Part shown: positions 1 through 64,000 of the stretch, piece by piece | Layout of the letters: each line of letters starts with the position of its first letter | Position numbering within the stretch: position 1 is the first letter of the stretch | NCBI GenBank assembly: GCA_036676985.1 | Contig: JAKFBU010000027.1 | Span: 32,001-96,000 of the forward strand | DNA length: 64,000 nt | Source: Candidatus Sericytochromatia bacterium | Lineage (GTDB): Bacteria; Cyanobacteriota; Sericytochromatia; S15B-MN24; UBA4093 | Direction: 5' to 3' | Notes under the pieces: generated by a model | Seen by the model: only the letters and a program-made list of their open reading frames with translations | Told to the model about the DNA's origin: nothing | Database searches by the model: none | Translations under genes and position numbers: made by a program

Positions 1-1410
1 AAGCTCTCGGATCTGTTCGGCCGGCGGCCCCTGATCCTCGGCGGCATCTTCCTCTTCACGCTCGGCGCCTTGCTGTCGGGCATGGCCCAGGACATGACCC
101 AGCTCATCCTCTTCCGGGCCCTGCAGGGACTCGGGGCGAGCGCCATGATGCCCGTGGCGTTCGCCGTGGTGGCCGACCTCTACCCGCCTGCCGAGCGGGG
201 CAAGTCCCAGGGGCTCATCGGGGCCGCCTTCGGCGTGGCGAGCCTCATCGGCCCGTTGGCGGGCGGCTGGATCACGGATAATTCCTCCTGGCGCTGGGCC
301 TTCTGGGTCAACGTGCCGGTGGGCCTCCTGACGTTCGTGTACTCGTACTACGTCCTGCCGCACAAGCAGCGCGAGCATGGCGCCGTCAGCATCGACTACC
401 TGGGAGCCCTCTTCCTGGTGCTTGCCGCCACTCCCTTGCTGTTGCTGGCGAGCTTCGGCGGGCGGGAGTTCGCCTGGCTCTCACCCGCGAGCCTCGGGCT
501 CATGGCACTGGTCTTGGCGAGCAGTATCGCCTTTGTGTGGACCGAGCGTCGCGCCAAGGATCCCATCCTGCCCCTGGCCCTCTTCCGGAACCCCATCTTC
601 ACGGTCTCGGTGACGGCCTCTCTGCTCATCGGCGTCATCATGTTCGGCAACACCATGTTCATCCCGCTCTTCGTCCAGGGCGTCATCGGGACGTCGGCCA
701 CCGCGGCGGGCATGGTCCTGACGCCCATGATGCTCAGCAACGTCGCGGGCAGCATGATCAGCGGCAACCTCGCCTCGCGCACGGGGCACTACCGTTGGCT
801 CGCCATTTCCGGCCTCGCCGTGATGGTCATCGGCGCGTTCTTGCTGACGCGGATGTCCGAGGCGACGTCCAGCGTTCAGGCGCTCGTCAACATGGTCGTG
901 GTGGGCTTCGGGCTGGGCGCGACCATGCCCATCTTCGTGCTGGCGGTGCAGAATGCGGCCCCGCCGCAGCTCATCGGGGCGGTCACGTCGCTGATCCAGT
1001 TCTTCCGCACCATGGGCGGCACGCTCGGCGTGGCGATCCTGGGCGGCATCCTGACGCACCACACGACGAGCGAGCTCCACGAACGCTTCCCGGCGCTGCC
1101 GGCGGACCGGATCCCGAATCCTCAGGTCCTGCTGTCCCCCGAAGCGATCGGCCGGCTGCCGGCAGAGCTCGTGGAGGCGCTGCGCTCCGTGCTGATGCAC
1201 GGGCTGCACCACGTCTTCCTGTACGGTCTGGGCATCACGGTGGCGGGCTTCGCCATCACGCTCTTCCTCCAGGAGATCCCGCTGCGCAAGGTGGCGCGCC
1301 CTTCGATCGAGGAGGCCACCGAGGAGCTGGCGGCCGAGGGCATGCCGGGCATGGTCCTGCGTCCCGAGGACGAGCCGGACCTGACGGGACGGACGGAGAA
1401 CGGGCGCTAA
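1..1410 (+). CDS. MFS drug:H+ antiporter, DHA2 (EmrB/QacA) family; 5'-truncated by window edge
   Basis: Frame open from base 1 (KLSDLFGRRP = MFS motif A); RALQGLG, GPLAGGWI, WRWAFWVNVP, PILPLALF motifs; many TM helices. Confidence 0.93.
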   Translation, partial: KLSDLFGRRPLILGGIFLFTLGALLSGMAQDMTQLILFRALQGLGASAMMPVAFAVVADLYPPAERGKSQGLIGAAFGVASLIGPLAGGWITDNSSWRWAFWVNVPVGLLTFVYSYYVLPHKQREHGAVSIDYLGALFLVLAATPLLLLASFGGREFAWLSPASLGLMALVLASSIAFVWTERRAKDPILPLALFRNPIFTVSVTASLLIGVIMFGNTMFIPLFVQGVIGTSATAAGMVLTPMMLSNVAGSMISGNLASRTGHYRWLAISGLAVMVIGAFLLTRMSEATSSVQALVNMVVVGFGLGATMPIFVLAVQNAAPPQLIGAVTSLIQFFRTMGGTLGVAILGGILTHHTTSELHERFPALPADRIPNPQVLLSPEAIGRLPAELVEALRSVLMHGLHHVFLYGLGITVAGFAITLFLQEIPLRKVARPSIEEATEELAAEGMPGMVLRPEDEPDLTGRTENGR

Positions 1411-1455
1411 AGCTATGGCGCCTGGGAGCGCCGGCGCTCCCAGGTGAAGGTCGCT

Positions 1456-1815
1456 CTACTTGAGCGCCGCGGCCGCCAGCAGCAGGTCCGTGAGCCCCGG
1501 CCGCTCCAGATCCGATGCCCCTGTGATCTTCACGTGCCGCATGTGCTTGCCCGTGCCCCGCAACAGCCCTGCGGGGTCCGGCAAGCTCGTCCCCTTGTAG
1601 AAGCCCAGGTTCACGTCCCGCTTGTGCGCCGAGACGAAGCAAACCGCCCCGATCACCTTGCCTGCGGTCGTCCCGTAGATCAGGGCTCCCCAGCCCAGGT
1701 GTACGTACTCCACCAGCCCGGGCAGGGTTTGCTGGACCAGCGCCCGGGTCTGCAGCGCGAGCTCCCGGATCTCGGGGGTGAAGGCGGCCAGGTAGGTCTC
1801 GAGGTCTTGGCTCAT
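1456..1815 (-). CDS. DUF1801 (YdhG-like) domain protein
   Basis: 119 aa; VNLGFYKGTSLPDPAGLLRGTGKHMRHVKI pattern typical of DUF1801. Confidence 0.8.
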   Translation of the reverse strand: MSQDLETYLAAFTPEIRELALQTRALVQQTLPGLVEYVHLGWGALIYGTTAGKVIGAVCFVSAHKRDVNLGFYKGTSLPDPAGLLRGTGKHMRHVKITGASDLERPGLTDLLLAAAALK

Positions 1816-1845
1816 GGGGCCTTCATACCCGCCGAGCGATCGTCG

Positions 1846-1880
1846 AAAAAGCGTTCCCCCGACCGTAGTCGGGGGAACGC
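1846..1880 (-). terminator. Rho-independent terminator
   Basis: 13-bp stem gcgttcccccgac/gtcgggggaacgc (1851-1880), A5 at 1846-1850 gives a U tract on the minus strand, just after the 1905 stop. Confidence 0.8.
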
Positions 1881-1904
1881 CGGGAAGGATGGGTCAGGAG
1901 CGAG

Positions 1905-2174
1905 TTAGTAGCCGTCGATGCACGCGCTGAGGTGGTCGTAATACTGCTGGTTCGACATGGGAGGGTCGTTCTTCAGGGCGGCCACCCTCAGCGTCTGCTG
2001 ATTGCTGGTGTGGATGGCGGCCGCGACCGCCTTGGCGATCTCGTAGCCGAACTCCGTGAGGACTTCCGGAAGGTGGTCGGCCTTGTCCACGGCATGGATT
2101 CGCTCGACCGATCGGTTGATCTGACCACCGATCAGGTCCACCAGTTCCGCTTCCGACATCAACGTCGCCGTCAT
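1905..2174 (-). CDS. small hypothetical protein (89 aa)
   Basis: AGGAGA RBS before ATG at 2174, GC3-rich codons, followed by a terminator. Confidence 0.7.
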   Translation of the reverse strand: MTATLMSEAELVDLIGGQINRSVERIHAVDKADHLPEVLTEFGYEIAKAVAAAIHTSNQQTLRVAALKNDPPMSNQQYYDHLSACIDGY

Positions 2175-2327
2175 GGCCACTCTCCTGCTGGATCTCACGG
2201 GCGTTCCCTGCCGCCACGAGATCCAGGATACCCGTGCGGTCCGGGTGGTGTCACCGGAGTTTCCACGGATATTTCGCCACGAAAAAGCGGACGGGTCCGA
2301 TGGACCCGTCCGCCGCGCGAAACGCCG

Positions 2328-3764
2328 TTACTCGACGGCCTTGACCAGATCCTCGATGACCTTCTTGGCGTCGCCGAAGACCATCATGGTCTTGTCCATG
2401 TAGAAGAGCTCGTTGTCGAGCCCCGCGTAGCCCGAGGCCATCGAACGCTTGTTGACGATGACGGTCTTGGCCTTGTACGCGTCCAGGATGGGCATGCCCG
2501 CGATGGGCGACTTGGGGTCGGTCTTCGCGGCGGGGTTGACGACGTCGTTCGCGCCCACCACCAGGACCACGTCCGCCTGGCCGAACTCGCTGTTGATGTC
2601 CTCCATCTCGAAGACCTGGTCGTAGGGGACCTCGGCCTCCGCCAGGAGCACGTTCATGTGGCCCGGCATGCGGCCGGCGACCGGGTGAATGGCGTACTTG
2701 ACGTTGACGCCCTTGTGGATGAGCTTTTCGGTCAGCTCCTTGAGGGCGTGCTGGGCGCGCGCCACCGCCAGGCCGTAGCCCGGGACGATGATGACGGTCT
2801 CGGCGTTGCTCATGATGAAGGCCGCGTCGTCCGGCGAGCCAGACTTGACGCTGCGCTGGGCACCGCCCGCCGCCGCACCGGCGTCCGAGGCCTCGCCGCC
2901 GAAGCCGCCGAGGATGACGCTGATGAACGAGCGGTTCATCGCCTTACACATGATGTAGGACAGGATGGCGCCCGACGAGCCGACGAGCGAGCCTGCGATG
3001 ATGAGCATCGAGTTGTTGAGCGAGAAGCCGATGCCGGCCGCCGCCCAGCCCGAGTACGAGTTGAGCATCGAGACGACGACGGGCATGTCGGCGCCGCCGA
3101 TGGGGATGATCATGGTCACGCCCAGGATGAACGCGATCGCGAGCATCGCCAGGAACGGCATCCACTGCTGCGTCACCGCGAACGCGACGCCGAAGCCGAT
3201 CATGGCCAGGCCGAGCAGGAGGTTCAGCTGGTGCTGACCCTTGAAGACGACCGGAGCACCCTGGAACAGGCGGAACTTGTACTTACCGGACAGCTTGCCG
3301 AACGCGATCACCGAACCCGAGAAGGTGATGGCGCCGACGAAGGTGCCGATGAACAGCTCCACGCGGTTGCCGACGGGGATGACGCTGTCGGGGCTGATCC
3401 CGAAGGCCTGGGGCTCCGAGACGACGGCGATCGCGATGGCGACGGCCGCCAGACCGATCAGCGAGTGCATGGCCGCGACCAGCTCGGGCATCTTCGTCAT
3501 CTCGACCTTCTTGGCCAGGATGGCGCCGATGCTGCCGCCGACCAGGAGGCCGGCGCCGATGAGGCCGAGGCCGATGCCCATGGTCGAGGGATCCGGGTGG
3601 TGGCTCACGATCAGCCCGATGGTCGTCAGGATGGCGATCGCCATGCCCACCATGCCGAAGGTGTTACCGCGACGGGCGGTGGCGGGGTGCGAGAGGCCCT
3701 TGAGCGCCTGGATGAAGCAAACCGACGCGATCAGGTAGAGCAGTGCTACGAGGTTCATGCTCAT
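2328..3764 (-). CDS. pntB: NAD(P)+ transhydrogenase beta subunit
   Basis: [71 protein letters not shown]. Confidence 0.97.
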
Positions 3765-4084
3765 TTTTCGGCTCCTTGGCCGCTGGTGCGCGGCTTGCTT
3801 TCTTTCTTCTTGAACATCTCGAGCATGCGCTGCGTGACCAGGAAGCCGCCAAACACGTTGACGGCCGCCAGGGCAACGGCCAAGACGCCCATGGATTGTC
3901 CGACGAGGCCCATCGTCTGGCCGGCGGCCAGCATGGCGCCGACGATGATGATGGCCGAGATCGCGTTGGTGACCGCCATCAGGGGCGTATGCAGAGCGGG
4001 CGTGACGCTCCAGACCACGTGGTAGCCCACGTAGATCGCCAACACGAAGATGATGAGGTTGGTAATGGTATGGCTGATTTCCAT
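3761..4084 (-). CDS. pntAB: NAD(P)+ transhydrogenase alpha-2 (membrane) subunit
   Basis: [33 protein letters not shown]; 4-bp overlap with pntB. Confidence 0.95.
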
Positions 4085-4098
4085 TCGTTCGCCCTTCC

Positions 4099-5214
4099 CT
4101 ACTTCTTCAGCACTTCGCCGTCGGCGCAGAGCAGCGTCGCGGCGACGATCTCGTCCTCGCGGTTGATGGCGAGGGCGCCTTCCTTGTCCACGATGAGCTT
4201 CATGAAGTCGAGCACGTTGCGGGCGTACAGGCTCGAGGCGTCAGCCGCCACGAGCGCGGGCAGGTTGGTCTCGCCCACGATGTGCACGCCGTACTTCGTC
4301 ACGGTCTTGCCCGCCTCCGAGAGGGGGCAGTTGCCGCCCTGCTCGACTGCGAGGTCCACGATGACCGAGCCCGGCTTCATGGCCTTCACCGTCTCCTCGC
4401 TGATGAGCGTCGGCGCCTTGCGGCCCGGGATCAGCGCGGTGGTGATGATGATGTCCGCCTGCTTGGCGCGCTCGTGGACGAGCTCCGCCTGGCGGCGCAT
4501 CCAGTCGGGAGGCATGGGGCGGGCGTAACCGCCGACGCCCTGCGCGATCTCGCGCTCCTCGTCCGTCAGGAAGGGCACGTCGATGAACTTGGCGCCGAGC
4601 GATTCCACCTGCTCCTTGACGGCAGGACGAACGTCGGAGGCCTCGATGACCGCGCCCAGGCGCTTGGCCGTGGCGATCGCCTGCAGGCCCGCGACGCCCG
4701 CGCCCATGATGAGCACGCGGGCCGCCTTGACGGTGCCGGCGGCGGTCATGAGCATCGGCATGAACCGCTGGTAGATGTTGGCGGCGAGCATGACGGCCTT
4801 GTAGCCCGCGATGTTGGCCTGCGAGGACAGGACGTCCATCGACTGGGCCCGGGTGATGCGCGGGGCGGCCTCGAGGGCGAACGCCGTGAGCTGGCTCGCG
4901 GCCATGGCGGCGATGTTGTCCGTGTCGAAGGGGTTGAGCATGCCGATGACGACGGCCTTGGGCTTCATCATGCCGCGCTCGTCGTCCGACGGCCGGCGGA
5001 CCTTCAGGACCATCTCGGCCCCGAGCGCGTCGGCCGCCGAGCCGATCTCGGCGCCGGCCTGCCGGTAGGCCTCGTCCGGGATGCTGGCGCCGGCGCCGGC
5101 GCCGGACTGGACGATGATCCGGTGCTTGCCGGCGATGAGCTTCTTGACGGTCTCGGGGGTGGCGGCCACGCGGGCTTCACCAGGCCACGTCTCGGCGGGA
5201 ATGCCGATTATCAT
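4099..5214 (-). CDS. pntAA: NAD(P)+ transhydrogenase alpha-1 (NAD-binding) subunit
   Basis: [57 protein letters not shown]; RBS supports the 5214 start. Confidence 0.96.
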
Positions 5215-5416
5215 GTGTTCCTCCCTAACTAGTTGTGCGTTGGAGACCATTCCTTAGAGCGACAGCGATGCGTCGAACATCGACTGTTCAGGCGTTCATT
5301 ATGCCACGTTCTAGGTTGAGAGCCATTATGTCGCAGGTAGGACGGTTTCTGGTCCGTAATTATCCCTCGAAATGGCGTGAAACCTTTCTGTGACCGGGAC
5401 GTTTGCCATTAAACGG

Positions 5417-5451
5417 GCCAGAACCCCCGATGCGCGATCGGGGGTTCTGGC
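5417..5451 (-). terminator. hairpin / probable terminator downstream of PFOR
   Basis: 15-bp perfect stem gccagaacccccgat/atcgggggttctggc with 5-nt loop; weak U tract. Confidence 0.6.
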
Positions 5452-5552
5452 ATATACGGCCTGATTTCGGGAACTTTCCGACATGTTGCCGCTGGATGCG
5501 GCGCGATCATCGGGAATTAGAGCGTTCCAATCAGTCGAAGGCTCAATTCGCC

Positions 5553-9158
<3,606 letters not shown>

Positions 9159-9179
9159 CGTTCTGTCCTTTCACGTCGA

Positions 9180-10061
9180 CTAGTACGTCTCAACGTGCCA
9201 GCGCTTGGTCTTCTTGAGGTCGTCCCGCATGGCGGTCCAGTCGGCGCCGTGGCGGGCGGCCACCTCGGTCAGGGCCGCCTCGATGCCCTCTTCCATGCCC
9301 TTGAGGCCGCACATGTAGAAGTAGGTGTTCGCGGCCGAGAGCATGGGCCAGAGCTCGTCACCACGCTCGAGGATGCGGTGCTGAACGTACATGCGCTTGC
9401 CTTCGGCGGTCTGCTGCTCGCGGCTGATGGCCCAGATGGCCTCGAAGCTCGGGTGCGCGGCCTGGGCGGCCTCGAACTCTTCTCGGTAGAGCATCTGCGA
9501 GGTGTACTGCATGCCGAAGAACAGCCGGGCCTGGCCTGCGAATTGGCTGCCCGGCCGGAGGAGCTGCCCGACGAAGCCGCGGAAGGGGGCGATGCCCGTC
9601 CCGGTCGCGAGCATCACGACGTTCGCCGCCGGGTCCTCGGGCAGGAGGAACGTCCGACCCACGGGGCCCGTCAGCTGGACGACGTCGCCGGGTTGCAGGT
9701 CGCACAGGTAGTTGGAGCAGGGGCCCTTGACCTCGACGCCCTCGTCGTTGGTGTAGACGACGCGCTTGACGCAGAGCGTGACGCTCTTGCCGTCACGCGC
9801 CTCGCCGTCGTGGGTCGAGGCGATCGAGTAGAGGCGCAGCTTGAGAGGCTTGCCGTCCTGGTCGACGCCGGGCGGGAGGATGCCGACGCTCTGGCCCTCC
9901 AGATAGCGGAAATCCGCCCCCGAGGTGTCGAACACCAGGTGGCGGACGTCGGGCTGGTCCTCGGGCGAGAGGCGGGTGTTGCTGATCAGCTTGCAGGGAA
10001 GCGGCGCGTTGGGCCTGAAAAGGTTGATGGGCACCTCGCGGGTGACGACTGGCGTGCTCAT
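9180..10061 (-). CDS. petH: ferredoxin--NADP+ reductase, plastid/cyanobacterial type, short form without CpcD domain
   Basis: LRLYSIAS, SNYLCDL, MLATGTGIAPFR, MYVQHRI, YMCGLKGMEEGI, terminal WHVETY; AAGGGAG RBS before ATG 10061. Confidence 0.92.
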   Translation of the reverse strand: MSTPVVTREVPINLFRPNAPLPCKLISNTRLSPEDQPDVRHLVFDTSGADFRYLEGQSVGILPPGVDQDGKPLKLRLYSIASTHDGEARDGKSVTLCVKRVVYTNDEGVEVKGPCSNYLCDLQPGDVVQLTGPVGRTFLLPEDPAANVVMLATGTGIAPFRGFVGQLLRPGSQFAGQARLFFGMQYTSQMLYREEFEAAQAAHPSFEAIWAISREQQTAEGKRMYVQHRILERGDELWPMLSAANTYFYMCGLKGMEEGIEAALTEVAARHGADWTAMRDDLKKTKRWHVETY

Positions 10062-10414
10062 TGGATGGCTATCTCCCTTCCGACGGTACGAGCGGTGCGG
10101 CCTTCGGTCCCTTGCGCCCTGGAACGGCGCGAGCGGACACATGGGCCCGTTGGTCAGCATTGTCACGCAAGTCGGGGGGCATGAAGTCCGTAATAGCCCG
10201 ATCAGATCGAAACATCCCCCTTGAAGGCGTCGATGAGGGGCCCGTTTATTAGAAAAGCCTCATTTCTTGGCTGGTAAGCAAGCCATCGCCATTCGGAGGG
10301 CGTTCCGGCACGACGTTGTCGCAGTTCGCGCAACTTTTACGGATTCCCGGGCCCGGGTTCATGGCTACAATCCCTGGACGCTAGGATCCCCTTACATGCC
10401 AACTGGAGCGAACG

Positions 10415-10648
10415 ATGGCTGATACGAGCGAGAGATTTGACGACAACGTGGCCGGCCGCTACTACGTCGATGCCACGTGCATCGTCTGTGGTGCCTGCGA
10501 GGGTACGGCCCCCGACAACATCCGCCTGTCGGATGACGGATCCCACGACGTCGTGTACAAGCAGCCGGAGAACGACGGTGAGGAGCAGGCCATGCAGGAG
10601 GCCATCGAAGGCTGCCCCGTGGGAGCCATCGGCGACGACGGCGAGTAG
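10415..10648 (+). CDS. acidic single-cluster [4Fe-4S]/[3Fe-4S] ferredoxin
   Basis: CIVCGAC...CPVGAI; very acidic 77 aa; GGAG RBS. Confidence 0.9.
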   Translation: MADTSERFDDNVAGRYYVDATCIVCGACEGTAPDNIRLSDDGSHDVVYKQPENDGEEQAMQEAIEGCPVGAIGDDGE

Positions 10649-10672
10649 CCTGCCCTCGAAATGAGCGGATCT

Positions 10673-10701
10673 GCGACCCCCGGCGACTCGTCGGGGGTCG
10701 C
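10673..10701 (+). terminator. hairpin after ferredoxin (terminator or stabiliser)
   Basis: gcgaccccc/gggggtcgc stem; no clear U tract. Confidence 0.4.
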
Positions 10702-10823
10702 GCGCCAGCACGGTCCGCTCGTCGGCTTGCAGGATGTCTGAGATAATGATGGCTTGAGGGCTATGCCCTGATGCGACAGCGGAATGCAACGTGGCAGGCC
10801 GCACGACCGATGGAGATCGACCC

Positions 10824-12098
10824 ATGACCTTTGAGCGCCCGCGCTACTCGCCCGAAACCCTCATGATGAGCCACGGCTATGACCCCTTCCTCTCCGAGGG
10901 GGCCATCAAGCCGCCCATCTTCATGACATCCACCTTCGCCTTTCGCACCGCCGAGGAAGGCGAGCAGTACTTCAAGTGGGCCTACGGCCTCGAGCAGCGC
11001 GAGCGCGACCAGACCATGGGGCTCATCTACTCGCGCCTCAACAACCCGGGCATTCAGATCCTGGAGGAGCGCCTGGCGCTCTGGGACGAGGCCGAGATGT
11101 CCCTGGGCTTCGCGAGCGGTATGGCGGCCATCAGCACGTCGATCCTCGCCCATGCCAAGCCCGGTGACGTCATCCTCTACAGCATGCCGGTCTACGGCGG
11201 CACCGAGTACCTGTTCGAGCAGATCCTGCCCAAGTTCGGCATCGAGACCCGCTCTTTCCCGGCGGACATGCCCCTGGCCCAGGTCGAGCTGCTCATGGCC
11301 GAGCTGGGCGATCGCCTCGCCATCGTCTACCTGGAGAGCCCGGCGAACCCCACCAACTGCCTCCTCGACATCGCGGGCATCGCCCGGGTGGCCAAGCAGG
11401 TGCGCCCGGAGACGCTGACGTTCGTGGACAACACCTTCCTGGGGCCGGTCTTCCAGAAGCCGCTCCTCCTGGGCGCGGACCTGGTGCTCTACTCGGCGAC
11501 CAAGTACCTGAGCGGCCACAGCGACGTCATCGCCGGGGCCGTGTCGGGTGCGCAGGCGGTGGTGGAGCCCATCGGCCTCTACCGGACCATCACGGGCTCC
11601 ATGCCCGATCCGTTCACCTGCTGGCTCCTGTTGCGATCGCTCGAGACGCTCAAGATCCGCATGGAGACCCAGGCGACCAACGCCCGTCAGATCGCCCGGT
11701 TCCTCGCAGCTCACCCGAACGTCGGCCAGGTCTTCTACCCGGCGCTGCTCGAGCCCGACAGCCCCCAGTACGCCATCTTCCAGTCCCAGTGCACCGGGGC
11801 GGGCGCCATCGTCTCCTTCGAGATCAAGGGCGGCAAGGCCGAGGCCTTCCGCTTCCTGAACGCGGTGAAACTGTGCAAGCTCGCCGTGAGCCTCGGCGGC
11901 ACCGAGAGCCTGGTCGAGCACCCGGCGACCATGACCCACAGCGACATCCCCGCAGACGTCCAAGAGCGCTACGGCATCACCGAGCGCCTGATCCGGCTGT
12001 CGGTGGGCGTCGAGAATCCCGCGGACCTCATGGACGACCTGTCGCAGGCCCTCGAGCGGAGCCAGGCGGTGCCGCAGGCCTACACCTACGAGGTGTAG
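10824..12098 (+). CDS. Cys/Met metabolism PLP enzyme, methionine gamma-lyase / cystathionine gamma-synthase family
   Basis: PPIFMTSTF, YSRLNNP, ASGMAAI, YGGT, ESPANPT, VDNTF, SATKYLSGHSD (PLP Lys), VSLGGTESL, IRLSVGVE. Confidence 0.92.
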   Translation: MTFERPRYSPETLMMSHGYDPFLSEGAIKPPIFMTSTFAFRTAEEGEQYFKWAYGLEQRERDQTMGLIYSRLNNPGIQILEERLALWDEAEMSLGFASGMAAISTSILAHAKPGDVILYSMPVYGGTEYLFEQILPKFGIETRSFPADMPLAQVELLMAELGDRLAIVYLESPANPTNCLLDIAGIARVAKQVRPETLTFVDNTFLGPVFQKPLLLGADLVLYSATKYLSGHSDVIAGAVSGAQAVVEPIGLYRTITGSMPDPFTCWLLLRSLETLKIRMETQATNARQIARFLAAHPNVGQVFYPALLEPDSPQYAIFQSQCTGAGAIVSFEIKGGKAEAFRFLNAVKLCKLAVSLGGTESLVEHPATMTHSDIPADVQERYGITERLIRLSVGVENPADLMDDLSQALERSQAVPQAYTYEV

Positions 12099-12101
12099 CG
12101 T

Positions 12102-12484
12102 TCAGTCCTCGCCGAGCCCGGCGCCGCCCTCGCGCACGCAGCTCGTGCCGGCCGACCCTCCGATGTAGCAGGCGCGGGCCCCGCTCAGGGCCGCCCCCAT
12201 GAACTGGGCCCGCCGCATGCCGAACTCCAGGACCGGCTCGCTTTCCGCCGCATGGCAGATCCGCGCCGCCTTGGTCGTGAACAGGGTCCCGGCGTTGAGG
12301 AAGTTGAGCACCGCCGACTCGAGGTACTTGGCCTGCCAAACGGGACCCGTCACGCGCACCAGGGGCTCGTGGGCAAAGACGAGCGTGCCCTCGGGCATGG
12401 CGTCCACCGAGCACTCGATGCGGCTGTCCAATGGGCATAGGCCATCGTCAGCTGGTAGAAATCGGTGAACAGGGCCTGGGCCAT
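12102..12484 (-). pseudogene. pncB: nicotinate phosphoribosyltransferase remnant (frameshift, internal deletion, truncation)
   Basis: AGGAGG + [19 protein letters not shown] in one frame, then [20 protein letters not shown]...TKAARI...LEFGMRRAQ...[13 protein letters not shown] in another; about 125 codons versus roughly 450-490 aa for intact enzymes. Confidence 0.85.
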
Positions 12485-12673
12485 GCCGACCTCCTCGCTT
12501 CGCCTCGCCTTCCCATGGTGGGGCCAACGCGGGCCGAACGAAAGGCCCGATTGGCCGCTAAAGCCGCGTGGCGACTGGAAGCCCCCGCATGGCGATCCGT
12601 AGAGAATACGGATGGCTTCGATTAGCTCCATGACTATATTTGAGGCATAAAGCGATACTGATGAGTTTGCCAT

Positions 12674-12692
12674 AATAACGATTTTTATTATC
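12674..12692 (-). promoter_or_regulatory. Fur-box-like operator
   Basis: GATAATAAAAATCGTTATT on the minus strand matches 15/19 of GATAATGATAATCATTATC; lies in an AT-rich island. Confidence 0.5.
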
Positions 12693-12777
12693 AGAGCCGA
12701 GGTCGTTGCGGTGGGCGGACATCGGCTCGCGCATGCCCCGGGCCGGCTGGTCACGGGGCCAGGGAAGGAGAAAGATC

Positions 12778-13530
12778 GTGGGAACATATAACTTCGAAGG
12801 CAAGGTCGCCATCGTCACGGGCGGCGCGTCCGGCATCGGCGAAGCCTGCGTCAAGCAGTTCGCGGCGGGCGGCGCCCAGGTCGTGGTGGCGGACATCAAC
12901 GCCGAGGCGGCCGAGAAGACCGCTCAGGCCCTGCGCGACGGCGGCGCCAAGGCGGCGGCGGTGCGCGTGAACGTCGGCGAGGCGGCCTCGGTCGAGGCCA
13001 TGGTCCGCTTCGCGGTGGACACCTTCGGCGGCGTCGACATCATCGTCAACAACGCGGGCATCGGCGGCGCGAGCGCGCCCACCGGCGAGTACCCGGTCGC
13101 AGACTGGCAGAAGGTCCTCGACATCAACCTGAGCGGCGTGTTCTACGGCATGCACTTCGCCATTCCCGAGATGCTCAAGCGGGGCGGCGGGGCGATCGTC
13201 AACATCGCCTCCATCCTGGGCTCGGTGGGCTTCGCCGGTTCGCCCGCCTACGTCGCGGCCAAGCACGGCGTGGTCGGCCTGACCAAGTCCACCGCCCTCG
13301 AGTACGCCACCCAGGGCGTGCGCGTCAACAGCGTCGGCCCCGGCTTCATCGCCACCCCGCTGCTCGGGCCCCACGCGGAGATGCTGAAGGGCATCGCCGA
13401 CCTGCATGCCATGAAGCGCCTGGGTCAGGCCGAAGAGGTCGCGAACCTGGTCGTCTTCCTGGCGTCGCCGGAGGCCTCGTTCGTCACGGGCAGCTACCAC
13501 CTGGTGGACGGCGGCTACACGGCGCCCTAG
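12778..13530 (+). CDS. classical short-chain dehydrogenase/reductase
   Basis: TGGASGIG, NNAG, YVAAK, GPGFIATP; AAGGAG RBS before GTG 12778. Confidence 0.92.
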   Translation: MGTYNFEGKVAIVTGGASGIGEACVKQFAAGGAQVVVADINAEAAEKTAQALRDGGAKAAAVRVNVGEAASVEAMVRFAVDTFGGVDIIVNNAGIGGASAPTGEYPVADWQKVLDINLSGVFYGMHFAIPEMLKRGGGAIVNIASILGSVGFAGSPAYVAAKHGVVGLTKSTALEYATQGVRVNSVGPGFIATPLLGPHAEMLKGIADLHAMKRLGQAEEVANLVVFLASPEASFVTGSYHLVDGGYTAP

Positions 13531-13550
13531 CACGCCGAAAGCGTCTCACG

Positions 13551-13590
13551 GCGGGTCCCCCCGGTCTTCGGGGGGACCCGCGCTCTTTCG
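13551..13590 (+). terminator. Rho-independent terminator
   Basis: 13-bp stem gcgggtccccccg/cggggggacccgc followed by a pyrimidine-rich tail. Confidence 0.7.
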
Positions 13591-13712
13591 GTCAAGGGAC
13601 GAAGCGGCGGCGAGAATTCGTCGGCTTCCCCATGCCCCTCTTGCCCTCGGTAATGCTACGGTGCCAACGCGCCTGGAAAGGCACCGTCGTTCGTCCGATT
13701 CGGGAGGGAAGC

Positions 13713-14204
13713 ATGGATATCGTCAATACCCTGAGATCCGAGCACGATCGGGTCATGAAGCTCATCCAGGAGTTCAGCCGCGACGAGCGCCCGGAGGCGC
13801 GGCGGCAGCTCATCATGCAGCTGGTCCAGGAGCTCAGCGTCCACGAGGCCGCCGAGGAGGCCGCCGTCTGGACCGAGGTGCGCCAGGTGATCGACGCCAA
13901 GCTGTTCGACAAGGTCATGCGCGAGCAAGGCGAGCTGAAGGACGTGCTGCGACAAGCCGCCGAGAAGCGGGAGATGGACGTGAGCGGCCTGCTCACGCGC
14001 CTCCAGGACATGCTCAAGCGCCACATCGCGACCGAGCAGGACGAGGTCTTCCCGCTGATCACCCAGAAGTGCGATCAGCAGACCCGGGATCGCCTCGGCA
14101 CGGCCTTCATGGATTCCAAGAACGCCCTGATCGACCGGGCCGCGAAGCTCAACGTGACCATGCTGCCCGATGAGGTCGTCGAGCAGCTCAAGCAGCGCCG
14201 CTAG
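13713..14204 (+). CDS. hemerythrin-like (HHE cation-binding) protein
   Basis: LRSEH, HEAAEE, HIATEQDEVFP; one usual His position reads Q (MREQ); GGAGG RBS. Confidence 0.75.
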   Translation: MDIVNTLRSEHDRVMKLIQEFSRDERPEARRQLIMQLVQELSVHEAAEEAAVWTEVRQVIDAKLFDKVMREQGELKDVLRQAAEKREMDVSGLLTRLQDMLKRHIATEQDEVFPLITQKCDQQTRDRLGTAFMDSKNALIDRAAKLNVTMLPDEVVEQLKQRR

Positions 14205-14217
14205 CGCGCCACCGGCC

Positions 14218-14814
14218 TCAATCCCGCGACTCGAACGCCCGGAGCGCCTCCTGGTAGGTCTCCGGGTGATTGAGGTTCCGGAGGGTCAGGCCCTCCGGAT
14301 CCAGGTCCGCGAGGGCGGACGCCGGGAGCTCCGTGACGGCGAGGGAGGCGAGGAAAGCCCGGAGGCGGCGCTCCCCGCTCTCCAGCATGCGCCTCAGCTC
14401 CGGAAGCACGGCGCGCGCGTAGACGCCGAGGAGCGGTTCGAGGCCGTGCTCGCTGCGGATCACCACGGCCGGCGCTGCCGGGTCGAAGGCCATCAGGCGT
14501 TCGAGAACCTTCGACGTGAGAAAGGGCATGTCGCAGGCCACCACGAGTGCCCGTTCGGCCTCGAGTGCCTCCAGGCCGGAGGCCAAACCCTCCATGGGCC
14601 CGCGATCCGGATAGCGGTCGGCCACGAGCCGCGCATGCGGCACGGGAAAGCCCCGCTCGGGCGATCGCACGACCACCACCTCGGCGCAGCTCGCCTCCAG
14701 GAGGCGATGCAGCCGGGCGGCGAGGGCCTCGGGGCCGAACGGCAAGAGGGCCTTGTCCTGTCCCATGCGCCGGCTCTGGCCTCCGGCGAGCAAGATGGCT
14801 CCGCAGGGCGTCAT
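14218..14814 (-). CDS. mobA: molybdenum cofactor guanylyltransferase
   Basis: LLAGGQSRRMGQDKALL, GPMEG, VACDMPF, EPLLGVY, NLNHPE. Confidence 0.93.
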   Translation of the reverse strand: MTPCGAILLAGGQSRRMGQDKALLPFGPEALAARLHRLLEASCAEVVVVRSPERGFPVPHARLVADRYPDRGPMEGLASGLEALEAERALVVACDMPFLTSKVLERLMAFDPAAPAVVIRSEHGLEPLLGVYARAVLPELRRMLESGERRLRAFLASLAVTELPASALADLDPEGLTLRNLNHPETYQEALRAFESRD

Positions 14815-14977
14815 ATCGGCATCCTTTCGCGCCTCATTATACGCAGCTTTTTCGGGTCCCGGCGCGCGCGCCACCTGCTATACTCGAGCGGTATGCACGG
14901 CTGCAAGGTGCAAGGTCCCTGGACGTCCGCCTCGTGAGACTGCCCTCGCGAACGGTCCGACCGGGCCGGGGTGTCCC

Positions 14978-17659
14978 ATGAGCGACGATCGGACCCTCTC
15001 GATCAATGGCCGACGGGCCGCCGCGACGCCCGGACGGACCGTCCTCGACGCGGCGCGCGCGGTGGGCGTCGACATCCCCACCCTCTGCCACGATCCGGCC
15101 CTGGAGGCCACGGCCCAGTGCCGCCTGTGCCTGGTCGAGATCGAAGGCGTCCCCCGTCTCGAGCCGGCCTGCGCCACGCCCGCCCGTCCGGGCATGGTCG
15201 TGACCACCCACGGTCCGGAGGCCGCGGCCTCCCGCCGGCAGGTCCTCGAGATGCTGCTGAGCCGGCACCCGCGCGAGTGTCCTTCGCGGGCCCGGGGCCT
15301 GACATGTCGGCTGTGCGACTACGCGGAAGAATACCACGTCTCGGCGCCCCGGCTGGGTTACGGCGCCCCGTGCGAGCCCGTGCCCCAGAACGGCCTGATG
15401 GAGCTGGACCCCTCGGTCTGCATTCGCTGCGAGAAGTGCGTGCGGGTCTGCTCCGAGGTCCAGGGCATCGGGGCCTTGACCATGATCGGTCGCGGCAGCC
15501 GGAAGGAGCTTGCCGCCGGCAGCGGGACGACGCTCGCCGACACCGACTGCGAGCTGTGCGGCAACTGCGTGGAGGTGTGCCCCACCGGAGCCATCCGGGG
15601 CCGTCATGCGACCCAGCTCGCCCATGCCCGCAAGGTCGCCACCACGTGCGGCTTCTGCGGGGTGGGCTGCCAGCTCGAGCTCAACGTCCACGAGGGCCGG
15701 GTGGTCGGCGTCACGGCCGGCGGGGACAACCCCGTCAACGGCAAGTGGCTCTGCGTCAAGGGCCGGTTCGGGCACGAGTTCATCCACCATCCCGAGCGCC
15801 TGACGACGCCGCTGATCCGTAAGGACGGGCGCCTGGTGCCGGCGACCTGGGACGAGGCCCTCACCCTGGTGGCGTCCCGCATGACGGCCGCCAAGCTCGC
15901 CCACGGCCCCGACGCCCTGGCCTTCATGAGCTCCAGCCGCTGCACCAACGAGGAGAACTACCTCATGCAGAAGCTGGCCCGCGCGGTGATCGGGACGCAC
16001 AACGTCGACCAGTGCGCCAGGACCTGACACGCCCCCACCGTGGCCGGTCTGGCCACTTCGTTCGGGAGCGGGGCGATGACCAACTCCATCGCCGAGATCC
16101 CCCATGCCGACGTGCTCTTCGTGATCGGGGCCAACCCCACCGAGGCGCACCCGATCATCGGCCTCAAGATGAAGGAGGCCATGCGTCGCGGCGCCCGGAT
16201 CGTCGTGGCGGACCCCCGGCGGATCTGGCTGGCTCGGCATGCGTGGCTGCACCTGCCCTTGCGCCCGGGCACGGATCTCGCCCTGCTCAACGCCATGGCG
16301 CACGTCATCCTCACGGAGGGCCTGGTGGACGAGGCCTTCGTGGCCGAAAGGACCGAGGGCTTCGAGGAGTTCCGCCGGGTGGCCATGGAGTGGCCCGTCG
16401 AGCGGGCCGCCGAGGTCTGCGAGGTGGACGCGGAGGCCATCCGCCAGGCGGCCCGAGCCTATGCGCGGGCCGAGCGGGGGGCCATCTTCTACACCCTGGG
16501 CATCACCGAACACACCTGCGGCACCCGTAACGTCCTGGCGCTCGCGAACCTCGCCCTGATGACGGGGCATGTGGGCAAGGAGAGCAGCGGCGTCAACCCC
16601 CTGAGGGGTCAGAACAACGTCCAGGGCGCCTGCGACATGGGCGCCCAACCGGACGTTTTCCCGGGCTACCAGAAGGTGGCAGTGCCCGAGCACCGGGCGA
16701 AGTTCGCGGAGGCCTGGCGCGTGCCCATGCCGGACGGCCCGGGCAAGACGCTCACGGACATGATCGAGGCCGCCGCCGAGGGTCAGCTCAGGGCCCTCTA
16801 CGTCATGGGCGAGGACCCGGTCGTCTCCGAGGCCCATGCCCGTTACACCCGCGAGGCCCTCGGCCGACTCGACCTCCTGGTGGTGCAGGACATCTTCCTC
16901 AGCGAGACCGCAAAGCTCGCGGACGTGGTGCTGCCCGCCTCGTGCTTCGCCGAGAAGGACGGCACCTTCACCAACACCGAGCGCCGGGTCCAGCGGGTCC
17001 GCAAGGCCGTCGAGGCGCCCGGCGAGGCCCGGGAGGACTGGCGCATCCTCTGCGAGCTCGCAGGGCGGCTCGGATACCCCATGCCCTACGCCTCGCCCCG
17101 GGAGGTCTGGGACGAGATCGCCGGGCTTGCGCCCATGCTGGGCGGCATCCGCTACGACCGGATCGACCGGATCGGGCTGCAGTGGCCCTGTCCCGAGGAC
17201 GACCATCCGGGCACGCGCTACCTGCATGCGGGCGGCTTCACGCGGGGGGCGGGCAAGTTCCACGCGGTCGAGCACACGCCTCCGAGCGAGTCGCCGGACA
17301 CGGAGTACCCCTGGCAGCTCTCCACCGGCCGGATCCTGTATCACTACAATGCGGGCACCATGACCCGGCGGGTGCGGGGCATCGCCGACAAGGTCCCGGA
17401 CGCCTTCGTCGAGATCCATCCGCGGGACCTCGAGCGCCTGGGGGCGGCGCATGGCGACATGTTGCGCGTCTCCACCCGCCGGGGGAGCGTCGAGGTGCGC
17501 GCCGAGGCCACCCGCAAGGTCCTACCGGGCCGGATCTGGATGCCCTTCCATTTCGCCGAGGCGGCGGCCAACGAGCTCACGGTGGACGCCTACGATGACG
17601 TGACGCGGACCGCGGAGTTCAAGGTGGCGGCCGCTCGCGTCGAGGTCGTGCGGCCATGA
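14978..17659 (+). CDS. fdhF: selenocysteine-containing formate dehydrogenase alpha subunit (about 893 aa) with N-terminal [2Fe-2S]/[4Fe-4S] domains; UGA 16025-16027 = Sec
   Basis: ORFs 14753-16027 and 16040-17659 are in frame; the junction reads DQCART-U-HAPTVAGLATSFGSGAMTN (FDH active site); CGFCGVGC, PLRGQNNVQGACDMG, EKDGTFTNTERRVQ. Confidence 0.93.
16028..16066 (+). promoter_or_regulatory. bacterial SECIS element
   Basis: GUGGCC-GGUCU-GGCCAC hairpin at 16040-16056, 12 nt after the UGA, with a GGUCU apical sequence like the fdhF SECIS. Confidence 0.85.
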
Positions 17660-18282
17660 GGCGCATCCTGGTCGGGGGCGCCTGGTCGGGGTCCGGCAAG
17701 ACCTCGGTGGTCGAGATGCTGCTCGGGGCGCTGCCCGGCTGGGCGGCCATCAAGGTGACGCCCTCCCGGCAGGACGAGGTGTGCCCCATCGGCGCGTGCT
17801 GCGGGGCCTGTGCGCCACCCGCGGGTCCCTACGAGATCATCACGGACCCCGCCGTCCTGCTCCAGCTGGGCAAGGACACGCAGCGCTACCGGGCGGCCGG
17901 GGCGTCCGCGGTCGCGTGGGTCCGGGGCCGCCCGGAGGTCCTGCCAGCAGCTCTCGAGGAGGCCTTGGCGGGCATGGCGGGCCTGGAGGGCGTCATCATC
18001 GAGAGCGGGAGCCTGATTCCCTTCGTGCCAGGCCTGCGCGTGATGGTCGTGCGGGGGGCCTCGCGGCTGGTCAAGGACTCGGCGCGCGCGTGCGTCGGCC
18101 ACGTGGACGTCTTGGCCGTCAACGTGGACGACGCGGGCTCCGAGCTCGTGCCGCACCCCCTGGAGGACGTGCTTGCGCCCGGTCAGGTGTTCCGGATCTC
18201 GGCCGTTCTGCCGGCTGACGCCACCGTGAACGAGGCCTTCATAGCCTGCTGCCGTTTAGAGACGAGCCTTCGGCCAGGCTGA
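17656..18282 (+). CDS. P-loop NTPase, MobB-like, with Cys-rich insert
   Basis: GGAWSGSGKT, AAIK, GKDTQRYRAAGA, VIIESGS; CPIGACCGAC insert; ATGA overlap with fdh. Confidence 0.7.
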   Translation: MRRILVGGAWSGSGKTSVVEMLLGALPGWAAIKVTPSRQDEVCPIGACCGACAPPAGPYEIITDPAVLLQLGKDTQRYRAAGASAVAWVRGRPEVLPAALEEALAGMAGLEGVIIESGSLIPFVPGLRVMVVRGASRLVKDSARACVGHVDVLAVNVDDAGSELVPHPLEDVLAPGQVFRISAVLPADATVNEAFIACCRLETSLRPG

Positions 18283-18345
18283 GGCGCGCCGGGAGGCACA
18301 AACCGTACGAGCAATGGATGGCGCCGAGCGAGGGAACGATCTCTC

Positions 18346-19569
18346 CTAGGCGAGGGGGAGCGCCAGCATGAAGCTCGTGCCCTTGTCCGGGTGGCTCGCG
18401 AGGGAGAGCTCCCCGCGGTGCGCCCTTGCGATCGACTGGGCGATGGCGAGCCCCAGGCCACTGCCGTCGGGATTGGCCTCTCGTCCGTACTCCAGTCGAA
18501 CAAAGCGTTCGAAGACGCGCGCCTGGTCCTCCGGCCCGATGCCGGGTCCGGGGTTGGTCACCGTCACCCGCGCCTGGGTCGCCGTCACCGAGAGTCGGAC
18601 CACGACGCGCGAGCCCCGAGGGGTGTAGCGAACGGCATTCTCGAGGAGATTGTGGAGCGCCTGCGCCACGCCATGGGGGCTCCCGACGACGTCCGCCTCG
18701 TGCGAAGCGCCGTCCACGTCGAGGGTGACGGATCGCTCGGCGGCGAGGGGGGCGAGGGTCGCCACCTCTTCCTCGAGCACCTCACCGATGGCAAAGCGCA
18801 GGGGCGCCTCGCCGTGACCCCCGTCGCCGCGCCCCAGGGTCAGCAGATCGCGAAGCACGGCCTTGATGCGGCGGGCCCGGCCCTCGATGTGCGCCAGCTT
18901 CTCACGGGCGTCGGGTGCGAGGTCCGTTCGCTGGAGGAGCAACTGGGTATTGGCCAGGATCAAGGACAGGGGCGTTCGTAGCTCGTGAGAGGCGTCGCGC
19001 GAGAATTGCCGCTCGCGATTCAAGGCGGCCTCCATGGGGCGGGAGGCGAGCTCGGCGAGCCAGAGGGCGAGCGCGACGGCCAGCAGGAGGGTGAGCGGAA
19101 CGAGGGCCACCAAACCGAACAGGATGTGCTCGAGCGTATGCCAGAAATCCTCGAGCTGGCGAACCTGGACGATTTGGCCGCGCACCTGCCCGTCGCCGAT
19201 CACCGGCGTGACGATGAGTCGGAGCCGCGGGTCGTCCGGGAGCTCGCGCGCTCCGGGCTCCAGGATGCCGTCCGGCAGGGGCGCAGGCCCGCGGGTCCCG
19301 AGCACGCGCCCAGCGGCATCGCGGACCGACACGTGCTCTCCGGGCCAGAGCGGGTATTCGGCAAGGGCGTTGTCGAGCTCCCGGGACCCCGACCCGGGAG
19401 CTTGAAGGGCGCGCTTCAAGGGCCTGGCGATCTTCTCGCTGGTCTCGTCGACCTCGTGCAGCAGCACCCCGTGCACCATGGTGTAGGAAAAGCCCGCATA
19501 CCCAATGGCCAGTACCACCAGGCTGAGGATGGCGCGGCGGGTGACCCGGCGACTAAGGCTCAAGATCAT
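18346..19569 (-). CDS. membrane sensor histidine kinase
   Basis: Two TMs; DASHELRTPL, NLLENAVRY, GPGI, FERF, GSGLGLAI. Confidence 0.92.
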   Translation of the reverse strand: MILSLSRRVTRRAILSLVVLAIGYAGFSYTMVHGVLLHEVDETSEKIARPLKRALQAPGSGSRELDNALAEYPLWPGEHVSVRDAAGRVLGTRGPAPLPDGILEPGARELPDDPRLRLIVTPVIGDGQVRGQIVQVRQLEDFWHTLEHILFGLVALVPLTLLLAVALALWLAELASRPMEAALNRERQFSRDASHELRTPLSLILANTQLLLQRTDLAPDAREKLAHIEGRARRIKAVLRDLLTLGRGDGGHGEAPLRFAIGEVLEEEVATLAPLAAERSVTLDVDGASHEADVVGSPHGVAQALHNLLENAVRYTPRGSRVVVRLSVTATQARVTVTNPGPGIGPEDQARVFERFVRLEYGREANPDGSGLGLAIAQSIARAHRGELSLASHPDKGTSFMLALPLA

Positions 19570-20236
19570 GGAGGGCCATCCGGTAGCCGCGCCCGTGCAC
19601 GGTCTCGATGAGCGGGGGTGAGCCCGTGTCTCCGATGGCCTTGCGCAGTCCCTTGATGTGGGCGCGCAAGGCGGCGGCGCTCTGCTCGGACTCTCCGGAC
19701 CAGAGTCCGAGCCCGATCTGGGAATGAGAGACGATCCGACCGGCGTGGCGCATGAGGAGCTCGAGCAAGGCGAATTCCTTGGGCATCAGCTTGACGTCCC
19801 TCCCCGCACGCTGCACCCTGCCGGTCGAGGGGGCCAGGGTCAGATCGCCCACCTGGAGGACGCCTTCGGGTCGATGGTTGCTTCGCCGAAGGAGCGCCCG
19901 GACCCGGACCTTGAGCTCGTCGAGCTCGAAGGGCTTGGCCAGGTAGTCGTCGGCGCCCGCGTCGAACCCCTGCACCTTGTCGGCAAGACTGTCGAGCGCG
20001 GTCAGCATCAGGATGGGGACCTCATGTCCGGAGGCTCGGCACCGGCGGCAGATCTCGAGGCCCGATGGGCCGGGCAGCAAGACGTCGAGCACCAACAGGT
20101 CGTACGAATAGAGGCCCAGCATGGCTTCGGCGGCCACCCCGTCGTGCGCGACATCGATGACGCGCTCCCTACCGGACAGGGCCTCGCGAATGGCGTTCGC
20201 CAGGGCGACGTCGTCCTCGATCACCAGGAGCCGCAT
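19553..20236 (-). CDS. OmpR/PhoB-family response regulator
   Basis: LVIEDD, LVLDVLLP, LMLTA, GADDYLAKPF, wHTH ending IETVHGRGY. Confidence 0.94.
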   Translation of the reverse strand: MRLLVIEDDVALANAIREALSGRERVIDVAHDGVAAEAMLGLYSYDLLVLDVLLPGPSGLEICRRCRASGHEVPILMLTALDSLADKVQGFDAGADDYLAKPFELDELKVRVRALLRRSNHRPEGVLQVGDLTLAPSTGRVQRAGRDVKLMPKEFALLELLMRHAGRIVSHSQIGLGLWSGESEQSAAALRAHIKGLRKAIGDTGSPPLIETVHGRGYRMALHDLEP

Positions 20237-20431
20237 GGGGCCGGCCTCCACTAGCTATACAGCCGCGTTCCCGCCCGCGCCGGTCTGATCCCGCCAGCGC
20301 GCGTCGTCCGGGCCCTTGCCACCGGACGCTCCGCCTAGAATAGCACGTTTGGCGAACTTTACGACCACCTCCGCGAGCAGCGTCGCCGGCTGCGGCCGAT
20401 CCGTAGTGCGTACGGTTCTTTCGGCCCAATC

Positions 20432-20449
20432 GTGAAAAATTTGTGAAAA
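20432..20449. promoter_or_regulatory. tandem direct repeat GTGAAAA-N4-GTGAAAA, candidate OmpR-family binding site
   Basis: 11-bp period repeat in the divergent gap between the response regulator and the cytochrome gene. Confidence 0.5.
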
Positions 20450-20596
20450 TCGGTAGTATCCCCGGTCATGCTCGGCTCGCAATTCGGGCTAACCTGCTAT
20501 CAACCTATTCCACCCCGATCGACAGGCTGAAACGCCCTGCTGGTGCCCTCTACTGGGCTGGCGGACGATTTTGGCATGCCCACTTCAGGAGGCCTT

Positions 20597-21925
20597 ATGA
20601 AGTCAGTCAGAGTCATTGCCCTTACAGCGGCCAGCGTCGGACTCTTCTACGCCATCGGCTGTCAGCCGACCACGCCGACGGCCAGCAATCCCACGGCTAC
20701 CCCCACGCCTTCGAGCAGCAACAACACCACCACGGACAACGGTTACCTCAAGGTCCCCGCGTCCCACAAGTATTACGCCCAGGCCGACACCACCTGCGTG
20801 AGCTGCCACACCAACCTCGATCCCACCACCGGAAACGCGGTGCGCTTCATGCCGTTTCCGGACGGCCACGAGAAGAAGTCGCCCACGAACTGCGTGAGCT
20901 GCCACCAGACGGCCGCAGAAACGGCGCCGCCCGTCGTCAACATGACCGTCGCCAAGGTGGCGACCGGGCCTGACAACGACCCGGCGACCAACGACACGCT
21001 CTGGGCGGGCGCCACGGAGGCCGCCATCCCGGTGCAAGGCGGCGTCAACAAGAGCGAGACGACCATCAAGATGAAGGCCGTCCATGACGGGACCTACGTC
21101 TACTTCCGGGCCACCCTCGACGACCCGACCAAGAGCCTCGAGCGTCAGCCGTACGTGAAAAATGCCGACGGCACGTGGACCAAGACGAAGGCCTGGCCCG
21201 ACAAGTATGAGGACAAGCTCGCCTTCATCTGGGACAACCCGGAGAAGCCGATGACGGGCTTCAGCACCCAGGGCTGCGCCGTCACGTGCCACTCGGCTGG
21301 ACCGAGCGACAAGTACGGCCGTCCCGTCAAGTATGCCCCGGCAGCCGGCCAGTTCGGCGACATGTGGCACGCCAAGACCGCCCGCCATGCCGCTGTTCCC
21401 GAGCTCAAGCAGATCGACGACCAGAGCGTCTGGTATCCGGATGATCTCTCGAACCCGCTCTCCACGACCGATACCCTCAAGGACGGCGGCCGCAAGGGCG
21501 ATGCACAGCTCTCGACCAGTACCAAGGGCGACTACACGACCAACGACAAGGACTCGGGCGGTCTGCCCAAGTGGATGCCGGCGGGTGACGACACCAAGCT
21601 CAAGGCGGGCGTCGGCAGCAACCCCTTCTGGATGCTCGCGACCCAGAGCTTCAACCCGGACAAGTTCGCGGTCGGAGACAAGCTGGCCTCGCACCTGGCC
21701 AAGCGCCTCGAGGGCAGCCGCGGGGACATCGACGGTTATGCCGTCTGGTCGGGCGGCGTGTGGACCTACGAGTTCAAGCGCAAGCTCGACACCGGCGACA
21801 CCTCGGGTCGCGACACCAAGTTCTTGCCCGGACAAACCTACACCATGGGGGCTGCCTATTTCGACAACAACCAGATCGGACACGCCGTCCAGTTCGGCGT
21901 GACCAAGGTGACCTTCGCTCAGTAG
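20597..21925 (+). CDS. lipoprotein c-type cytochrome with ethylbenzene-dehydrogenase-gamma-like (DOMON/EB_dh) domain
   Basis: AGGAGG RBS; signal peptide with AIGC lipobox; CVSCH x2, CAVTCH; YEDKLAFIW, DMWH, GVWTYEFKRKLDTG. Confidence 0.75.
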   Translation: MKSVRVIALTAASVGLFYAIGCQPTTPTASNPTATPTPSSSNNTTTDNGYLKVPASHKYYAQADTTCVSCHTNLDPTTGNAVRFMPFPDGHEKKSPTNCVSCHQTAAETAPPVVNMTVAKVATGPDNDPATNDTLWAGATEAAIPVQGGVNKSETTIKMKAVHDGTYVYFRATLDDPTKSLERQPYVKNADGTWTKTKAWPDKYEDKLAFIWDNPEKPMTGFSTQGCAVTCHSAGPSDKYGRPVKYAPAAGQFGDMWHAKTARHAAVPELKQIDDQSVWYPDDLSNPLSTTDTLKDGGRKGDAQLSTSTKGDYTTNDKDSGGLPKWMPAGDDTKLKAGVGSNPFWMLATQSFNPDKFAVGDKLASHLAKRLEGSRGDIDGYAVWSGGVWTYEFKRKLDTGDTSGRDTKFLPGQTYTMGAAYFDNNQIGHAVQFGVTKVTFAQ

Positions 21926-22158
21926 CGACAGGTACGGGACGCCGCCTTCTGGTCGGCGTTCCGGGGCCTGGTGACTCCCTACCGAGCTCCTCATTCGACC
22001 AACCTACCGCAGCAACGGGCCGGCTCTCAGGAGCCGGCCCGTCGCGTGGCCGGGTATCCTGCTTGCTGCTCCGGACCGTGCCCGGTCTCGTGTTATAGAT
22101 CGACCGGCGATGGGGAACGCCGAGCGTATCGATCGCTCGCCAGCAAGTGAGGGGGCGC

Positions 22159-24918
22159 ATGATGCGGACCGGGGTCACGACGGACCAGCTCGAGGGATGC
22201 TTCGAGCGGGACTTCCGATTCCTGCTGGACACGTTTCGCGGGTTGCTCGAGGGCCTCGGGGAGCCCCTCGTCCGCTACCTCCCGTGGCAGGGGCGCCCGC
22301 CCGACGTGGCGGACGTGACCTGGCTCCAGGACGCCGAGCGACTCATGCAGCTGCATTCCATCTCTTTCTCGCTGCTCAACCAGGCCGAGGACAGCGCGTC
22401 CGTCGAGGCGCGGCGCCAGCGCGAGGCGGTGGAGGGCATCGGCCAGGAGCCGGGCCTGTGGGGGCATGCCCTGAAACGCATGCTAGCGGCCGGGCTCGAA
22501 CCGGCCCGGATCGCCGATGAGCTCGCCCTGCTCTGGGTCGAGCCCGTGCTCACGGCGCACCCGACCGAGGCCAAGCGGGCCACCATCCTCGAGCACTACC
22601 GGGATCTCCATGGCCTCTTGATGGAGCGCATCCATCCCATGACGCCGCTCGAGGATCGCGACAACCGGGACCGGACCGGGCGCGTGCTCGAACGCATCTG
22701 GCGCACGGGCGATATCTTCCTGGAGAAGCCCGACGTGGCCTCGGAACTGAGGAACGTCCTCTACTACCTGCGGGAGGTCTTCCCGTCGGCCGCGGCCGTC
22801 ACGCGCCGACGGCTGCGGGTCGCCTGGGAGGAGGCGGGGCTCGATCCGGCGACCCTGCACGTCATGCCGCTCCTGTCCTTCGGGGACTGGGTCGGGGGCG
22901 ATCGTGACGGCCACCCGCTCGTGACCGCCGAGGTCACGCAGGGGACCCTGCACGAGCTGCGCCTCAACGCCCTTGTCGGGATCAACCGGCAGCTCAACGA
23001 TCTCGCCGAGCACCTGAGCCTCTCGGCTCGCCTGCAGGAGCCCCCTCCCCCCCTGGTCGCACGGATCGAGACCCTCAAAGAGCAGCTTGGAGCCAGAGGC
23101 CTCCAGGCCATCGAGCGCAACCCGGAGGAGCCGTGGCGCCAGCTCCTGAACCTCATGATCGCGCGGCTGCCCGTGGACGTGGCGCGCCGCCATGCGCTCA
23201 AGCTCAACGAGTTCGAGGGATCCTACCGTTTTGCCGACGAGCTGATGCTGGATCTGCGTCTCTTGCAACAGTCGCTGTGCGTGGTGGGGGCGTCACACCT
23301 CGGCGAGGCCGAGGTCCAGGACACCCTCGACTGGCTGCGGGCGACGGGGTTCCATCTGGCCGCCCTGGACATCCGCCAGAACAGTCGGTTTCACGACAAG
23401 GCCGTCGCCCAGCTCCTCTTGGCGGCCGGGCTCGACGGCACGGGTTACGCCGAGTGGCCGGAGGAGCGCCGTCTTGAGTTCCTGAACGCGGAGCTCCGCT
23501 TCATGCGCCCGTTTGCCCTGTCTTCCCGCTCCATCGGTCCCGAGGCCGACGCGGTGCTCGGCACCTATCGCGTGCTGGCCGCCCATGCCGACCGCTACGG
23601 CCGCGAGGGTCTGGGGGCGCTCATCGTGAGCATGACGCGCGGCCTCTCGGATCTGCTGGCGGTCTACCTGCTCGCCCGAGAGACGGACCTCGTGACCTCC
23701 GGCCCGGATGGCCTGGCCTGCAAGCTGCCCATCGTACCGCTCTTCGAGACCGTCGACGACCTGGAGCGAAGCGCCGGCATCATGGCCGCCTTCCTCGCCC
23801 ATCCCATGACGCGCCGCAGCATGGCCTACCAGGTCGGGACGGTCGGGCAGGATCGCCCCATGCAGCAGGTGATGGTCGGCTACAGCGACAGCACCAAGGA
23901 CGGCGGCATCCTGGCGGGACAGTGGCATCTGTATCACGCCCAGGAGGCCCTGACGGAGGTGGGACGCCAGGCGTCGGTGGTCATTCGCTTCTTCCACGGG
24001 CGAGGGGGGACCATCAGCCGTGGGGCCGGCCCCACCTATCGCTTCTTCGACGCCCTTCCGCCGGGATCCGTGCAGGGAGCCATCCGCATGACCGAGCAGG
24101 GCGAGACCATCGCCCAGAAGTACGGCAACCTTTCCCAGGCCGCTTACAACCTGGAGCTCCTCATGGCCAGCGCCGCCGAGGTCTCCTTCCTCAAGGAGCG
24201 ACCCGCAGCCCTCGAGCCAGACGTCGCATCGGTCATGGAGCGGCTGGCCGTCCTGAGCCGGGAGGCCTACGAGGCCTTGATCCGCGACCCCGGCTTCATG
24301 ACGTTCTACTCGCAGGCCACGCCCATCGACGCCATCGAGGAGAACCGGATCGGCTCGCGGCCGTCCCGGCGCACCGGGCTCCGGACGCTAGCGGACCTGC
24401 GGGCCATTCCCTGGGTGTTCAGCTGGTCCCAGTCGCGCTTCCACCTGCCGGGCTGGTTCGGGGTCGGCACCGCCCTCGAAACCTTGAAGCGAACGGACCC
24501 GGGGGTGTTCGAGACCCTGCGCACCCGGGGCATGCAGTGGCCGTTCCTCGCCTATGTCCTCACCAACGTCGAGACGAGCGTCAACACGGCGGACCTGCAG
24601 GTCATGCGGCAGTACGCGGCCCTGGTGGCGGACGCGGCGGTCCGCGAGCGCCTCATGGGCGTCATGGAGGCCGAGTACGAGCGGTGCCGCCGTCTCCTCC
24701 AGGAGCTGTTCGAGACGCCGTTCGCCGAGCGCCGCCCCCTGCTCCACCGCTCGTTCGAGCTGCGCGCGGAGCCCCTGCGCTTCCTGCACCGCCTTCAGAT
24801 CGAGCTGTTGCGCGAGTGGCGCGCCTTCGACCGGAAGGGCCCGGCGGAGGATGCCGCGCTGCGGCGGGTCATGATGTCCCTCAACGCGATCGCGAGCGGC
24901 CTGCGCTCAACGGGCTAG
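22159..24918 (+). CDS. ppc: phosphoenolpyruvate carboxylase
   Basis: VLTAHPTE, GGDRDGHP, MVGYSDSTKDGG, FHGRGGTISRG, LRAIPWVFSWSQSR, C-terminal GLRSTG. Confidence 0.96.
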   Translation: MMRTGVTTDQLEGCFERDFRFLLDTFRGLLEGLGEPLVRYLPWQGRPPDVADVTWLQDAERLMQLHSISFSLLNQAEDSASVEARRQREAVEGIGQEPGLWGHALKRMLAAGLEPARIADELALLWVEPVLTAHPTEAKRATILEHYRDLHGLLMERIHPMTPLEDRDNRDRTGRVLERIWRTGDIFLEKPDVASELRNVLYYLREVFPSAAAVTRRRLRVAWEEAGLDPATLHVMPLLSFGDWVGGDRDGHPLVTAEVTQGTLHELRLNALVGINRQLNDLAEHLSLSARLQEPPPPLVARIETLKEQLGARGLQAIERNPEEPWRQLLNLMIARLPVDVARRHALKLNEFEGSYRFADELMLDLRLLQQSLCVVGASHLGEAEVQDTLDWLRATGFHLAALDIRQNSRFHDKAVAQLLLAAGLDGTGYAEWPEERRLEFLNAELRFMRPFALSSRSIGPEADAVLGTYRVLAAHADRYGREGLGALIVSMTRGLSDLLAVYLLARETDLVTSGPDGLACKLPIVPLFETVDDLERSAGIMAAFLAHPMTRRSMAYQVGTVGQDRPMQQVMVGYSDSTKDGGILAGQWHLYHAQEALTEVGRQASVVIRFFHGRGGTISRGAGPTYRFFDALPPGSVQGAIRMTEQGETIAQKYGNLSQAAYNLELLMASAAEVSFLKERPAALEPDVASVMERLAVLSREAYEALIRDPGFMTFYSQATPIDAIEENRIGSRPSRRTGLRTLADLRAIPWVFSWSQSRFHLPGWFGVGTALETLKRTDPGVFETLRTRGMQWPFLAYVLTNVETSVNTADLQVMRQYAALVADAAVRERLMGVMEAEYERCRRLLQELFETPFAERRPLLHRSFELRAEPLRFLHRLQIELLREWRAFDRKGPAEDAALRRVMMSLNAIASGLRSTG

Positions 24919-24997
24919 CTGGCTCGCTTGACCGCCGTTCGGAAACGTGGGCTAATGTGCCTGCTTTCCACGGCTGCGCTTGTTCAAGGAGGTGTCC

Positions 24998-25393
24998 ATG
25001 AGCTTTCACACCAACATTCTGCAGGCCGCCCGCGACAACGGGTACTTCCGCAAGGAGCTCCACACGACGGAGCGATCGCAGGTGGTCGTCATGAGCATCG
25101 AGCCGGGCGACGACATCGGCGCCGAGGTCCACGACCTCGACCAGGTGCTGGTCTTCGTCGCGGGCACCGGCGAGTTCCAGGTGGGCGACCAGAAGGGCAA
25201 GGTCTCTCCCGGTGACGTGGTCGTCGTCCCCGCCCATGCGGAGCACAACTTCGTCAACACGGGCCGGGAGCCCATGAAGCTCTTCACCGTCTACGCGCCT
25301 CCCGAGCACGCCCCGGGGACGATCCACCGGACCAAGGCCGAGGCGGAAGCGGCCGAGGCAGAAGAGCACGGCCGAGAGCACGCTCGTCACTAG
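24998..25393 (+). CDS. cupin domain protein
   Basis: IGAEVH...DQ, PGDVVVVPAHAEHNFVNTG, KLFTVYAPPEH; AGGAGG RBS. Confidence 0.88.
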   Translation: MSFHTNILQAARDNGYFRKELHTTERSQVVVMSIEPGDDIGAEVHDLDQVLVFVAGTGEFQVGDQKGKVSPGDVVVVPAHAEHNFVNTGREPMKLFTVYAPPEHAPGTIHRTKAEAEAAEAEEHGREHARH

Positions 25394-26448
25394 CGCGCGC
25401 GTTCGCCCGACGTCACTCCTGTAGCGCCCTGTCGTCCGGCAGGGCGTTCGGGGTTTCGCAGCCAGGCGATGGTGTCGCGGAGCGTCTCGTCGGCCGGGCG
25501 AGCCCGGAAGCCCAGGTCCGGCTCGGCATACAGGGATCGCAGCCCCCAGTGGCGCGCGCCCATCTCGAGGACGACCGGGTCCGGTAGCAGGTGCAGGGCC
25601 CGCTTGCCGAGTGTCTGGTTGAGCATCGCGAGCGCCCACACGAGCCCGCTCGGCGCGTACCAGCGCGGCAGGGGCACCTCCCCGAGCCTGGCGACCATGC
25701 CGAAGAAGTCCGCGAGCGTGCTCTGGCAGCCCGGCGTGTGGTACACGGGCCGCGGCTGCGGGATCTCGAGGGCCCTGACGAGAGCCGGAGCGAGGTCCCG
25801 GATGTCCACGAAGTGCATGCCACCCCTCAGCAGGAAGGGGACGCGGCGCCGGAGGACCCGCGTGACGTTGCTCGTCGAGCGGGCGCGGTGGTCCCGGGGG
25901 CCCAGCACGACCGGCGGCCGGATGATCACGAGCTCCACGCCGAGTTCCCCGGCCAGTTTTCGTGCGGCCGCTTCGGCCTGAATCTTGGAGTGGTAGTAGG
26001 GCCAGTCTTTAACTAGCTCCGTGCAGTAAGGCGCTTCCTCGTCCGCCCGGCTCTCCTGCTCCTTGAAACAGCCGACGGTGCCCGAGGTCGAGACGAACAC
26101 CAGCCGGCACCGGTAGCGGGCCGCGAGCCGCACCATGGCGAGCGTGCCCTCGACGTTGGTGCGGATCATGGCCTCCGGCGACCGGCGGCTGTGCTGGACG
26201 ACGGCCGCCAGGTGCAGGATGCCGCCGAGCCCGTCGAGCAGGGGATCCGTGCCCCACCCGGACGTCTCGAGCAGGCCCCCTTCGATCGCGGGCACGGGAC
26301 CCAGGTCCTGCTGCCAGGACGTCGCTTCCCAGGTCGCGCGATCGCGCACCAGGGCGACGGGCTTCCACGAGGGCTCGCCCTGGAGCGCCTCCAGCACGTG
26401 GCGGCCGAGAAAGCCGCTCGCCCCCGTGATCAGCAGCGGCCGGCTCAC
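25390..26448 (-). CDS. extended SDR (NAD-dependent epimerase/DFR-like); candidate alkyl/acyl-DHAP reductase
   Basis: TGASGFLG, HLAA, YYHSK, IRPPVVLGP, FVDIRD; GTG start overlaps the upstream stop (GTGA). Confidence 0.85.
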   Translation of the reverse strand: MSRPLLITGASGFLGRHVLEALQGEPSWKPVALVRDRATWEATSWQQDLGPVPAIEGGLLETSGWGTDPLLDGLGGILHLAAVVQHSRRSPEAMIRTNVEGTLAMVRLAARYRCRLVFVSTSGTVGCFKEQESRADEEAPYCTELVKDWPYYHSKIQAEAAARKLAGELGVELVIIRPPVVLGPRDHRARSTSNVTRVLRRRVPFLLRGGMHFVDIRDLAPALVRALEIPQPRPVYHTPGCQSTLADFFGMVARLGEVPLPRWYAPSGLVWALAMLNQTLGKRALHLLPDPVVLEMGARHWGLRSLYAEPDLGFRARPADETLRDTIAWLRNPERPAGRQGATGVTSGERAR

Positions 26449-29117
26449 CGGACCACCTCGGCCACGGCCGGCGTCGCGACCCACTGGATCTCCTCGCCCG
26501 GCCAGCGACAAGCGTCGGCATGGGCCGGGAGCGCCCGGGCCTCGGGGCCCCAGGTGTAGGCGCCGCCCTCGAGGACGAGGATCCCGCGCTGGACCATGTC
26601 GTCGAGGGCCGCCTCCACCTCGGGCCGGAAGGCCGTCGGAAGGGCTGCGAGCACGTCCCGCACCCCGCAGCGCAGGTCCCGGTCCAGGAAGGCCCCCAGG
26701 TAGCGGGCCACCTCCGCGTGGTCCCGGCACACCGGCTCGAACAGGGCGCGCAGGAGCGCCCCCGGCACGGGCTCCGCGCCGGGTACCCGCGCCGCGTAGC
26801 CGTTTCGAGCCACGTGGCTGCGGATCACGGGATGCTCGGATAGCTGGCGAACGGCATCCGCGTAGAAGGCATGCTCCCACTGCTGGCGCAGGCTGCGCTC
26901 CTGCAACGGATCGGCCGCCTCCTTGAGGGGCAGGACGCTGTCGAGCACCGGGACCCCGCGTGCTCGGAGCAGGCGGGCCAGGTCGCGGACCTGCAGCCCC
27001 GTCTCCGGGTGTGCGGAGAGGAACGCCCGCAGATGATACTCCGTCGCCACCGACGCCGCCTGCAGCTCGCCCATGACCGCCCGGCTCAGGTCCGGTACGT
27101 CCGTCTCGGGCCCGAGCGTGAGGGGCCGGCCGCAGGCTACGTGGACCCGGCCAAGCCGCACGTGGCCGCGCCACAGGTGACCGAGCCACTGGAGCACGGG
27201 GCCCAGGCGGTGGGTCGTGTCGGAGCCCCCGCGCAGCTCGCGCAGGAACGCCGCCTCCTCGGGGATGCGGTCATAGCTGATCATGACGGGCAGGATGCGA
27301 CAGGGCTGCTGGGTGCCTTGCAGGGCCCGCAGGAGGCCGCGCCGGGGTGCCAGGAACCGGCGCGAGCGGCTGCGCGTTCCCTCGATGAAGAAGGTCAGGG
27401 CCTGACGCCGCGTCACCAGCTCACCCACGCGGCGCGTGAGCTCCGGGTCCTCGCGGCCCAGGCCGCGCTTGATGTAGAAGGCCTGAGCCCAGCGCAGCAG
27501 CTCCCCGAGGAGGGGGATGCGGGCGAAGTCCTCGGTGGCCGCGATGTGCGGCAGCGGGAGCTTGAGGTCGGGCCAGGTGAAGAAGAGGTAGGGGCTGATG
27601 AGGAAATCCGCGTAGCTCCGGTGGCTGGGCACGACGACGAGCAGCTCGTCGGGACTTGCCCCCTCCATGGCGGCCTGGAAGGAGGCCTTGTCGACGGTGA
27701 CCAGGTCGGTGCCGCGCCGGAAGGCCTTGCGCAGGAGGAAGCCGAGCACCCGGTGCGTCGCGTTCCCGTTCGGCTGCCTCAGCGCCCAGAGGAGGTCGCC
27801 GCCCGAGGCCTGGTGCTGCTTGCCGCCCATCGACACCTGGTCTTCGCCGCGGCGCAAGAGGTGCCGGTGGATGCCGCGGGCGATCGTCTCGAAGTAGGCC
27901 ACGGTGTCGAAGGTCGGATCGTGCCGGGTATCCGACGATCGGAAGTCGAAGGTGCGGTGCGTGAAGTACCGGAAGCCCCGATTCAGGTAGAGCAGCCCGC
28001 CGAGCAGACGCTTCAGGGCCCGGGCCTGCTTCTTCTGGCCGAAGAGGGTGGCCGCGGCGAGGGCCGTGCCCCATTTCAAGCGGTGGTGAACGAACTCCAG
28101 CACGTGCAGCCGTGCGTTCGCGGGGCCCACGTGCACGAAGCCCGCCCGCGGCCCCACCGGAAAGCGATCGAAGTAGGGGACGTGGACGTCGCAGATCTGG
28201 CGGATGGTGAGCGCGCGCGCGAGGCCCGCCACCGCGTAGCGGATCCGCACCTCGTCGGTGCTCGGCGCGTCGAAGGCCGCGTCGAGCACGCGCTCGGCGA
28301 CCTCGTCGCACGGCACGATGTCGAGCCGGACGTCAGGATCGACGCCCAGCACCCGGAGGTAGCCCATGCCATACAGGGCCACGAAGCCCGCAAAAGCCGC
28401 CTTGCTGTCGATCCAGCCTGCGAACGGGAAGCGTCGGCACGCCGAGATGATGCTCGGCCGCACGATGGTCAGGGGCACGTGGCCGTGCCGGGCGACCAGG
28501 AGGTGCTCGGCGATGCACTTGGTGAGCGTGTAGGTATTCGCATGGCCCGAGGCTGCGAGCATGGCGGTCTGGCTCGCCGTCCCGTCGAGGATGCTCCGGT
28601 AGGCGTCCTCGGCCGACAGGGGCAGGGGGGCGAGTTCTTCACCGAAGGCGCGCGTGCCTCCCGGATGGGGAGAGACATAGGCGGTCGAGACATCGACCAT
28701 GGCCCGCAGCTGAACGCAGCCCTTGGCGAACTCCAGGACGTTCAGGGCGCCCGTGATGTTGGATTCCGCCGCCTCGGGCAGCGGCAGGTCGAAGTCCACC
28801 GAGGCCGCGCAGTGGATGACCCGGTGCACGTTCTTCTGGAGAAGCTCGCGATCGCCCCCCGAGAGGGCGAGATCCGCGGCCGTCAGGTCGCCCGCCACGG
28901 GCCGGCACCATGTGGACCAGTCCTCGGGCAAGAGCCGAAAGCACTCGGAGGACACGATCTCCTGCTCGAAGCGCTCTTCCGGCGTGCGGCCGCGCTTGGG
29001 GCGGATGAGGACGTAGACGGTCCCGAGGCCCAGCTCCTCGCGCCGGCGCATCAGCTCGGCGAGGACGACCTTGCCGACGAAGCCCGTGCAACCCGTGACG
29101 AACAGGGTTTCCCCCAT
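26445..29117 (-). CDS. bifunctional fatty acyl-CoA reductase / DHAP(G3P) acyltransferase (FARAT-like fusion, about 890 aa)
   Basis: FAR half: TGCTGFVGK, IHCAASVDF, VSTAY, NTYTLTK, IVRPSII, PFAGWID. Acyltransferase half: PSHRSYADF (HX4D), AFYIKR, FFIEGTRSR, PVMISYDR. Confidence 0.9.
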   Translation of the reverse strand: MGETLFVTGCTGFVGKVVLAELMRRREELGLGTVYVLIRPKRGRTPEERFEQEIVSSECFRLLPEDWSTWCRPVAGDLTAADLALSGGDRELLQKNVHRVIHCAASVDFDLPLPEAAESNITGALNVLEFAKGCVQLRAMVDVSTAYVSPHPGGTRAFGEELAPLPLSAEDAYRSILDGTASQTAMLAASGHANTYTLTKCIAEHLLVARHGHVPLTIVRPSIISACRRFPFAGWIDSKAAFAGFVALYGMGYLRVLGVDPDVRLDIVPCDEVAERVLDAAFDAPSTDEVRIRYAVAGLARALTIRQICDVHVPYFDRFPVGPRAGFVHVGPANARLHVLEFVHHRLKWGTALAAATLFGQKKQARALKRLLGGLLYLNRGFRYFTHRTFDFRSSDTRHDPTFDTVAYFETIARGIHRHLLRRGEDQVSMGGKQHQASGGDLLWALRQPNGNATHRVLGFLLRKAFRRGTDLVTVDKASFQAAMEGASPDELLVVVPSHRSYADFLISPYLFFTWPDLKLPLPHIAATEDFARIPLLGELLRWAQAFYIKRGLGREDPELTRRVGELVTRRQALTFFIEGTRSRSRRFLAPRRGLLRALQGTQQPCRILPVMISYDRIPEEAAFLRELRGGSDTTHRLGPVLQWLGHLWRGHVRLGRVHVACGRPLTLGPETDVPDLSRAVMGELQAASVATEYHLRAFLSAHPETGLQVRDLARLLRARGVPVLDSVLPLKEAADPLQERSLRQQWEHAFYADAVRQLSEHPVIRSHVARNGYAARVPGAEPVPGALLRALFEPVCRDHAEVARYLGAFLDRDLRCGVRDVLAALPTAFRPEVEAALDDMVQRGILVLEGGAYTWGPEARALPAHADACRWPGEEIQWVATPAVAEVVR

Positions 29118-29121
29118 GGTC

Positions 29122-30936
29122 CTACACCGTTTCCTTCCCGGCGGCATGGAGGTTTCCGGCGCCGAACACGTTCTGCGGATCGAGGGCTTCCTTGGCGGCC
29201 TGGACGCCGCGCAGGGCCGCGGGCGACATGATGCGCGGCAGGAACTCCTGCCGGAGCTTGCCGACTCCGTGGTGATGGGACAGCGAGCCGCCGTTCGCGA
29301 GGACCTCCTCGCGGGCCGCCACCTCGATCGCGTGGTAGGTGCCGCTCGGGTCCTCGACGCCCTGGTAGCCGTAGGCGAAGTAGAAGTAGACGGCCGCCCC
29401 CGTGTCGTAGACCTGGGTGACCCGGCACGAGATGAAGGGCTTGCCGGGCAGGTGGCGGGCCGCATGCTCCTTGGCGATGCGCTGCTTGACGTTGGCGCAG
29501 AGGCCGGCGACCCGGCTCCAGGGCACGGACGTCTCGAAGGACTCGGCGAGGAACCAGTGGTTCATGACGAAGTCCCGGATGTAGGCGATGCCGTAGGTCA
29601 GCTGGTAGCCTCGCTTGCCGTTGTCGGGGCCGGCCTTCATGCCGCCATGGCGCTTGGCGAGCTCGTAGACGAGCGCCTCCTGCTGGGCGACCTCGGTCCG
29701 GGAGCCTTCGAACACGAGCGTGCAGGCGACCATGCGGTCCGGCTCGAAGCCGAGGACCTTGGTGACGAGCACCTTCTCGAGCTTGCTCTTGAGGGCCTTG
29801 AAACCCTTCGAGACGGGCTTGAGGGCGATACCGAACTGGAACTGCAGGTTGTCGACCAGGCGGACGCTGGCAGGGGCCCGGCCCGTCTGGGCGAGGTCGT
29901 ACATGAAGCGGGTGCCAGCCTCGAAGTCCTTGAAGAGCACCGAGCCGAACTTCTGGACCTCGGGCAGCGGAAACAGCTTCACGACCGCCGAGGTGATGAT
30001 CCCGAGGTTGCCTTCCGAGCCGAACCACCAGCGTCGGGGATCCAGCCCCGTCGACTCGCGGGGCAGGGCCGCATGCCGCTCGATCTTGCCGAGGGACGTG
30101 ACGGCCGTGAGGTCGAGGACCAGGTCCTCGATGTTCCCGTAGCGGTTCTTCTTCATCCCGCTCGCATGGGTCGAGATCCAGCCCCCCAGGGTCGAGAACT
30201 CGACGGAGTCGGGCTCGTGGCCCATGGTGAACCCGTACTCGGCCAGCTGCTGCATGATCGTCCGGCCCACCGCGCCTGCCTGGATGCAGGCCATGCGGTT
30301 GATGGGATCGATCCACAGGATGCGGTTCATGCGGCGCGTGTCGAGCGAGACGATGACGCGTTGCTCGTCCGCCGGGCAGCGGAGCGCCTCGGTGACGTTG
30401 GTGCCGCCCCCGAAGGGGATGATCGAGGCGCCGTGACGCTTGGCAGCCTCCACGACGGCCACCACCTGGTCCTCGTCGGTCGGGTACACGACGACGTCCG
30501 GCACGCGCGGCAGCCTGCCGTGCTTGATGGCGAACATGTCCGCCTGCGTGTGACCGTGACCGTGACGCAGGCGCACCTTGGGCTCCTGGCTGATCTGGTC
30601 CTCCGACAGCGCGCTCCGCAACTCGGCGAGCAGCCCGGGCGCGGCCTTGGGCTCGGGAATGGCCGGGGGGTAATGGGGCTCATGCCGATCGTCCGGCTCG
30701 ACCGGGAGCCCCACGACGCCCCGGAACCAGGGCAGGAGGTTGGGAAGCTCGTGGCCGCTGAGATCGGGGTAGCGCTCGCCCGTCACCTCCACGTGCCCGC
30801 GGGCGTTGACGCGAAAGGCCGTGTCCCGGAAGCCCCAGACGTCCAGGCTCTCCTCGTCCCGAGGCTCGGCGGGCGGCGGCGGCGGGTAAAGACGCCCTTG
30901 GTGCGAGGCGTCGGCGAGGTTGGTGGTCGAGTTCAT
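29122..30936 (-). CDS. agps: alkyl-dihydroxyacetonephosphate synthase (FAD-linked)
   Basis: GHEPDSVEFSTLGGW, ASGMKKNRYGNIED, APASVRLVDNLQFQFG, AYIRD, ESFETS, CRVTQVYD, YFYFAY, GGSLSHHHGVGKLR. Confidence 0.93.
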   Translation of the reverse strand: MNSTTNLADASHQGRLYPPPPPAEPRDEESLDVWGFRDTAFRVNARGHVEVTGERYPDLSGHELPNLLPWFRGVVGLPVEPDDRHEPHYPPAIPEPKAAPGLLAELRSALSEDQISQEPKVRLRHGHGHTQADMFAIKHGRLPRVPDVVVYPTDEDQVVAVVEAAKRHGASIIPFGGGTNVTEALRCPADEQRVIVSLDTRRMNRILWIDPINRMACIQAGAVGRTIMQQLAEYGFTMGHEPDSVEFSTLGGWISTHASGMKKNRYGNIEDLVLDLTAVTSLGKIERHAALPRESTGLDPRRWWFGSEGNLGIITSAVVKLFPLPEVQKFGSVLFKDFEAGTRFMYDLAQTGRAPASVRLVDNLQFQFGIALKPVSKGFKALKSKLEKVLVTKVLGFEPDRMVACTLVFEGSRTEVAQQEALVYELAKRHGGMKAGPDNGKRGYQLTYGIAYIRDFVMNHWFLAESFETSVPWSRVAGLCANVKQRIAKEHAARHLPGKPFISCRVTQVYDTGAAVYFYFAYGYQGVEDPSGTYHAIEVAAREEVLANGGSLSHHHGVGKLRQEFLPRIMSPAALRGVQAAKEALDPQNVFGAGNLHAAGKETV

Positions 30937-31000
30937 GGAGGTCCTGTCATGGCGGCCGCGCCGTGCGACGAGGTGGGCCGTCGTCGGCGGCTACCGAGCA

Positions 31001-31080
31001 AATTCTTAACTATGCGATAGCGAATAGATTAGACATTGTTAATATATACTGGAGTCTAAAAGGTTGCACGTCAACTGTTG
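31001..31080. promoter_or_regulatory. AT-rich divergent promoter region of the ether-lipid cluster
   Basis: Sharp AT-rich patch; TATACT at 31045-31050; inverted repeat TTAGAC(31029)-N19-GTCTAA(31059). Confidence 0.45.
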
Positions 31081-31100
31081 GGAAGGCCGGAGCACAAGAC

Positions 31101-32051
31101 ATGACTCTCCTGGGGATGCGCAGCGAACTGACGTCGAACGTGCTCTGGACCTTCCTGGGCATCCTCGTGCTGCACGTCGCCGTCACGCTGTCACCGACCG
31201 TGATTCGCCTGTTCCGCCCGGGGGGGGACTTCCGGGACTTCCACCGGAGGGCGCTCGGATGGTGGGTCGTCTCGGGATCGCTCGTGCTGGCCCTTGCGCT
31301 CGGCCCCTACGCCGCGCTCTTCTTCTTCGCCGCCGTCGGCTTGACGGCTTACCGCGAGCTGCTGGCGATCCAGCCCTTCGCCTTCAAGCGGGCCACCGTC
31401 CTCGTCGTCGCCGGTCTTATCGCGGTGCCCTACCTGATGATTCTCGCCCGACTGCCCGAGGCGGCGTCTTCCGGCGCCGCGGTCTGGTGCCTGCTCGCCA
31501 TTCCCCTCGTCGTGATGCTGCTCGAGCCGGGGGAGGGCTTCGCCCGCAAGGCCGGCGCCCTGTTGATGGCCTGGCTCGTGGCCGGCTACTGTCTGAGCCA
31601 GGTGCCCGCGCTCATGTGGCGAGCCGAGCCCCTGAATCCGGCGGGCGGCGGGGTGGGGCTCGTCATCTACATGGTCTTCCTCGCCCAGTTCAACGACTTT
31701 GCCCAGTACGTCTGGGGCAAGGTGGCGGGTCGCACGCCGATCGTGCCGGCGCTCAGCCCCAAGAAGACCTGGGCCGGGTTCCTGGGGGGGCTCCTGTCCA
31801 CCGCGGGCCTGGCCTGGCTTCTGGCCCCGGTGCTGACGCCCGTGCCGCGCGAGGTGGCCCCGCTCATGGGCATCGTCGTGGCAGCTGCGGGCTTCCTCGG
31901 GGACATCACGGTCTCGGCGATCAAGCGGGACGCAGGGGTCAAGGACGCCGGCAAGCTCCTGCCCGGCTTCGGCGGGGTCATGGACCGCGTTGACAGCCTC
32001 GTCTACGTGGCTCCCGGCTTCGGCCTCCTGCTGCGCTGGGTGTGCCCATGA
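31101..32051 (+). CDS. phosphatidate cytidylyltransferase (CdsA/YnbB-like)
   Basis: NDFAQYVWGK, SPKKTWAGFLGG, GDITVSAIKRDAGVKDAGKLLPGFGGVMDRVDS. Confidence 0.92.
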   Translation: MTLLGMRSELTSNVLWTFLGILVLHVAVTLSPTVIRLFRPGGDFRDFHRRALGWWVVSGSLVLALALGPYAALFFFAAVGLTAYRELLAIQPFAFKRATVLVVAGLIAVPYLMILARLPEAASSGAAVWCLLAIPLVVMLLEPGEGFARKAGALLMAWLVAGYCLSQVPALMWRAEPLNPAGGGVGLVIYMVFLAQFNDFAQYVWGKVAGRTPIVPALSPKKTWAGFLGGLLSTAGLAWLLAPVLTPVPREVAPLMGIVVAAAGFLGDITVSAIKRDAGVKDAGKLLPGFGGVMDRVDSLVYVAPGFGLLLRWVCP

Positions 32052-32698
32052 GCCAGCCGATCGAGCACGGCCGCGCGGTCCCTCCCGCACCCGCCGGGGG
32101 ATGGTTTCCGGCCTTCGCGCACCTGACTCCGCCCAACCTCGTGACGTCCGCCTCGGTCGCCCTGGCCTTCGCGGGGATCCTGCTGGTCGCCTCCGGCCGC
32201 CCGGACCTCGCCCTCCTCTGCGGCATGGCCGCGGTGCCCTGCGACCTCCTGGACGGCTTCCTGGCGCGCCGGATGGGACTGCAGTCGCGCTTCGGGGCAG
32301 CTCTCGACTCGCTGGCCGATGCCCTCTCCTTCTGCCTCCTGCCCGCGGTCGCGGCGTTCGGGGTGGGCCTGACGGCCTGGTACCAGCTGCTGCCGCTCTT
32401 CGCCTACGTCCTCGCCGGGGTCTGGCGCCTCGCGCAGTTCGACGAGGCGGGCATGACCCAATGGCGCGGCCGCCCGGCTTTCCAGGGCATGCCCACCCCG
32501 TACGCGGCGAGCCTCGTGTACCTGCTCGCTGTTGTCGGGTTGCGGTTCCCCACCGAGCCCATGCGCCTCGGCCTCACGGCGGCCGTCCTCGTGCTGGCGA
32601 TCGCCATGGTCGCGCGCCTCCCCTTCCCGAAGGGGGGATGGCACTACCGGGTCATGTGGATCCTCTTGCCCCTGGGAGCCGTGTTCGCGTGTCGCTAG
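32048..32698 (+). CDS. CDP-alcohol phosphatidyltransferase (PssA/Pcs-like)
   Basis: PNLVT, DLLDGFLARRMGLQSRFGAALDSLAD signature, RLAQF, FQGMPTP; ATGA overlap. Confidence 0.9.
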   Translation: MSQPIEHGRAVPPAPAGGWFPAFAHLTPPNLVTSASVALAFAGILLVASGRPDLALLCGMAAVPCDLLDGFLARRMGLQSRFGAALDSLADALSFCLLPAVAAFGVGLTAWYQLLPLFAYVLAGVWRLAQFDEAGMTQWRGRPAFQGMPTPYAASLVYLLAVVGLRFPTEPMRLGLTAAVLVLAIAMVARLPFPKGGWHYRVMWILLPLGAVFACR

Positions 32699-33918
32699 CT
32701 GCCGCCTCCCGCCTCTGGGGCCTGAACGGGGGCGTCTTCGTCTTCTCGTTCCTGCTCTCGGGCCTGACCAACGTCATTCCGCAGTTCATCCTGCTCGCGC
32801 TCGTGCCCGACCAAAAGGCCTTCTGGCTACCTGTCAGTCTGCTCGCGGCCACGGCCTGCGCCGTCCTCGGGACGCTGCTCGGGGGGAGCTGGTGGGAACG
32901 CCGGCTCTCCGGTCGCTGGATCCTGGTTCCCCTGCTCGGGGCGGTCGCGAGCTTCCTGGGGCTGTTCACGGCTCGTGAGCCTTGGCACTTCGTCCTGCTC
33001 GCCGCGTTGGCGACCGGTCTCGGCAACTTGCTCGTCACCCGCCTCGACCACCTGGCTACCCGGACGGCGACCGATTCCCAGCGGAGCTTCAACGATCGTC
33101 TCGGCACCGCCTGTCGGTTGCTGGGGATGCTGCTCGCACCCTGGTTCTTCACCCACCAGCTCCAGCACGGGATGGCCGTGACGCTGGCGCTCGGGCTGGG
33201 TGCGGCCGGCGTCCTGGGCGCATGGCTGGCGTCATGGCGGTCGGCCGCTGGGGCGGCGACGGTCGCGCCCCTCGCGGAAGCGTCGCTGCCCCTGGACCGG
33301 CGGGACTACCTGCTCCTGGGCCATGCCGTCAGCGTGTTCGCCGCGCTCTATCTCTTCGCGGCCAACCTCTCCTACTTCCTGCAGGACGCGCTCGCGTTCG
33401 ACCGCGCGACCCCACGTGCGGGCGTGCTCATCGTGGCGGTCTTCATGTCGGCCCTCGGCTCGGTGGCCGTCGCGTCCCTCGCCGCCCGGCGCCGGACGGG
33501 CGCCGCGACCGATCCGGGCGCCCTCGCCTTTCTGCCCGCGCTGCCCCTCGCCGTGGCCTGGGTCGCGTACGAGGGCCGCCTCGCGGTGACCTACACGGGC
33601 ATGCTCGCCATCGCGAGCGCCCTCGGGTTCGGCTACGGGGCCTTCCTCTTGGGTCTCAGGGACTTCGTCTCGCGCTCGGCCGCCCGAGGGAAGACGGTGC
33701 TGCTCACGATCTACAACAACCTGGCCAACGCGAGCGCCCTCCTGGCCTTTGCCTGCCTGTTCCTGCTCGACGGGCTCGCTCCCGGCTCGGGCGAGGGCTA
33801 CTACCTCGCATGGATGCGGCTGCTGGCGGCGGTGGCCACCGCCGGGATTCCCGCTTTCCTCATCGCCCGGAAGCGACATGGTTCCGATCGCCTCGTTCCA
33901 GGAGAATCACGCGCATGA
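32689..33918 (+). CDS. polytopic membrane protein, MFS-like (about 409 aa)
   Basis: About 12 hydrophobic segments in two halves; GTG start overlaps the upstream gene and the stop overlaps the next ATG; family not recognised. Confidence 0.65.
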   Translation: MSLAAASRLWGLNGGVFVFSFLLSGLTNVIPQFILLALVPDQKAFWLPVSLLAATACAVLGTLLGGSWWERRLSGRWILVPLLGAVASFLGLFTAREPWHFVLLAALATGLGNLLVTRLDHLATRTATDSQRSFNDRLGTACRLLGMLLAPWFFTHQLQHGMAVTLALGLGAAGVLGAWLASWRSAAGAATVAPLAEASLPLDRRDYLLLGHAVSVFAALYLFAANLSYFLQDALAFDRATPRAGVLIVAVFMSALGSVAVASLAARRRTGAATDPGALAFLPALPLAVAWVAYEGRLAVTYTGMLAIASALGFGYGAFLLGLRDFVSRSAARGKTVLLTIYNNLANASALLAFACLFLLDGLAPGSGEGYYLAWMRLLAAVATAGIPAFLIARKRHGSDRLVPGESRA

Positions 33919-35015
33919 CCACGATGCCCCCCGCCGGCGGGCAGCTAGACGATCCGACGGCAATCGACACCCTCGACGCCAAGACGCCCGGGGCCTACCG
34001 GGTCCTCATGGTCTCCCTGCGGACGTTCGCAAAGGCGGACGACTGCATCGGGGCATGGCAGGTGGTCACGACCCTGATCCTCACTGGCGGGGTGTTCGCG
34101 GCGATCGCCCTCGTCCAACCCCTAGCTGCCAAGTGGCTGTTGTTCCTGCCCCTGTGCTTCCTGCTGGTGCGCCTCTTCGTGCTGCAGCACGATTGCGGGC
34201 ACCTGAGCCTGTTCTCGAACCGGCGGGTCAACGACGTCGTCGGCATGGTCCTGTCCTTCGTCACGGGCGTCGCCTACGAGGCGTGGCGCACGGAGCACAA
34301 CTGGCACCACAGCCATCAGGCCAAGCTCAGCCATCGGGGCGTCGACCGCATGAACAGCCCCATGATGGCCGACGAGGCGGTACAGAGCCCGGACCTCGCG
34401 CAACTGAGAGTGCGCAAGATCAGCGTCCTCAACGTCTTCGTGCTGGGGGCGCTCAGCCTGGCCGTCCAACGCAAGCACCACGGCGCCTTCTTTCCGTTCC
34501 GTCCGAAGTTCCGCTGGCCGGTCCCCAACCGGGCGGCCCTCATCGCCAGCGTCCGCGTGACGAACCTCGTGCACGGGGCCTTCCACCTCGGGCTCCTGGC
34601 GCTCGTGGGCCCCTGGCTCTGGCTCGGCTTGATCCTGCCCGCCTACTTCTGCGGCGCGGGGCTGGGCGCCCTGCTCTTCTGGGTGCAGCACAACTTCGAG
34701 CGGACCTACCACGCCGAGGAGGCGAGCTGGAGCTTCGTCGAGGCCGGGCTGCGCGGCGCGAGCTACCTCAGGCTGCCGGGGATCTGGGGCTGGATCACGG
34801 CGTCCATCGGGATCCACCACGTCCATCACCTGAACGTGCTCGTCCCCAACTACCGCCTGGAGGCGGCCCGGCGCGCGGTGCCGGAGATCGCCGCCATCGC
34901 GCCCTTGAGCCGCGCGGACGTGCGCAAGTGCTTCACGCACGTCTTCTGGGACGCTTCCGAGGATCGGATGGTCGACTACGGCGCGCTCCGCTTCAACGCC
35001 TCCGGGCAGCCCTGA
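33915..35015 (+). CDS. membrane fatty-acid/lipid desaturase
   Basis: His boxes HDCGH, HNWHH, HHVHH plus VQHNFE and VPNYRL; ATGA overlap and GGAG RBS. Confidence 0.9.
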   Translation: MTTMPPAGGQLDDPTAIDTLDAKTPGAYRVLMVSLRTFAKADDCIGAWQVVTTLILTGGVFAAIALVQPLAAKWLLFLPLCFLLVRLFVLQHDCGHLSLFSNRRVNDVVGMVLSFVTGVAYEAWRTEHNWHHSHQAKLSHRGVDRMNSPMMADEAVQSPDLAQLRVRKISVLNVFVLGALSLAVQRKHHGAFFPFRPKFRWPVPNRAALIASVRVTNLVHGAFHLGLLALVGPWLWLGLILPAYFCGAGLGALLFWVQHNFERTYHAEEASWSFVEAGLRGASYLRLPGIWGWITASIGIHHVHHLNVLVPNYRLEAARRAVPEIAAIAPLSRADVRKCFTHVFWDASEDRMVDYGALRFNASGQP

Positions 35016-35040
35016 GCCTCGGGCCCAGGGCAGGGAGCGC

Positions 35041-35253
35041 CTAGGACTGACCTTGCTGGCGGGCCCGCCGGACCGTGACGAGCTCGCCGCCGATGCCCCA
35101 GTTGTCCGTCGGCACCTCGCTGATGAGCACGTGCGTGGTCGCGGGGTTCTTGTCCAGGAGATCCTGCAACAGCCGCGTGACGCCCTCCACGAGCTGGGCC
35201 TTCTGGTCGGGCGTGACCCCGTCGTCGGTCAGGTAGATGTGCACCAGGGGCAT
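35041..35253 (-). CDS. 4-oxalocrotonate tautomerase family protein
   Basis: N-terminal Pro (MPLVHI), QKAQL, NWGIGG; 70 aa; AAGGAG RBS. Confidence 0.9.
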   Translation of the reverse strand: MPLVHIYLTDDGVTPDQKAQLVEGVTRLLQDLLDKNPATTHVLISEVPTDNWGIGGELVTVRRARQQGQS

Positions 35254-35351
35254 GGGGGCTCCTTTCCTCTCAAACCGGTAAGCGTGCTTGCCTAACGGTA
35301 CCCCCAGGCCGCCCCGCGGTCGAGTCGCATGCGGGGCCCGCTCGTGATACA

Positions 35352-35366
35352 CTTACGAATCGTAAG
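35352..35366. promoter_or_regulatory. palindromic operator CTTACG-N3-CGTAAG, candidate HxlR-family site
   Basis: Perfect palindrome between the divergent tautomerase and HxlR genes. Confidence 0.6.
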
Positions 35367-35408
35367 CTAATTACCAGATACGAGCGACCGGGTGTCGAGG
35401 AGCGAGCA

Positions 35409-35744
35409 ATGTCGCCAGAGGGCCATGACGAGAAGGTCTGCGAGGTCTTTCACCGCTCCGTCGAGGTCATCGGCCGGCGGTGGACCGGCGCGATCCTCTA
35501 CGCACTGTGCCAGCGGCCGTCGCGATTCTGCGAGATTCGGGACGCCATCCCCGAGATCAGCGATCGCCTCCTGACCGAGCGCCTCAAGGAGCTCGAGGAG
35601 CTCGACATCATCCGCCGTGAGGTCGGATCCGGCCGTCCGGTGCAGGTCCATTACCGCCTGACCCCCAAGGGGGAGGCCGTCCAACCCATCCTCAACGCCA
35701 TCCGGGACTGGGGGCTCGCCTGGAACGCCGAGCCCCGGTCCTGA
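35409..35744 (+). CDS. HxlR/DUF24 family transcriptional regulator
   Basis: N-terminal Cys, IGRRWTGAIL, ISDRLLTERLKELE, YRLTPKG. Confidence 0.92.
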   Translation: MSPEGHDEKVCEVFHRSVEVIGRRWTGAILYALCQRPSRFCEIRDAIPEISDRLLTERLKELEELDIIRREVGSGRPVQVHYRLTPKGEAVQPILNAIRDWGLAWNAEPRS

Positions 35745-35770
35745 CGCCTCTTGCCTCGAAAGGAGCCACC

Positions 35771-36337
35771 ATGTACGACGTCGCCATCATCGGAGCCGGG
35801 CCCGCGGGCGCCAGCGCCGCCATCTTCACGGCCAAGGCCGGCAAGCGCACGCTGGTCCTCGACGACGGCAAGTCCGTCACCAAGCGCGCCCTCATGAAGA
35901 ACTACTACGCCATCCCCGAGATCACGGGCCCGGACATGGTGGCCATCGGCAAGGAGCAGGTGACGACCCTCGGCGGCGAGATCGTCGAGGCCCCGGTCAC
36001 GGCCCTCACGCCCATCGAGGGCGGCATCCGCCTGACGGCGGGCGATCGCCAGGTGGAGGCCAAGCACGTCATCCTCGCCACGGGCATGGTGACGGGCCTC
36101 GCCGAGAGCGTCGGCATCCGGACCAAGCCCGGCACCGAGCCCCGCATCAAGACCATCGTCGACGTGGACGCCCAGGGCCGCACCAGCATGCCCGGCGTCT
36201 GGGCGGCCGGGACGGTCGCGGGCGTCAGCATGCACGTCGTGGTGACGGCGGGCGACGGCGCCAAGGTCGCCATCAACGTCATCAGCGAGCTGAACGGCGA
36301 GCGCTGGGTCGACCACGACCTCATGCCCGCCCAGTAA
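35771..36337 (+). CDS. thioredoxin-reductase-like FAD protein (FAD domain only)
   Basis: IIGAGPAG, ILATG, TSMPGVWAAG; no NADPH domain or CxxC; 188 aa. Confidence 0.8.
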   Translation: MYDVAIIGAGPAGASAAIFTAKAGKRTLVLDDGKSVTKRALMKNYYAIPEITGPDMVAIGKEQVTTLGGEIVEAPVTALTPIEGGIRLTAGDRQVEAKHVILATGMVTGLAESVGIRTKPGTEPRIKTIVDVDAQGRTSMPGVWAAGTVAGVSMHVVVTAGDGAKVAINVISELNGERWVDHDLMPAQ

Positions 36338-36387
36338 GCGAACTCCTCGGCGCCCAGAGGCGCCACCAGACCTACAAGGAGGCCACC

Positions 36388-37410
36388 GTGATCCAAGAGT
36401 CCGTACTCCAGTTGCTGCCCCTGGGAATGCCCTGGCAGACCGTGGACCCGTTCCTGTTCTGCGTCCATCACGACGACGCCTATCCGGCCGGCAACGAGCG
36501 GCTGGGTCCGGCGGCGTCCCTGGCCGGCCGGGACATCGGCCAGGACTTCGAGGGGATCGACGGGTGGCGCATGTACCACGGCGACGTGGTGCCGGGTTTC
36601 CCCGGGCACCCGCACCGCGGCTTCGAGACCGTGACGATCGTGCTCCATGGGCACATCGACCACTCCGACTCGCTCGGAGCCACCGCTCGGTTCGGGGCGG
36701 GCGACGTCCAGTGGCTGACGGCCGGCAAGGGCATCGTCCACTCGGAGATGTTCCCCCTGCTCGATCCCGCTGGCCCCAACCCGGCCGAGCTCTTCCAGAT
36801 CTGGCTCAACCTCCCGCGCGCGAGCAAGATGTCCGAGCCGCACTTCAAGATGCTCTGGCGCGAGACGCTGCCCACGGCGGAGTTCGTGGACGCGGCCGGC
36901 AAGCGCACGAGGGTCCTGGTCGTCGCGGGAGACCTCGCCGACCAGCAGGCGCCGAGCCCCCCGCCCGACTCCTGGGCGGCCCGGGCCGAGGCCGACGTGG
37001 CCATCTGGTCCGTCGCCATGGAGCCGGGCACGACCTGGAAGCTGCCCGCCGCCAAGCCCGGCACGAACCGGACGCTCTACTTCTTCGAGGGGAGCGGCCT
37101 GCGGGTCGCGGGCACGCCCATTCCCGATCGCACGGGGGCGCGCGTGCGCCCGGACGTGGACCTGGAGCTCGTGGCGGGCCCCGTCGCCAACCGGGTGCTG
37201 GTGTTGCAGGGGCGCCCCATCGGCGAGCCCGTCGTCCAGTACGGTCCCTTTGTCATGAACAGCCCCGCCGAGATCCAGCAGGCCTTCGCCGAGTACCGGG
37301 CGACCGAGTTCGGCGGCTGGCCCTGGCCCGCGGAGGGGCCCGTCCATGCGCGGGACGCCGGACGCTTCGCCCGCTTCCCGGACGGTCGCATCGAGCGTCC
37401 AAACCCGTAG
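36388..37410 (+). CDS. pirin family protein
   Basis: GFPGHPHRGFETVT, DVQWLTAGKGIVHSE, FQIWLNLP, EPVVQYGPFVMN. Confidence 0.93.
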   Translation: MIQESVLQLLPLGMPWQTVDPFLFCVHHDDAYPAGNERLGPAASLAGRDIGQDFEGIDGWRMYHGDVVPGFPGHPHRGFETVTIVLHGHIDHSDSLGATARFGAGDVQWLTAGKGIVHSEMFPLLDPAGPNPAELFQIWLNLPRASKMSEPHFKMLWRETLPTAEFVDAAGKRTRVLVVAGDLADQQAPSPPPDSWAARAEADVAIWSVAMEPGTTWKLPAAKPGTNRTLYFFEGSGLRVAGTPIPDRTGARVRPDVDLELVAGPVANRVLVLQGRPIGEPVVQYGPFVMNSPAEIQQAFAEYRATEFGGWPWPAEGPVHARDAGRFARFPDGRIERPNP

Positions 37411-37425
37411 CATGAGGTAAAGAAT

Positions 37426-37463
37426 GGCGAGGGCCCGTCCATTGGACGGGCCCTCGCCCTCTT
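37426..37463. terminator. probable bidirectional terminator
   Basis: 15-bp stem ggcgagggcccgtcc/ggacgggccctcgcc between convergent genes. Confidence 0.75.
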
Positions 37464-37500
37464 GATGTCGAATAAGAGGGATGTGAGCCACCGGGACCGG

Positions 37501-38685
37501 CTACGAGACCATTCGGGCCGCCACCCGGACGGGTAGGCGCGAGACGCCGTGGATGAGCGAGTAGGACGCGGGATCCAGCGTCTCGCCCGGCGCCAGATCC
37601 AGGATCGCCTCCGGGAAGCGCGCCAGGAGGGCCCGCATGGCGATGACGCCCTCCAGCCGGGCCAGCGGCGCTCCGAGGCAGTAGTGGACGCCGTAGCCGA
37701 ACGAGAGGTGCGGGTTGGGGTGCCGGGTCGGATCGAAGAGGTCGGGGCATTCGAACACCTCCTCGTCCCGGTTGGCGGAGCCCACGAAGGCGATGAGCAG
37801 GGTCCCCTCCCGGATGCGCTCGCCGCCGAGCACCACATCCTGCTTGGCGGTGCGGGCGAGCCACTGGACAGGTGAGCGATAACGCAGCATCTCCTCGATG
37901 GCCTGCGGCATGGCCTCCGGGTTGTGGCGCAGCCAGTCCTGGGCATGCGGGTGCTCGAACAGGCAGAGCATGCCGTTGGTGATCAGGTTGACGGTGGTGA
38001 TGTGTCCCGCCAGGAGCAGGAGGGCGCAGAAGCTCAGCACGCCGTCCTCCGAGAGCCGCTCGCCGTCGACTTCCGCAGTCAAGAGCTGGGTGATGAGGTC
38101 GTCCTGCGGGCGGCGTCGGCGCTCGGCGATGACGGCCTGGAAGTAGTCGTCCATCTCCTGCTGGACGACCTTCAATCGCTGCATGCGGCGCTCGTCCGCA
38201 GCGAAGTTCTGTGCGTCTCCGCTCAGGAGCTCGTCGGCCCAGAGCTTGTACTGGGGCTGGTCGGAGACCGGCACGCCGAGCATCTCGGCGATGACGGTGA
38301 CGGGCAGGGGATGGGCGAACTGGCTCACCAGGTCGAAGCGGCCGCTCGCGTCAATGGCGTCCAGCAACTGGTTCGAGAGGGCCCGGATGCGCGGCTCGAG
38401 GCGCGCGATCGCCTGCGGCGTGAACGCCTTGGAAATGACGCCGCGCAGGTTCCGGTGGCGGGGCGGGTCCACGCTGATGAGCGTCTCGCGGAAGGTCTCG
38501 GCGTCCTGGAAGCGCCGGAACTCGGACGAGAAGTTGGCGAAGTCGCTGAGCACCGCCTTGACGTCCGCGTAGCGATAGACGCCCCACGCCTCCTGCTGCG
38601 GGTCGTAGACGAGGCGATCGCGGCGCCGCTCGGCGTAGAACGCATGGGGATCCAGGTGGCATTCGGGGGGAGCAAAGATGGTCAT
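37501..38685 (-). CDS. cytochrome P450
   Basis: DPPRH, LLAGHITT, EEMLRY, ANRD, HLSFGYGVHYCLGAPLARLE. Confidence 0.96.
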   Translation of the reverse strand: MTIFAPPECHLDPHAFYAERRRDRLVYDPQQEAWGVYRYADVKAVLSDFANFSSEFRRFQDAETFRETLISVDPPRHRNLRGVISKAFTPQAIARLEPRIRALSNQLLDAIDASGRFDLVSQFAHPLPVTVIAEMLGVPVSDQPQYKLWADELLSGDAQNFAADERRMQRLKVVQQEMDDYFQAVIAERRRRPQDDLITQLLTAEVDGERLSEDGVLSFCALLLLAGHITTVNLITNGMLCLFEHPHAQDWLRHNPEAMPQAIEEMLRYRSPVQWLARTAKQDVVLGGERIREGTLLIAFVGSANRDEEVFECPDLFDPTRHPNPHLSFGYGVHYCLGAPLARLEGVIAMRALLARFPEAILDLAPGETLDPASYSLIHGVSRLPVRVAARMVS

Positions 38686-38867
38686 GGCATCGTTCCTCTT
38701 CGGACGCGTGAAAACGGTCCCATCCTAGAGGGAGATGACTTACGGATGCTTCCTCGTCTTGATAGAAAAGGGTCGTCACCGGCCAAGCGGTGGTGTGGGA
38801 GTCCATGACCGAGCCGCCGAGCGCTACGCGCGCGACCAATGCCGGGAGGAGGCCCTCTCGGAAGGGC

Positions 38868-41144
38868 CTATCGCAAAAACCGCCCGGTGATCGAGCCGGG
38901 ATCGTCCGCGAGCTGCTTAGGCGTTCCCTCGAAGACCACCTGGCCGCCCCGGGTGCCGCCGTCCGGTCCCATGTCGATCACCCAGTCGGCATGCCGCACC
39001 ACGTCCATGTTGTGCTCGATCACGACCACCGTGTTCCCGGCGTCGACCAGCCGGTCCATGATGGCGAGCAGGTGGCCGACGTCCGCCATGTGGAGGCCCG
39101 TCGTGGGCTCGTCCAAGACGTAGAGGCTGCCCTTCTTGTGGAGCTCGCTCGCGAGCTTGATCCGCTGGCACTCGCCACCCGAGAGGGTGCTCAGGGGCTG
39201 GCCGAGCGTCAGGTAGTCGAGGCCCACGTCACGCATGGCCGTGAGCTTCTTGACGATCTCCTTCTGCTTGAAGTGCTCCAGGGCCTGGTGGACCGTCATG
39301 GCGAGCACCTCGCTGACGTTCTTGCCGTCGAGCTGGTAGGCGAGCACCTCGTCCTTGAAGCGGCGACCCTGACAGCCCTCGCAGATCGACTTCACGCCGT
39401 CCAGGAAGGCGAGATCCGTGTAGAGGACGCCCGCGCCCTTGCAGACGTCGCAGGCGCCCTTGGAGTTGAAGCTGAAGAGGCTCGCGTCCACCTTGTTCGC
39501 CGTGGCATACGCCTTGCGCAGGTCGTCCATGAGGCCCGTGTAGGTCGCGGGCGTCGAACGGCTGTTGGCGCCCACCGGGGACTGGTCGATGACGATCGCC
39601 TGGGGATGGGCCTGGAGGAACTCCGCGTGGATGAGCGAGCTCTTGCCGGAGCCCGCCACGCCCGTCACGGCCGTGAGGACGCCCTTGGGGACGTCCACGT
39701 TCACGTCGCGCAGGTTGTTGGCCCGCGCGTTGCGGATGGGGAGCTGGCCGGTCGGCTTGCGCACCTCGGCCTTCATGGGAAGCCGTCGTTCGATGTGGCG
39801 GCCCGTGAGGGTGTCGGCCCTTACCAGGCCGTCGTAGGGCCCCTCGTAGACGATCCGGCCGCCCTCGGTGCCGGCGTGGGGCCCGACGTCGACGATGTGG
39901 TCCGCCATGCGGATGACGTCCGGGTCGTGTTCGACCACGATGACGGTGTTCCCCTTGTCCCGCAGCTTCGCGAGCAGCTCGTTGAGGCGGTGCACGTCGC
40001 GCGGGTGCAGGCCCACGCTCGGCTCGTCGAAGACGTACATGACGTCGATCAGGCTGCTCGTCAGGTGCTTGACCATCTTGACGCGCTGGGACTCCCCGCC
40101 CGAGAGGGTGTCCGTCTCGCGCGCGAGGCTCAGGTAGTCGAGCCCGATGTCCACCAGGCTCTGCAGCCGCTCCTTCAGGGTCGCGAGGATGGGAGCGGCC
40201 ACCGGGCTCTCGATGGTCTCGATGACGCTCAGCAGCTCTCCCACGCCCATGGAGGCCAGGTCGGCGATGTTGCGCCCGTCGATGCGGCAGTTGAGGACGG
40301 CCTGGTTGAGGCGAGCCCCCTTGCACAACGTGCAGGGGCGGTCCTTGAGATAGGGGGCCACGGCCTTCTGAGTGCGCTCGGAGAGGGTCTTGAGGTCACG
40401 ACGGATGTAGGAACGCGTGATCTTCTCGATGATGCCCTCGTAGGTCGCGTTCATGGCGCCGCTGCCGACGCTGAGTTTGTACTTTCGGGCCTTGGAGTGC
40501 AGGAGGAGGTCCATCTCCTCGGGCGTGAAGTCGCGCAGCTTCTTGTCGTTGTCGAAGAAGCCCGACTCCATGTAGGCCCCGAGCTCCCAGCTGACGAAGA
40601 ACGGCACCTGGATGGCCCCCTCCCGCAGGGACTTGTCCATGTCCAGGAAGTCGTCGGCGATGATGCCCTGGATCACCCCCCGCCCCCCGCAATCCGGGCA
40701 CATGCCCGATGGGTCGTTGAAGGAGAAGGCGTTCGCTCCGCCGACGTACGGCTCGCCGATCCGCGAGAAGAGGACGCGAAGGACCGAGTAGATGTCCGTG
40801 ATGGTCCCGACTGTGGAGTGGGAGCCGCCGCCGAGCCGCTTCTGGTCTACGATGACGGCCATGCTCAGGTTCTGGATGGCGTCCACGTCCGGCTGGGGAT
40901 ACTTCGGCAGGAAGCTCCGGATGAACATGCTGAAGTTCTCGTAGAGCTGCCGCTGGGCCTCGGTCGCGAGCGTGTCGAAGACGATCGACGACTTGCCCGA
41001 GCCGGAAACCCCCGTGAAGATGGTCAGCCGGCGCTTGGGGATCTCGAGGGCGACGTTCTTGAGGTTGTTCTCGCGGGCGCCCCGGATGACGATGTTTTCG
41101 AGCAAGCTGTCAGATCCTTGATGACACGGAGGGATCCGTATCAC
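38868..41144 (-). CDS. UvrA-like ABC ATPase (class II, DrrC-like); alternative TTG start at 41105
   Basis: [44 protein letters not shown]; about 750 aa, lacks the UvrB-binding insert. Confidence 0.9.
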
Positions 41145-42349
41145 CGGACCTCCAGGACGGCTCGGGCTGCATCCACTCGTCCGTAGCCCACGTACTTGTC
41201 CTTACCCGCCATGACGGTGTCTTTAGCCGTGTTGTAGAGGCGCTCGACCACCTGGGCCTGCGTGAGCTCCGGATGCTGGCTGCGGATCAGGGCCGCGACG
41301 CCCGTGACCTGGGGGGCGGCCATGGACGTGCCGTCCATGATGCGGTAGCCGTTGCTCTTGGCCGTCGGGAAGGTGGAGAGGATGCTCGCCCCGGGGGCGC
41401 CGAGCGTGATCCAGTCCCCGTAGGTCGAGAAGGAGGCCCAGCCGTCCCGGTCATTGGTCGCGGCTACCGCCACCACGCCCGGGTAGGCCGCGGGGTAGCT
41501 CGGGTCCCATTCCTTGCCGGTGTTGCCCACCGCCGCGACGAGCACCACGTCGTGATCCAGGGCATACTTCACGGCCGTCCGGCCGGCCTCGGAGTCCGAG
41601 GGCGAGCCCCAGCTCGCGTTGATGACCTTGGCTCCGTGGTCGACGGCCCAGATGAGGGCCGCGTTCGCGGCTCCATCGTTGGTGTGCCCCGAGTCGTTGA
41701 AGATGCGGACGGGCAGGAGCTTGCAGCCGGGGGCGATGCCCGCGATCCCCGTGCCGTTGTGGCGCGCGCCGACCACGCCGGCCACGTGCGTGCCGTGCCC
41801 ATAGCCGTCCTGGTTGCCGCCGGTGACGGCGGGCTTGACCGTGAAGTCCTGGCCGGGCAAGAGCTGCCCCTGGAACTCGGGGTGCGTCCCGTCGATGCCC
41901 GAGTCCACGATGGCCACCACCACCTCGGGGCGTCCCTGCTGGGTGGGCCAGACGGCCTCTGCCCCCATGACGCGGGGCGCGTACTGGGCCGGGTAGAGCG
42001 GGTCGTCGGGTTCGGCGCCCTCTACCTGCGGGGCGGGCCGCGAGGCCATGGGCGGCAGGGAGATCCGGCGATGCGGCTCGGCCCAGAGGGCCTCTGCGCT
42101 CTCCGACAGCTCGGCCACGGGGGTGGCGCCGCGGAAGACGTACATGTCGAGGCCGATGACCTGCACCAGCGTCAGGCCGTGCCGACGGGCGTAGGTGATC
42201 GGCGAGGTGCCGGGGCGCAGGCGGACGATGTGTTCGCCCGCGATCGCCTGACCCGATACCACTTGCTGGCCCGTTGCCAGGGGGGTGACGGTCGGTGCGC
42301 CGCAGCCGGCGAGCACCAGGGAGAGACCGAGCAGAAGGTGGCGACGCAT
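41141..42349 (-). CDS. S8 subtilisin-like serine protease, lipoprotein
   Basis: LAGC lipobox; DSGID, HGTHVAG, GTSMAAP catalytic motifs. Confidence 0.93.
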   Translation of the reverse strand: MRRHLLLGLSLVLAGCGAPTVTPLATGQQVVSGQAIAGEHIVRLRPGTSPITYARRHGLTLVQVIGLDMYVFRGATPVAELSESAEALWAEPHRRISLPPMASRPAPQVEGAEPDDPLYPAQYAPRVMGAEAVWPTQQGRPEVVVAIVDSGIDGTHPEFQGQLLPGQDFTVKPAVTGGNQDGYGHGTHVAGVVGARHNGTGIAGIAPGCKLLPVRIFNDSGHTNDGAANAALIWAVDHGAKVINASWGSPSDSEAGRTAVKYALDHDVVLVAAVGNTGKEWDPSYPAAYPGVVAVAATNDRDGWASFSTYGDWITLGAPGASILSTFPTAKSNGYRIMDGTSMAAPQVTGVAALIRSQHPELTQAQVVERLYNTAKDTVMAGKDKYVGYGRVDAARAVLEVR

Positions 42350-42428
42350 GACGTACCTCATTGAAGGGGAGATTAAGAGTAGTTTAAGTCATGCGTCGCT
42401 TGATGGGAAGGGCGATCGCGCCCTCCGG

Positions 42429-45236
42429 CTAGGAACCGGGATTGAGCAGCAGAACCCGGACGGCATCCAGGCTGACACGGGCCTCTGATAGGCAGCGCAG
42501 GGTCTCTTGGACCTTCTCGGCGTGGCTTGCCACTTCGGCGGCCGACACGTTTCCGAGGGCATGCAACTCTTCCAATCGGCGCTGCTCCCGGCCGAGGATG
42601 GCCGAGGCCTCGGCCTTGGCGGCCTCCACGTAGGGGCGCAGGCGTGAGTTGGCCTCCTCCTCGCCGATCTCGAGCAATGCCGGCAGCCGGTCGTGCAGCA
42701 TGCCTGCCAACCGGGCCCAGGTCTGGGGATGGAGCGGCTGGAGCTTGGCACCCAGCTCGCGGGCGGGCAGGCGCAGCTCGCCCTGGGCATCGACTGTCAG
42801 GCCAAGGGAGGTGGGCGGCAAGTACCGCGGCAACCCCAATCGTCCGGGCCCCACGGCCTCCAGCAGGAACAGGAACTCGATCCAGACCCCCTGCTCAGGC
42901 GCAGCCGGCCAGAGGGCGACGCTCGCCCGGCCTTCCGCCTGATCCAGCATGAGTCCGAGGGCCCCTTCCACCAGGGGATGGTCGGGGCTCAGGAACTGGA
43001 GGTCCTCTCGGGCGAGCGCGAGGGCCCGGTCATAGGTCGCGAGGAACCCGCCGGTGCGCAGACCCGGAAAGGGATCCACCTTCATGTGGTCGCCCGGGCG
43101 GATCCGGAGGATCAGGGGATCCGCCAGCTCGTCCTCTCGGACGCCGAAATGGTCGAGCAGATCGCTGACGGTCTCCTGAAGGAGAGGGTAATCGAAGGCC
43201 TCCACCTCCCGGACCAGCGACTCGCCGAGCTCTTGGTCGAACGAGTTGAGGTCGATGAGGAAGTCGACGCTCGCCTGCACCACCGACTTATAGCGCTCCA
43301 GGAGGGCTTCGGTGTCGCGCAGGAAGGAGGCCAGCTTGGCAGGGTCCCCCCGACCGGGCTGAGAGGCGCGCAGCACGTCGAGCAGCGATTCGGCCTGCAC
43401 GGCCAACAGGTGCTCTCCCCCAGTCAGCGGGGCCTCGAAGACGCCAAGCGTCCGGTGCCACTGGAACAGGGCCTCTCCCGGCGTGTCCGCGACCAGTGGC
43501 ACGTGGACCTGGATCGTCTCGGTCTGCCCGATCCGGTCCAACCGGCCGATCCGCTGCTCGAGCGCGTCCGGGTGGATCGGCAGGTCGAACATGAGCAGGT
43601 GGTGGCAGAACTGGAAGTTGCGCCCCTCGCCGCCGATCTCGCTGGAGAGGAGGACCCGGGCGCCATCCGGGTCTGTGAAGTAGGCGGCCTGCCGATCCCG
43701 CTCGATGAGGCCGAGCTCTTCGTGAAAGGCCGCCACCTTGCACCCGGTCCGCGTCTTCAGCTGCTTCTCGACCCACTTGACGACGGCGACCGTTGACGCC
43801 ATCACCACGACCTTCTGGCCCTCGAGCTCCTCGAGCTTTCCGATCAACCAGTCCAGTCGGGGGTCGTCCTTGGCGGGGGGCTCTTTCCCCTGGGCCTCGG
43901 GCAAGCCGAGGGTTGCCTCCAGTCCGGCGATTTCCGGCCAGGCCCTGGCCGTCTTCCAGCTCTCCGGCAGCGGCAGCTCGGTCACGTTCAGATTTCGGCC
44001 GGGAAAGCCGCCCAGCTTCTCCCGCCGGTTGCGGATCAGGACGCGCCCCGTGCCGTGCCGATCGATCAGCTGCTGGAGGATCTCGTCGCGCGATGCTCCC
44101 CACCGCACGTCCGGAAAGAGCTCGCGCAGCTCGGCCTCGACCGGCTCGCCTGCGCACAGGCGGCGCGCCAGGTCGGCGACCTCCCGCATGTGTTCGTATT
44201 CGATGCGGAACCGCTCGAAGTCGGCGAAGCGTTCGGGGTCGACGAGCCGCAAGAGCCCGAACTCGGTCTCCAGGCCCTGCCGTAAGGGCGTCGCCGTCAG
44301 CAGGAGTAGCCCCTGACTCTGCCTCGCAAGCGCTTCTACTACCTGGTACTGGCGGCTGCTCTGGCCGGGGGACCAGGCCAGGTGGTGGGCCTCGTCCACG
44401 ATCACCAGATCCCACGGATACTCGAGCGCCTGCTCGAGACGATCCGGCTCGAGGAGCCATTCGACCGGTGCGATGAGGCGTGACGCATCCGCGAAGGGAT
44501 TCTCCGCGCCGATCTCGCCCGGGCGCTTGCCCGGGATCAGCTCGGAGTGGGCCACCGTGAAGAGCTCGTTGAACCGGCGGTAAAGCTCCACCAGCCACTG
44601 GTGGACGAGGCTGACGGGCGTCAGCACCAGGACGCGGTCCGCTCGATCGAGGGCACGCAGTCCCGAGAAGGCGAGGCAGGCCTCGATGGTCTTGCCGAGG
44701 CCCACCTCGTCGGCCAGCAAGGCCCGCGGAAACTCGCGGTTACCGATCTTGTAGGCGATCGCGAGCTGATGCGGCAACAAGGAGACGCGTCCACCCATCA
44801 GGCCGCGGCTCCTCTGCTGCAGGACCTGGGACCTCAGCCTCCAGCCCGACTCGCGCAGGCCGAAGGCCTCGTAGTGGCTGAGCTCGGCGGCATTCAGGCG
44901 TTGCAGCGGATCGTGCGAGGCGCTGGTGTCCGCCAGATCCTGCTCGGGCACCACCAGCCCCTGGCCGTGATAAGTGAGGAGGCCGTCGTCGGTGGCCTCC
45001 ACCCGTTCGACGCGGAAGCTGCGGCCGTCCCTCGTCTGGGCCGCCTGGCCCGCGCTCAGCTCGTGGCGGCGCAAGGGAGCCGTCGCCGGGTTGTAGAGGC
45101 GGCGCTCGCCGGCAGCCGGAAAGAAGATCTGGAGGCTGCGCGGCGTGGGAAAGGCCTCGATGATGCCCAGTCCGAGAGCGGGTTCGGCCTCGCTCCGGAC
45201 TCGCTGGCCAATGGCCCAGTGGAGGATCGGCATCAC
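42429..45236 (-). CDS. rapA: RNA polymerase-associated SWI2/SNF2 ATPase RapA/HepA
   Basis: GQRVRSEAEPALGLG, LLADEVGLGKTIEA, DEAHHL, LLTATP, SEIGGEGRNFQF, LEQRIGRLDRIGQ. Confidence 0.92.
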   Translation of the reverse strand: MMPILHWAIGQRVRSEAEPALGLGIIEAFPTPRSLQIFFPAAGERRLYNPATAPLRRHELSAGQAAQTRDGRSFRVERVEATDDGLLTYHGQGLVVPEQDLADTSASHDPLQRLNAAELSHYEAFGLRESGWRLRSQVLQQRSRGLMGGRVSLLPHQLAIAYKIGNREFPRALLADEVGLGKTIEACLAFSGLRALDRADRVLVLTPVSLVHQWLVELYRRFNELFTVAHSELIPGKRPGEIGAENPFADASRLIAPVEWLLEPDRLEQALEYPWDLVIVDEAHHLAWSPGQSSRQYQVVEALARQSQGLLLLTATPLRQGLETEFGLLRLVDPERFADFERFRIEYEHMREVADLARRLCAGEPVEAELRELFPDVRWGASRDEILQQLIDRHGTGRVLIRNRREKLGGFPGRNLNVTELPLPESWKTARAWPEIAGLEATLGLPEAQGKEPPAKDDPRLDWLIGKLEELEGQKVVVMASTVAVVKWVEKQLKTRTGCKVAAFHEELGLIERDRQAAYFTDPDGARVLLSSEIGGEGRNFQFCHHLLMFDLPIHPDALEQRIGRLDRIGQTETIQVHVPLVADTPGEALFQWHRTLGVFEAPLTGGEHLLAVQAESLLDVLRASQPGRGDPAKLASFLRDTEALLERYKSVVQASVDFLIDLNSFDQELGESLVREVEAFDYPLLQETVSDLLDHFGVREDELADPLILRIRPGDHMKVDPFPGLRTGGFLATYDRALALAREDLQFLSPDHPLVEGALGLMLDQAEGRASVALWPAAPEQGVWIEFLFLLEAVGPGRLGLPRYLPPTSLGLTVDAQGELRLPARELGAKLQPLHPQTWARLAGMLHDRLPALLEIGEEEANSRLRPYVEAAKAEASAILGREQRRLEELHALGNVSAAEVASHAEKVQETLRCLSEARVSLDAVRVLLLNPGS

Positions 45237-45320
45237 GCGATCTCCGGAAGGGAGGGACCGGGGAGACGGTGTCGAGTGGCGTTGGTCATGCTTGATGCTA
45301 CCACCCGCTTTTGCTCGGCG

Positions 45321-46613
45321 TCACCACGGGGGCCAGCTCGGTTCGAGCGGCTTGCGGGGGAAGCCCATCAGGAACATGTTGAGTAGCGTCAGGTTGGTTA
45401 CCTGTTCGGTCACCAGATTGTAGCAGAGGATCCGGAAGGTGCCGTCCGCAAGCTCGACCGCAAAGAACACGTGGTAAGGGTCGCTTTCCACGAAGGCCGG
45501 AGCCTGGACGTTCACGGCGTCGAGCGCTAGGTTCGCGTAGGGCATCGAGTCCACCAGGCCGGTCCAGAGGTCCAGGGTGAAGAGCCCGCGCCGGGCGGTG
45601 TCGTGCCACACGACGAAGCGCCCCCAGACCGGATCGATGGCGGCGAAGGCGGCGTGGAAGTTGTCGCTGATGGCCGCATTGGGCAGGAGGGCGACCACCT
45701 GGGGGGCGAGCGGAGTGTACAAGTACAGCCCCCCGTCCGTTGTCGTGAAGACGACCGCCGTGTTCGCCCCGTCGACGTTGATGGACGTGAGGCCCCCATG
45801 TCGGACCGCCAGGGCGTTGATCTTGCTCAGAAATCGGGGCTTGGCCAGGTACCAGTCGATCTCGGCGCCCGGCACGACGGTGATACTCGGCGCCGAGGAC
45901 GAGGTGGCGTACTGCGACGCGCTGAACGAGGGGGACGCCGTTTCGCTTGGATCGGGGGAGGGCGAGGCCCCGGGCGAGGGCGACGACGTGGCCTCCTCGC
46001 CCGACCCAGACTCGCCGAAGACGGGTGTCGCGGTCGTTTCGTACTTCACGTAGGCCAGCCCGATGAATTGGGCCGCGAGGGTCGGGTCGCGTTGACCGAG
46101 GAAGTACAGGTGATGGCGGGCGCTGAAGCTCGGAAAGAAGGCGAAGCCGCCCACCTCGTCCCCGTCGACGAGCTTGATCTGCTCTTCACGCCAGGCGTCG
46201 TAGAGAAAGATGTCGCGGACCGTGTCGTAGAAGTACTGGCCCAGGGTCAGGATGCCGACGTTGATGATGCCCGGCCCGACCTGCGGATAGTAGAAGATCT
46301 CCCGACGCGGCACGTCGTAGACCCCGAGCCGCGCGTCCAGCCCCGGCGGAACGGGGAAGGGCACCTGGGTGAAGGGTTCGGGCGAGGCGCTGTAGGTGGC
46401 CGGCATCCCTGCTGGAAGGGGGACCGCCTGCATTCTGCCCGGAGGCCCCTGCACCGGCGTCGCCTGGGGGCCGGTGGCGGGTCCACATGCGGACAGGGCC
46501 AGGAGGAGCAGGGTCATGACCGAGCCGGCTCGTGTCTGGAGTTGCGGGAACCACCTGCGACGTCGGCCCACGGCACCCTCACCCAACTCCGGCATGGAGT
46601 TGAGAGGGAGCAT
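45321..46613 (-). CDS. hypothetical lipoprotein (start uncertain)
   Basis: LLLLALSAC lipobox; aromatic beta-strand-rich body; Ser/Pro-rich internal linker. Confidence 0.6.
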   Translation of the reverse strand: MLPLNSMPELGEGAVGRRRRWFPQLQTRAGSVMTLLLLALSACGPATGPQATPVQGPPGRMQAVPLPAGMPATYSASPEPFTQVPFPVPPGLDARLGVYDVPRREIFYYPQVGPGIINVGILTLGQYFYDTVRDIFLYDAWREEQIKLVDGDEVGGFAFFPSFSARHHLYFLGQRDPTLAAQFIGLAYVKYETTATPVFGESGSGEEATSSPSPGASPSPDPSETASPSFSASQYATSSSAPSITVVPGAEIDWYLAKPRFLSKINALAVRHGGLTSINVDGANTAVVFTTTDGGLYLYTPLAPQVVALLPNAAISDNFHAAFAAIDPVWGRFVVWHDTARRGLFTLDLWTGLVDSMPYANLALDAVNVQAPAFVESDPYHVFFAVELADGTFRILCYNLVTEQVTNLTLLNMFLMGFPRKPLEPSWPPW

Positions 46614-46825
46614 AAGCGATCAGGCGAGCCTTGGGATCGGACGGCTTGACCGCAGTTCTTGAACGGTTGCTTCAGGCGGGCAACTGGTACCCACGCTCGG
46701 CGCTTTTGCATCGAGCCGTTGCCTGTTTCTGCTCTTGAGTCATTGGATGCTTGATAGTATGTGTTTAAACGGCGAAACGAGTCATGTTCAACTCCCATGA
46801 ACCGTCACAGCGGAGAAAGGCCCCC

Positions 46826-47680
46826 ATGAGCACAGCGTTCGAGACGATGACGCCGGCGGAGCAGGAGCGGTTTCGCGCCGCCTATCTGGCGTATCTGAGA
46901 GGCCGGGACGGGATTCCCGACATGCGGACCCAGCGCTTCGACGTCCGCGAGCGGTTCTTCGCCGAGCTGGATGCGAACCCCAGCTGCTGGGTCGGCCCCA
47001 TGCCGGTGGATCAGGCGGTCTTCGACCGCAATCACGACCGGCGCATGCCCGAGCCGAACCTCGACGAGGCGACGCTCTGGGCGCTCGCCACGGCGAAGAC
47101 CAACCGCGCCGAGCGCTACGGCGTCGAGTACGCGCTGAGCTTCAACAGTCCCCAGCTCGATGCGGCGACCGATCCGCATGCCTACATCCAGATCGAGGAG
47201 TTCTACCACACCCGCATCCTCCGGGATGCGCTCGCCACCATCGGTCTGCGGATGGAGATGGGCAAGCCCGCCCTCACGACGCGCGCCATGGTGCGGGCGA
47301 TGGTGCGGTTGCCCGACCAGTACGCCAACGTCATCGTGCTGTGCGGCGAGATCATCGGCGTGGCGATCTTCGGGCTGCTGCTCGAGAAGGCTCGCGAGCT
47401 GTTTGCCGGCCAACCCAAGGCCCTCGAGCGGATCGAGACCCTGTTCGCCCAGATCATGGTGGACGAGGTGGGTCACGTCCACTTCGTCCGCAGCGGCCTG
47501 GGCGCCTTGCAGCTGGCATGCGCCCGTCAGCTGCTGCCCGTCGTCGCCTGGGGCCTCCTGGCCGACTCCCCGGAGTTCACCCTGCTGTTCGGCCGGGACA
47601 CGATCATGCGCCGCATCATGGCCGCGGACGTGGACGGCGCCGCCGCTACCTATGCGGACCGCTTCGTCTTCGCTGCCTAG
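46826..47680 (+). CDS. ferritin-like diiron-carboxylate protein of unknown function
   Basis: Two ExxH motifs (EEFYH, DEVGH) with preceding Glu-bearing helices; RBS AGAAAGG. Confidence 0.7.
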   Translation: MSTAFETMTPAEQERFRAAYLAYLRGRDGIPDMRTQRFDVRERFFAELDANPSCWVGPMPVDQAVFDRNHDRRMPEPNLDEATLWALATAKTNRAERYGVEYALSFNSPQLDAATDPHAYIQIEEFYHTRILRDALATIGLRMEMGKPALTTRAMVRAMVRLPDQYANVIVLCGEIIGVAIFGLLLEKARELFAGQPKALERIETLFAQIMVDEVGHVHFVRSGLGALQLACARQLLPVVAWGLLADSPEFTLLFGRDTIMRRIMAADVDGAAATYADRFVFAA

Positions 47681-47718
47681 CGATTCGTCGATTCCGGCGA
47701 CGATCGGCTGGCAGGACG

Positions 47719-48537
47719 CTAGTCCTTCAAACCGGTCGTCGCCACTCCCTTGATGAAGTAGCGCTGGAAGATCACGAACACCAGGAGCACGGGCAAGGTG
47801 TTGAACATGGACCCCGCCATGATGAGGGTCCACTTGGTGATGTAGAGCCCCTTGAAGAAGTTGAGCCCGATGGGCAGCGTGAACAGCTCGGGGGAGTTGA
47901 GGACGATGAGGGGCCACGAGAAGCCATTCCAGCTCCCCATGAAGCTGGTGATGGTGATGGTGGCGAGGACCGGGCCGCTCAGGGGCACGATCAGCCAGCG
48001 GAACATGCCGTAGCGCGAGAGCCCGTCGAGGGTGGCGGCCTCTTCCAGCTCCCGGGGCAGGGCCTTGAGGAACTGCGCGACCATGAACGTCCCGGAGGCC
48101 AGGCTGCCGACCACGCCCGGCAGGAGTCCCCAGTACGTGTTCACCCAGCCCAGGTGGGCGAGCGTGGAGTAGTTGGGGATCCAGAGCACCTGCCCCGGGA
48201 TCATCATCGAGCCCAGCAGGCACAGGAAGAGGACCTGGCGCCCGGGGAAGGCGATCCGCGCGAGGGCGAAGCCCCCCATCATGCAGACCAGCACGATGCC
48301 GACGACCGACACGGCGGCGACGAGCAAGCTGTTGAGCACCCATTGCAGGAACAGGGGCGTCGTCTGCACGATCCCCCGGTAGTTCTCCAGGGTCCAGGGA
48401 TCGGGCCAGAGGCCGGGCGCGAAGGCCTTGCTCGGATCCTTGAGGGACGTGAGCAGGGCGAAGACGAAGGGGAACATCGACGTGACGGCGAAGAGCAACA
48501 GCAGCGCGTAGAACGGGATCTGCTTGAGGTAGCGCAT
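47719..48537 (-). CDS. carbohydrate ABC transporter permease (MalG-like)
   Basis: LPRELEEAATLDG EAA loop; WNGFSWP; FQRYFIKG. Confidence 0.93.
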   Translation of the reverse strand: MRYLKQIPFYALLLLFAVTSMFPFVFALLTSLKDPSKAFAPGLWPDPWTLENYRGIVQTTPLFLQWVLNSLLVAAVSVVGIVLVCMMGGFALARIAFPGRQVLFLCLLGSMMIPGQVLWIPNYSTLAHLGWVNTYWGLLPGVVGSLASGTFMVAQFLKALPRELEEAATLDGLSRYGMFRWLIVPLSGPVLATITITSFMGSWNGFSWPLIVLNSPELFTLPIGLNFFKGLYITKWTLIMAGSMFNTLPVLLVFVIFQRYFIKGVATTGLKD

Positions 48538-48541
48538 CCTA

Positions 48542-49435
48542 TTACTCCCCCATCAACCGCTTCTGGGCCATGGTGGCAAGGAAGATCAGCGTCGACAGGG
48601 CCACGGCGATTGCGCAGGCATAGCCCATGTTGAACTGCACGAAGGCCTCGGTGTAGAGCAGGTAGGCCATCGTCATGGTGGACTTGAGGGGGCCGCCGTT
48701 GGTCATGACGAAGACCTGGTCGAAGACCTGGAAGGACCCGATGAGTCCCATGGTCGTCACGTAGAACACCGTCGGCTTCAAGAGCGGCAGCGTGATGAAC
48801 CAGAACTGGGCCCAGGGACCGGCTCCGTCCAGCCGCGCGACCTCGTAGAGGGTCTCGGGGATGTCCTGCAGCCCGGCGAGGAGGACGATCATGAAGAAGC
48901 CGGCCGTCGACCAGACGTTCATGGCCATGAGGGACGGCAGGGCCGTGTGCATGTTGCCCAGCCAGTCGACGGGGACGGCGAGTCCCGCAAGGGCCAGCAG
49001 GCGATCCAGGCGCAGCCAGGCCAAGGCCTGGTTGAGGATGCCGTTCTTGAAGAAGAGGAACATGAAGATGAGCGAGATGGCCACGGAGCTGGTCACGGAG
49101 GGCAGGAAGTAGATGACCCGAAAGACGGGCTTGCCCCGGATGCTCTGGTCCATCATGAGGGCCAGGAGCAGCGCCAGCACCGTCTGGCAGATCACGACGC
49201 CCACGGCGTAGAAGACCGTGTTCTTGAGGCTGATCCAGAAGTCTCCCTGCTGGAGCAGCTGGCGGTAGTTCTCGAGGCCGATCCAGAGGGGCTCCGAGAA
49301 GAGGTCGTAGGAGTGGAACGAGAGCCAGAGCGCGTTGAGGAGGGGCCAGAGGACGAACGCCAACAGCAACAGCATGAAGGGAGACAGGAAGACGAGGGCG
49401 GCAACGGTCTCCGCCAGGTGCCTTCGGAGGTTCAT
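48542..49435 (-). CDS. carbohydrate ABC transporter permease (MalF-like)
   Basis: LAGLQDIPETLYEVARLDGA, ITLPLLKP, MTNGGP. Confidence 0.93.
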   Translation of the reverse strand: MNLRRHLAETVAALVFLSPFMLLLLAFVLWPLLNALWLSFHSYDLFSEPLWIGLENYRQLLQQGDFWISLKNTVFYAVGVVICQTVLALLLALMMDQSIRGKPVFRVIYFLPSVTSSVAISLIFMFLFFKNGILNQALAWLRLDRLLALAGLAVPVDWLGNMHTALPSLMAMNVWSTAGFFMIVLLAGLQDIPETLYEVARLDGAGPWAQFWFITLPLLKPTVFYVTTMGLIGSFQVFDQVFVMTNGGPLKSTMTMAYLLYTEAFVQFNMGYACAIAVALSTLIFLATMAQKRLMGE

Positions 49436-49454
49436 CCGGCAGTCCTCCTTTCCA

Positions 49455-50708
49455 CTAGAGCTGGCCGAGCCGGTCAATGTCCCGGGCGGCGTCCTCGAGG
49501 GCCCGTCGTGCCGACTTGACCCCCAAGAGGACCTCTTGCATCGCAACCCCCAGGCGCTCGTTGATCCGGGGCCCATGGGGGCCGAAGTCGAACGGCTGGG
49601 CGTAGGCGGCGGCCTCGAGGATGGGGCGGTATTCGGGGTGGGCCTCGACGTAGGTCCGGCTGATCGCGCGCCGGCTGGGCAGGGCGAAGGTGATCTGCGC
49701 CTGTGCCTCCGCGCTGGTCAGGAACTCGATGAGCTGCCAGGCCTCTGCGGCGTGCTTCGAGCTCTGGGGGATGACGTAGGCCACGGTGAACAGAAAGTTG
49801 CTCCGACCGGCGGGGCCTCGGGGCAGCGGAGCGATCCCGTAGGGCAGCTTCGGGAAGGTGGTCTGGAGGTAGGGCGTCAGCCAGGAGCCTTCGAAGGCCA
49901 TGGCCGCGTCCTGGCGACCGAACGCGTCCCCGGACCAGCTGCTGCCCACCTCCGACGGAAAGATGGCGGCCTGGTCCTCGAGCTTGAGGCTGGCATAGAA
50001 CTCGAGCGCGCGGATGCCCGCGGGGCTTGCGATCGCGCACTTGCCGTCGGGTCCGAAGAGCCTGGCTCCGAACGTGTAGGCGATCGGAAGGAAACGGTCG
50101 GGCGTGTCCGGGACGAGGGCAAAGCCGTACTGGGGCTTGTTTCCGACGTGCCGGGTCAAGGTCTTTGCGGCGGCACGGAAGTCTTCGAGATCCCAGCGCG
50201 CGTCCGGGTAGTCGAGCCCCGCCCGGTCGAAGCTCTCGCGGTTGTAATAGAGGCCCAGGGCGTTGAAGTCCTTGGGGATGCCGTAGATCGTGCCCTGGTG
50301 GCTGAAGGCGCTCACCAGGGACGGGATGAAGTCGGAGGCCCGGACGGAGGAGGTGGCCATCAGCTCGTCGAGCGGCCGCAGGATCTTTCGCTTGGCGAGA
50401 AACGGCTTGAAATACAGGATGTCGAGGTAAAGCACGTCCGGCGCCGCCCCGCTCGCCAGCATGGTGAGGACCTTGGGGTAGTAGGAGCCGGGAATGGGCT
50501 CGTAGCGCGCATGGATCCGCCCCTGGGCGCGGTTGAAGTCCCCCACCAGCTTTTGCATGAGGACCGTCTCGGCCGGGTTGCCGGCATAGCCCGAGAATCG
50601 GATCGCGACCTTGTCCGCCGATTCCGTGTCGGCGGACCGGCAGCCGGACAGGACGGCCAGGAGGACGATGAGCGGGGTCAAGATTCTGGAACCGAGTAGC
50701 GGGGGCAT
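49455..50708 (-). CDS. carbohydrate ABC transporter substrate-binding lipoprotein
   Basis: LSGC lipobox; SGAAPDV, YGIPKD, LYYN, AWQLIEFLTS. Confidence 0.9.
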   Translation of the reverse strand: MPPLLGSRILTPLIVLLAVLSGCRSADTESADKVAIRFSGYAGNPAETVLMQKLVGDFNRAQGRIHARYEPIPGSYYPKVLTMLASGAAPDVLYLDILYFKPFLAKRKILRPLDELMATSSVRASDFIPSLVSAFSHQGTIYGIPKDFNALGLYYNRESFDRAGLDYPDARWDLEDFRAAAKTLTRHVGNKPQYGFALVPDTPDRFLPIAYTFGARLFGPDGKCAIASPAGIRALEFYASLKLEDQAAIFPSEVGSSWSGDAFGRQDAAMAFEGSWLTPYLQTTFPKLPYGIAPLPRGPAGRSNFLFTVAYVIPQSSKHAAEAWQLIEFLTSAEAQAQITFALPSRRAISRTYVEAHPEYRPILEAAAYAQPFDFGPHGPRINERLGVAMQEVLLGVKSARRALEDAARDIDRLGQL

Positions 50709-51066
50709 AGGACCTCGAAGGGGTACTCAGCCGGCCTTTGGCATCCCTGACGGAGCGACGTTACCATGGCGATGCCCCGCCGCACTTGACCATGAGTGAC
50801 GGGATCCTGGAGCGGTCAGGTGAGAGACGTCGGGCCGCTCCCGGGCCCCCCTCGCGTCGCCCGCTGCGAACCTGAGACCGTCCGCCCGTCGCTTGGCTGG
50901 AAATCGGCGGCGACTCGCCATACAATGCTCCATCCGGCCATGCCACCGTGCGGTCCCAGGACGGAAGGTGGAGGGGCCGACATTCCTGGTCGGGCGCTGG
51001 TAGCAGGCTTGCCAAGCGCCGGTTCCCCGCATCGCTGCTTCATCGTCAAGAAGAGAGGGTCACCCG

Positions 51067-52116
51067 ATGGTACGAACTCCCGCCTATGCCGCCACAGCCC
51101 CGACGTCGCCCCTGGCCCCCCTCACCATCGAACGCCGACTGCCCGGCCCGCGCGACGTCTTGATCGACATCCAGTTCTGCGGCGTGTGCCACTCGGACAT
51201 CCACAGCGCCCGCGACGAGTGGGGCGGCGCCATGTACCCGATGGTCCCCGGCCACGAGATCGTGGGCAAGGTCGCGCAGGTGGGCGACCAGGTCACGAAG
51301 TGGAAGGTCGGTGACACCGTGGGCGTGGGGTGCTTCGTCGACTCCTGCCGGTCCTGCGAGGCATGCGAGGCGGGCGAGGAGCAGTACTGCGCCAAGGGCA
51401 TGACCACGACCTACAACAGCTACGAGCGGGGGAGCAAGACGCCCACCTACGGCGGCTACTCGACCCACATCACGGTGGACCAGGACTACGTGCTGCGCGT
51501 GCCGGAGAGCCTTCCGCTCGAGCAGGCGGCGCCCTTGCTCTGCGCGGGGATCACCACCTACTCGCCCCTGAAGCACTTCGGGGTCAAGGCGGGCGATCGC
51601 GTCGCCGTCGTGGGCCTGGGCGGACTCGGCCACATGGCCGTCAAGCTCGCCAAGTCCATGGGTGCGCACGTCACGGTGCTGAGCCAGTCTCCGAAGAAGA
51701 AGGAAGACGCCGGGCGCCTGGGAGCCGACGATTTCATCTCGACCAAGGATCCGGCGGCCTTTTCCTCGAACGCCAAGCGCTTCGACTTCATCCTCGACAC
51801 GGTATCCGCGCAGCACGACTACAACGACTACCTGACCCTGCTCAAGCGGGACGGCACCATGGTGCTGGTCGGCCTGCCCGACCCCGCGCCGCTGGACGCC
51901 TCGGCGCTCATCATGGGCCGGCGGCGACTGGCGGGCTCGCTCATCGGCGGCATCAAGGAGACCCAGGAGATGCTCGACTTCTGTGCCGAGCGGGGCGTGG
52001 CCGCCGACGTGGAGGTGATCCCCATCCAGCAGATCAACGAGGCCTACGAACGCATGATCAAGGGCGACGTGCGCTACCGCTTCGTCATCGACCTGGCGAG
52101 TCTCCAGGAGGCCTAG
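51067..52116 (+). CDS. Zn-dependent NAD(P) alcohol/aldehyde dehydrogenase (YahK/cinnamyl-ADH-like)
   Basis: CGVCHSD, GHEIVG, CRSCEAC...C, LLCAGITTYSPL, GLGGLG, DVRYRFVID. Confidence 0.95.
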   Translation: MVRTPAYAATAPTSPLAPLTIERRLPGPRDVLIDIQFCGVCHSDIHSARDEWGGAMYPMVPGHEIVGKVAQVGDQVTKWKVGDTVGVGCFVDSCRSCEACEAGEEQYCAKGMTTTYNSYERGSKTPTYGGYSTHITVDQDYVLRVPESLPLEQAAPLLCAGITTYSPLKHFGVKAGDRVAVVGLGGLGHMAVKLAKSMGAHVTVLSQSPKKKEDAGRLGADDFISTKDPAAFSSNAKRFDFILDTVSAQHDYNDYLTLLKRDGTMVLVGLPDPAPLDASALIMGRRRLAGSLIGGIKETQEMLDFCAERGVAADVEVIPIQQINEAYERMIKGDVRYRFVIDLASLQEA

Positions 52117-52148
52117 GCTTCAAGGCGGTTCTGGAAGCCCGCCATGAG

Positions 52149-52178
52149 GCATCCCCGGTCCTGCCGGACCGGGGATGC
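52149..52178 (+). terminator. hairpin after ADH
   Basis: 13-bp stem gcatccccggtcc/ggaccggggatgc. Confidence 0.55.
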
Positions 52179-52224
52179 TGAGGACACCGAGCGGTAGTCA
52201 AGTTCGAAGGTGGGAGCCCGGCAG

Positions 52225-52737
52225 ATGGTGACCAGGCGAGAATTCATCCGTTTGGGCGCGCTGTTGCTGGCCAGTGGCCTGGTACCGGGCTGCCGAAATG
52301 GCAAGTCTTCCGTCGTGGGCGCGACCAGCGCTTAGCGAGCGGTCAATGCGGCCCGCCAGTATGCCGGGACGACGCTCACGGTGGCATGGGAGGCGGGGCC
52401 CAGGCCATGGACCTGCGCCACTTCGCCGGGCCGCGCTGGGAAGCGTTGACCGGCATCCGGATCAACCTGGTCGAAATGACCAAGCGCGCGGAGAAGTTCC
52501 GGCGCCTCGAGGCCGAGCATCGGGCCGGGACCGCCGCCTTCGACGGTGCCTCGATCGCTCCGGCCTGGATGCCGGACCTGCTCGCTGCGAACGCGCTGGA
52601 ACCGCTGGACGATTACGTCTCTCGCTACGAGGTTGCGGCCGACCGCGAGGACTACCTCCCCCCGTACCGTTCGTTCGGCACGTGGAACGGCAAGACCTAC
52701 GGCCTCTTCGACGACGGCGACCTGCTCCTGCTCTACA
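52225..52737 (+). pseudogene. Tat-lipoprotein sugar-binding protein remnant
   Basis: MVTRREFIRLGALLLASGLVPGC signal; in-frame TAG 52333-52335; frameshift near 52400 (WEAG/QAMD); SBP-like sequence ends at YGLFDDGDLLLLY. Confidence 0.75.
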
Positions 52738-54345
52738 TCCCTCGACCCGGCCCTCCTGGACCCCCTGCTGAAGCGGATCGCGACCCTCAACCCGACCTTC
52801 GATGCCATCAGCGTCTTCGACTCGAACGGCGACCACCGAGGTTTCGGGCACCCGACCCTGCTGCCCGAGCCGCGCGTCAACATCGCCGTGCAGCCCCTCT
52901 TCCGGGCAGTGATGGCCACCAACGCCCCGGCCCTGTCGGGCGTGATCTTCCTGCCGCGGCTGCGCTTGCCTGGCATCGCCGTCGGCGTGCCGATCCGAGA
53001 CGTGAGCGGAAAAGCCGTCGGCATCGTCACGGTGGCCATGTCCACGGCTCAGCTCGCCGACCACTACCAGGAAACCCGGCTCCGGCCCGGCCAGACGATC
53101 GTGCTGCTGAACCAGGAGGGCCGGATAGTCTTCCACACCGGGCAACGGGACCCGGCTCCCGAGGTCATGGATGCCTTCCGAGACCTGCCCGACGTCCGCT
53201 GGGCTCTCTCGGGCCCCCCCCGAACGGACGCCTATTTCGAGAGCCCCGTCTTCCATGACGTCCGTCTGGGAGCCTTCGTGCCGACCGAGCCGCATGGCTG
53301 GGTGGTCGGCGTGACCATTTTGCGCGCGGTGGCCCTGGCCCCCGCCTATGCCGCCCTCCGCCGCAACGTGGTGGCCTTCGCCGTCTTCCTGCTCTTCAGC
53401 GTGGGACTGGCAGCCTGGCTTACAAGGCGCTTCGTCACGCCCGTGCGGCATCTCTAGCAGGCCGCTCACGCGCTCGGGCAGGGCGACCTGTCGACCCGGG
53501 TGCGTCTCGCGACCGGAGACGAGATCGAACGGCTCGGGAGGGCGTTCAATGCGATGGCCTCCCAGATCCAGGATCGAGAGGCGGAACGCACCCGCCTCAT
53601 CACCCAGGAGGCCTCGGCTCGGGCCGAGACCGAGGCCTTGAAACACCTCGACAAGCTCAAGAGCGATTTCGTCAACGCCGTCTCCCACGAGTTGCGCACG
53701 CCCCTGACCTTGATCAAGGGCTACGCCGAGTTCCTGGAGGACGAGATCGGGGGGCCACTCACGTCGCAGCAGGGTGAGTTCGTCGCGCAGATCGAGGCCA
53801 GCACGCTGCGCCTCCAGCGATTGGTGGACGACCTGCTCGACTTCGCTCGGATGGAGGCGGGCACCTTTGCGCTGCACTGCCTCGATACCGACCTGGTCGA
53901 CAAGATCCAGGAGATCCTGGCCAGCATGACCCCCCAGGCTCAGGCGGCCCAGATCACCCTGGAGGCCTCCTTGCCTTCCGAGCCCCTCCCGGTCCGCATG
54001 GATCCGCAGCGCATCGACCAGGTCCTCACCAACCTCATCAACAACGCGATCAAGTTCACGCCCGAGGGGGGCCGGATCGTGGTGCGATTCTCATCCCAGG
54101 GGGATCGGATCCGCTGCGAAGTGGAGGACACGGGCATCGGGATCGCGCCCGAGGACGTCCCCAAGCTTTTCCAGCGCTTCGGGCAGCTCGAGGCCGGTAC
54201 CGGCAAGGTTGGCGGCACCGGACTCGGACTCTCCATCAGCAAGGCCATCGTCGAAGCCCATGGCGGCACCATCGGCGTGACGAGCGAACCAGGCAAGGGC
54301 AGCGTCTTCTGGTTCACCCTGCCGCGGCAGAGCACCGCGTGCTGA
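52738..54345 (+). pseudogene. Cache-HAMP-HisKA-HATPase sensor kinase, N-terminus missing, in-frame TAG in HAMP
   Basis: Cache-like region and TM, then PVRHL*QAAHALGQGDLSTRV (TAG 53455-53457), in frame with SHELRTPLT...NAIKFT...GTGLGL. Confidence 0.8.
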
Positions 54346-54369
54346 AGGGGCGGCCGCGAGGCGCCGAGG

Positions 54370-55341
54370 TTAGGCCCGCCCCTGGGAGGGGGCCCCGCCC
54401 AGGGGGCCGCAAACGCCGGTTTCCATGTCGCATGCCATGCCCCCGGCATCCCATGCGACGGGATCCTTGAATAGCCCCCCGGCGACCGGACCTTGGGCCG
54501 AGGCCAGCTCCCAGAGCTCGCCGGTCCGGAGCGCGATCCGCCGGATCCCTCCTTGACCTTCCAGCTCGGCTCGCAGCTCGGATACCGGCTTGCCGAGCAT
54601 CTCGGCGAGCTCCCGCGTGGTCAGGGCGCCATACTCGGCGAGCAGCTCCGGGAGACGGCGCGGGGCATGGAGCGTCAGGTCGGGGGCGACGCGGCTCAGA
54701 ACGTCCTGGAAGGTGGCGAAGTCGCGGGCGCCGGCCAAGAGGATGGGGCGGGACGTGTCCTCCGGATCGGCGCTCATGAAGAGGAAGGTCGGGAAGGATC
54801 GGATGCCGACCTGGGCGCCGAGCTGCCGATCCGCCATGAAGGCATGTTGGGCCGTACCATCGGCGATCGCCTGCGTGAAGGCCGCAAGGTCGAGCCCCGA
54901 GGTGTCTTGGGCCACTGCCTCATAGACCTTGGGGTCCGACGCATTGCGACCTTCCGCCTGGGCCGCCCTCCGCAAGCGGCGCAGGAAGGACTCGCCCAGG
55001 GTGTCACCCTGCAAGGCCGCGGCCTTGACGGCGATGCAGGCAGGCCAGGTCCCCCAGTGGGCATCTTGGTTCTCGCGCATGAAGCTGCCGTCGATGGGCT
55101 GACCGGTGCGCCGCCCGACCTCCTCCCAGTGCGGGGCGACGTCGGCGGTCGAGGAGATGCCGTTCAGCGGATCCGTGAAGGCGGCCATGTCCTCGACCAG
55201 CCCCCCCATGACCGGCTGGATGCGCACCTGATCTCGGTAGACCTCTCTTGCGCGGTACAGCACCGGCTCCATGGCCCAGCACCAGGAGCAGAAGGGGTCG
55301 CTGAAGGAGAGGATGTCGACCTTGGGGGCATGGGGCGTCAT
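54370..55341 (-). CDS. DsbA-family (YjbH/SpxH-like) thioredoxin-fold protein
   Basis: FSDPFCSWCW, SFPT cis-Pro loop; C-terminal HTH-like segment and CDMETGVC tail. Confidence 0.85.
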   Translation of the reverse strand: MTPHAPKVDILSFSDPFCSWCWAMEPVLYRAREVYRDQVRIQPVMGGLVEDMAAFTDPLNGISSTADVAPHWEEVGRRTGQPIDGSFMRENQDAHWGTWPACIAVKAAALQGDTLGESFLRRLRRAAQAEGRNASDPKVYEAVAQDTSGLDLAAFTQAIADGTAQHAFMADRQLGAQVGIRSFPTFLFMSADPEDTSRPILLAGARDFATFQDVLSRVAPDLTLHAPRRLPELLAEYGALTTRELAEMLGKPVSELRAELEGQGGIRRIALRTGELWELASAQGPVAGGLFKDPVAWDAGGMACDMETGVCGPLGGAPSQGRA

Positions 55342-55369
55342 GGCACGCGCGTCCTTTCTTGAAATAAAG

Positions 55370-55387
55370 ACTCTCGATGTAGAGAGA
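55370..55387. promoter_or_regulatory. MarR-type operator (copy 2)
   Basis: Reverse complement TCTCTCTACATCGAGAGT shares 12/18 with the site at 55872. Confidence 0.5.
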
Positions 55388-55403
55388 TTAGGGCAAAAAA
55401 TCG

Positions 55404-55853
55404 CTAACGTTCCTGTAGGCCGAGCTTCCGACAGAGGCGGCGGAGTTCGTCCTGCTCGGCGGCCGTGAGCACGGAGAGGTCGGCCCGGACGGCCTCGACC
55501 TGATGGGGGAAGACCTCCGCGATGAGGGCATCGCCCGCTTCCGTGAGGTGGATGGTGATCATGCGGCGATCGCTCTGATCGCGTTCCCGGCGGATCAGGC
55601 CCCGCTTTTCCAGGTTGTCCAGGATCAGCGTGACGTTGCCGGAGCTCTTGAGGAGCTTGGAGCAAAGGTCCCGGGGGCTCAGGGGCCCCAGGTGGTGCAG
55701 GATCTCCAGCACGCCGAACTGGCTGATGCTCAGGCCGACCTTTGCCAGGTGCCGATGGACCCGCGCGGACACGGAGTCGCTCGCTCGCATCAGGGCGATG
55801 TAGGCGTTGAGGGAGCGGATCTCATCGGGGGAGCCGGAGTACCGGGTGGGCAT
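55404..55853 (-). CDS. MarR family regulator (MhqR-like)
   Basis: GLSISQFGVLEILHHLGP, SSGNVTLILDNLEKRGLIRR, DRR, LTEAG. Confidence 0.92.
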   Translation of the reverse strand: MPTRYSGSPDEIRSLNAYIALMRASDSVSARVHRHLAKVGLSISQFGVLEILHHLGPLSPRDLCSKLLKSSGNVTLILDNLEKRGLIRRERDQSDRRMITIHLTEAGDALIAEVFPHQVEAVRADLSVLTAAEQDELRRLCRKLGLQER

Positions 55854-55871
55854 GGAATCCTCTAGCTGAAG

Positions 55872-55889
55872 TGTCTCTAACTCAAGATA
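55872..55889. promoter_or_regulatory. MarR-type operator (copy 1)
   Basis: Imperfect palindrome TGTCTCTA-AC-TCAAGATA directly upstream of marR. Confidence 0.55.
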
Positions 55890-55909
55890 TCTCCATGGGA
55901 CGCAAGGCG

Positions 55910-58273
55910 TCAACCCGTGGCAGCGGCCGGGATGGTCTCGGTCAGTACCAGAGGCAGGCTGAACCAGAACGTGCTGCCCATTCCTGGCTCGCTTCGCACC
56001 CCGATGGTGCCGCCATGGGCCTCAACCAGGGCCTTGCTAATGCTGAGTCCCAGTCCGGTGCCGGACTTCTTGAGCGCTCCGGCTTCGAGCTGGCTGAAGC
56101 GCCGGAAGAGCTTGGAGAGGTCCTCGGACGCGATGCCGACGCCCGTGTCCACGACCTCGCAGACGATCCGATCCTCCTCCTGGCGCGCGCGCACTTCGAT
56201 CCGCCCGTTGGGAGGAGTGAACTTGATCGCGTTGCCGATCAGATTGGCGAGGACCCGCTCGATCCGCTCCGGGTCCAGACTCAGCGTGACGGGAGGCTCG
56301 GGCAATACCGCTTCGAGACGGAGCGACTTCTCGTCGGACTGGGGCTTGAGGCTCTCGACGACCTCCCGGATCTTGAGCGTGAGATCGGTCGGCTCGCAGC
56401 GCAGGCGAAAGGTGCCCGCATCCATGCGGGCAAAATCGAGCATGTCGTTGACCATGCCCTCTAGCCGCTTGGCGCTTTTCTCGATCTGGCCCACGTAGTC
56501 GCGCTGCTCCGGGGTGATGGGGCCTCCCATGCCGTCCTCGATGAACTCGGCATAGCCGAGGATGCTGGTCAAGGGCGTGCGCAGGTCGTGGCTGACCGAG
56601 TTGACGAAGTCGCTCTTGAGCCGGTCGAGTTCCTTGAGCTTTTCGTAGTTCGAGCGCAGCTGATCCTCGAGGCGCCGGCGCACGCTCACGTCCGTCGCCA
56701 CCCCGAGCACCCCGACGATCTTCTCGTCCGTCTGGCTGCGCAACGGGGTGAACCACACGTCGAACGCCACGTCCTGGAACTCCAGCGACTCGCGGAACGA
56801 CTCGCCCGCCAAGGCCCGGCGATAGCTCGAAATGAACGACGGAAAGGCCGAGAAGACCTCGTCGATGGTGCGGCCGGCCAGAGATTCGGGCTGCAGGGCC
56901 AGCGACGCGAGGCCCAGGCCACGGGCCAGCAAGATGCGGCCGTCAGCGTCGAGGTCGAACAGAAAGACCGGGGAGTTGTCGACAACGGTCTGCATGCGGA
57001 ACTGCGTATCGCGCAGGGCTTTCTCCAGCTGCTCGCGCTCGGTGATGTCCCGCGAAATCGTGATGGTCCCGAGGAGCTCGCCATCGAGCGAACGGTAGGG
57101 ATACTTGGAGCTGAGAAAGGCGCGCTCCTCCCCGTGCACGGTCTGGATTCGCATCACGTAGGTGCTCGGCGCGCCGGACTCCATCACGCCGCGATCGCTC
57201 TCCTGGATGCGACGGACGGACGCAGCGTCGAAGCTCGCGCCGAAGAGCTCGGAATCCCGCCGTCCGAGGATGTCTGAGAGGGGTCGGCCCAGCAGCTCGG
57301 CGAGGGCAGGGTTGGCCAACAGGAAGCGCCCTTCGCGATCGCGGATCACGATGATGTCGGGCGACGTGTTGACCAGCGTGGCCAGCTTGATCTCGCGATC
57401 GAACAGCGCTTCCTCCATCCGGGCGAAGGCCCTGCTTTGCCACCAGAGCAGGGCTGAGCTGAGCGCGGCGACGCCGGTCGCCGACAGCGCGGCACCGAAG
57501 GGCTTGTCGTACCCCCAGATCGGCTCGCCCCACAGCCTGAAAAAGCCGAGCATGACCGGGATCAGCACCAGGGCGGGCAGTAGTCGCCTGAGCATCCGGC
57601 TGCTGAGGCGATTGCTCGTGAGCCTGGCCATGAGGCCCTCGTCCGGTCGCGCGCAAAGCACGCCGAACGCGACGGCCGTGAAGGCGAGGGCCGTGTTTAG
57701 GGCCATGGAGATGTAGTCGGGCCCCAGGCGCGTGAACGGGGCGGCCCGGTAGAGGTGCCCGATCAGCGGCAAGAAGGATACGATCAAGACGGCGACCGCC
57801 AGTCCCTGGGACAGCCGCAGGCGACGTGCCTTGCTATCCAGGTGCCACAGCGCAAGGCCGAGCAACACGAAGTTGAAGGCGGTGTTCGGCGCCATGCGGT
57901 TGGGGGGCGAGGCGCGTTCCAGCTCTGCAGCGAACAGCCACTGATCGAGGCGGGGTCCCCAACCGAACAGGTACTCGACGAGCCGGCTAGCGCCGAGCAC
58001 GATGAGCGCCAGCGCCGCTGCCAGTGCCCAGCGGCGCCCTGGCCGCTCGTCAGGGTCCGAGCGCCACCTCCACAGCGCCGACGCCGCCAGGATGAACCCT
58101 ACGGCGGTGGCGGGGTTCATGGCGACCCCCTCGCGGCTCAAGGATTTGAGCAGCGGCACGTCGAGCCACCAACCGATCAGCACGAGGGCGCCCGTCGCCG
58201 TGGCGCCAAGGCTGGCCGCCATGGTGATGTGGCGGCAAGTTCGGAGGGTGCGAGGATCGATGGAGGCATACAT
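55910..58273 (-). CDS. membrane PAS-PAS sensor histidine kinase
   Basis: Multi-TM N-terminus with repeated MxxxTA motifs, two PAS domains, SHDLRTPLT, NAIKFT, GTGLGL. Confidence 0.92.
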   Translation of the reverse strand: MYASIDPRTLRTCRHITMAASLGATATGALVLIGWWLDVPLLKSLSREGVAMNPATAVGFILAASALWRWRSDPDERPGRRWALAAALALIVLGASRLVEYLFGWGPRLDQWLFAAELERASPPNRMAPNTAFNFVLLGLALWHLDSKARRLRLSQGLAVAVLIVSFLPLIGHLYRAAPFTRLGPDYISMALNTALAFTAVAFGVLCARPDEGLMARLTSNRLSSRMLRRLLPALVLIPVMLGFFRLWGEPIWGYDKPFGAALSATGVAALSSALLWWQSRAFARMEEALFDREIKLATLVNTSPDIIVIRDREGRFLLANPALAELLGRPLSDILGRRDSELFGASFDAASVRRIQESDRGVMESGAPSTYVMRIQTVHGEERAFLSSKYPYRSLDGELLGTITISRDITEREQLEKALRDTQFRMQTVVDNSPVFLFDLDADGRILLARGLGLASLALQPESLAGRTIDEVFSAFPSFISSYRRALAGESFRESLEFQDVAFDVWFTPLRSQTDEKIVGVLGVATDVSVRRRLEDQLRSNYEKLKELDRLKSDFVNSVSHDLRTPLTSILGYAEFIEDGMGGPITPEQRDYVGQIEKSAKRLEGMVNDMLDFARMDAGTFRLRCEPTDLTLKIREVVESLKPQSDEKSLRLEAVLPEPPVTLSLDPERIERVLANLIGNAIKFTPPNGRIEVRARQEEDRIVCEVVDTGVGIASEDLSKLFRRFSQLEAGALKKSGTGLGLSISKALVEAHGGTIGVRSEPGMGSTFWFSLPLVLTETIPAAATG

Positions 58274-58529
58274 GGCGGTGCAGGCTCCCTGTCTCGGCTC
58301 GGACGCTTTCGCGGCGTTGAAGTAGAGACCGTGACCCGACACCGCCGAGCAAACTCCCCGCCTGATCATAGTGCGGCGCGGAGTGAAATCAATCGCCGCC
58401 TGCTCGCATCGCGGACGACCTCCGCCATCGGCTCGGATCCCGCGCAGGGTACCCGCGGCAGGATTCTCGGCGTGGGCAACCCCGACTTCTTCAAGGGGGC
58501 GCCGGCTGACATGCTTTCAGACGTATCAC

Positions 58530-58556
58530 TAGAGAGGAGGGAGTCCCTCCTCTCTA
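58530..58556. repeat. perfect 13-1-13 inverted repeat after the SDR stop
   Basis: tagagaggaggga-g-tccctcctctcta. Confidence 0.6.
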
Positions 58557-58584
58557 CCCCCACGATCATGGAACGGTCAGTGGC

Positions 58585-59355
58585 TTAGCGGGCCTCTACG
58601 TAGCCGGCGTCAACGTGCAGCGTCGTGCCCGTCACGTAAGACGACTGGTCCGAGGCTAGCCAAAGACTGGCTTGGGCCACTTCCTCCGGCTTTCCGAAGC
58701 GATTCAGCAGGCTGAGCGCCGGGGCGAACTGCTCCTCGGTCAGGTTGAACTGCACCAGGGCGTTGCGCAGCATGGGGGTGTCGATGGCTCCGGGGGCCAC
58801 GGCATTGACCCGGATCTTGTGCGGCCCGTACTCCATGGCGGCCACCTTGGTGATCCCGTTCACCCCGTGCTTGGCGGCGACGTAGGCCAGGGTGGTGGCC
58901 TGGGGTCTGAACCCGCTGACGGACGAGATGTTGATGATGGACCCGCCGTCGCCCTGGGCGAGCATCTGACGAAGCTCGTACTTCAGGCACAGGGCCGTGC
59001 CCTTGAGGTCGACAGACATGAGCCGGTCCCAGTAGTCCTCGTCAAACTCCGCCACCGGCTTGTCGTCGGGGGTGAGCGCCGCGTTGTTCACGGCCACGTC
59101 CAGTCGCCCGAAGGTGTCCACGGTCTCCCGGACCATGGCCTGCACCTGTTCGGACTTGGAGATGTCGACCTTCACGAAGTGGGCGGTGCCGCCGGCCCCG
59201 GTGATGGCCGCGGTCACCGCGCGGCCCTTCTCCTCGTTGAAATCGGCGACGACCACCTTGGCGCCGGCGGCGGCGAACAGCTTCGCCGTCGCCTCGCCCA
59301 TGCCCATGGCCGCACCCGTGATGATGGCGACCTTTCCTGCGAGCACTTGACTCAT
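58585..59355 (-). CDS. classical short-chain dehydrogenase/reductase
   Basis: TGAAMGMG, NNAA, YVAAK, APGAIDTPM. Confidence 0.93.
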   Translation of the reverse strand: MSQVLAGKVAIITGAAMGMGEATAKLFAAAGAKVVVADFNEEKGRAVTAAITGAGGTAHFVKVDISKSEQVQAMVRETVDTFGRLDVAVNNAALTPDDKPVAEFDEDYWDRLMSVDLKGTALCLKYELRQMLAQGDGGSIINISSVSGFRPQATTLAYVAAKHGVNGITKVAAMEYGPHKIRVNAVAPGAIDTPMLRNALVQFNLTEEQFAPALSLLNRFGKPEEVAQASLWLASDQSSYVTGTTLHVDAGYVEAR

Positions 59356-59413
59356 GATGAACTCCTTTCGAGGATTGGGGGTGACAGTTGTGGGGGAGAG
59401 ACCGGCGACGCCA

Positions 59414-60946
59414 TCAGCGCCGCGCGATCTGGAGCGCAGACGCCTCGGGTGGCGTCAGGGCAAGGCTGGCACGGCCCGCGGAGCCCGGAGCCAGACGCTG
59501 GGCATGAGCCTGGATGTCCGTGAGTGCCTGGCGCAGCCATGCTGCTTCTTCGCGCACCGCTTGGACCTCTTGCCGAACGGCCTCGCCCGACCGTTCCGCC
59601 CGACGGAGGGCCTCTTCGGCAAGCCGGATCGGCCCGCTGGTCGGCATCGCCCCCGTCACTTCGAACGTTCTGGACGGCTGATCGGCCAGGCGTTTCATCT
59701 CCTGAAGAAACGGACCATAGAACTCGAGCTCGGAGTGGCTGATGACGGTCATGGCCTCGATCTTCTCTGCGGTCTGGGAGACCATGGCCGCGATCGCGGT
59801 CAAACCGTCCCCCGCATGCTGCGCGACGGTGACAGCCGATTGGATGGCAGCTTCGCCCTGTTGTGAGCTCTCGATCGCTTGATCCGTTGCCGACTGGATG
59901 CCTTGGACCAGGCCGGTAATGTCGCGAGTCGTCCGGGCGGCCCGTTCGGCGAGCTTGCGAACCTCGTCCGCCACGACGGCGAAGCCGCGGCCGTTCTCGC
60001 CGGCACGCGCCGCTTCGATGGCGGCATTGAGCGCGAGCAAGTTGGTCTGGTCGGAAATCTCCTCGATCAGGCTCACGAACCCGCTGATCTGTTCGGCCCG
60101 TTGACCGAGCGACGCCACGACCTCGACCAAAGCATGCATGTGAATGCCGATTTGCTCGATCTCCGCGGCATTGTCCCTGGCCACGGTCGCACCGGTCTCG
60201 ATGGCACTGGCCGAGGCGAGGGTGAACGACTGGGCCTCTGCGGCGAGCTGCTCGAGTCGTTGCATCGTGGCAGCGCGCTCCTCACTTGCCGCCCAGGCAC
60301 GCCGCCAGTGCCGGGTGCTGTGGGCTTGTTCCTCGCTGACGGCCGTGAAGCGGTTGGTCATGACCGCTTGAGCCGTTTGCAGCTCCGCGTCCAGTTGCTG
60401 CAGGCTCTGCCCGGCGCTCTGCTGGAGCGCGACGCACTCCGCGATTCTAGCGTCGAGCGCGGTGTCGTCCGGACCCCATGCGCTGCGATGCTGGGCCTGA
60501 GCGAGGACCGAACCCAGTTGCCTGAGTCCGAGACCGATCCGCTCCATCTCCCGGCGCTGCTCGCCCTGAACCAGTGCGACCTCCCGAGCGATCGCGCGGA
60601 TCCCGTCTCGGACCGTCCCGGCCTCCGGGACGGGGACTCCGAGAGCCTCTGCCAGGCCGCTCAATTCGGCGCGCCCCCCTTCGTCCGCTCGCGTCAGCAT
60701 GCGACGGGCCGCCCACGTCACGATGCCCAGGGCCGAGGCCATCAACCCGAGACCTGCGGCTAGGGTCCATGGGCGTAGCCCCGCCAAGACGACCAGCCCC
60801 GTCCCGAGTCCGGCGAGCGCGAGGGCGAACGCCTGTGTGGCGAGCAGGCCCCAGGGCGGCGTCTTTGGGATGCGAGCATATCCCCCCGCGCCGACGAGGA
60901 CGCTGGCGAGGATCGGAAGAAGCAGGCTACCGAGTAGCAGGGACAT
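59414..60946 (-). CDS. methyl-accepting chemotaxis-like protein
   Basis: [38 protein letters not shown]; N-terminal TMs; GGAGG RBS. Confidence 0.85.
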
Positions 60947-61117
60947 GGGGGCCTCCGTTCTTGAAAGGGCAGCCGGTGACGCTGCCGTGGCATGGCGCGG
61001 CCAGGGCCGAGCGGCCCGCGCGTCCTGAACGGGCGCGAGCCGAAGGGGGCCGCATGGCCGCAAGTGGCCTTGTCGCCAGACAAGTGAGGTTGGCAGCGAG
61101 GCTAGAAGCGCGGAATC

Positions 61118-61567
61118 CTAGGTAAACGCACGCTCGAACTCGCCGAGCAGGGCGATCAGTTGGGCCTGATGGTTCGGGGCCACCTTGTCGATGAACTGTT
61201 TGAGATACGCGACGTGGCGTGGAAAGGTCTGCTGAAAGAGCTGCTGGCCCTCGGTGGTCAGCGAGATCACGACCTGGCGCGCGTCTCGCGCACCGCGGCA
61301 GCGGGTCAAGAGGCCCCGTTCCTCGAGTCGATCCAGCACGGGCTTGAGCGTCCCCCGGGTGATGAGCGTCTGGTCGGAGAGCTCGGAGACCGTCATGCCG
61401 GGCGTGTCGCCCAGGACGGTCAGGACGTCGAACTGGGGGAGCGTGAGGCCCATGGTCTCCACGTGTCGGGCGGCAATCCGCTCGGCCTGGCGACTACAGA
61501 CCATGAGCGCTCGAAACGCCGGTAGCTCGGACTCTTGCAGCGACGTCGACAGTTTCGACTTGTTCAC
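61118..61567 (-). CDS. MarR family regulator
   Basis: GLTLPQFDVL, LDRLEERGLLTR, DAR, LTTEG; GGAG RBS before GTG. Confidence 0.9.
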   Translation of the reverse strand: MNKSKLSTSLQESELPAFRALMVCSRQAERIAARHVETMGLTLPQFDVLTVLGDTPGMTVSELSDQTLITRGTLKPVLDRLEERGLLTRCRGARDARQVVISLTTEGQQLFQQTFPRHVAYLKQFIDKVAPNHQAQLIALLGEFERAFT

Positions 61568-61694
61568 GGGATGGCTCCGTTCCATGCGAGGGGGGCTTGC
61601 CCCGGGCCCATTCTCCCCCACCCCGCGCCAGACGTCCAGCGTCGCCCCGAAGCTCCCGCTTGGGCGAGGCGGCCGACATGGCAAGGGGTGGAGC

Positions 61695-61724
61695 GTGGCA
61701 GGGGGCGCCGGCGCCCCCTGCCAC
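61695..61724. repeat. perfect 30-bp palindrome after the yceI-like stop
   Basis: gtggcagggggcgccggcgccccctgccac is its own reverse complement. Confidence 0.7.
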
Positions 61725-61731
61725 CGACGCG

Positions 61732-62274
61732 TTACCCGAGCGCTACCGGCGCGTCCTGAAGCACGGCTTCGATTTCCAGTTCGAGCTTCACCTTCTCGCC
61801 GACCAGCACGCCGCCGGTTTCTAGGGCGGCATTCCAGGTCAGGCCGAACTCCTTGCGGTCGATCGTGCCCCGCACCATGAAGCCGGTCCGGGTGGCGCCC
61901 CAGGGGTCCTTGTGGATTCCTGCGTACTCGGCCTCGAGGGTCACCTCGCGGGTCAGGCCGCGGATGGTCAGGTCGCCGCTCACGCGGTAGTTCTCCGCGT
62001 CGCGGCGCTCGATGCGGCGGCTGACGAACGAGATCGTGGGGTACTGCTCCGCGTCGAAGAAATCCGCCGAGCGCAGGTGCTGGTCGCGATTGGCTTCGCG
62101 CGTGTCCAGGCTCGCGACCGCGATCTCGCCCGAGATCGTCGAGCGCGTGAGGTCGCTCGGGTCGATCTCGAGCGTGCCGGAATACTGCTTGAACTCGCCG
62201 CGCACCGTGGCGATCATCATGTGCTTGACGGAGAAGCCGACGTGGGTGTGGGCGCTGTCGATTTGCCAGTTCAT
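61732..62274 (-). CDS. YceI family polyisoprenoid-binding protein
   Basis: WQIDSAHTHVGFSVKHMM, RDQHLRSADFFD, GDLTIRG, FGLTWNAALETGG. Confidence 0.94.
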   Translation of the reverse strand: MNWQIDSAHTHVGFSVKHMMIATVRGEFKQYSGTLEIDPSDLTRSTISGEIAVASLDTREANRDQHLRSADFFDAEQYPTISFVSRRIERRDAENYRVSGDLTIRGLTREVTLEAEYAGIHKDPWGATRTGFMVRGTIDRKEFGLTWNAALETGGVLVGEKVKLELEIEAVLQDAPVALG

Positions 62275-62344
62275 GGGGGGACTTCCTTTCTTCTGAGGCC
62301 CTGGGGCCGCGCCATCGGGGTTTGACGTGATGTGACGCGCTCGC

Positions 62345-63043
62345 CTACGCGAGATCAAAGAGCAGGACTTCGGCATCCGTGGTGGCGACCAGTCGAAGGG
62401 ATGCTTCTTCCTGAATGCGCACGCCGTCGCCCGTCTCGAGGGGTTGACCGTTGAGCTGGAGGCCGCCGCGCGCCACGTGCAGGTAGTACCTGCGGTCGGC
62501 AAGCGGTTGGTACTCGGCCTGCTCGCCCGCTTTCAGCACCCGGGCGTAGAGCCGGGCGTCCTGACGGATCGCCACGGAGCCTTCCGCGCCGTCCGACGAG
62601 GCGAGCAGGCGCCATTGCCCGCGCTTCTCGTCGGCTGCGCAGCGCCGCTGGTCGTAGCGGGGCTTGCTTCCCCGCTCGTTCGGGACGATCCAGATCTGGA
62701 GGAAGTGCACCAGCTCGGACCGGGAATGGTTGAACTCGCTGTGCGTGACGCCGCGCCCGGCGCTCATGTACTGGATGTCGCCGGCTGCGATGACCGATCC
62801 GTTGCCCATCGAGTCCCGGTGTTCGAGCTTGCCGTCCAGGACGTAGGTGAGGATCTCCATGTCCCGGTGGGGGTGGGTGCCGAAGCCCTGTCCGGGCTGC
62901 ACCCGGTCCTCGTTGATGACCCGCAGCGAGGAGAAGCCCATGTGGGCCGGATCGAAGTAACCGGCGAACGAGAAGGTGTGATAGGTATCGAGCCAGCCGT
63001 GATCGGCGTGCCCGCGGTCCTGTCCCGAGCGAAGCGCCAGCAT
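62345..63043 (-). CDS. pirin family protein (YhhW-like)
   Basis: HGWLDTYHTFSFA, LRVINED, GFGTHPHRDMEI, MSAGRGVTHSE. Confidence 0.94.
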   Translation of the reverse strand: MLALRSGQDRGHADHGWLDTYHTFSFAGYFDPAHMGFSSLRVINEDRVQPGQGFGTHPHRDMEILTYVLDGKLEHRDSMGNGSVIAAGDIQYMSAGRGVTHSEFNHSRSELVHFLQIWIVPNERGSKPRYDQRRCAADEKRGQWRLLASSDGAEGSVAIRQDARLYARVLKAGEQAEYQPLADRRYYLHVARGGLQLNGQPLETGDGVRIQEEASLRLVATTDAEVLLFDLA

Positions 63044-63112
63044 GGGGAGTCCTCCTTTGCGGCTTGGGTGGCCGTTGCGCCTCGACCGAGCGCGTGGCGA
63101 GCCGGCAATTGC

Positions 63113-63262
63113 GTCTACGTAGTCACAATATAGGTCTAGTTAGTCCTATTGTCAAGGGCCCTTTCGTTCCGACGCGCGCCGGGGAAAGGGCCTCCGGGCG
63201 CGTCTCTCGCTCTCTTCTTGCGTCGGGGGGGGCGGCTTCGATAGATTTATGTCTACTTAGTC
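63113..63262. promoter_or_regulatory. three operator copies GTCTA-NN-TAGTC (63113, 63134, 63251)
   Basis: gtctacgtagtc, gtctagttagtc, gtctacttagtc, each with palindromic flanks. Confidence 0.65.
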
Positions 63263-63311
63263 ATAGTTGCGGCCATCGGGCCAAATCGTCATGGCGACGG
63301 GAGGGACACGG

Positions 63312-64000
63312 ATGAAGCAGCAGCATACGCTGAACAGGTCAGAAGCAGCCTCGAGCGCCGAGAGCGTGATCTTCTGGCGCTCGCCGGATGGCGAAAGCCT
63401 GGGCGACGGGCTGTTCCGGGGGGTCATGGAGAGCGCGCCGGACGCGATTCACGTCCATGACCGGGAGGGCCGGTTCGTGGATGTGAACGATACGGCATGC
63501 CGCTCGCTTGGCTATCGCCGAGATGAGCTCTTGACCATGTCCGTCTTCGACATCGAGGTGGGGCTTGCCTCCGAGCAGCTGCAGGCGGTTTGGGAGCGCG
63601 CCTGGCGGGGTGACCTGGTGACGGTGGAGGGCTGCGAACGCCGCAAGGACGGCACCATCTTGCGCGTCGAGGTCCGCATCAGCCGGCTCCGGCACGGCCG
63701 TCAGACCTACTTGACCGCGTTTATCCGTGACATCGGCGTCGGAAAGGGGGCGTTCGAAGAAGCGAGCGAGCTGGACGGCGCCGCCTGCCGAAGCGTCGAG
63801 CACGAGCCGGCCATGGAGCTGCATCGGCTCAAGGACCACTTCCTCTCCACCCTCTCGCACGAGCTGAAGACGCCGCTTTCCATGGTCAGCGGCTACCTCG
63901 AGCTCTTGGAAGACTTCGGCCCGACGGACGCGTATGTCGCCGGCATCAAGGACGGGACGCGCCGCTTGCGGGCGCATGTCGAACGCATGATCGATTACAG
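63312..64000 (+). CDS. cytoplasmic PAS histidine kinase; 3'-truncated by window edge and absent from the ORF track
   Basis: GGAGG RBS; MESAPDAIHVHDREGRFVDVNDTACRSLGY...RRKDG PAS; LKDHFLSTLSHELKTPL. Confidence 0.88.
   Translation, partial: MKQQHTLNRSEAASSAESVIFWRSPDGESLGDGLFRGVMESAPDAIHVHDREGRFVDVNDTACRSLGYRRDELLTMSVFDIEVGLASEQLQAVWERAWRGDLVTVEGCERRKDGTILRVEVRISRLRHGRQTYLTAFIRDIGVGKGAFEEASELDGAACRSVEHEPAMELHRLKDHFLSTLSHELKTPLSMVSGYLELLEDFGPTDAYVAGIKDGTRRLRAHVERMIDY

What the first reader, a model, noticed from the sequence alone, without database searches (positions are those of the whole stretch)
25390..35015. Divergent seven-gene cluster encoding a eukaryote-type ether-phospholipid pathway
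Seen: left operon AGPS, FAR-acyltransferase fusion, extended SDR (4-bp gap, then GTGA overlap); right operon CdsA, CDP-alcohol phosphatidyltransferase, MFS-like protein, desaturase (all overlapping); both share a 164-bp gap with an AT-rich core. Established: peroxisomal ether lipids are made by FAR + GNPAT + AGPS + alkyl-DHAP reductase; known bacterial routes include myxobacterial ElbD and AGPS homologs and the anaerobic PlsA/Ger enzymes. Inference: one locus covers fatty alcohol, acyl-DHAP, alkyl-DHAP, alkyl-G3P, CDP activation, head group, transport and desaturation. I know of no description of this full arrangement, especially outside Myxococcota.
Basis: partly seen in the sequence, partly recalled or inferred. 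Interest (0 to 1): 0.92.

Follow-up and report, generated by a model that had tools for sequence, protein, structure and literature searches.

The report
Ether-lipid operon beside head-group module
A soil and groundwater relative of cyanobacteria that lacks photosystem genes carries the known bacterial ether-lipid operon back to back with a second operon for lipid head-group attachment, transport and desaturation, a pairing that suggests, but does not prove, a self-contained route to ether phospholipids.

Summary
Seven genes lie at 25390-35015 in two divergent, translationally coupled operons, separated by a 164-bp gap with an AT-rich core.

The left arm (AGPS, FAR-acyltransferase fusion "FARAT", extended SDR) has the same domain order as the published Myxococcus xanthus MXAN_1676-1675-1674 operon. 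It recurs in 11 class relatives and one unrelated genome, so it is not new.

The host is not a myxobacterium. It belongs to a class of Cyanobacteriota in which no photosystem reaction-centre gene was found. One class member is labelled Candidatus Sericytochromatia at NCBI.

The right arm holds:
- a YnbB-type CdsA paralog (the housekeeping cdsA lies elsewhere);
- a PssA-like CDP-alcohol phosphatidyltransferase;
- a divergent MFS transporter;
- a His-box membrane desaturase.

The full divergent layout recurs only in the sister species. A related FARAT/MFS/CdsA/desaturase neighbourhood occurs in one other family. In metagenomes, CdsA-like, desaturase, MFS and CDP-OH transferase genes recur together without AGPS nearby. 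An independent assembly bridges the junction.

That the right arm acts on ether-lipid intermediates is plausible but inferred. This genome has no CarF/PEDS1 homolog, although 14 of 47 class genomes do.

Verdict: a new variant of a known system, of moderate interest.

The parts
25390..26448 (-). Extended SDR (NAD-dependent epimerase/dehydratase type). Candidate acyl/alkyl-DHAP reductase and counterpart of MXAN_1674.
   Evidence: Pfam Epimerase 99 bits and NAD_binding_4 68 bits. HpnA-like 134 bits, below the 368 cut-off. GASGFLG at residue 9 and YYHSK at residue 151. The start GTG overlaps the FARAT stop as GTGA. It follows FARAT in 11 class relatives and in G047.
26445..29117 (-). FARAT: fatty acyl-CoA/ACP reductase domain fused to a GNPAT/PlsB-like acyltransferase domain.
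   Evidence: NAD_binding_4 at residues 7-275, 199 bits; Acyltransferase at residues 490-614, 61.8 bits. PlsB models 91-100 bits, below cut-off. Motifs GCTGFVG (9), YTLTK (196), HRSYAD (499) and EGTRS (579). 637 homologs at E<=1e-20 among the 8000 candidates scored.
29122..30936 (-). Alkylglycerone-phosphate (alkyl-DHAP) synthase, AGPS.
   Evidence: FAD_binding_4 and FAD-oxidase_C. Residues 31-596 align to 93-657 of guinea-pig AGPS 4bby at E 2.7e-175, and to Dictyostelium 2uuu at E 1.4e-82. SHHHGVGKLR is conserved.
30937..31100 (.). Shared divergent intergenic region with an AT-rich core; presumed promoter/operator region.
   Evidence: 164 bp, 54% GC, with a 66-bp core of 36% GC. Core blocks AAATTCTTAA and AGATTAGA..TT.TTAAT.TATA are conserved in G001 while the flanks diverge. 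No sigma-70 consensus match and no inverted repeat.
31101..32051 (+). YnbB-type CdsA paralog (CDP-diglyceride synthase family).
   Evidence: CTP_transf_1 173.8 bits. 35% identity, E 5e-44, to E. coli K-12 YnbB, against 23% to the genome's housekeeping CdsA in the tsf-pyrH-frr-cdsA context. The signature SAIKRDAGVKDAGKLLPGFGGVMDRVD has F where canonical CdsA has H.
32048..32698 (+). CDP-alcohol phosphatidyltransferase, PssA / archaetidylserine-synthase-like.
   Evidence: PF01066 56.7 bits. Best NCBIfam hits are archaetidylserine synthase (71.9 bits) and PssA (66.1 bits), both below cut-off. Full motif DGFLARRMGLQSRFGAALDSLAD. 38% identical to the genome's other PssA-like gene, which lies near Psd on contig C23.
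32638..33918 (+). Divergent MFS transporter of a rare subfamily. The true start is probably a GTG near 32680-32686.
   Evidence: No Pfam hit for this protein itself; the G001 ortholog hits MFS_1 at E 2.3e-4. 126 representatives at E<=1e-3 among 1.84 billion proteins. 16 of 41 aligned members hit MFS_1. AF2 model pLDDT 88.3. Foldseek finds VMAT2, NorA, G6PT and MdfA at TMq about 0.7. Atlas score 0.98 to MFS clusters.
33915..35015 (+). Membrane-bound His-box fatty acid/lipid desaturase. Regiospecificity unknown.
   Evidence: PF00487 82.4 bits. Delta5 DesA model 162.5 bits, below the 500 cut-off. His boxes HDCGH (92), HNWHH (128) and HHVHH (301), invariant in 31 homologs. Orthologs in 3 of 47 class genomes, all beside a FARAT gene.

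Best explanation
The locus is a real pair of divergent operons. The host belongs to a cyanobacterial class in which no photosystem reaction-centre gene was found (one class member is labelled Candidatus Sericytochromatia), and near-identical DNA occurs in soil and groundwater metagenome runs.

**Left operon.** This is the bacterial AGPS-FARAT-SDR ether-lipid operon, the counterpart of M. xanthus MXAN_1676-1674. The proposed steps, by homology:
1. The FAR domain reduces an acyl thioester to a fatty alcohol.
2. The acyltransferase domain makes 1-acyl-DHAP.
3. AGPS swaps the acyl group for the alcohol, giving 1-O-alkyl-DHAP.
4. The SDR probably reduces this to 1-O-alkyl-glycerol-3-phosphate (inferred).

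**Right operon.** This is an accessory phospholipid module: a YnbB-type CdsA paralog, a PssA-like CDP-alcohol phosphatidyltransferase, a divergent MFS transporter and a His-box desaturase. In this genus it sits head to head with the ether operon across a conserved AT-rich regulatory gap.

My reading is that, after sn-2 acylation by an enzyme encoded elsewhere, the paralogous CdsA activates alkyl-acyl-glycerol-3-phosphate to the CDP form. The transferase then adds serine or a similar alcohol. Decarboxylation by the Psd encoded on another contig would follow. The desaturase then introduces a double bond into a chain of this lipid pool. All right-arm steps are inferred from family membership and neighbourhood.
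For: **Gene families, motifs and coupling.**

**Left arm matches the published operon.** Same domain order as described in PMC9131029 and PMC13012113.
- The AGPS-FARAT-SDR order is found in 11 of 12 class relatives that carry full-length FARAT.
- The twelfth, G027, has AGPS-FARAT on a truncated contig.
- The order is also found in the unrelated genome G047.

**Right arm genes are extra copies.**
- G000 has 3 CdsA-family genes. One sits in the classical tsf-pyrH-frr-cdsA context.
- G000 has 3 CDP-OH transferases. One follows rimO.

**The two arms are linked beyond this genome.**
- G001 (same genus, 58-87% protein identity) keeps AGPS divergent to CdsA-CDPOH-MFS-Des, with the AT-rich core conserved.
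- G027 (another family) has a FARAT gene, an MFS gene on the opposite strand, then CdsA and Des.
- Desaturase orthologs occur in only 3 of 47 class genomes, and all 3 lie next to FARAT.
- A metagenome locus has a stand-alone FAR divergent to the desaturase (L062).
- FARAT, CdsA and Des hits of 66-72% identity share one 'longest contig' length of 25306. This is only a hint of a third co-located case.

**The junction is real.** An independent contig bridges it.
Against: **The right arm is usually not beside the left arm.**
- It is absent next to the left arm in the 9 other class genomes with at least 2.6 kb held upstream of AGPS, and in G047.
- G047 has no desaturase ortholog at all.
- The MFS-like gene was found in 2 of 41 relatives, both in this genus.

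**The right-arm kind of module occurs without AGPS.** Of 9 metagenome loci recovered with the desaturase alignment:
- none has AGPS or a fused FARAT in the DNA held;
- 3 have a CdsA-like neighbour;
- 3 have an MFS neighbour;
- 1 has a CDP-OH transferase;
- 1 has a HAD gene.
The module therefore exists independently. Only 4 of these 9 loci have about 10 kb held on both sides.

**Other points.**
- The MFS genes beside these desaturases are not mutually similar by BLASTP.
- The closest characterised relative of the CdsA is E. coli YnbB, which is linked to the glycolipid MPIase rather than to ether lipids (PMC6362211 passages).
- The CDP-OH transferase and the desaturase both score below the NCBIfam equivalog cut-offs.
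- No lipid data exist for this organism.
Confidence: 0.5

Rival explanations
1. The two arms are functionally independent. The right arm is a general accessory phospholipid or glycolipid module (YnbB-type CdsA, CDP-alcohol transferase, MFS, desaturase) acting on ordinary diacyl lipids. Its position beside the ether operon in this genus is a lineage-specific accident of gene order or of co-transfer.
For: - CdsA-like-Des-MFS and Des-CDPOH-MFS sets occur in metagenome contigs of 50-68% GC with no AGPS or fused FARAT in the flanks held.
- The left arm occurs without the right arm in 9 class genomes and in G047.
- The CdsA is 35% identical to E. coli YnbB.
- G000 holds another CdsA / desaturase-like / PssA-like / Psd cluster that has no ether genes.
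Against: - All 3 class genomes with the desaturase ortholog have it within a few kb of a FARAT gene, in two different arrangements.
- One metagenome locus pairs the desaturase with a FAR gene.
- The divergent intergenic core is conserved between the two species of the genus.
Confidence: 0.3
2. The locus encodes a complete plasmalogen (vinyl-ether) pathway that does not use PEDS1. The PF00487-family desaturase would replace CarF/PEDS1 as the plasmanyl delta-1' desaturase.
For: - G000 (100% complete by marker genes) has no PF10520 gene. The same search finds one over cut-off in 14 of 47 class genomes, which validates the search.
- Among the 13 genomes with full-length FARAT: 5 have PF10520, 3 have this desaturase, 5 have neither, and 0 have both.
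- The desaturase lies in the cluster.
Against: - The pattern rests on about three genera. Kin are not independent.
- No PF00487 enzyme is known to me to make vinyl ethers (recalled, not searched).
- Homologs at 43-53% identity occur in contigs with no ether-lipid genes in view.
- The best model match is an acyl-lipid Delta5 desaturase.
Confidence: 0.12
3. The left arm mainly makes fatty alcohols or neutral ether lipids (alkyl-diacylglycerols or wax-type storage lipids) rather than membrane phospholipids. In that case the CDP-dependent right arm would not be its downstream route.
For: - M. xanthus makes an alkyl-diacylglycerol ether lipid, TG-1. Disrupting MXAN_1676 there reduces ether lipids only slightly (PMC9131029 passages).
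- FAR-only and acyltransferase-only split genes occur in relatives.
Against: - AGPS and an SDR are conserved with FARAT in every relative with enough flank. This fits the alkyl-DHAP to alkyl-G3P route.
- No wax synthase or DGAT was seen in the locus.
Confidence: 0.08

Closest known systems
Myxococcus xanthus MXAN_1676-MXAN_1675-MXAN_1674 operon (AGPS / FAR-GNPAT fusion 'FARAT' / NAD-dependent epimerase-dehydratase)
   Same: Same three gene products in the same order on one strand, tightly coupled. This matches the description in PMC9131029 and PMC13012113. AGPS is a close homolog of peroxisomal AGPS.
   Different: - The host is a non-myxobacterial lineage.
- The published descriptions I read mention no divergent CdsA / CDP-OH transferase / MFS / desaturase operon.
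- G000 lacks the CarF/PEDS1 family that M. xanthus uses for the vinyl ether bond.
Peroxisomal ether-lipid pathway of eukaryotes (FAR1, GNPAT, AGPS, acyl/alkyl-DHAP reductase; FARAT in protists)
   Same: Homologous FAR, GNPAT-like and AGPS catalytic domains. The FAR-acyltransferase fusion is as in protist FARAT (PMC13012113 sections 11-12).
   Different: Here the head-group chemistry would run through a CDP-activated lipid (CdsA + CDP-alcohol transferase). Eukaryotes use dephosphorylation followed by a CDP-ethanolamine phosphotransferase (pathway as summarised in PMC7487321 passages). The reductase here is an extended SDR whose role is untested.
E. coli ynbA-ynbB (CDP-alcohol phosphatidyltransferase + CdsA paralog)
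   Same: Both have a non-housekeeping CdsA paralog next to a CDP-alcohol transferase. The window's CdsA is 35% identical to YnbB over 288 residues and shares the NDxAQYxWGK block. YnbB is non-essential and did not complement a cdsA knockout (PMC6362211 passages).
   Different: - The window's transferase resembles PssA rather than YnbA (E 6e-6, motif region only).
- The gene order is reversed.
- There are no YnbC or YnbD homologs. An MFS and a desaturase follow instead.
- PGHGG is changed to PGFGG.
CarF/PEDS1 (TMEM189) plasmanylethanolamine desaturase
   Same: Both are membrane His-rich, oxygen-dependent lipid desaturases encoded in organisms that carry AGPS and FARAT.
   Different: They belong to different families (PF00487 here, PF10520 for CarF). 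PF10520 was not found in G000, G001 or G027, but is present in 14 of 47 class genomes.
Myxobacterial ElbD (elbABCDE) and anaerobic PlsA/PlsR (Ger) ether-lipid routes
   Same: They yield the same class of product: bacterial alkyl or alkenyl glycerolipids.
   Different: No ElbD-type or PlsA-type enzyme is in the locus. I did not run a whole-genome search for them beyond the FARAT query.

Membership tests
Alkylglycerone-phosphate synthase (AGPS) | FAD_binding_4 plus FAD-oxidase_C domains, with full-length similarity to solved AGPS structures | tested here: met
   4bby E 2.7e-175, query 31-596 against chain 93-657; 2uuu E 1.4e-82. The next best hits (glycolate oxidase) reach only 1e-30.
Alkylglycerone-phosphate synthase (AGPS) | Conserved HHH loop near the C-terminus (its role in catalysis is recalled from the structural literature) | tested here: met
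   HHH at residue 554 within SHHHGVGKLR, identical to the guinea-pig enzyme in the alignment.
Alkylglycerone-phosphate synthase (AGPS) | Exchange of the acyl group of acyl-DHAP for a fatty alcohol | not testable with these tools
   Needs an enzyme assay.
FARAT (FAR + GNPAT-like acyltransferase fusion; MXAN_1675 type) | N-terminal NAD_binding_4 reductase and C-terminal glycerolipid acyltransferase in one polypeptide | tested here: met
   residues 7-275 and 490-614 of one 890-residue ORF with no stop. Homologs of 880-950 residues share the same domains.
FARAT (FAR + GNPAT-like acyltransferase fusion; MXAN_1675 type) | Reductase motifs GxxGxxG and YxxxK; acyltransferase motifs HxxxxD and EGTRS (motif definitions recalled) | tested here: met
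   GCTGFVG (9), YTLTK (196), HRSYAD (499), EGTRS (579).
FARAT (FAR + GNPAT-like acyltransferase fusion; MXAN_1675 type) | Operon context AGPS-FARAT-SDR | tested here: met
   The published operon description was read. Direct sequence identity to MXAN_1675 was not tested.
CDP-diglyceride synthase (CdsA) family, YnbB subgroup | PF01148 domain with the C-terminal SxxKRx4KDxGx3PGHGGxxDRxD signature | tested here: inconclusive
   PF01148 173.8 bits. The signature is present but has F for H (PGFGG). The E. coli CdsA equivalog model scores 96 bits against a cut-off of 385.
CDP-diglyceride synthase (CdsA) family, YnbB subgroup | Closer to YnbB than to the housekeeping CdsA, with the housekeeping copy present elsewhere | tested here: met
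   35% identity, E 5e-44, to E. coli YnbB, against 23% to the tsf-pyrH-frr-linked CdsA of G000.
Phosphatidylserine synthase, CDP-alcohol phosphatidyltransferase type (PssA) | PF01066 domain with DGx2ARx8Gx3Dx3D | tested here: met
   Motif at residue 69.
Phosphatidylserine synthase, CDP-alcohol phosphatidyltransferase type (PssA) | Score above the curated equivalog cut-off | tested here: not met
   TIGR00473 scores 66.1 bits against a cut-off of 107. The archaetidylserine synthase model scores 71.9 against 200. The alcohol substrate is therefore not established.
Major facilitator superfamily | MFS sequence profile match | tested here: inconclusive
   The window protein has no Pfam hit even at E<=10. 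The G001 ortholog hits MFS_1 at E 2.3e-4. 16 of 41 family members hit MFS_1.
Major facilitator superfamily | Twelve-helix MFS fold | tested here: met
   AF2 pLDDT 88.3, pTM 0.88. 285 PDB matches at E<=0.001; the top hits are VMAT2, NorA, G6PT1 and MdfA at TMq 0.65-0.71.
Membrane fatty acid desaturase (PF00487) | Domain match and three His boxes | tested here: met
   82.4 bits. HDCGH, HNWHH and HHVHH, invariant in 31 homologs.
Delta5 acyl-lipid desaturase DesA (NF052548) | Score above the equivalog cut-off | tested here: not met
   162.5 bits against a cut-off of 500. Regiospecificity is unknown.
CarF/PEDS1 plasmanylethanolamine desaturase (PF10520) | Presence of a PF10520 gene in the genome | tested here: not met
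   0 matches in G000. The same search rings in 14 of 47 class genomes.

The most novel reading that the evidence does not exclude
The right arm is a dedicated ether-phospholipid finishing line. It would consist of:
- a YnbB-type CdsA with PGFGG that activates 1-O-alkyl-2-acyl-glycerol-3-phosphate;
- a PssA-like transferase that makes plasmanylserine;
- a PF00487-family desaturase that forms the vinyl ether bond in place of CarF/PEDS1, which is not found in this genome.

If so, this lineage makes plasmalogens aerobically with a non-homologous desaturase.
Probability: 0.12. Interest if true: 0.85.

Novelty: new variant of a known kind. Interest (0 to 1): 0.5.

Why it matters
How bacteria that use the AGPS route finish their ether lipids is still open. 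The reviews I read say that steps beyond ElbD, AGPS and CarF in M. xanthus remain to be characterised (PMC9131029 passages).

This locus offers a compact, testable candidate set for three of those steps: CDP activation, head-group transfer and desaturation.

It also places the AGPS-FARAT-SDR operon in the non-photosynthetic sister lineages of cyanobacteria, and in some of them a CarF/PEDS1 homolog as well. That bears on the current proposal that eukaryotes acquired this pathway from myxobacteria (PMC13012113).

If the right arm proves unrelated to ether lipids, the finding reduces to one more instance of a known operon.

Tried and rejected
**Assembly chimera: rejected.** An independent contig and the sister species show the same junction.

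**Cyanobacterium in the strict sense (NCBI label 'Stenomitos sp.' on G001): rejected for G000.** No Photo_RC was found in G000 or in any of the 46 other class genomes. It was found in 118 of 301 genomes sampled from the phylum.

**Myxobacterial contig: rejected.**

**16S rRNA.** None in the assembly, so taxonomy rests on the tool's kinship, the NCBI labels of kin and photosystem-gene content.

**Promoters and operators.** No sigma-70 consensus match in 25000-35500 (0 found, 0.4 expected). No inverted repeat in the gap.

**Plasmids.** tblastn of the desaturase against plasmid records at E<=1e-40 gave no match.

**Expression.** No RNA holder was listed for the stretch, so there is no evidence either way.

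**Habitat.** Only runs holding at least half of the sampled words were considered.

**Genome-level co-occurrence in another phylum.** The phylum of G047 (93 genomes) has no desaturase ortholog, so this was uninformative.

**MFS orthology.** The MFS genes of the different desaturase loci show no BLASTP similarity at 1e-3. The recurrence of 'an MFS' may be convergent or chance.

**Literature.** The following searches found no description of the seven-gene arrangement:
- 'Sericytochromatia' + 'ether lipid';
- AGPS + FAR + 'gene cluster';
- CdsA + desaturase + CDP-alcohol transferase + 'gene cluster' (0 papers);
- 'AGPS' + 'bacterial phyla';
- 'cdsA' + desaturase + ether lipid + myxobacteria;
- 'FARAT' + AGPS + bacteria.

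The library is partial.

Full report
**1. What is there**

The region 25390-35015 holds seven genes in two divergent operons. GC content is uniform (65-72%) across the window, so nothing marks the region as a compositional island.

On the minus strand:
- AGPS, 29122-30936.
- A FAR-acyltransferase fusion, 26445-29117.
- An extended SDR, 25390-26448.

On the plus strand:
- A CdsA-family gene, 31101-32051.
- A CDP-alcohol phosphatidyltransferase, 32048-32698.
- A twelve-helix membrane protein, 32638-33918.
- A His-box desaturase, 33915-35015.

Family assignments come from Pfam and NCBIfam.

Neighbouring genes are unrelated: PEP carboxylase and a cupin on the left; a tautomerase, a pirin and a P450 on the right. 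These delimit the cluster.

**2. Is the assembly sound?**

Near-identical DNA is held by several soil and groundwater metagenome runs.
- A 3,087-bp contig from a run of a different study spans 28501-31587 with 7 differences. That covers the FARAT 5' end, AGPS, the gap and the CdsA 5' end.
- A 16.7-kb contig of another run spans the whole cluster with 13 differences. That run may be from the same campaign as the source.

No RNA run was listed, so expression is unknown.

**3. Host**

The genome (4.68 Mb, 79 contigs, 100% complete, 5.09% contamination) has no 16S gene and no photosystem reaction-centre gene.

Its class has 47 species genomes in the collection.
- None of the 46 others has Photo_RC.
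- 118 of 301 genomes sampled across the phylum do. Nearly all of those lie in the remaining families, and they carry several copies each.

This fits a non-photosynthetic class of Cyanobacteriota.
- Three proteins of the class member G027 are labelled 'Candidatus Sericytochromatia bacterium' at NCBI.
- The sister species G001 carries the cyanobacterial name 'Stenomitos sp.'. That looks like a labelling artefact.
- The assignment to Sericytochromatia is therefore an inference from kin labels and gene content.

The contig is not myxobacterial.

**4. Left arm**

AGPS aligns over its full length with guinea-pig peroxisomal alkyl-DHAP synthase (E 2.7e-175), including the HHH loop.

The fusion protein carries the reductase motifs (GCTGFVG, YTLTK) and the acyltransferase motifs (HRSYAD, EGTRS).

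The order AGPS, FAR-acyltransferase fusion, NAD-dependent epimerase is exactly the M. xanthus operon MXAN_1676-1675-1674 as described in print (PMC9131029 passages; PMC13012113 outline and sections 11-12). In that work the fusion is called FARAT.

Distribution among relatives:
- Full-length FARAT occurs in 13 of 41 class relatives searched, counting G000.
- 11 of the 12 others show AGPS-FARAT-SDR. G027 shows AGPS-FARAT on a contig that ends there, plus a second FARAT copy.
- The same triad is in an unrelated genome, G047.
- 637 homologs at E<=1e-20 were found among the candidates scored. The few that carry NCBI labels include Deltaproteobacteria, Myxococcota, Gemmatimonadaceae and Marinimicrobia.

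Published surveys already report AGPS, FAR and GNPAT homologs in several phyla. The left arm is therefore known. Only its host is somewhat unusual.

A quick maximum-likelihood tree of 31 FARAT sequences puts the class's copies in at least four separate groups. The tree used 12 of the class copies, 18 chosen database hits and G047; no rows were dropped after selection. The window's copy groups with G001, three unnamed metagenome proteins and the two G027 copies (SH-aLRT 92). The operon's history in this class is thus not simply vertical. The tree is unrooted, so I infer no donor.

**5. Right arm**

*CdsA paralog.* This is not the housekeeping enzyme. G000 has three CdsA-family genes, one of them in the classical tsf-pyrH-frr-cdsA context.
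- The window's copy is 35% identical to E. coli YnbB (E 5e-44). It is 23% identical to the genome's own housekeeping CdsA.
- It reads PGFGG where canonical enzymes, the genome's other two copies and the five labelled database homologs I fetched (four proteobacterial, one planctomycete) read PGHGG.
- In E. coli, YnbB is non-essential, did not complement a cdsA knockout, and is tied to the glycolipid MPIase (PMC6362211 passages).

*CDP-alcohol transferase.* It has the full CDP-alcohol motif.
- Its best matches are phosphatidylserine and archaetidylserine synthases, but below the curated cut-offs.
- It is 38% identical to a second PssA-like gene of G000 that lies near a phosphatidylserine decarboxylase on another contig.

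*Membrane protein.* It is an MFS by fold (pLDDT 88; TMq about 0.7 to VMAT2, NorA, G6PT and MdfA).
- By family evidence, 16 of 41 aligned members hit MFS_1.
- It belongs to a rare subfamily: 126 representatives among 1.84 billion proteins.
- Its substrate cannot be read from these data.

*Desaturase.* It has the three His boxes. Its best model is a Delta5 acyl-lipid desaturase, far below cut-off.

**6. Are the arms linked?**

For a link:
- The sister species G001 has the AGPS 5' end divergent to CdsA-CDPOH-MFS-Des on one contig. Protein identities are 58-87%, and the AT-rich core blocks are conserved.
- Desaturase orthologs occur in only 3 of 47 class genomes: G000, G001 and G027.
- In G027 the order is FARAT copy, an MFS_1 gene on the opposite strand, CdsA, desaturase.
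- One metagenome locus has a stand-alone FAR divergent to the desaturase.
- Hits of 66-72% identity to FARAT, the desaturase and CdsA all report a longest contig of 25,306 bp. This is only a hint, because the tool that could confirm it was switched off.

Against a link:
- The 9 other class genomes with at least 2.6 kb held upstream of AGPS, and G047, have no right-arm gene there.
- G047 has no desaturase ortholog at all.
- The nine metagenome loci found with the desaturase alignment show no AGPS or fused FARAT in the DNA held. They do show the same kind of company:
  - CdsA-Des-MFS twice;
  - Des-CDPOH-MFS once;
  - CdsA divergent to Des once;
  - HAD-Des once.

The right arm is therefore one instance of a recurrent accessory module. 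This lineage has joined it to the ether operon.

**7. Mechanism**

Shown by homology: fatty alcohol formation, DHAP acylation and the acyl-for-alkyl exchange.

Inferred:
- Reduction of alkyl-DHAP by the SDR.
- sn-2 acylation by an enzyme encoded elsewhere.
- CDP activation by the YnbB-type CdsA.
- Serine-type head-group transfer.
- Decarboxylation by the distant Psd.
- Desaturation.
- Some transport or flipping role for the MFS.

I put about 0.85-0.9 on the left-arm reading and about 0.45 on the right arm acting on its products. That gives roughly 0.5 for the whole statement.

**8. The desaturase question**

PF10520, the CarF/PEDS1 family, is not found in G000. The same search is positive in 14 of 47 class genomes. 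These include five genomes (four of them of one genus) that also carry AGPS-FARAT-SDR.

Among the 13 FARAT-bearing genomes, 5 have PF10520, 3 have the cluster's PF00487 desaturase, 5 have neither and none has both. This is compatible with the desaturase standing in for CarF. It rests on about three genera, however, and homologs occur where no ether genes are in view. I give that reading 0.12.

**9. Verdict**

- The left arm is already known.
- I found the seven-gene arrangement in no paper in the searches listed. Supplements are closed.
- It is best filed as a new variant of a known system.

Noticed in passing
Class relatives of G000, e.g. G029:C171:6327-6821, G033:C63:45784-46272, G040:C213:15814-16323 (L064): CarF/PEDS1/FAD4-type genes (PF10520, 104-169 bits) occur in 14 of 47 genomes of this class, in which no photosystem reaction-centre gene was found. 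Five of them (G029, G033, G034, G035, G038) also carry AGPS-FARAT-SDR, i.e. the full aerobic plasmalogen gene set outside Myxococcota.
   Followed up: partly
Same genome, other contig: G000:C23 about 21000-32100 (L052:4282-15109): A second lipid cluster on one strand. In order: PPDK-like protein, soluble-type desaturase-like protein, CdsA paralog, FA_desaturase/hydroxylase-like protein, PssA-like transferase, phosphatidylserine decarboxylase, UbiA-type prenyltransferase (PRK13592-like), HMG-CoA reductase. Its product is unknown.
   Followed up: partly
G005:C77:67646-68926, G008:C47:39494-40774; G028, G031, G032, G039 and others: Split forms of FARAT occur in relatives. There are FAR-only genes (about 50% identity to residues 5-432) and acyltransferase-only genes (40-44% identity to residues about 418-860). 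Two of the latter carry an in-frame stop.
   Followed up: no
L017 (G027:C468) and L030 (G027:C287): G027 carries two FARAT copies that are 69% identical. One lies with AGPS, the other with MFS/CdsA/desaturase. The genome has 9% contamination, so the two may come from two organisms.
   Followed up: partly
L055:9213-9890 and protein P0129: In other bacteria a HAD-family hydrolase gene precedes the desaturase, and one 635-residue protein fuses HAD and desaturase domains.
   Followed up: no
window 5553-10259 (-): A single-polypeptide pyruvate:ferredoxin oxidoreductase (1800 bits) lies next to a ferredoxin-NADP reductase. The reductase's best model is the cyanobacterial PetH type (383 bits, below cut-off), in a genome with no photosystem reaction-centre genes.
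   Followed up: no
window 41141-42388 (-) and 42429-45320 (-): A subtilisin-like protease that scores best to the type VII secretion mycosin model (238 bits, below the 279 cut-off) lies beside a RapA-type SNF2 helicase.
   Followed up: no
L003/L016 (record DATNQJ010000017.1): The sister-species MAG is named 'Stenomitos sp.' at NCBI, a filamentous cyanobacterial genus. No Photo_RC gene was found in it or in any of its class. The name looks wrong.
   Followed up: partly

Follow-up and report, generated by a model that had tools for sequence, protein, structure and literature searches.

The window analysed here is the whole stretch of 64,000 nucleotides to which all coordinates refer. Three genes on its minus strand form an operon, AGPS–fusion–SDR, which stands back to back with a CdsA–PssA–MFS–desaturase operon on the plus strand. 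The features are:

25390..26448, minus strand: extended-SDR reductase of 352 residues, third gene of the operon and candidate acyl/alkyl-DHAP reductase (Pfam Epimerase and NAD_binding_4)
26445..27797, minus strand: acyltransferase half of the fusion (residues 441–890, plus stop), GPAT/GNPAT-type (PF01553, motifs, fold and tree)
27798..29117, minus strand: fatty acyl reductase (FAR) half of the fusion (residues 1–440), with a Rossmann NAD(P)H domain and a helical FAR C-terminal subdomain (PF07993, motifs and fold)
29122..30936, minus strand: orthologue of AGPS (alkyl-DHAP synthase) of 604 residues, first gene of the operon (Pfam FAD_binding_4 and FAD-oxidase_C)
30937..31100, no strand: AT-richer intergenic region from which the two operons diverge, flanked by the start codons of AGPS and, probably, CdsA (ATG 31101)
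31101..32051, plus strand: CdsA-like phosphatidate cytidylyltransferase (PF01148, E = 1.2e-50; frame open from GTG 30963)
32042..32698, plus strand: PssA-like CDP-alcohol phosphatidyltransferase (PF01066), overlapping the CdsA stop
32638..33918, plus strand: membrane protein, probably MFS-type from language-model features (start uncertain, 32638 or 32689)
33915..35015, plus strand: DesA-like membrane fatty-acid desaturase (PF00487, E = 4.7e-23), its ATG overlapping the stop of the preceding gene

The minus-strand genes are closely packed. A 4-nt gap separates AGPS from the fusion, and the fusion and the SDR overlap by 4 nt (GTGA), the GTG start of the SDR lying on the TGA stop of the fusion. 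The host is a Sericytochromatia genome devoid of photosystem genes, a non-photosynthetic relative of cyanobacteria.

The reductase–acyltransferase fusion

On the minus strand, 26445–29117 is exactly one CDS of 890 residues, with its ATG at 29117 and its TGA stop at 26445–26447, while the plus-strand frame is stop-ridden; the initial annotation had placed the ORF correctly and left the strand unsaid. The mechanical ORF extends to 29465, but its extra part coincides with the last stretch of the upstream gene, which is read in another frame. The fusion of a FAR with an acyltransferase in one uninterrupted ORF, as claimed by that annotation, is confirmed. Pfam places NAD_binding_4 (‘Male sterility protein’, PF07993) at residues 7–275 (E = 9.8e-59) and Acyltransferase (PF01553) at residues 490–614 (E = 7.6e-17), both far beyond chance. 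The FAR motifs that it had claimed are found (TGCTGFVGK for nucleotide binding, VSTAYV and YTLTK), as are the two acyltransferase strings that it had quoted, ...VVVPSHRSYADF... and ...TFFIEGTRSRSR....

As marks of a FAR we take the NAD(P)H-binding glycine motif and the Ser/Thr...YxxxK catalytic set, and as marks of the acyltransferase what we take to be its blocks I–IV (HX4D, FxxR, EGTRS and a proline-containing block). The single polypeptide carries an N-terminal FAR with its catalytic set, followed by blocks I–IV in its C-terminal half. In an alignment of 33 homologues (44–72% identical to the query), the invariant residues comprise Gly9, Thr11, Gly12, Phe13, Gly15, Lys16, Ser144, Thr145, Ala146, Tyr147, Tyr196, Thr199 and Lys200 of the FAR half. 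In the acyltransferase half they comprise Pro497, His499, Arg500, Ser501, Tyr502 and Asp504 (HX4D), Phe547, Arg551 and Gly552, and further Phe576, Glu579, Gly580, Arg582, Ser583, Arg584, Pro610, Tyr615 and Asp616. Both domains are present in all 120 homologues listed out of 715 matches, with lengths of 877–956 residues.

The AlphaFold model of the fusion (pLDDT 88.1, pTM 0.82) gives rice DPW fatty acyl reductase as the best fold match of the FAR half (PDB entry 7eoz; E = 7e-23, TM 0.68 relative to the target, 489 columns), and the acyltransferase half matches human GPAT1 (PDB entry 8e4y; E = 1e-14, 594 columns). PF03015 (FAR_C) and PF19277 (GPAT_C), the models that mark FARAT/GNPAT proteins of the eukaryote type (FARAT being the FAR–acyltransferase fusion), have no match in the fusion even at E = 10. 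Since the model aligns with the whole of DPW and most of GPAT1, the corresponding regions exist, although divergent.

The uninterrupted fusion is no assembly artefact, because contigs from another sample and another study span the boundary. The contig from the other sample covers 25390–30936 in full, with 24 substitutions and zero indels, and in a run of the different study single pieces cross the FAR/acyltransferase boundary (26782–28007) and the AGPS/fusion junction (28501–30936).

Operon partners, host and distribution

The upstream neighbour is orthologous to AGPS. In a phmmer search of the PDB it matches peroxisomal alkyl-DHAP synthase over residues 31–596 (PDB entry 4bby; E = 2.7e-175, 587 bits) and PDB entry 2uuu at 281 bits, compared with 108 bits for the next-best match outside AGPS, a glycolate oxidase (PDB entry 9qgz). 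Its ...SLSHHHGVGK... stretch aligns identically with 4bby, and we take the His-His-His loop in this stretch as the criterion for AGPS. The closest solved proteins to the SDR are a putative oxidoreductase (PDB entry 3wj7) and then ketone/thioester reductases, namely dihydroflavonol reductase, a ketoreductase and cinnamoyl-CoA reductase, consistent with its candidacy as the acyl/alkyl-DHAP reductase.

The order AGPS–fusion–SDR is kept in nine of the ten fused genome loci (L001, L002 and L012–L017 among them). A genome of the same genus (G001) retains the operon at 73–87% protein identity. In ten metagenome loci, taken as those with both fusion halves at no less than 40% identity, AGPS lies upstream of the fusion in nine and the SDR downstream in six; two of the four loci lacking the downstream SDR stop inside the fusion. 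Within Cyanobacteriota the fusion was found only in Sericytochromatia (22 of 47 genomes, compared with none of the 354 genomes outside the class). Its spread in the class is patchy and comprises fused, acyltransferase-only and FAR-only forms. Monophyly of the class sequences is marginally rejected (p-AU 0.029, for a group named only after the tree had been seen).

In the facing operon, the CdsA-like protein reaches 96.5 bits with the NCBIfam phosphatidate cytidylyltransferase model, under its cut-off, and the top NCBIfam models of the PssA-like protein (archaetidylserine and phosphatidylserine synthase) are likewise under their cut-offs. The membrane protein has zero Pfam or NCBIfam matches; all 30 of its nearest clusters by language-model features are MFS transporters (score 0.98), which serves as a lead only. 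The desaturase carries the histidine boxes HDCGH, HNWHH and HHVHH, and scores 163 bits with its best NCBIfam model, Delta(5) desaturase DesA (cut-off 500). A scan of 30937..31100 with the sigma-70 consensus gave zero sites.

Elsewhere in the host genome, which is estimated to be 100% complete, PF10520 (the PEDS1/CarF family) was not found, while the same search matches 14 of the 47 Sericytochromatia genomes. An ElbD-type protein was not found with the queries used, and the sole other strong FAR-like match is the terminal reductase of a type I PKS. PlsY is present and the PlsB models all stay under their cut-offs, so that ordinary G3P acylation is covered outside the fusion.

Proposed ether-lipid route and alternatives

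A FAR–GNPAT fusion between genes for AGPS and a reductase almost certainly starts ether-lipid synthesis. We consider the ORF very probably to be a bacterial FARAT, with two enzymes joined in a single chain, at the head of an AGPS–SDR ether-lipid route to plasmanyl lipids. The fusion probably supplies both substrates of AGPS. Its N-terminal half would use NAD(P)H to reduce a fatty acyl thioester to a long-chain fatty alcohol, and its C-terminal half, of the GPAT/GNPAT type, would acylate dihydroxyacetone phosphate (DHAP) to 1-acyl-DHAP. The AGPS encoded upstream would then put the alcohol in place of the acyl group to yield 1-O-alkyl-DHAP, and the SDR encoded downstream would reduce the sn-2 ketone to 1-O-alkyl-glycerol-3-phosphate. 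This product would enter normal phospholipid synthesis, probably through the CdsA-like and PssA-like enzymes of the divergent operon. As no desaturase of the PEDS1/CarF family was found in the genome, saturated alkyl (plasmanyl) ether glycerolipids are predicted rather than plasmalogens. That the function is the same as that of the eukaryotic FARAT, as initially annotated, holds for the identification, through the domains, invariant motifs, fold, tree and above all the neighbours. We infer the enzymatic activities, as we do the preference for DHAP over G3P as acceptor, acyl-CoA or acyl-ACP as donor, what the SDR does and which lipid is finally made.

The acyl acceptor is where another reading would apply: the acyltransferase half could be a PlsB-type enzyme, specific for G3P or using both G3P and DHAP, in which case the fusion would serve mainly the synthesis of ester lipids or of wax-like compounds, with the alcohol going to another use. 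Pairwise similarity barely separates the two in this half, judging from bit scores of its core of 73–88 with metazoan GNPATs and 69.5 with E. coli PlsB. Moreover, the best NCBIfam model for the fusion is PlsB, and the yeast Gat enzymes are described as accepting both G3P and DHAP (PMC7375469). Yet the PlsB equivalog models score far under their cut-offs (NF003441, 99.9 bits against 610; TIGR03703, 91.1 bits against 618.5) and align with only about 185–205 residues of the fusion. Beyond the bacterial family and the copies in Trichoderma, the named matches of the acyltransferase half begin with metazoan entries for ‘dihydroxyacetone phosphate acyltransferase’ (E = 1e-19 to 1e-15). The domain phylogeny that the initial annotation had proposed as a check came out in favour of GNPAT: the bacterial clade, the eukaryote-type FARATs and metazoan GNPAT are separated from E. 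coli PlsB and four other bacterial PF19277 proteins with an SH-aLRT of 99, and by the same split in a smaller tree with an SH-aLRT of 89. These were quick trees with SH-aLRT support only, including one PlsB and leaving out animal GPAT1/2, and the support for GNPAT/FARAT kinship is therefore moderate. The fusion itself falls in a purely bacterial clade, apart from the eukaryote-type FARATs and metazoan GNPATs, with a long stem (2.5 changes per site) along which function could have drifted. Against the PlsB-type reading there is also the AGPS gene, whose product requires acyl-DHAP as well as fatty alcohol and which is tightly coupled upstream in nearly all loci, and PlsY is available for G3P acylation. 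We thus regard a PlsB-type enzyme as distinctly improbable here.

Even with the proposed chemistry, the products may be neutral or specialised ether lipids (alkyl-diacylglycerols, stress or developmental lipids) made under certain conditions, and not bulk phospholipids. Alkyl ether lipids such as TG-1 are reported to accumulate during development of M. xanthus, in which the MXAN_1676 route is minor (PMC9131029), and the storage lipid monoalkyl-diacylglycerol is reported to need the Dictyostelium FARAT (PMC7375469). On the other hand, the facing CdsA–PssA-like operon points to CDP-activated phospholipids, and a CdsA copy (51% identical) adjoins the fusion gene in G027 too, which makes a restriction to such lipids unlikely. 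A recently transferred, silent or decaying cluster with no role in the host would fit the patchy distribution and the marginal rejection of monophyly, but none of the three ORFs is disrupted, their catalytic residues are invariant, the genome of the same genus keeps the operon, and the contigs from the other sample and study differ by substitutions only. A cluster of this kind is hardly to be expected.

We may also ask whether the two operons belong together, as a larger, possibly mobile and self-contained ‘ether phospholipid island’ in which the DesA-like desaturase would have ether lipids as its substrates and might stand in for the missing PEDS1/CarF as a non-orthologous replacement. Orthologues of the desaturase (at least 55% identity) occur in only three of the 47 class genomes (G000, G001 and G027), each with a fused FARAT and each without PF10520. 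In G000 and G027, both of the genomes with visible context, the desaturase and CdsA genes are linked to the FARAT gene; such linkage is seen in none of the ten metagenome FARAT loci. Besides this lack of linkage, it counts against an island that the family is that of ordinary acyl-lipid desaturases and that the sample, of just three genomes related to one another, is small and non-independent. Although we hold it to be a long shot, it would mean that the island desaturase forms vinyl-ether lipids (plasmalogens), or that alkyl chains are desaturated elsewhere in the chain, by an enzyme family not known for such chemistry.

Comparison with known systems

The operon is real but ordinary: it is a further copy of a published operon type, in a Sericytochromatia host. 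The novelty implied by the initial annotation is not supported, as the bacterial fusion and its operon are already in print: they were noted in M. xanthus by Curtis et al. in 2006 (as cited in PMC9131029), both were reviewed in 2022 (PMC9131029), and a GTDB-wide survey appeared in PNAS in 2026 (PMC13012113). The direction of transfer between bacteria and eukaryotes is also treated in this literature, and a special bearing of the fusion on it, as initially suggested, is not supported, given its purely bacterial clade and long stem.

PlsB and mitochondrial GPAT1 share with the fusion the large-acyltransferase fold and the HX4D and EGTR blocks; unlike PlsB, the fusion is under the equivalog cut-offs and stands apart in the tree; it also includes a FAR, and its gene is coupled to that of AGPS. 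Metazoan GNPATs have the catalytic blocks in common with it and are the first named non-fungal eukaryotic matches of its acyltransferase half (32–44% identity over 31–47% of this half), and its N-terminal fold is that of an alcohol-forming FAR, the counterpart of metazoan FAR1. GNPAT and FAR1 are separate in metazoans, whereas here they are fused. ElbD of M. xanthus is likewise described as having FAR-like and acyltransferase domains and as acting in bacterial ether-lipid synthesis. ElbD-type proteins, of about 1,450 residues, also have AMP-binding and carrier-protein domains, whereas the fusion has no PF00501 or PF00550 match. ElbD-like proteins appear as distant matches of the ciliate-code FARAT.

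The eukaryotic FARATs (Tetrahymena thermophila, Dictyostelium discoideum fatA) have the same FAR–acyltransferase order and presumably the same role, to provide AGPS with fatty alcohol and acyl-DHAP (PMC7375469; the Tetrahymena work as cited in PMC13012113), and Dictyostelium knock-outs are reported to lose ether lipids (PMC7375469). The acyltransferase domain of the fusion shares a superclade with FARATs of ciliate code from metagenomes, with about 27–35% identity between the fusion and two such loci (L055 and L088; tblastn pieces). The fusion is shorter, at 890 residues compared with about 1,140–1,300, and, unlike eukaryotic FARAT, has no peroxisomal targeting signal (its C-terminus is ...AEVVR); the eukaryote-type proteins also match PF19277 and PF03015, which the fusion does not.

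The closest likeness in published description is the M. xanthus operon of MXAN_1676 (AGPS), MXAN_1675 (FAR and GNPAT-like acyltransferase) and MXAN_1674 (NAD-dependent epimerase/dehydratase family) (PMC9131029; PMC13012113), which encodes the same three products from a single strand with the gene order unchanged and the FAR N-terminal to the acyltransferase. Proteins of Myxococcota-labelled MAGs share the clade of the fusion at 46–48% identity. Deletion of MXAN_1676 is reported to affect ether lipids (PMC9131029; PMC13012113), which are only slightly reduced, as the ElbD route dominates (PMC9131029); the contribution of such an operon can thus be small. Unlike in M. xanthus, CarF/PEDS1 and ElbD-type proteins were not found here with the queries used. 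Also specific to the present locus are its non-photosynthetic Sericytochromatia host and the divergent CdsA–PssA–MFS–desaturase operon that it faces.

The fusion gene and its operon

The initial annotation had read 26445-29117 as one uninterrupted ORF for a fatty acyl reductase (FAR) fused to a GNPAT-like acyltransferase, with the blocks PSHRSYADF and FFIEGTRSR and the FAR motifs. The interval is indeed a single open CDS, on the minus strand, and all of these motifs are found in the minus-strand translation. The plus-strand reading is riddled with stops and was ruled out. A 1006-aa ORF starting at 29465 was also rejected: its 116 extra N-terminal codons run over the 3' end of AGPS in a different frame, and the extension is absent from every homologue; the AGPS stop lies 4 nt ahead of the fusion ATG at 29117. 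The genes of interest are as follows.

26445-29117, minus strand: FAR and acyltransferase fusion, single CDS of 890 aa, translation opening MGETLFVTGCTGFVGK
29122-30936, minus strand: AGPS orthologue (FAD-linked oxidase), by its match to solved AGPS
25390-26448, minus strand: extended SDR of 352 aa, whose GTG start overlaps the TGA stop of the fusion (GTGA)
30963-35015, plus strand: tightly packed divergent operon with a CdsA-like gene, a PssA-like CDP-alcohol phosphatidyltransferase, a probable MFS protein and a DesA-like desaturase

Pfam places NAD_binding_4 ('Male sterility protein') at residues 7-275 of the fusion (E 9.8e-59) and the acyltransferase domain PF01553 at residues 490-614 (E 7.6e-17). 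In an alignment of 33 homologues (44-72% identity to the query), the invariant residues of the reductase half are G9, T11, G12, F13, G15 and K16; S144, T145, A146 and Y147; and Y196, T199 and K200. Those of the acyltransferase half are P497, H499, R500, S501, Y502 and D504, and F547, R551 and G552, in the first blocks, followed by F576, E579, G580, R582, S583 and R584, and P610, Y615 and D616, in the later ones. The whole of 25390-30936 is covered by a 13.9-kb contig from another sample (24 substitutions, no indels), and the domain boundary and the AGPS/fusion junction are each bridged by single pieces from a run of a different study. The fusion is genuine, an assembly artefact being excluded by these independent contigs.

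The product of 29122-30936 aligns over residues 31-596 with peroxisomal alkyl-DHAP synthase (PDB entry 4bby; 587 bits, E 2.7e-175) and scores 281 bits against 2uuu, compared with 108 bits for the best non-AGPS match, a glycolate oxidase (9qgz); its SLSHHHGVGK stretch is conserved in the alignment. By sequence, this FAD-linked oxidase is an AGPS orthologue. The same genome encodes a second AGPS-like FAD-linked oxidase (G000:C23:177308-178771, locus L027; 562 aa, 33% identical to the window AGPS), lying between genes for an FGGY-family carbohydrate kinase and a DAO-type FAD oxidoreductase, with no ether-lipid genes seen within about 1.5 kb on each side. The nearest solved structure to the SDR is a putative oxidoreductase (3wj7); next come enzymes that reduce ketones or thioesters, namely dihydroflavonol reductase, a ketoreductase and cinnamoyl-CoA reductase.

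Of 8,000 candidates scored in a database search with the fusion, 715 passed E <= 0.001, and both domains are present in all 120 of the best matches listed (877-956 aa); among the labels of their sources are Myxococcota, Deltaproteobacteria, Gemmatimonadaceae, Marinimicrobia and Sericytochromatia. The gene order is also widely kept. At nine of ten genome loci with the fused gene, the fusion has AGPS immediately before it and the SDR immediately after it, the exception being locus L011 of G027, a genome of the same class. Ten metagenome loci match both halves at 40% identity or more. Nine of them have AGPS upstream, the tenth starting within the fusion gene, and six have the SDR downstream; of the other four, two end within the fusion, one is fragmentary and one shows no SDR for 3.1 kb. 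Operon DNA is present in soil and groundwater metagenomes from at least two studies.

The two divergent operons are separated by an AT-richer spacer of 164 bp. A consensus scan of 24800-35400 gave no sigma-70 promoter-like site, and terminator-like sites at chance level. The start of the desaturase gene overlaps the stop of the preceding gene, and desaturase orthologues (at least 55% identity) occur only in the window's genome, in G001 of the same genus and in G027 among the 47 genomes of the class. At locus L011 of G027, the desaturase and a CdsA copy also adjoin the fusion gene. On the other side, a PEP carboxylase gene (22147-24918, plus strand) is convergent with the SDR gene. It is a second paralogue, 38% identical to the common copy at G000:C1; its orthologues in the class genomes G041 and G042 (41% identical) share their strand with a stand-alone gene for a GNPAT-like acyltransferase about 140 bp away, and at metagenome locus L041 a PEP carboxylase gene directly follows AGPS, fusion and SDR. 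Being a patchily distributed second paralogue, it is unsuitable as a vertical marker of contig origin or congruence.

Structure and kinship of the fusion protein

The AlphaFold model of the fusion, computed from the 33-sequence alignment, has a mean pLDDT of 88.1 and a pTM of 0.82. Its top Foldseek match in the PDB is the rice fatty acyl reductase DPW (7eoz; E 7e-23, target TM 0.68, 489 columns), followed by thioester-reductase domains, and the C-terminal half matches human GPAT1 (8e4y; E 1e-14, 594 columns). A sequence search recovers the same two entries.

We may wonder whether the acyltransferase half is of the PlsB or of the GNPAT kind. The PlsB equivalog models score only 100 and 91 bits on the fusion, against cut-offs of 610 and 618.5, so by these models the protein is not a PlsB. 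When the acyltransferase half was searched alone among proteins of 247-788 aa, the best 120 of 141 matches comprised the bacterial family, then two Trichoderma proteins, the other named matches being nearly all metazoan 'dihydroxyacetone phosphate acyltransferase' (E 1e-19 to 1e-15). Pairwise scores nevertheless discriminate poorly (73-88 bits for GNPATs versus 69.5 bits for Escherichia coli PlsB), and neither PF19277 nor PF03015 matches the window fusion protein, even at E 10. With the tree described below, these results make the family a bacterial branch, and a divergent one, within the GNPAT/FARAT group, to which the eukaryotic enzymes are not closely related.

Separate domain phylogenies had been proposed as a check, and that of the acyltransferase core (57 rows, 326 columns; IQ-TREE quick search, SH-aLRT) agrees with the GNPAT-like assignment: bacterial FARATs, eukaryote-type FARATs and metazoan GNPATs are separated from E. 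coli PlsB and four bacterial GPAT-like proteins with an SH-aLRT of 99. The tree was built without MXAN_1675 and without named protist FARATs; its eukaryote-type rows, presumed to be of eukaryotic origin, are two ciliate-code metagenome ORFs and database proteins with PF19277 and PF03015. The two ORFs are FARAT-like and open only under the ciliate nuclear code: one of 1,167 aa on contig L088 (12 reassigned codons), whose database relatives have PF19277, PF03015, PF07993 and PF01553, and one of more than 959 aa on contig L055 (19 reassigned codons). Both are presumably ciliate genes or transcripts. The 31 rows of the bacterial FARAT clade (SH-aLRT 100), the window and Trichoderma proteins among them, are set off by a long stem (2.5 changes per site).

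The Trichoderma acyltransferases (P0209 and P0213) nest within this bacterial clade, with 240-309 bits to bacterial members compared with about 110 bits to eukaryote-type FARATs, a placement in line with the separate origin from bacteria that PMC13012113 proposes. In this small sample no particular donor lineage stands out. Their grouping as sisters of sequences from G012 and G024 (SH-aLRT 91-94) was dropped because the branches are long on both sides and BLAST reveals no particular affinity, with 33-41% identity to all bacterial members.

Taken together, domains, invariant residues, fold, tree and the AGPS neighbour show that the identification as a FAR fused to a GNPAT-like acyltransferase was right. 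The bearing that had also been claimed on the direction of transfer between bacteria and eukaryotes is slight, since a long branch sets the window clade apart from the eukaryote-type sequences and the question is already in print with far wider sampling.

Distribution in Sericytochromatia

Sericytochromatia are the non-photosynthetic sister lineage of the oxygenic cyanobacteria, and no photosystem reaction-centre gene was found in the window's genome, the control genome of Synechococcus being positive. Two further checks of the host assignment used genomes placed in the same class: G027 has a protein matching, at 100% identity, an NCBI entry labelled 'Candidatus Sericytochromatia bacterium', and a protein of G028 is equally identical to one that bears the label 'Candidatus Blackallbacteria'. 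The closest relative is G001 (73% identity for the fusion, 87% for AGPS and 77% for the SDR). Its public record (L001) carries the label of a filamentous-cyanobacterium genus, at odds with its class placement; the label looks wrong, since the genome is classed with those labelled Sericytochromatia and Blackallbacteria.

In a phylum sample of 401 genomes, all 22 with matches belong to this class (22 strong matches among 47 species genomes, none among the 354 genomes outside it). The fused form occurs in 15 class genomes, in one of which it is split by contig ends. A stand-alone acyltransferase of about 470 aa occurs in 11, all of family f6 and often alongside a fused copy (for example G028:C67:5356-6663, and likewise in ten other f6 genomes), and a stand-alone reductase of about 465 aa is the sole form in two. 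These reductases (G005:C77:67646-68926 and G008:C47:39494-40774) are 49-50% identical to the N-terminal half of the fusion, and for about 9 kb around them nothing matches AGPS, the SDR or the acyltransferase. A test of the 14 acyltransferase rows of the class as a single clade marginally rejects their monophyly (p-AU 0.029), which gives a hint of more than one acquisition in the class, and only a hint because the tested group was named after the tree had been seen.

Predicted lipids and published systems

No gene with PF10520, the PEDS1/CarF/FAD4-family marker, was found in the window's genome (estimated 100% complete, 5.09% contamination), in G001 or in G027; the same class-wide search gave matches in 14 of 47 genomes, a positive control for this negative. 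Because the marker was not found, we predict that the organism makes 1-O-alkyl (plasmanyl) glycerolipids that lack a vinyl ether. The FAR half would produce fatty alcohol and the acyltransferase half acyl-DHAP; AGPS would then swap the acyl group for the fatty alcohol, and the SDR would reduce the ketone. The reduced product would pass to PlsC-type acylation, then probably to the neighbouring CdsA and PssA-like enzymes. As PlsY is present and the window's genome has no PlsB-level match, ordinary G3P acylation would be provided separately. An ElbD-like route was also considered and set aside: the query used recovered no ElbD, and the sole other FAR-like match is a type I polyketide synthase of 2,189 aa at G000:C30 (locus L112, 6064-12633, minus strand), with the order KS-AT-DH-KR-ACP and a terminal NAD_binding_4 reductase.

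PF10520 and a fused FARAT are found together in seven genomes (G029, G033, G036, G040, G041, G042 and G043), and AGPS adjoins the fusion in G029, G033 and G040. From this combination, these organisms may make plasmalogens aerobically, and they may be among the '12 genomes in five additional phyla' that PMC13012113 credits with a complete plasmalogen pathway but leaves unnamed in its main text. A putatively complete four-enzyme set in some Sericytochromatia genomes is mildly interesting, as are the restriction of the fusion to this class within the phylum sample, the co-existence of fused and split forms and the lineage-specific linkage with the CdsA-PssA-MFS-desaturase operon. On this linkage rests a more novel but improbable reading, in which the desaturase would act on the ether lipids and might form vinyl ethers. 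The animal-type FAR, GNPAT and AGPS route as a compact operon in Sericytochromatia is a data point rather than a new principle, and the published view that the eukaryotic pathway came from bacteria is unchanged. It is of use in annotation, the fusion proteins being labelled at present 'SDR family oxidoreductase' or '1-acyl-sn-glycerol-3-phosphate acyltransferase', and helps in interpreting the alkyl glycerol ether lipids of soils and groundwater.

The fusion and operon are real and of an already published type. The fused protein is named FARAT in both bacteria and eukaryotes in PMC13012113 (PNAS 2026), where a GTDB search found all four enzymes in 73 bacterial genomes (61 of Myxococcota, the remaining 12 from five further phyla), a 'fully bacterial clade' of 361 sequences is shown collapsed and transfer from Myxococcota to an early eukaryote is argued; its main text names neither cyanobacteria nor Sericytochromatia, which the supplements may list. 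A literature search for Sericytochromatia with ether lipids, plasmalogen or AGPS gave no relevant paper by title or abstract. FARAT genetics in Dictyostelium are described in PMC7375469, and according to PMC13256971 the enzyme of the alkyl-DHAP reductase step is an SDR. In Myxococcus xanthus, MXAN_1676 (AGPS), MXAN_1675 (FAR1-like N-terminal and GNPAT-like C-terminal) and MXAN_1674 (NAD-dependent epimerase/dehydratase family) form an operon (PMC9131029), first noted, according to that review, by Curtis et al. (2006); the review also credits Lorenzen et al. (2014) with the finding that disruption of MXAN_1676, cited as the bacterial agps in PMC13159169, lowers ether lipids only slightly. The window operon has the same composition as MXAN_1676-1675-1674: AGPS, FAR/acyltransferase fusion and SDR.
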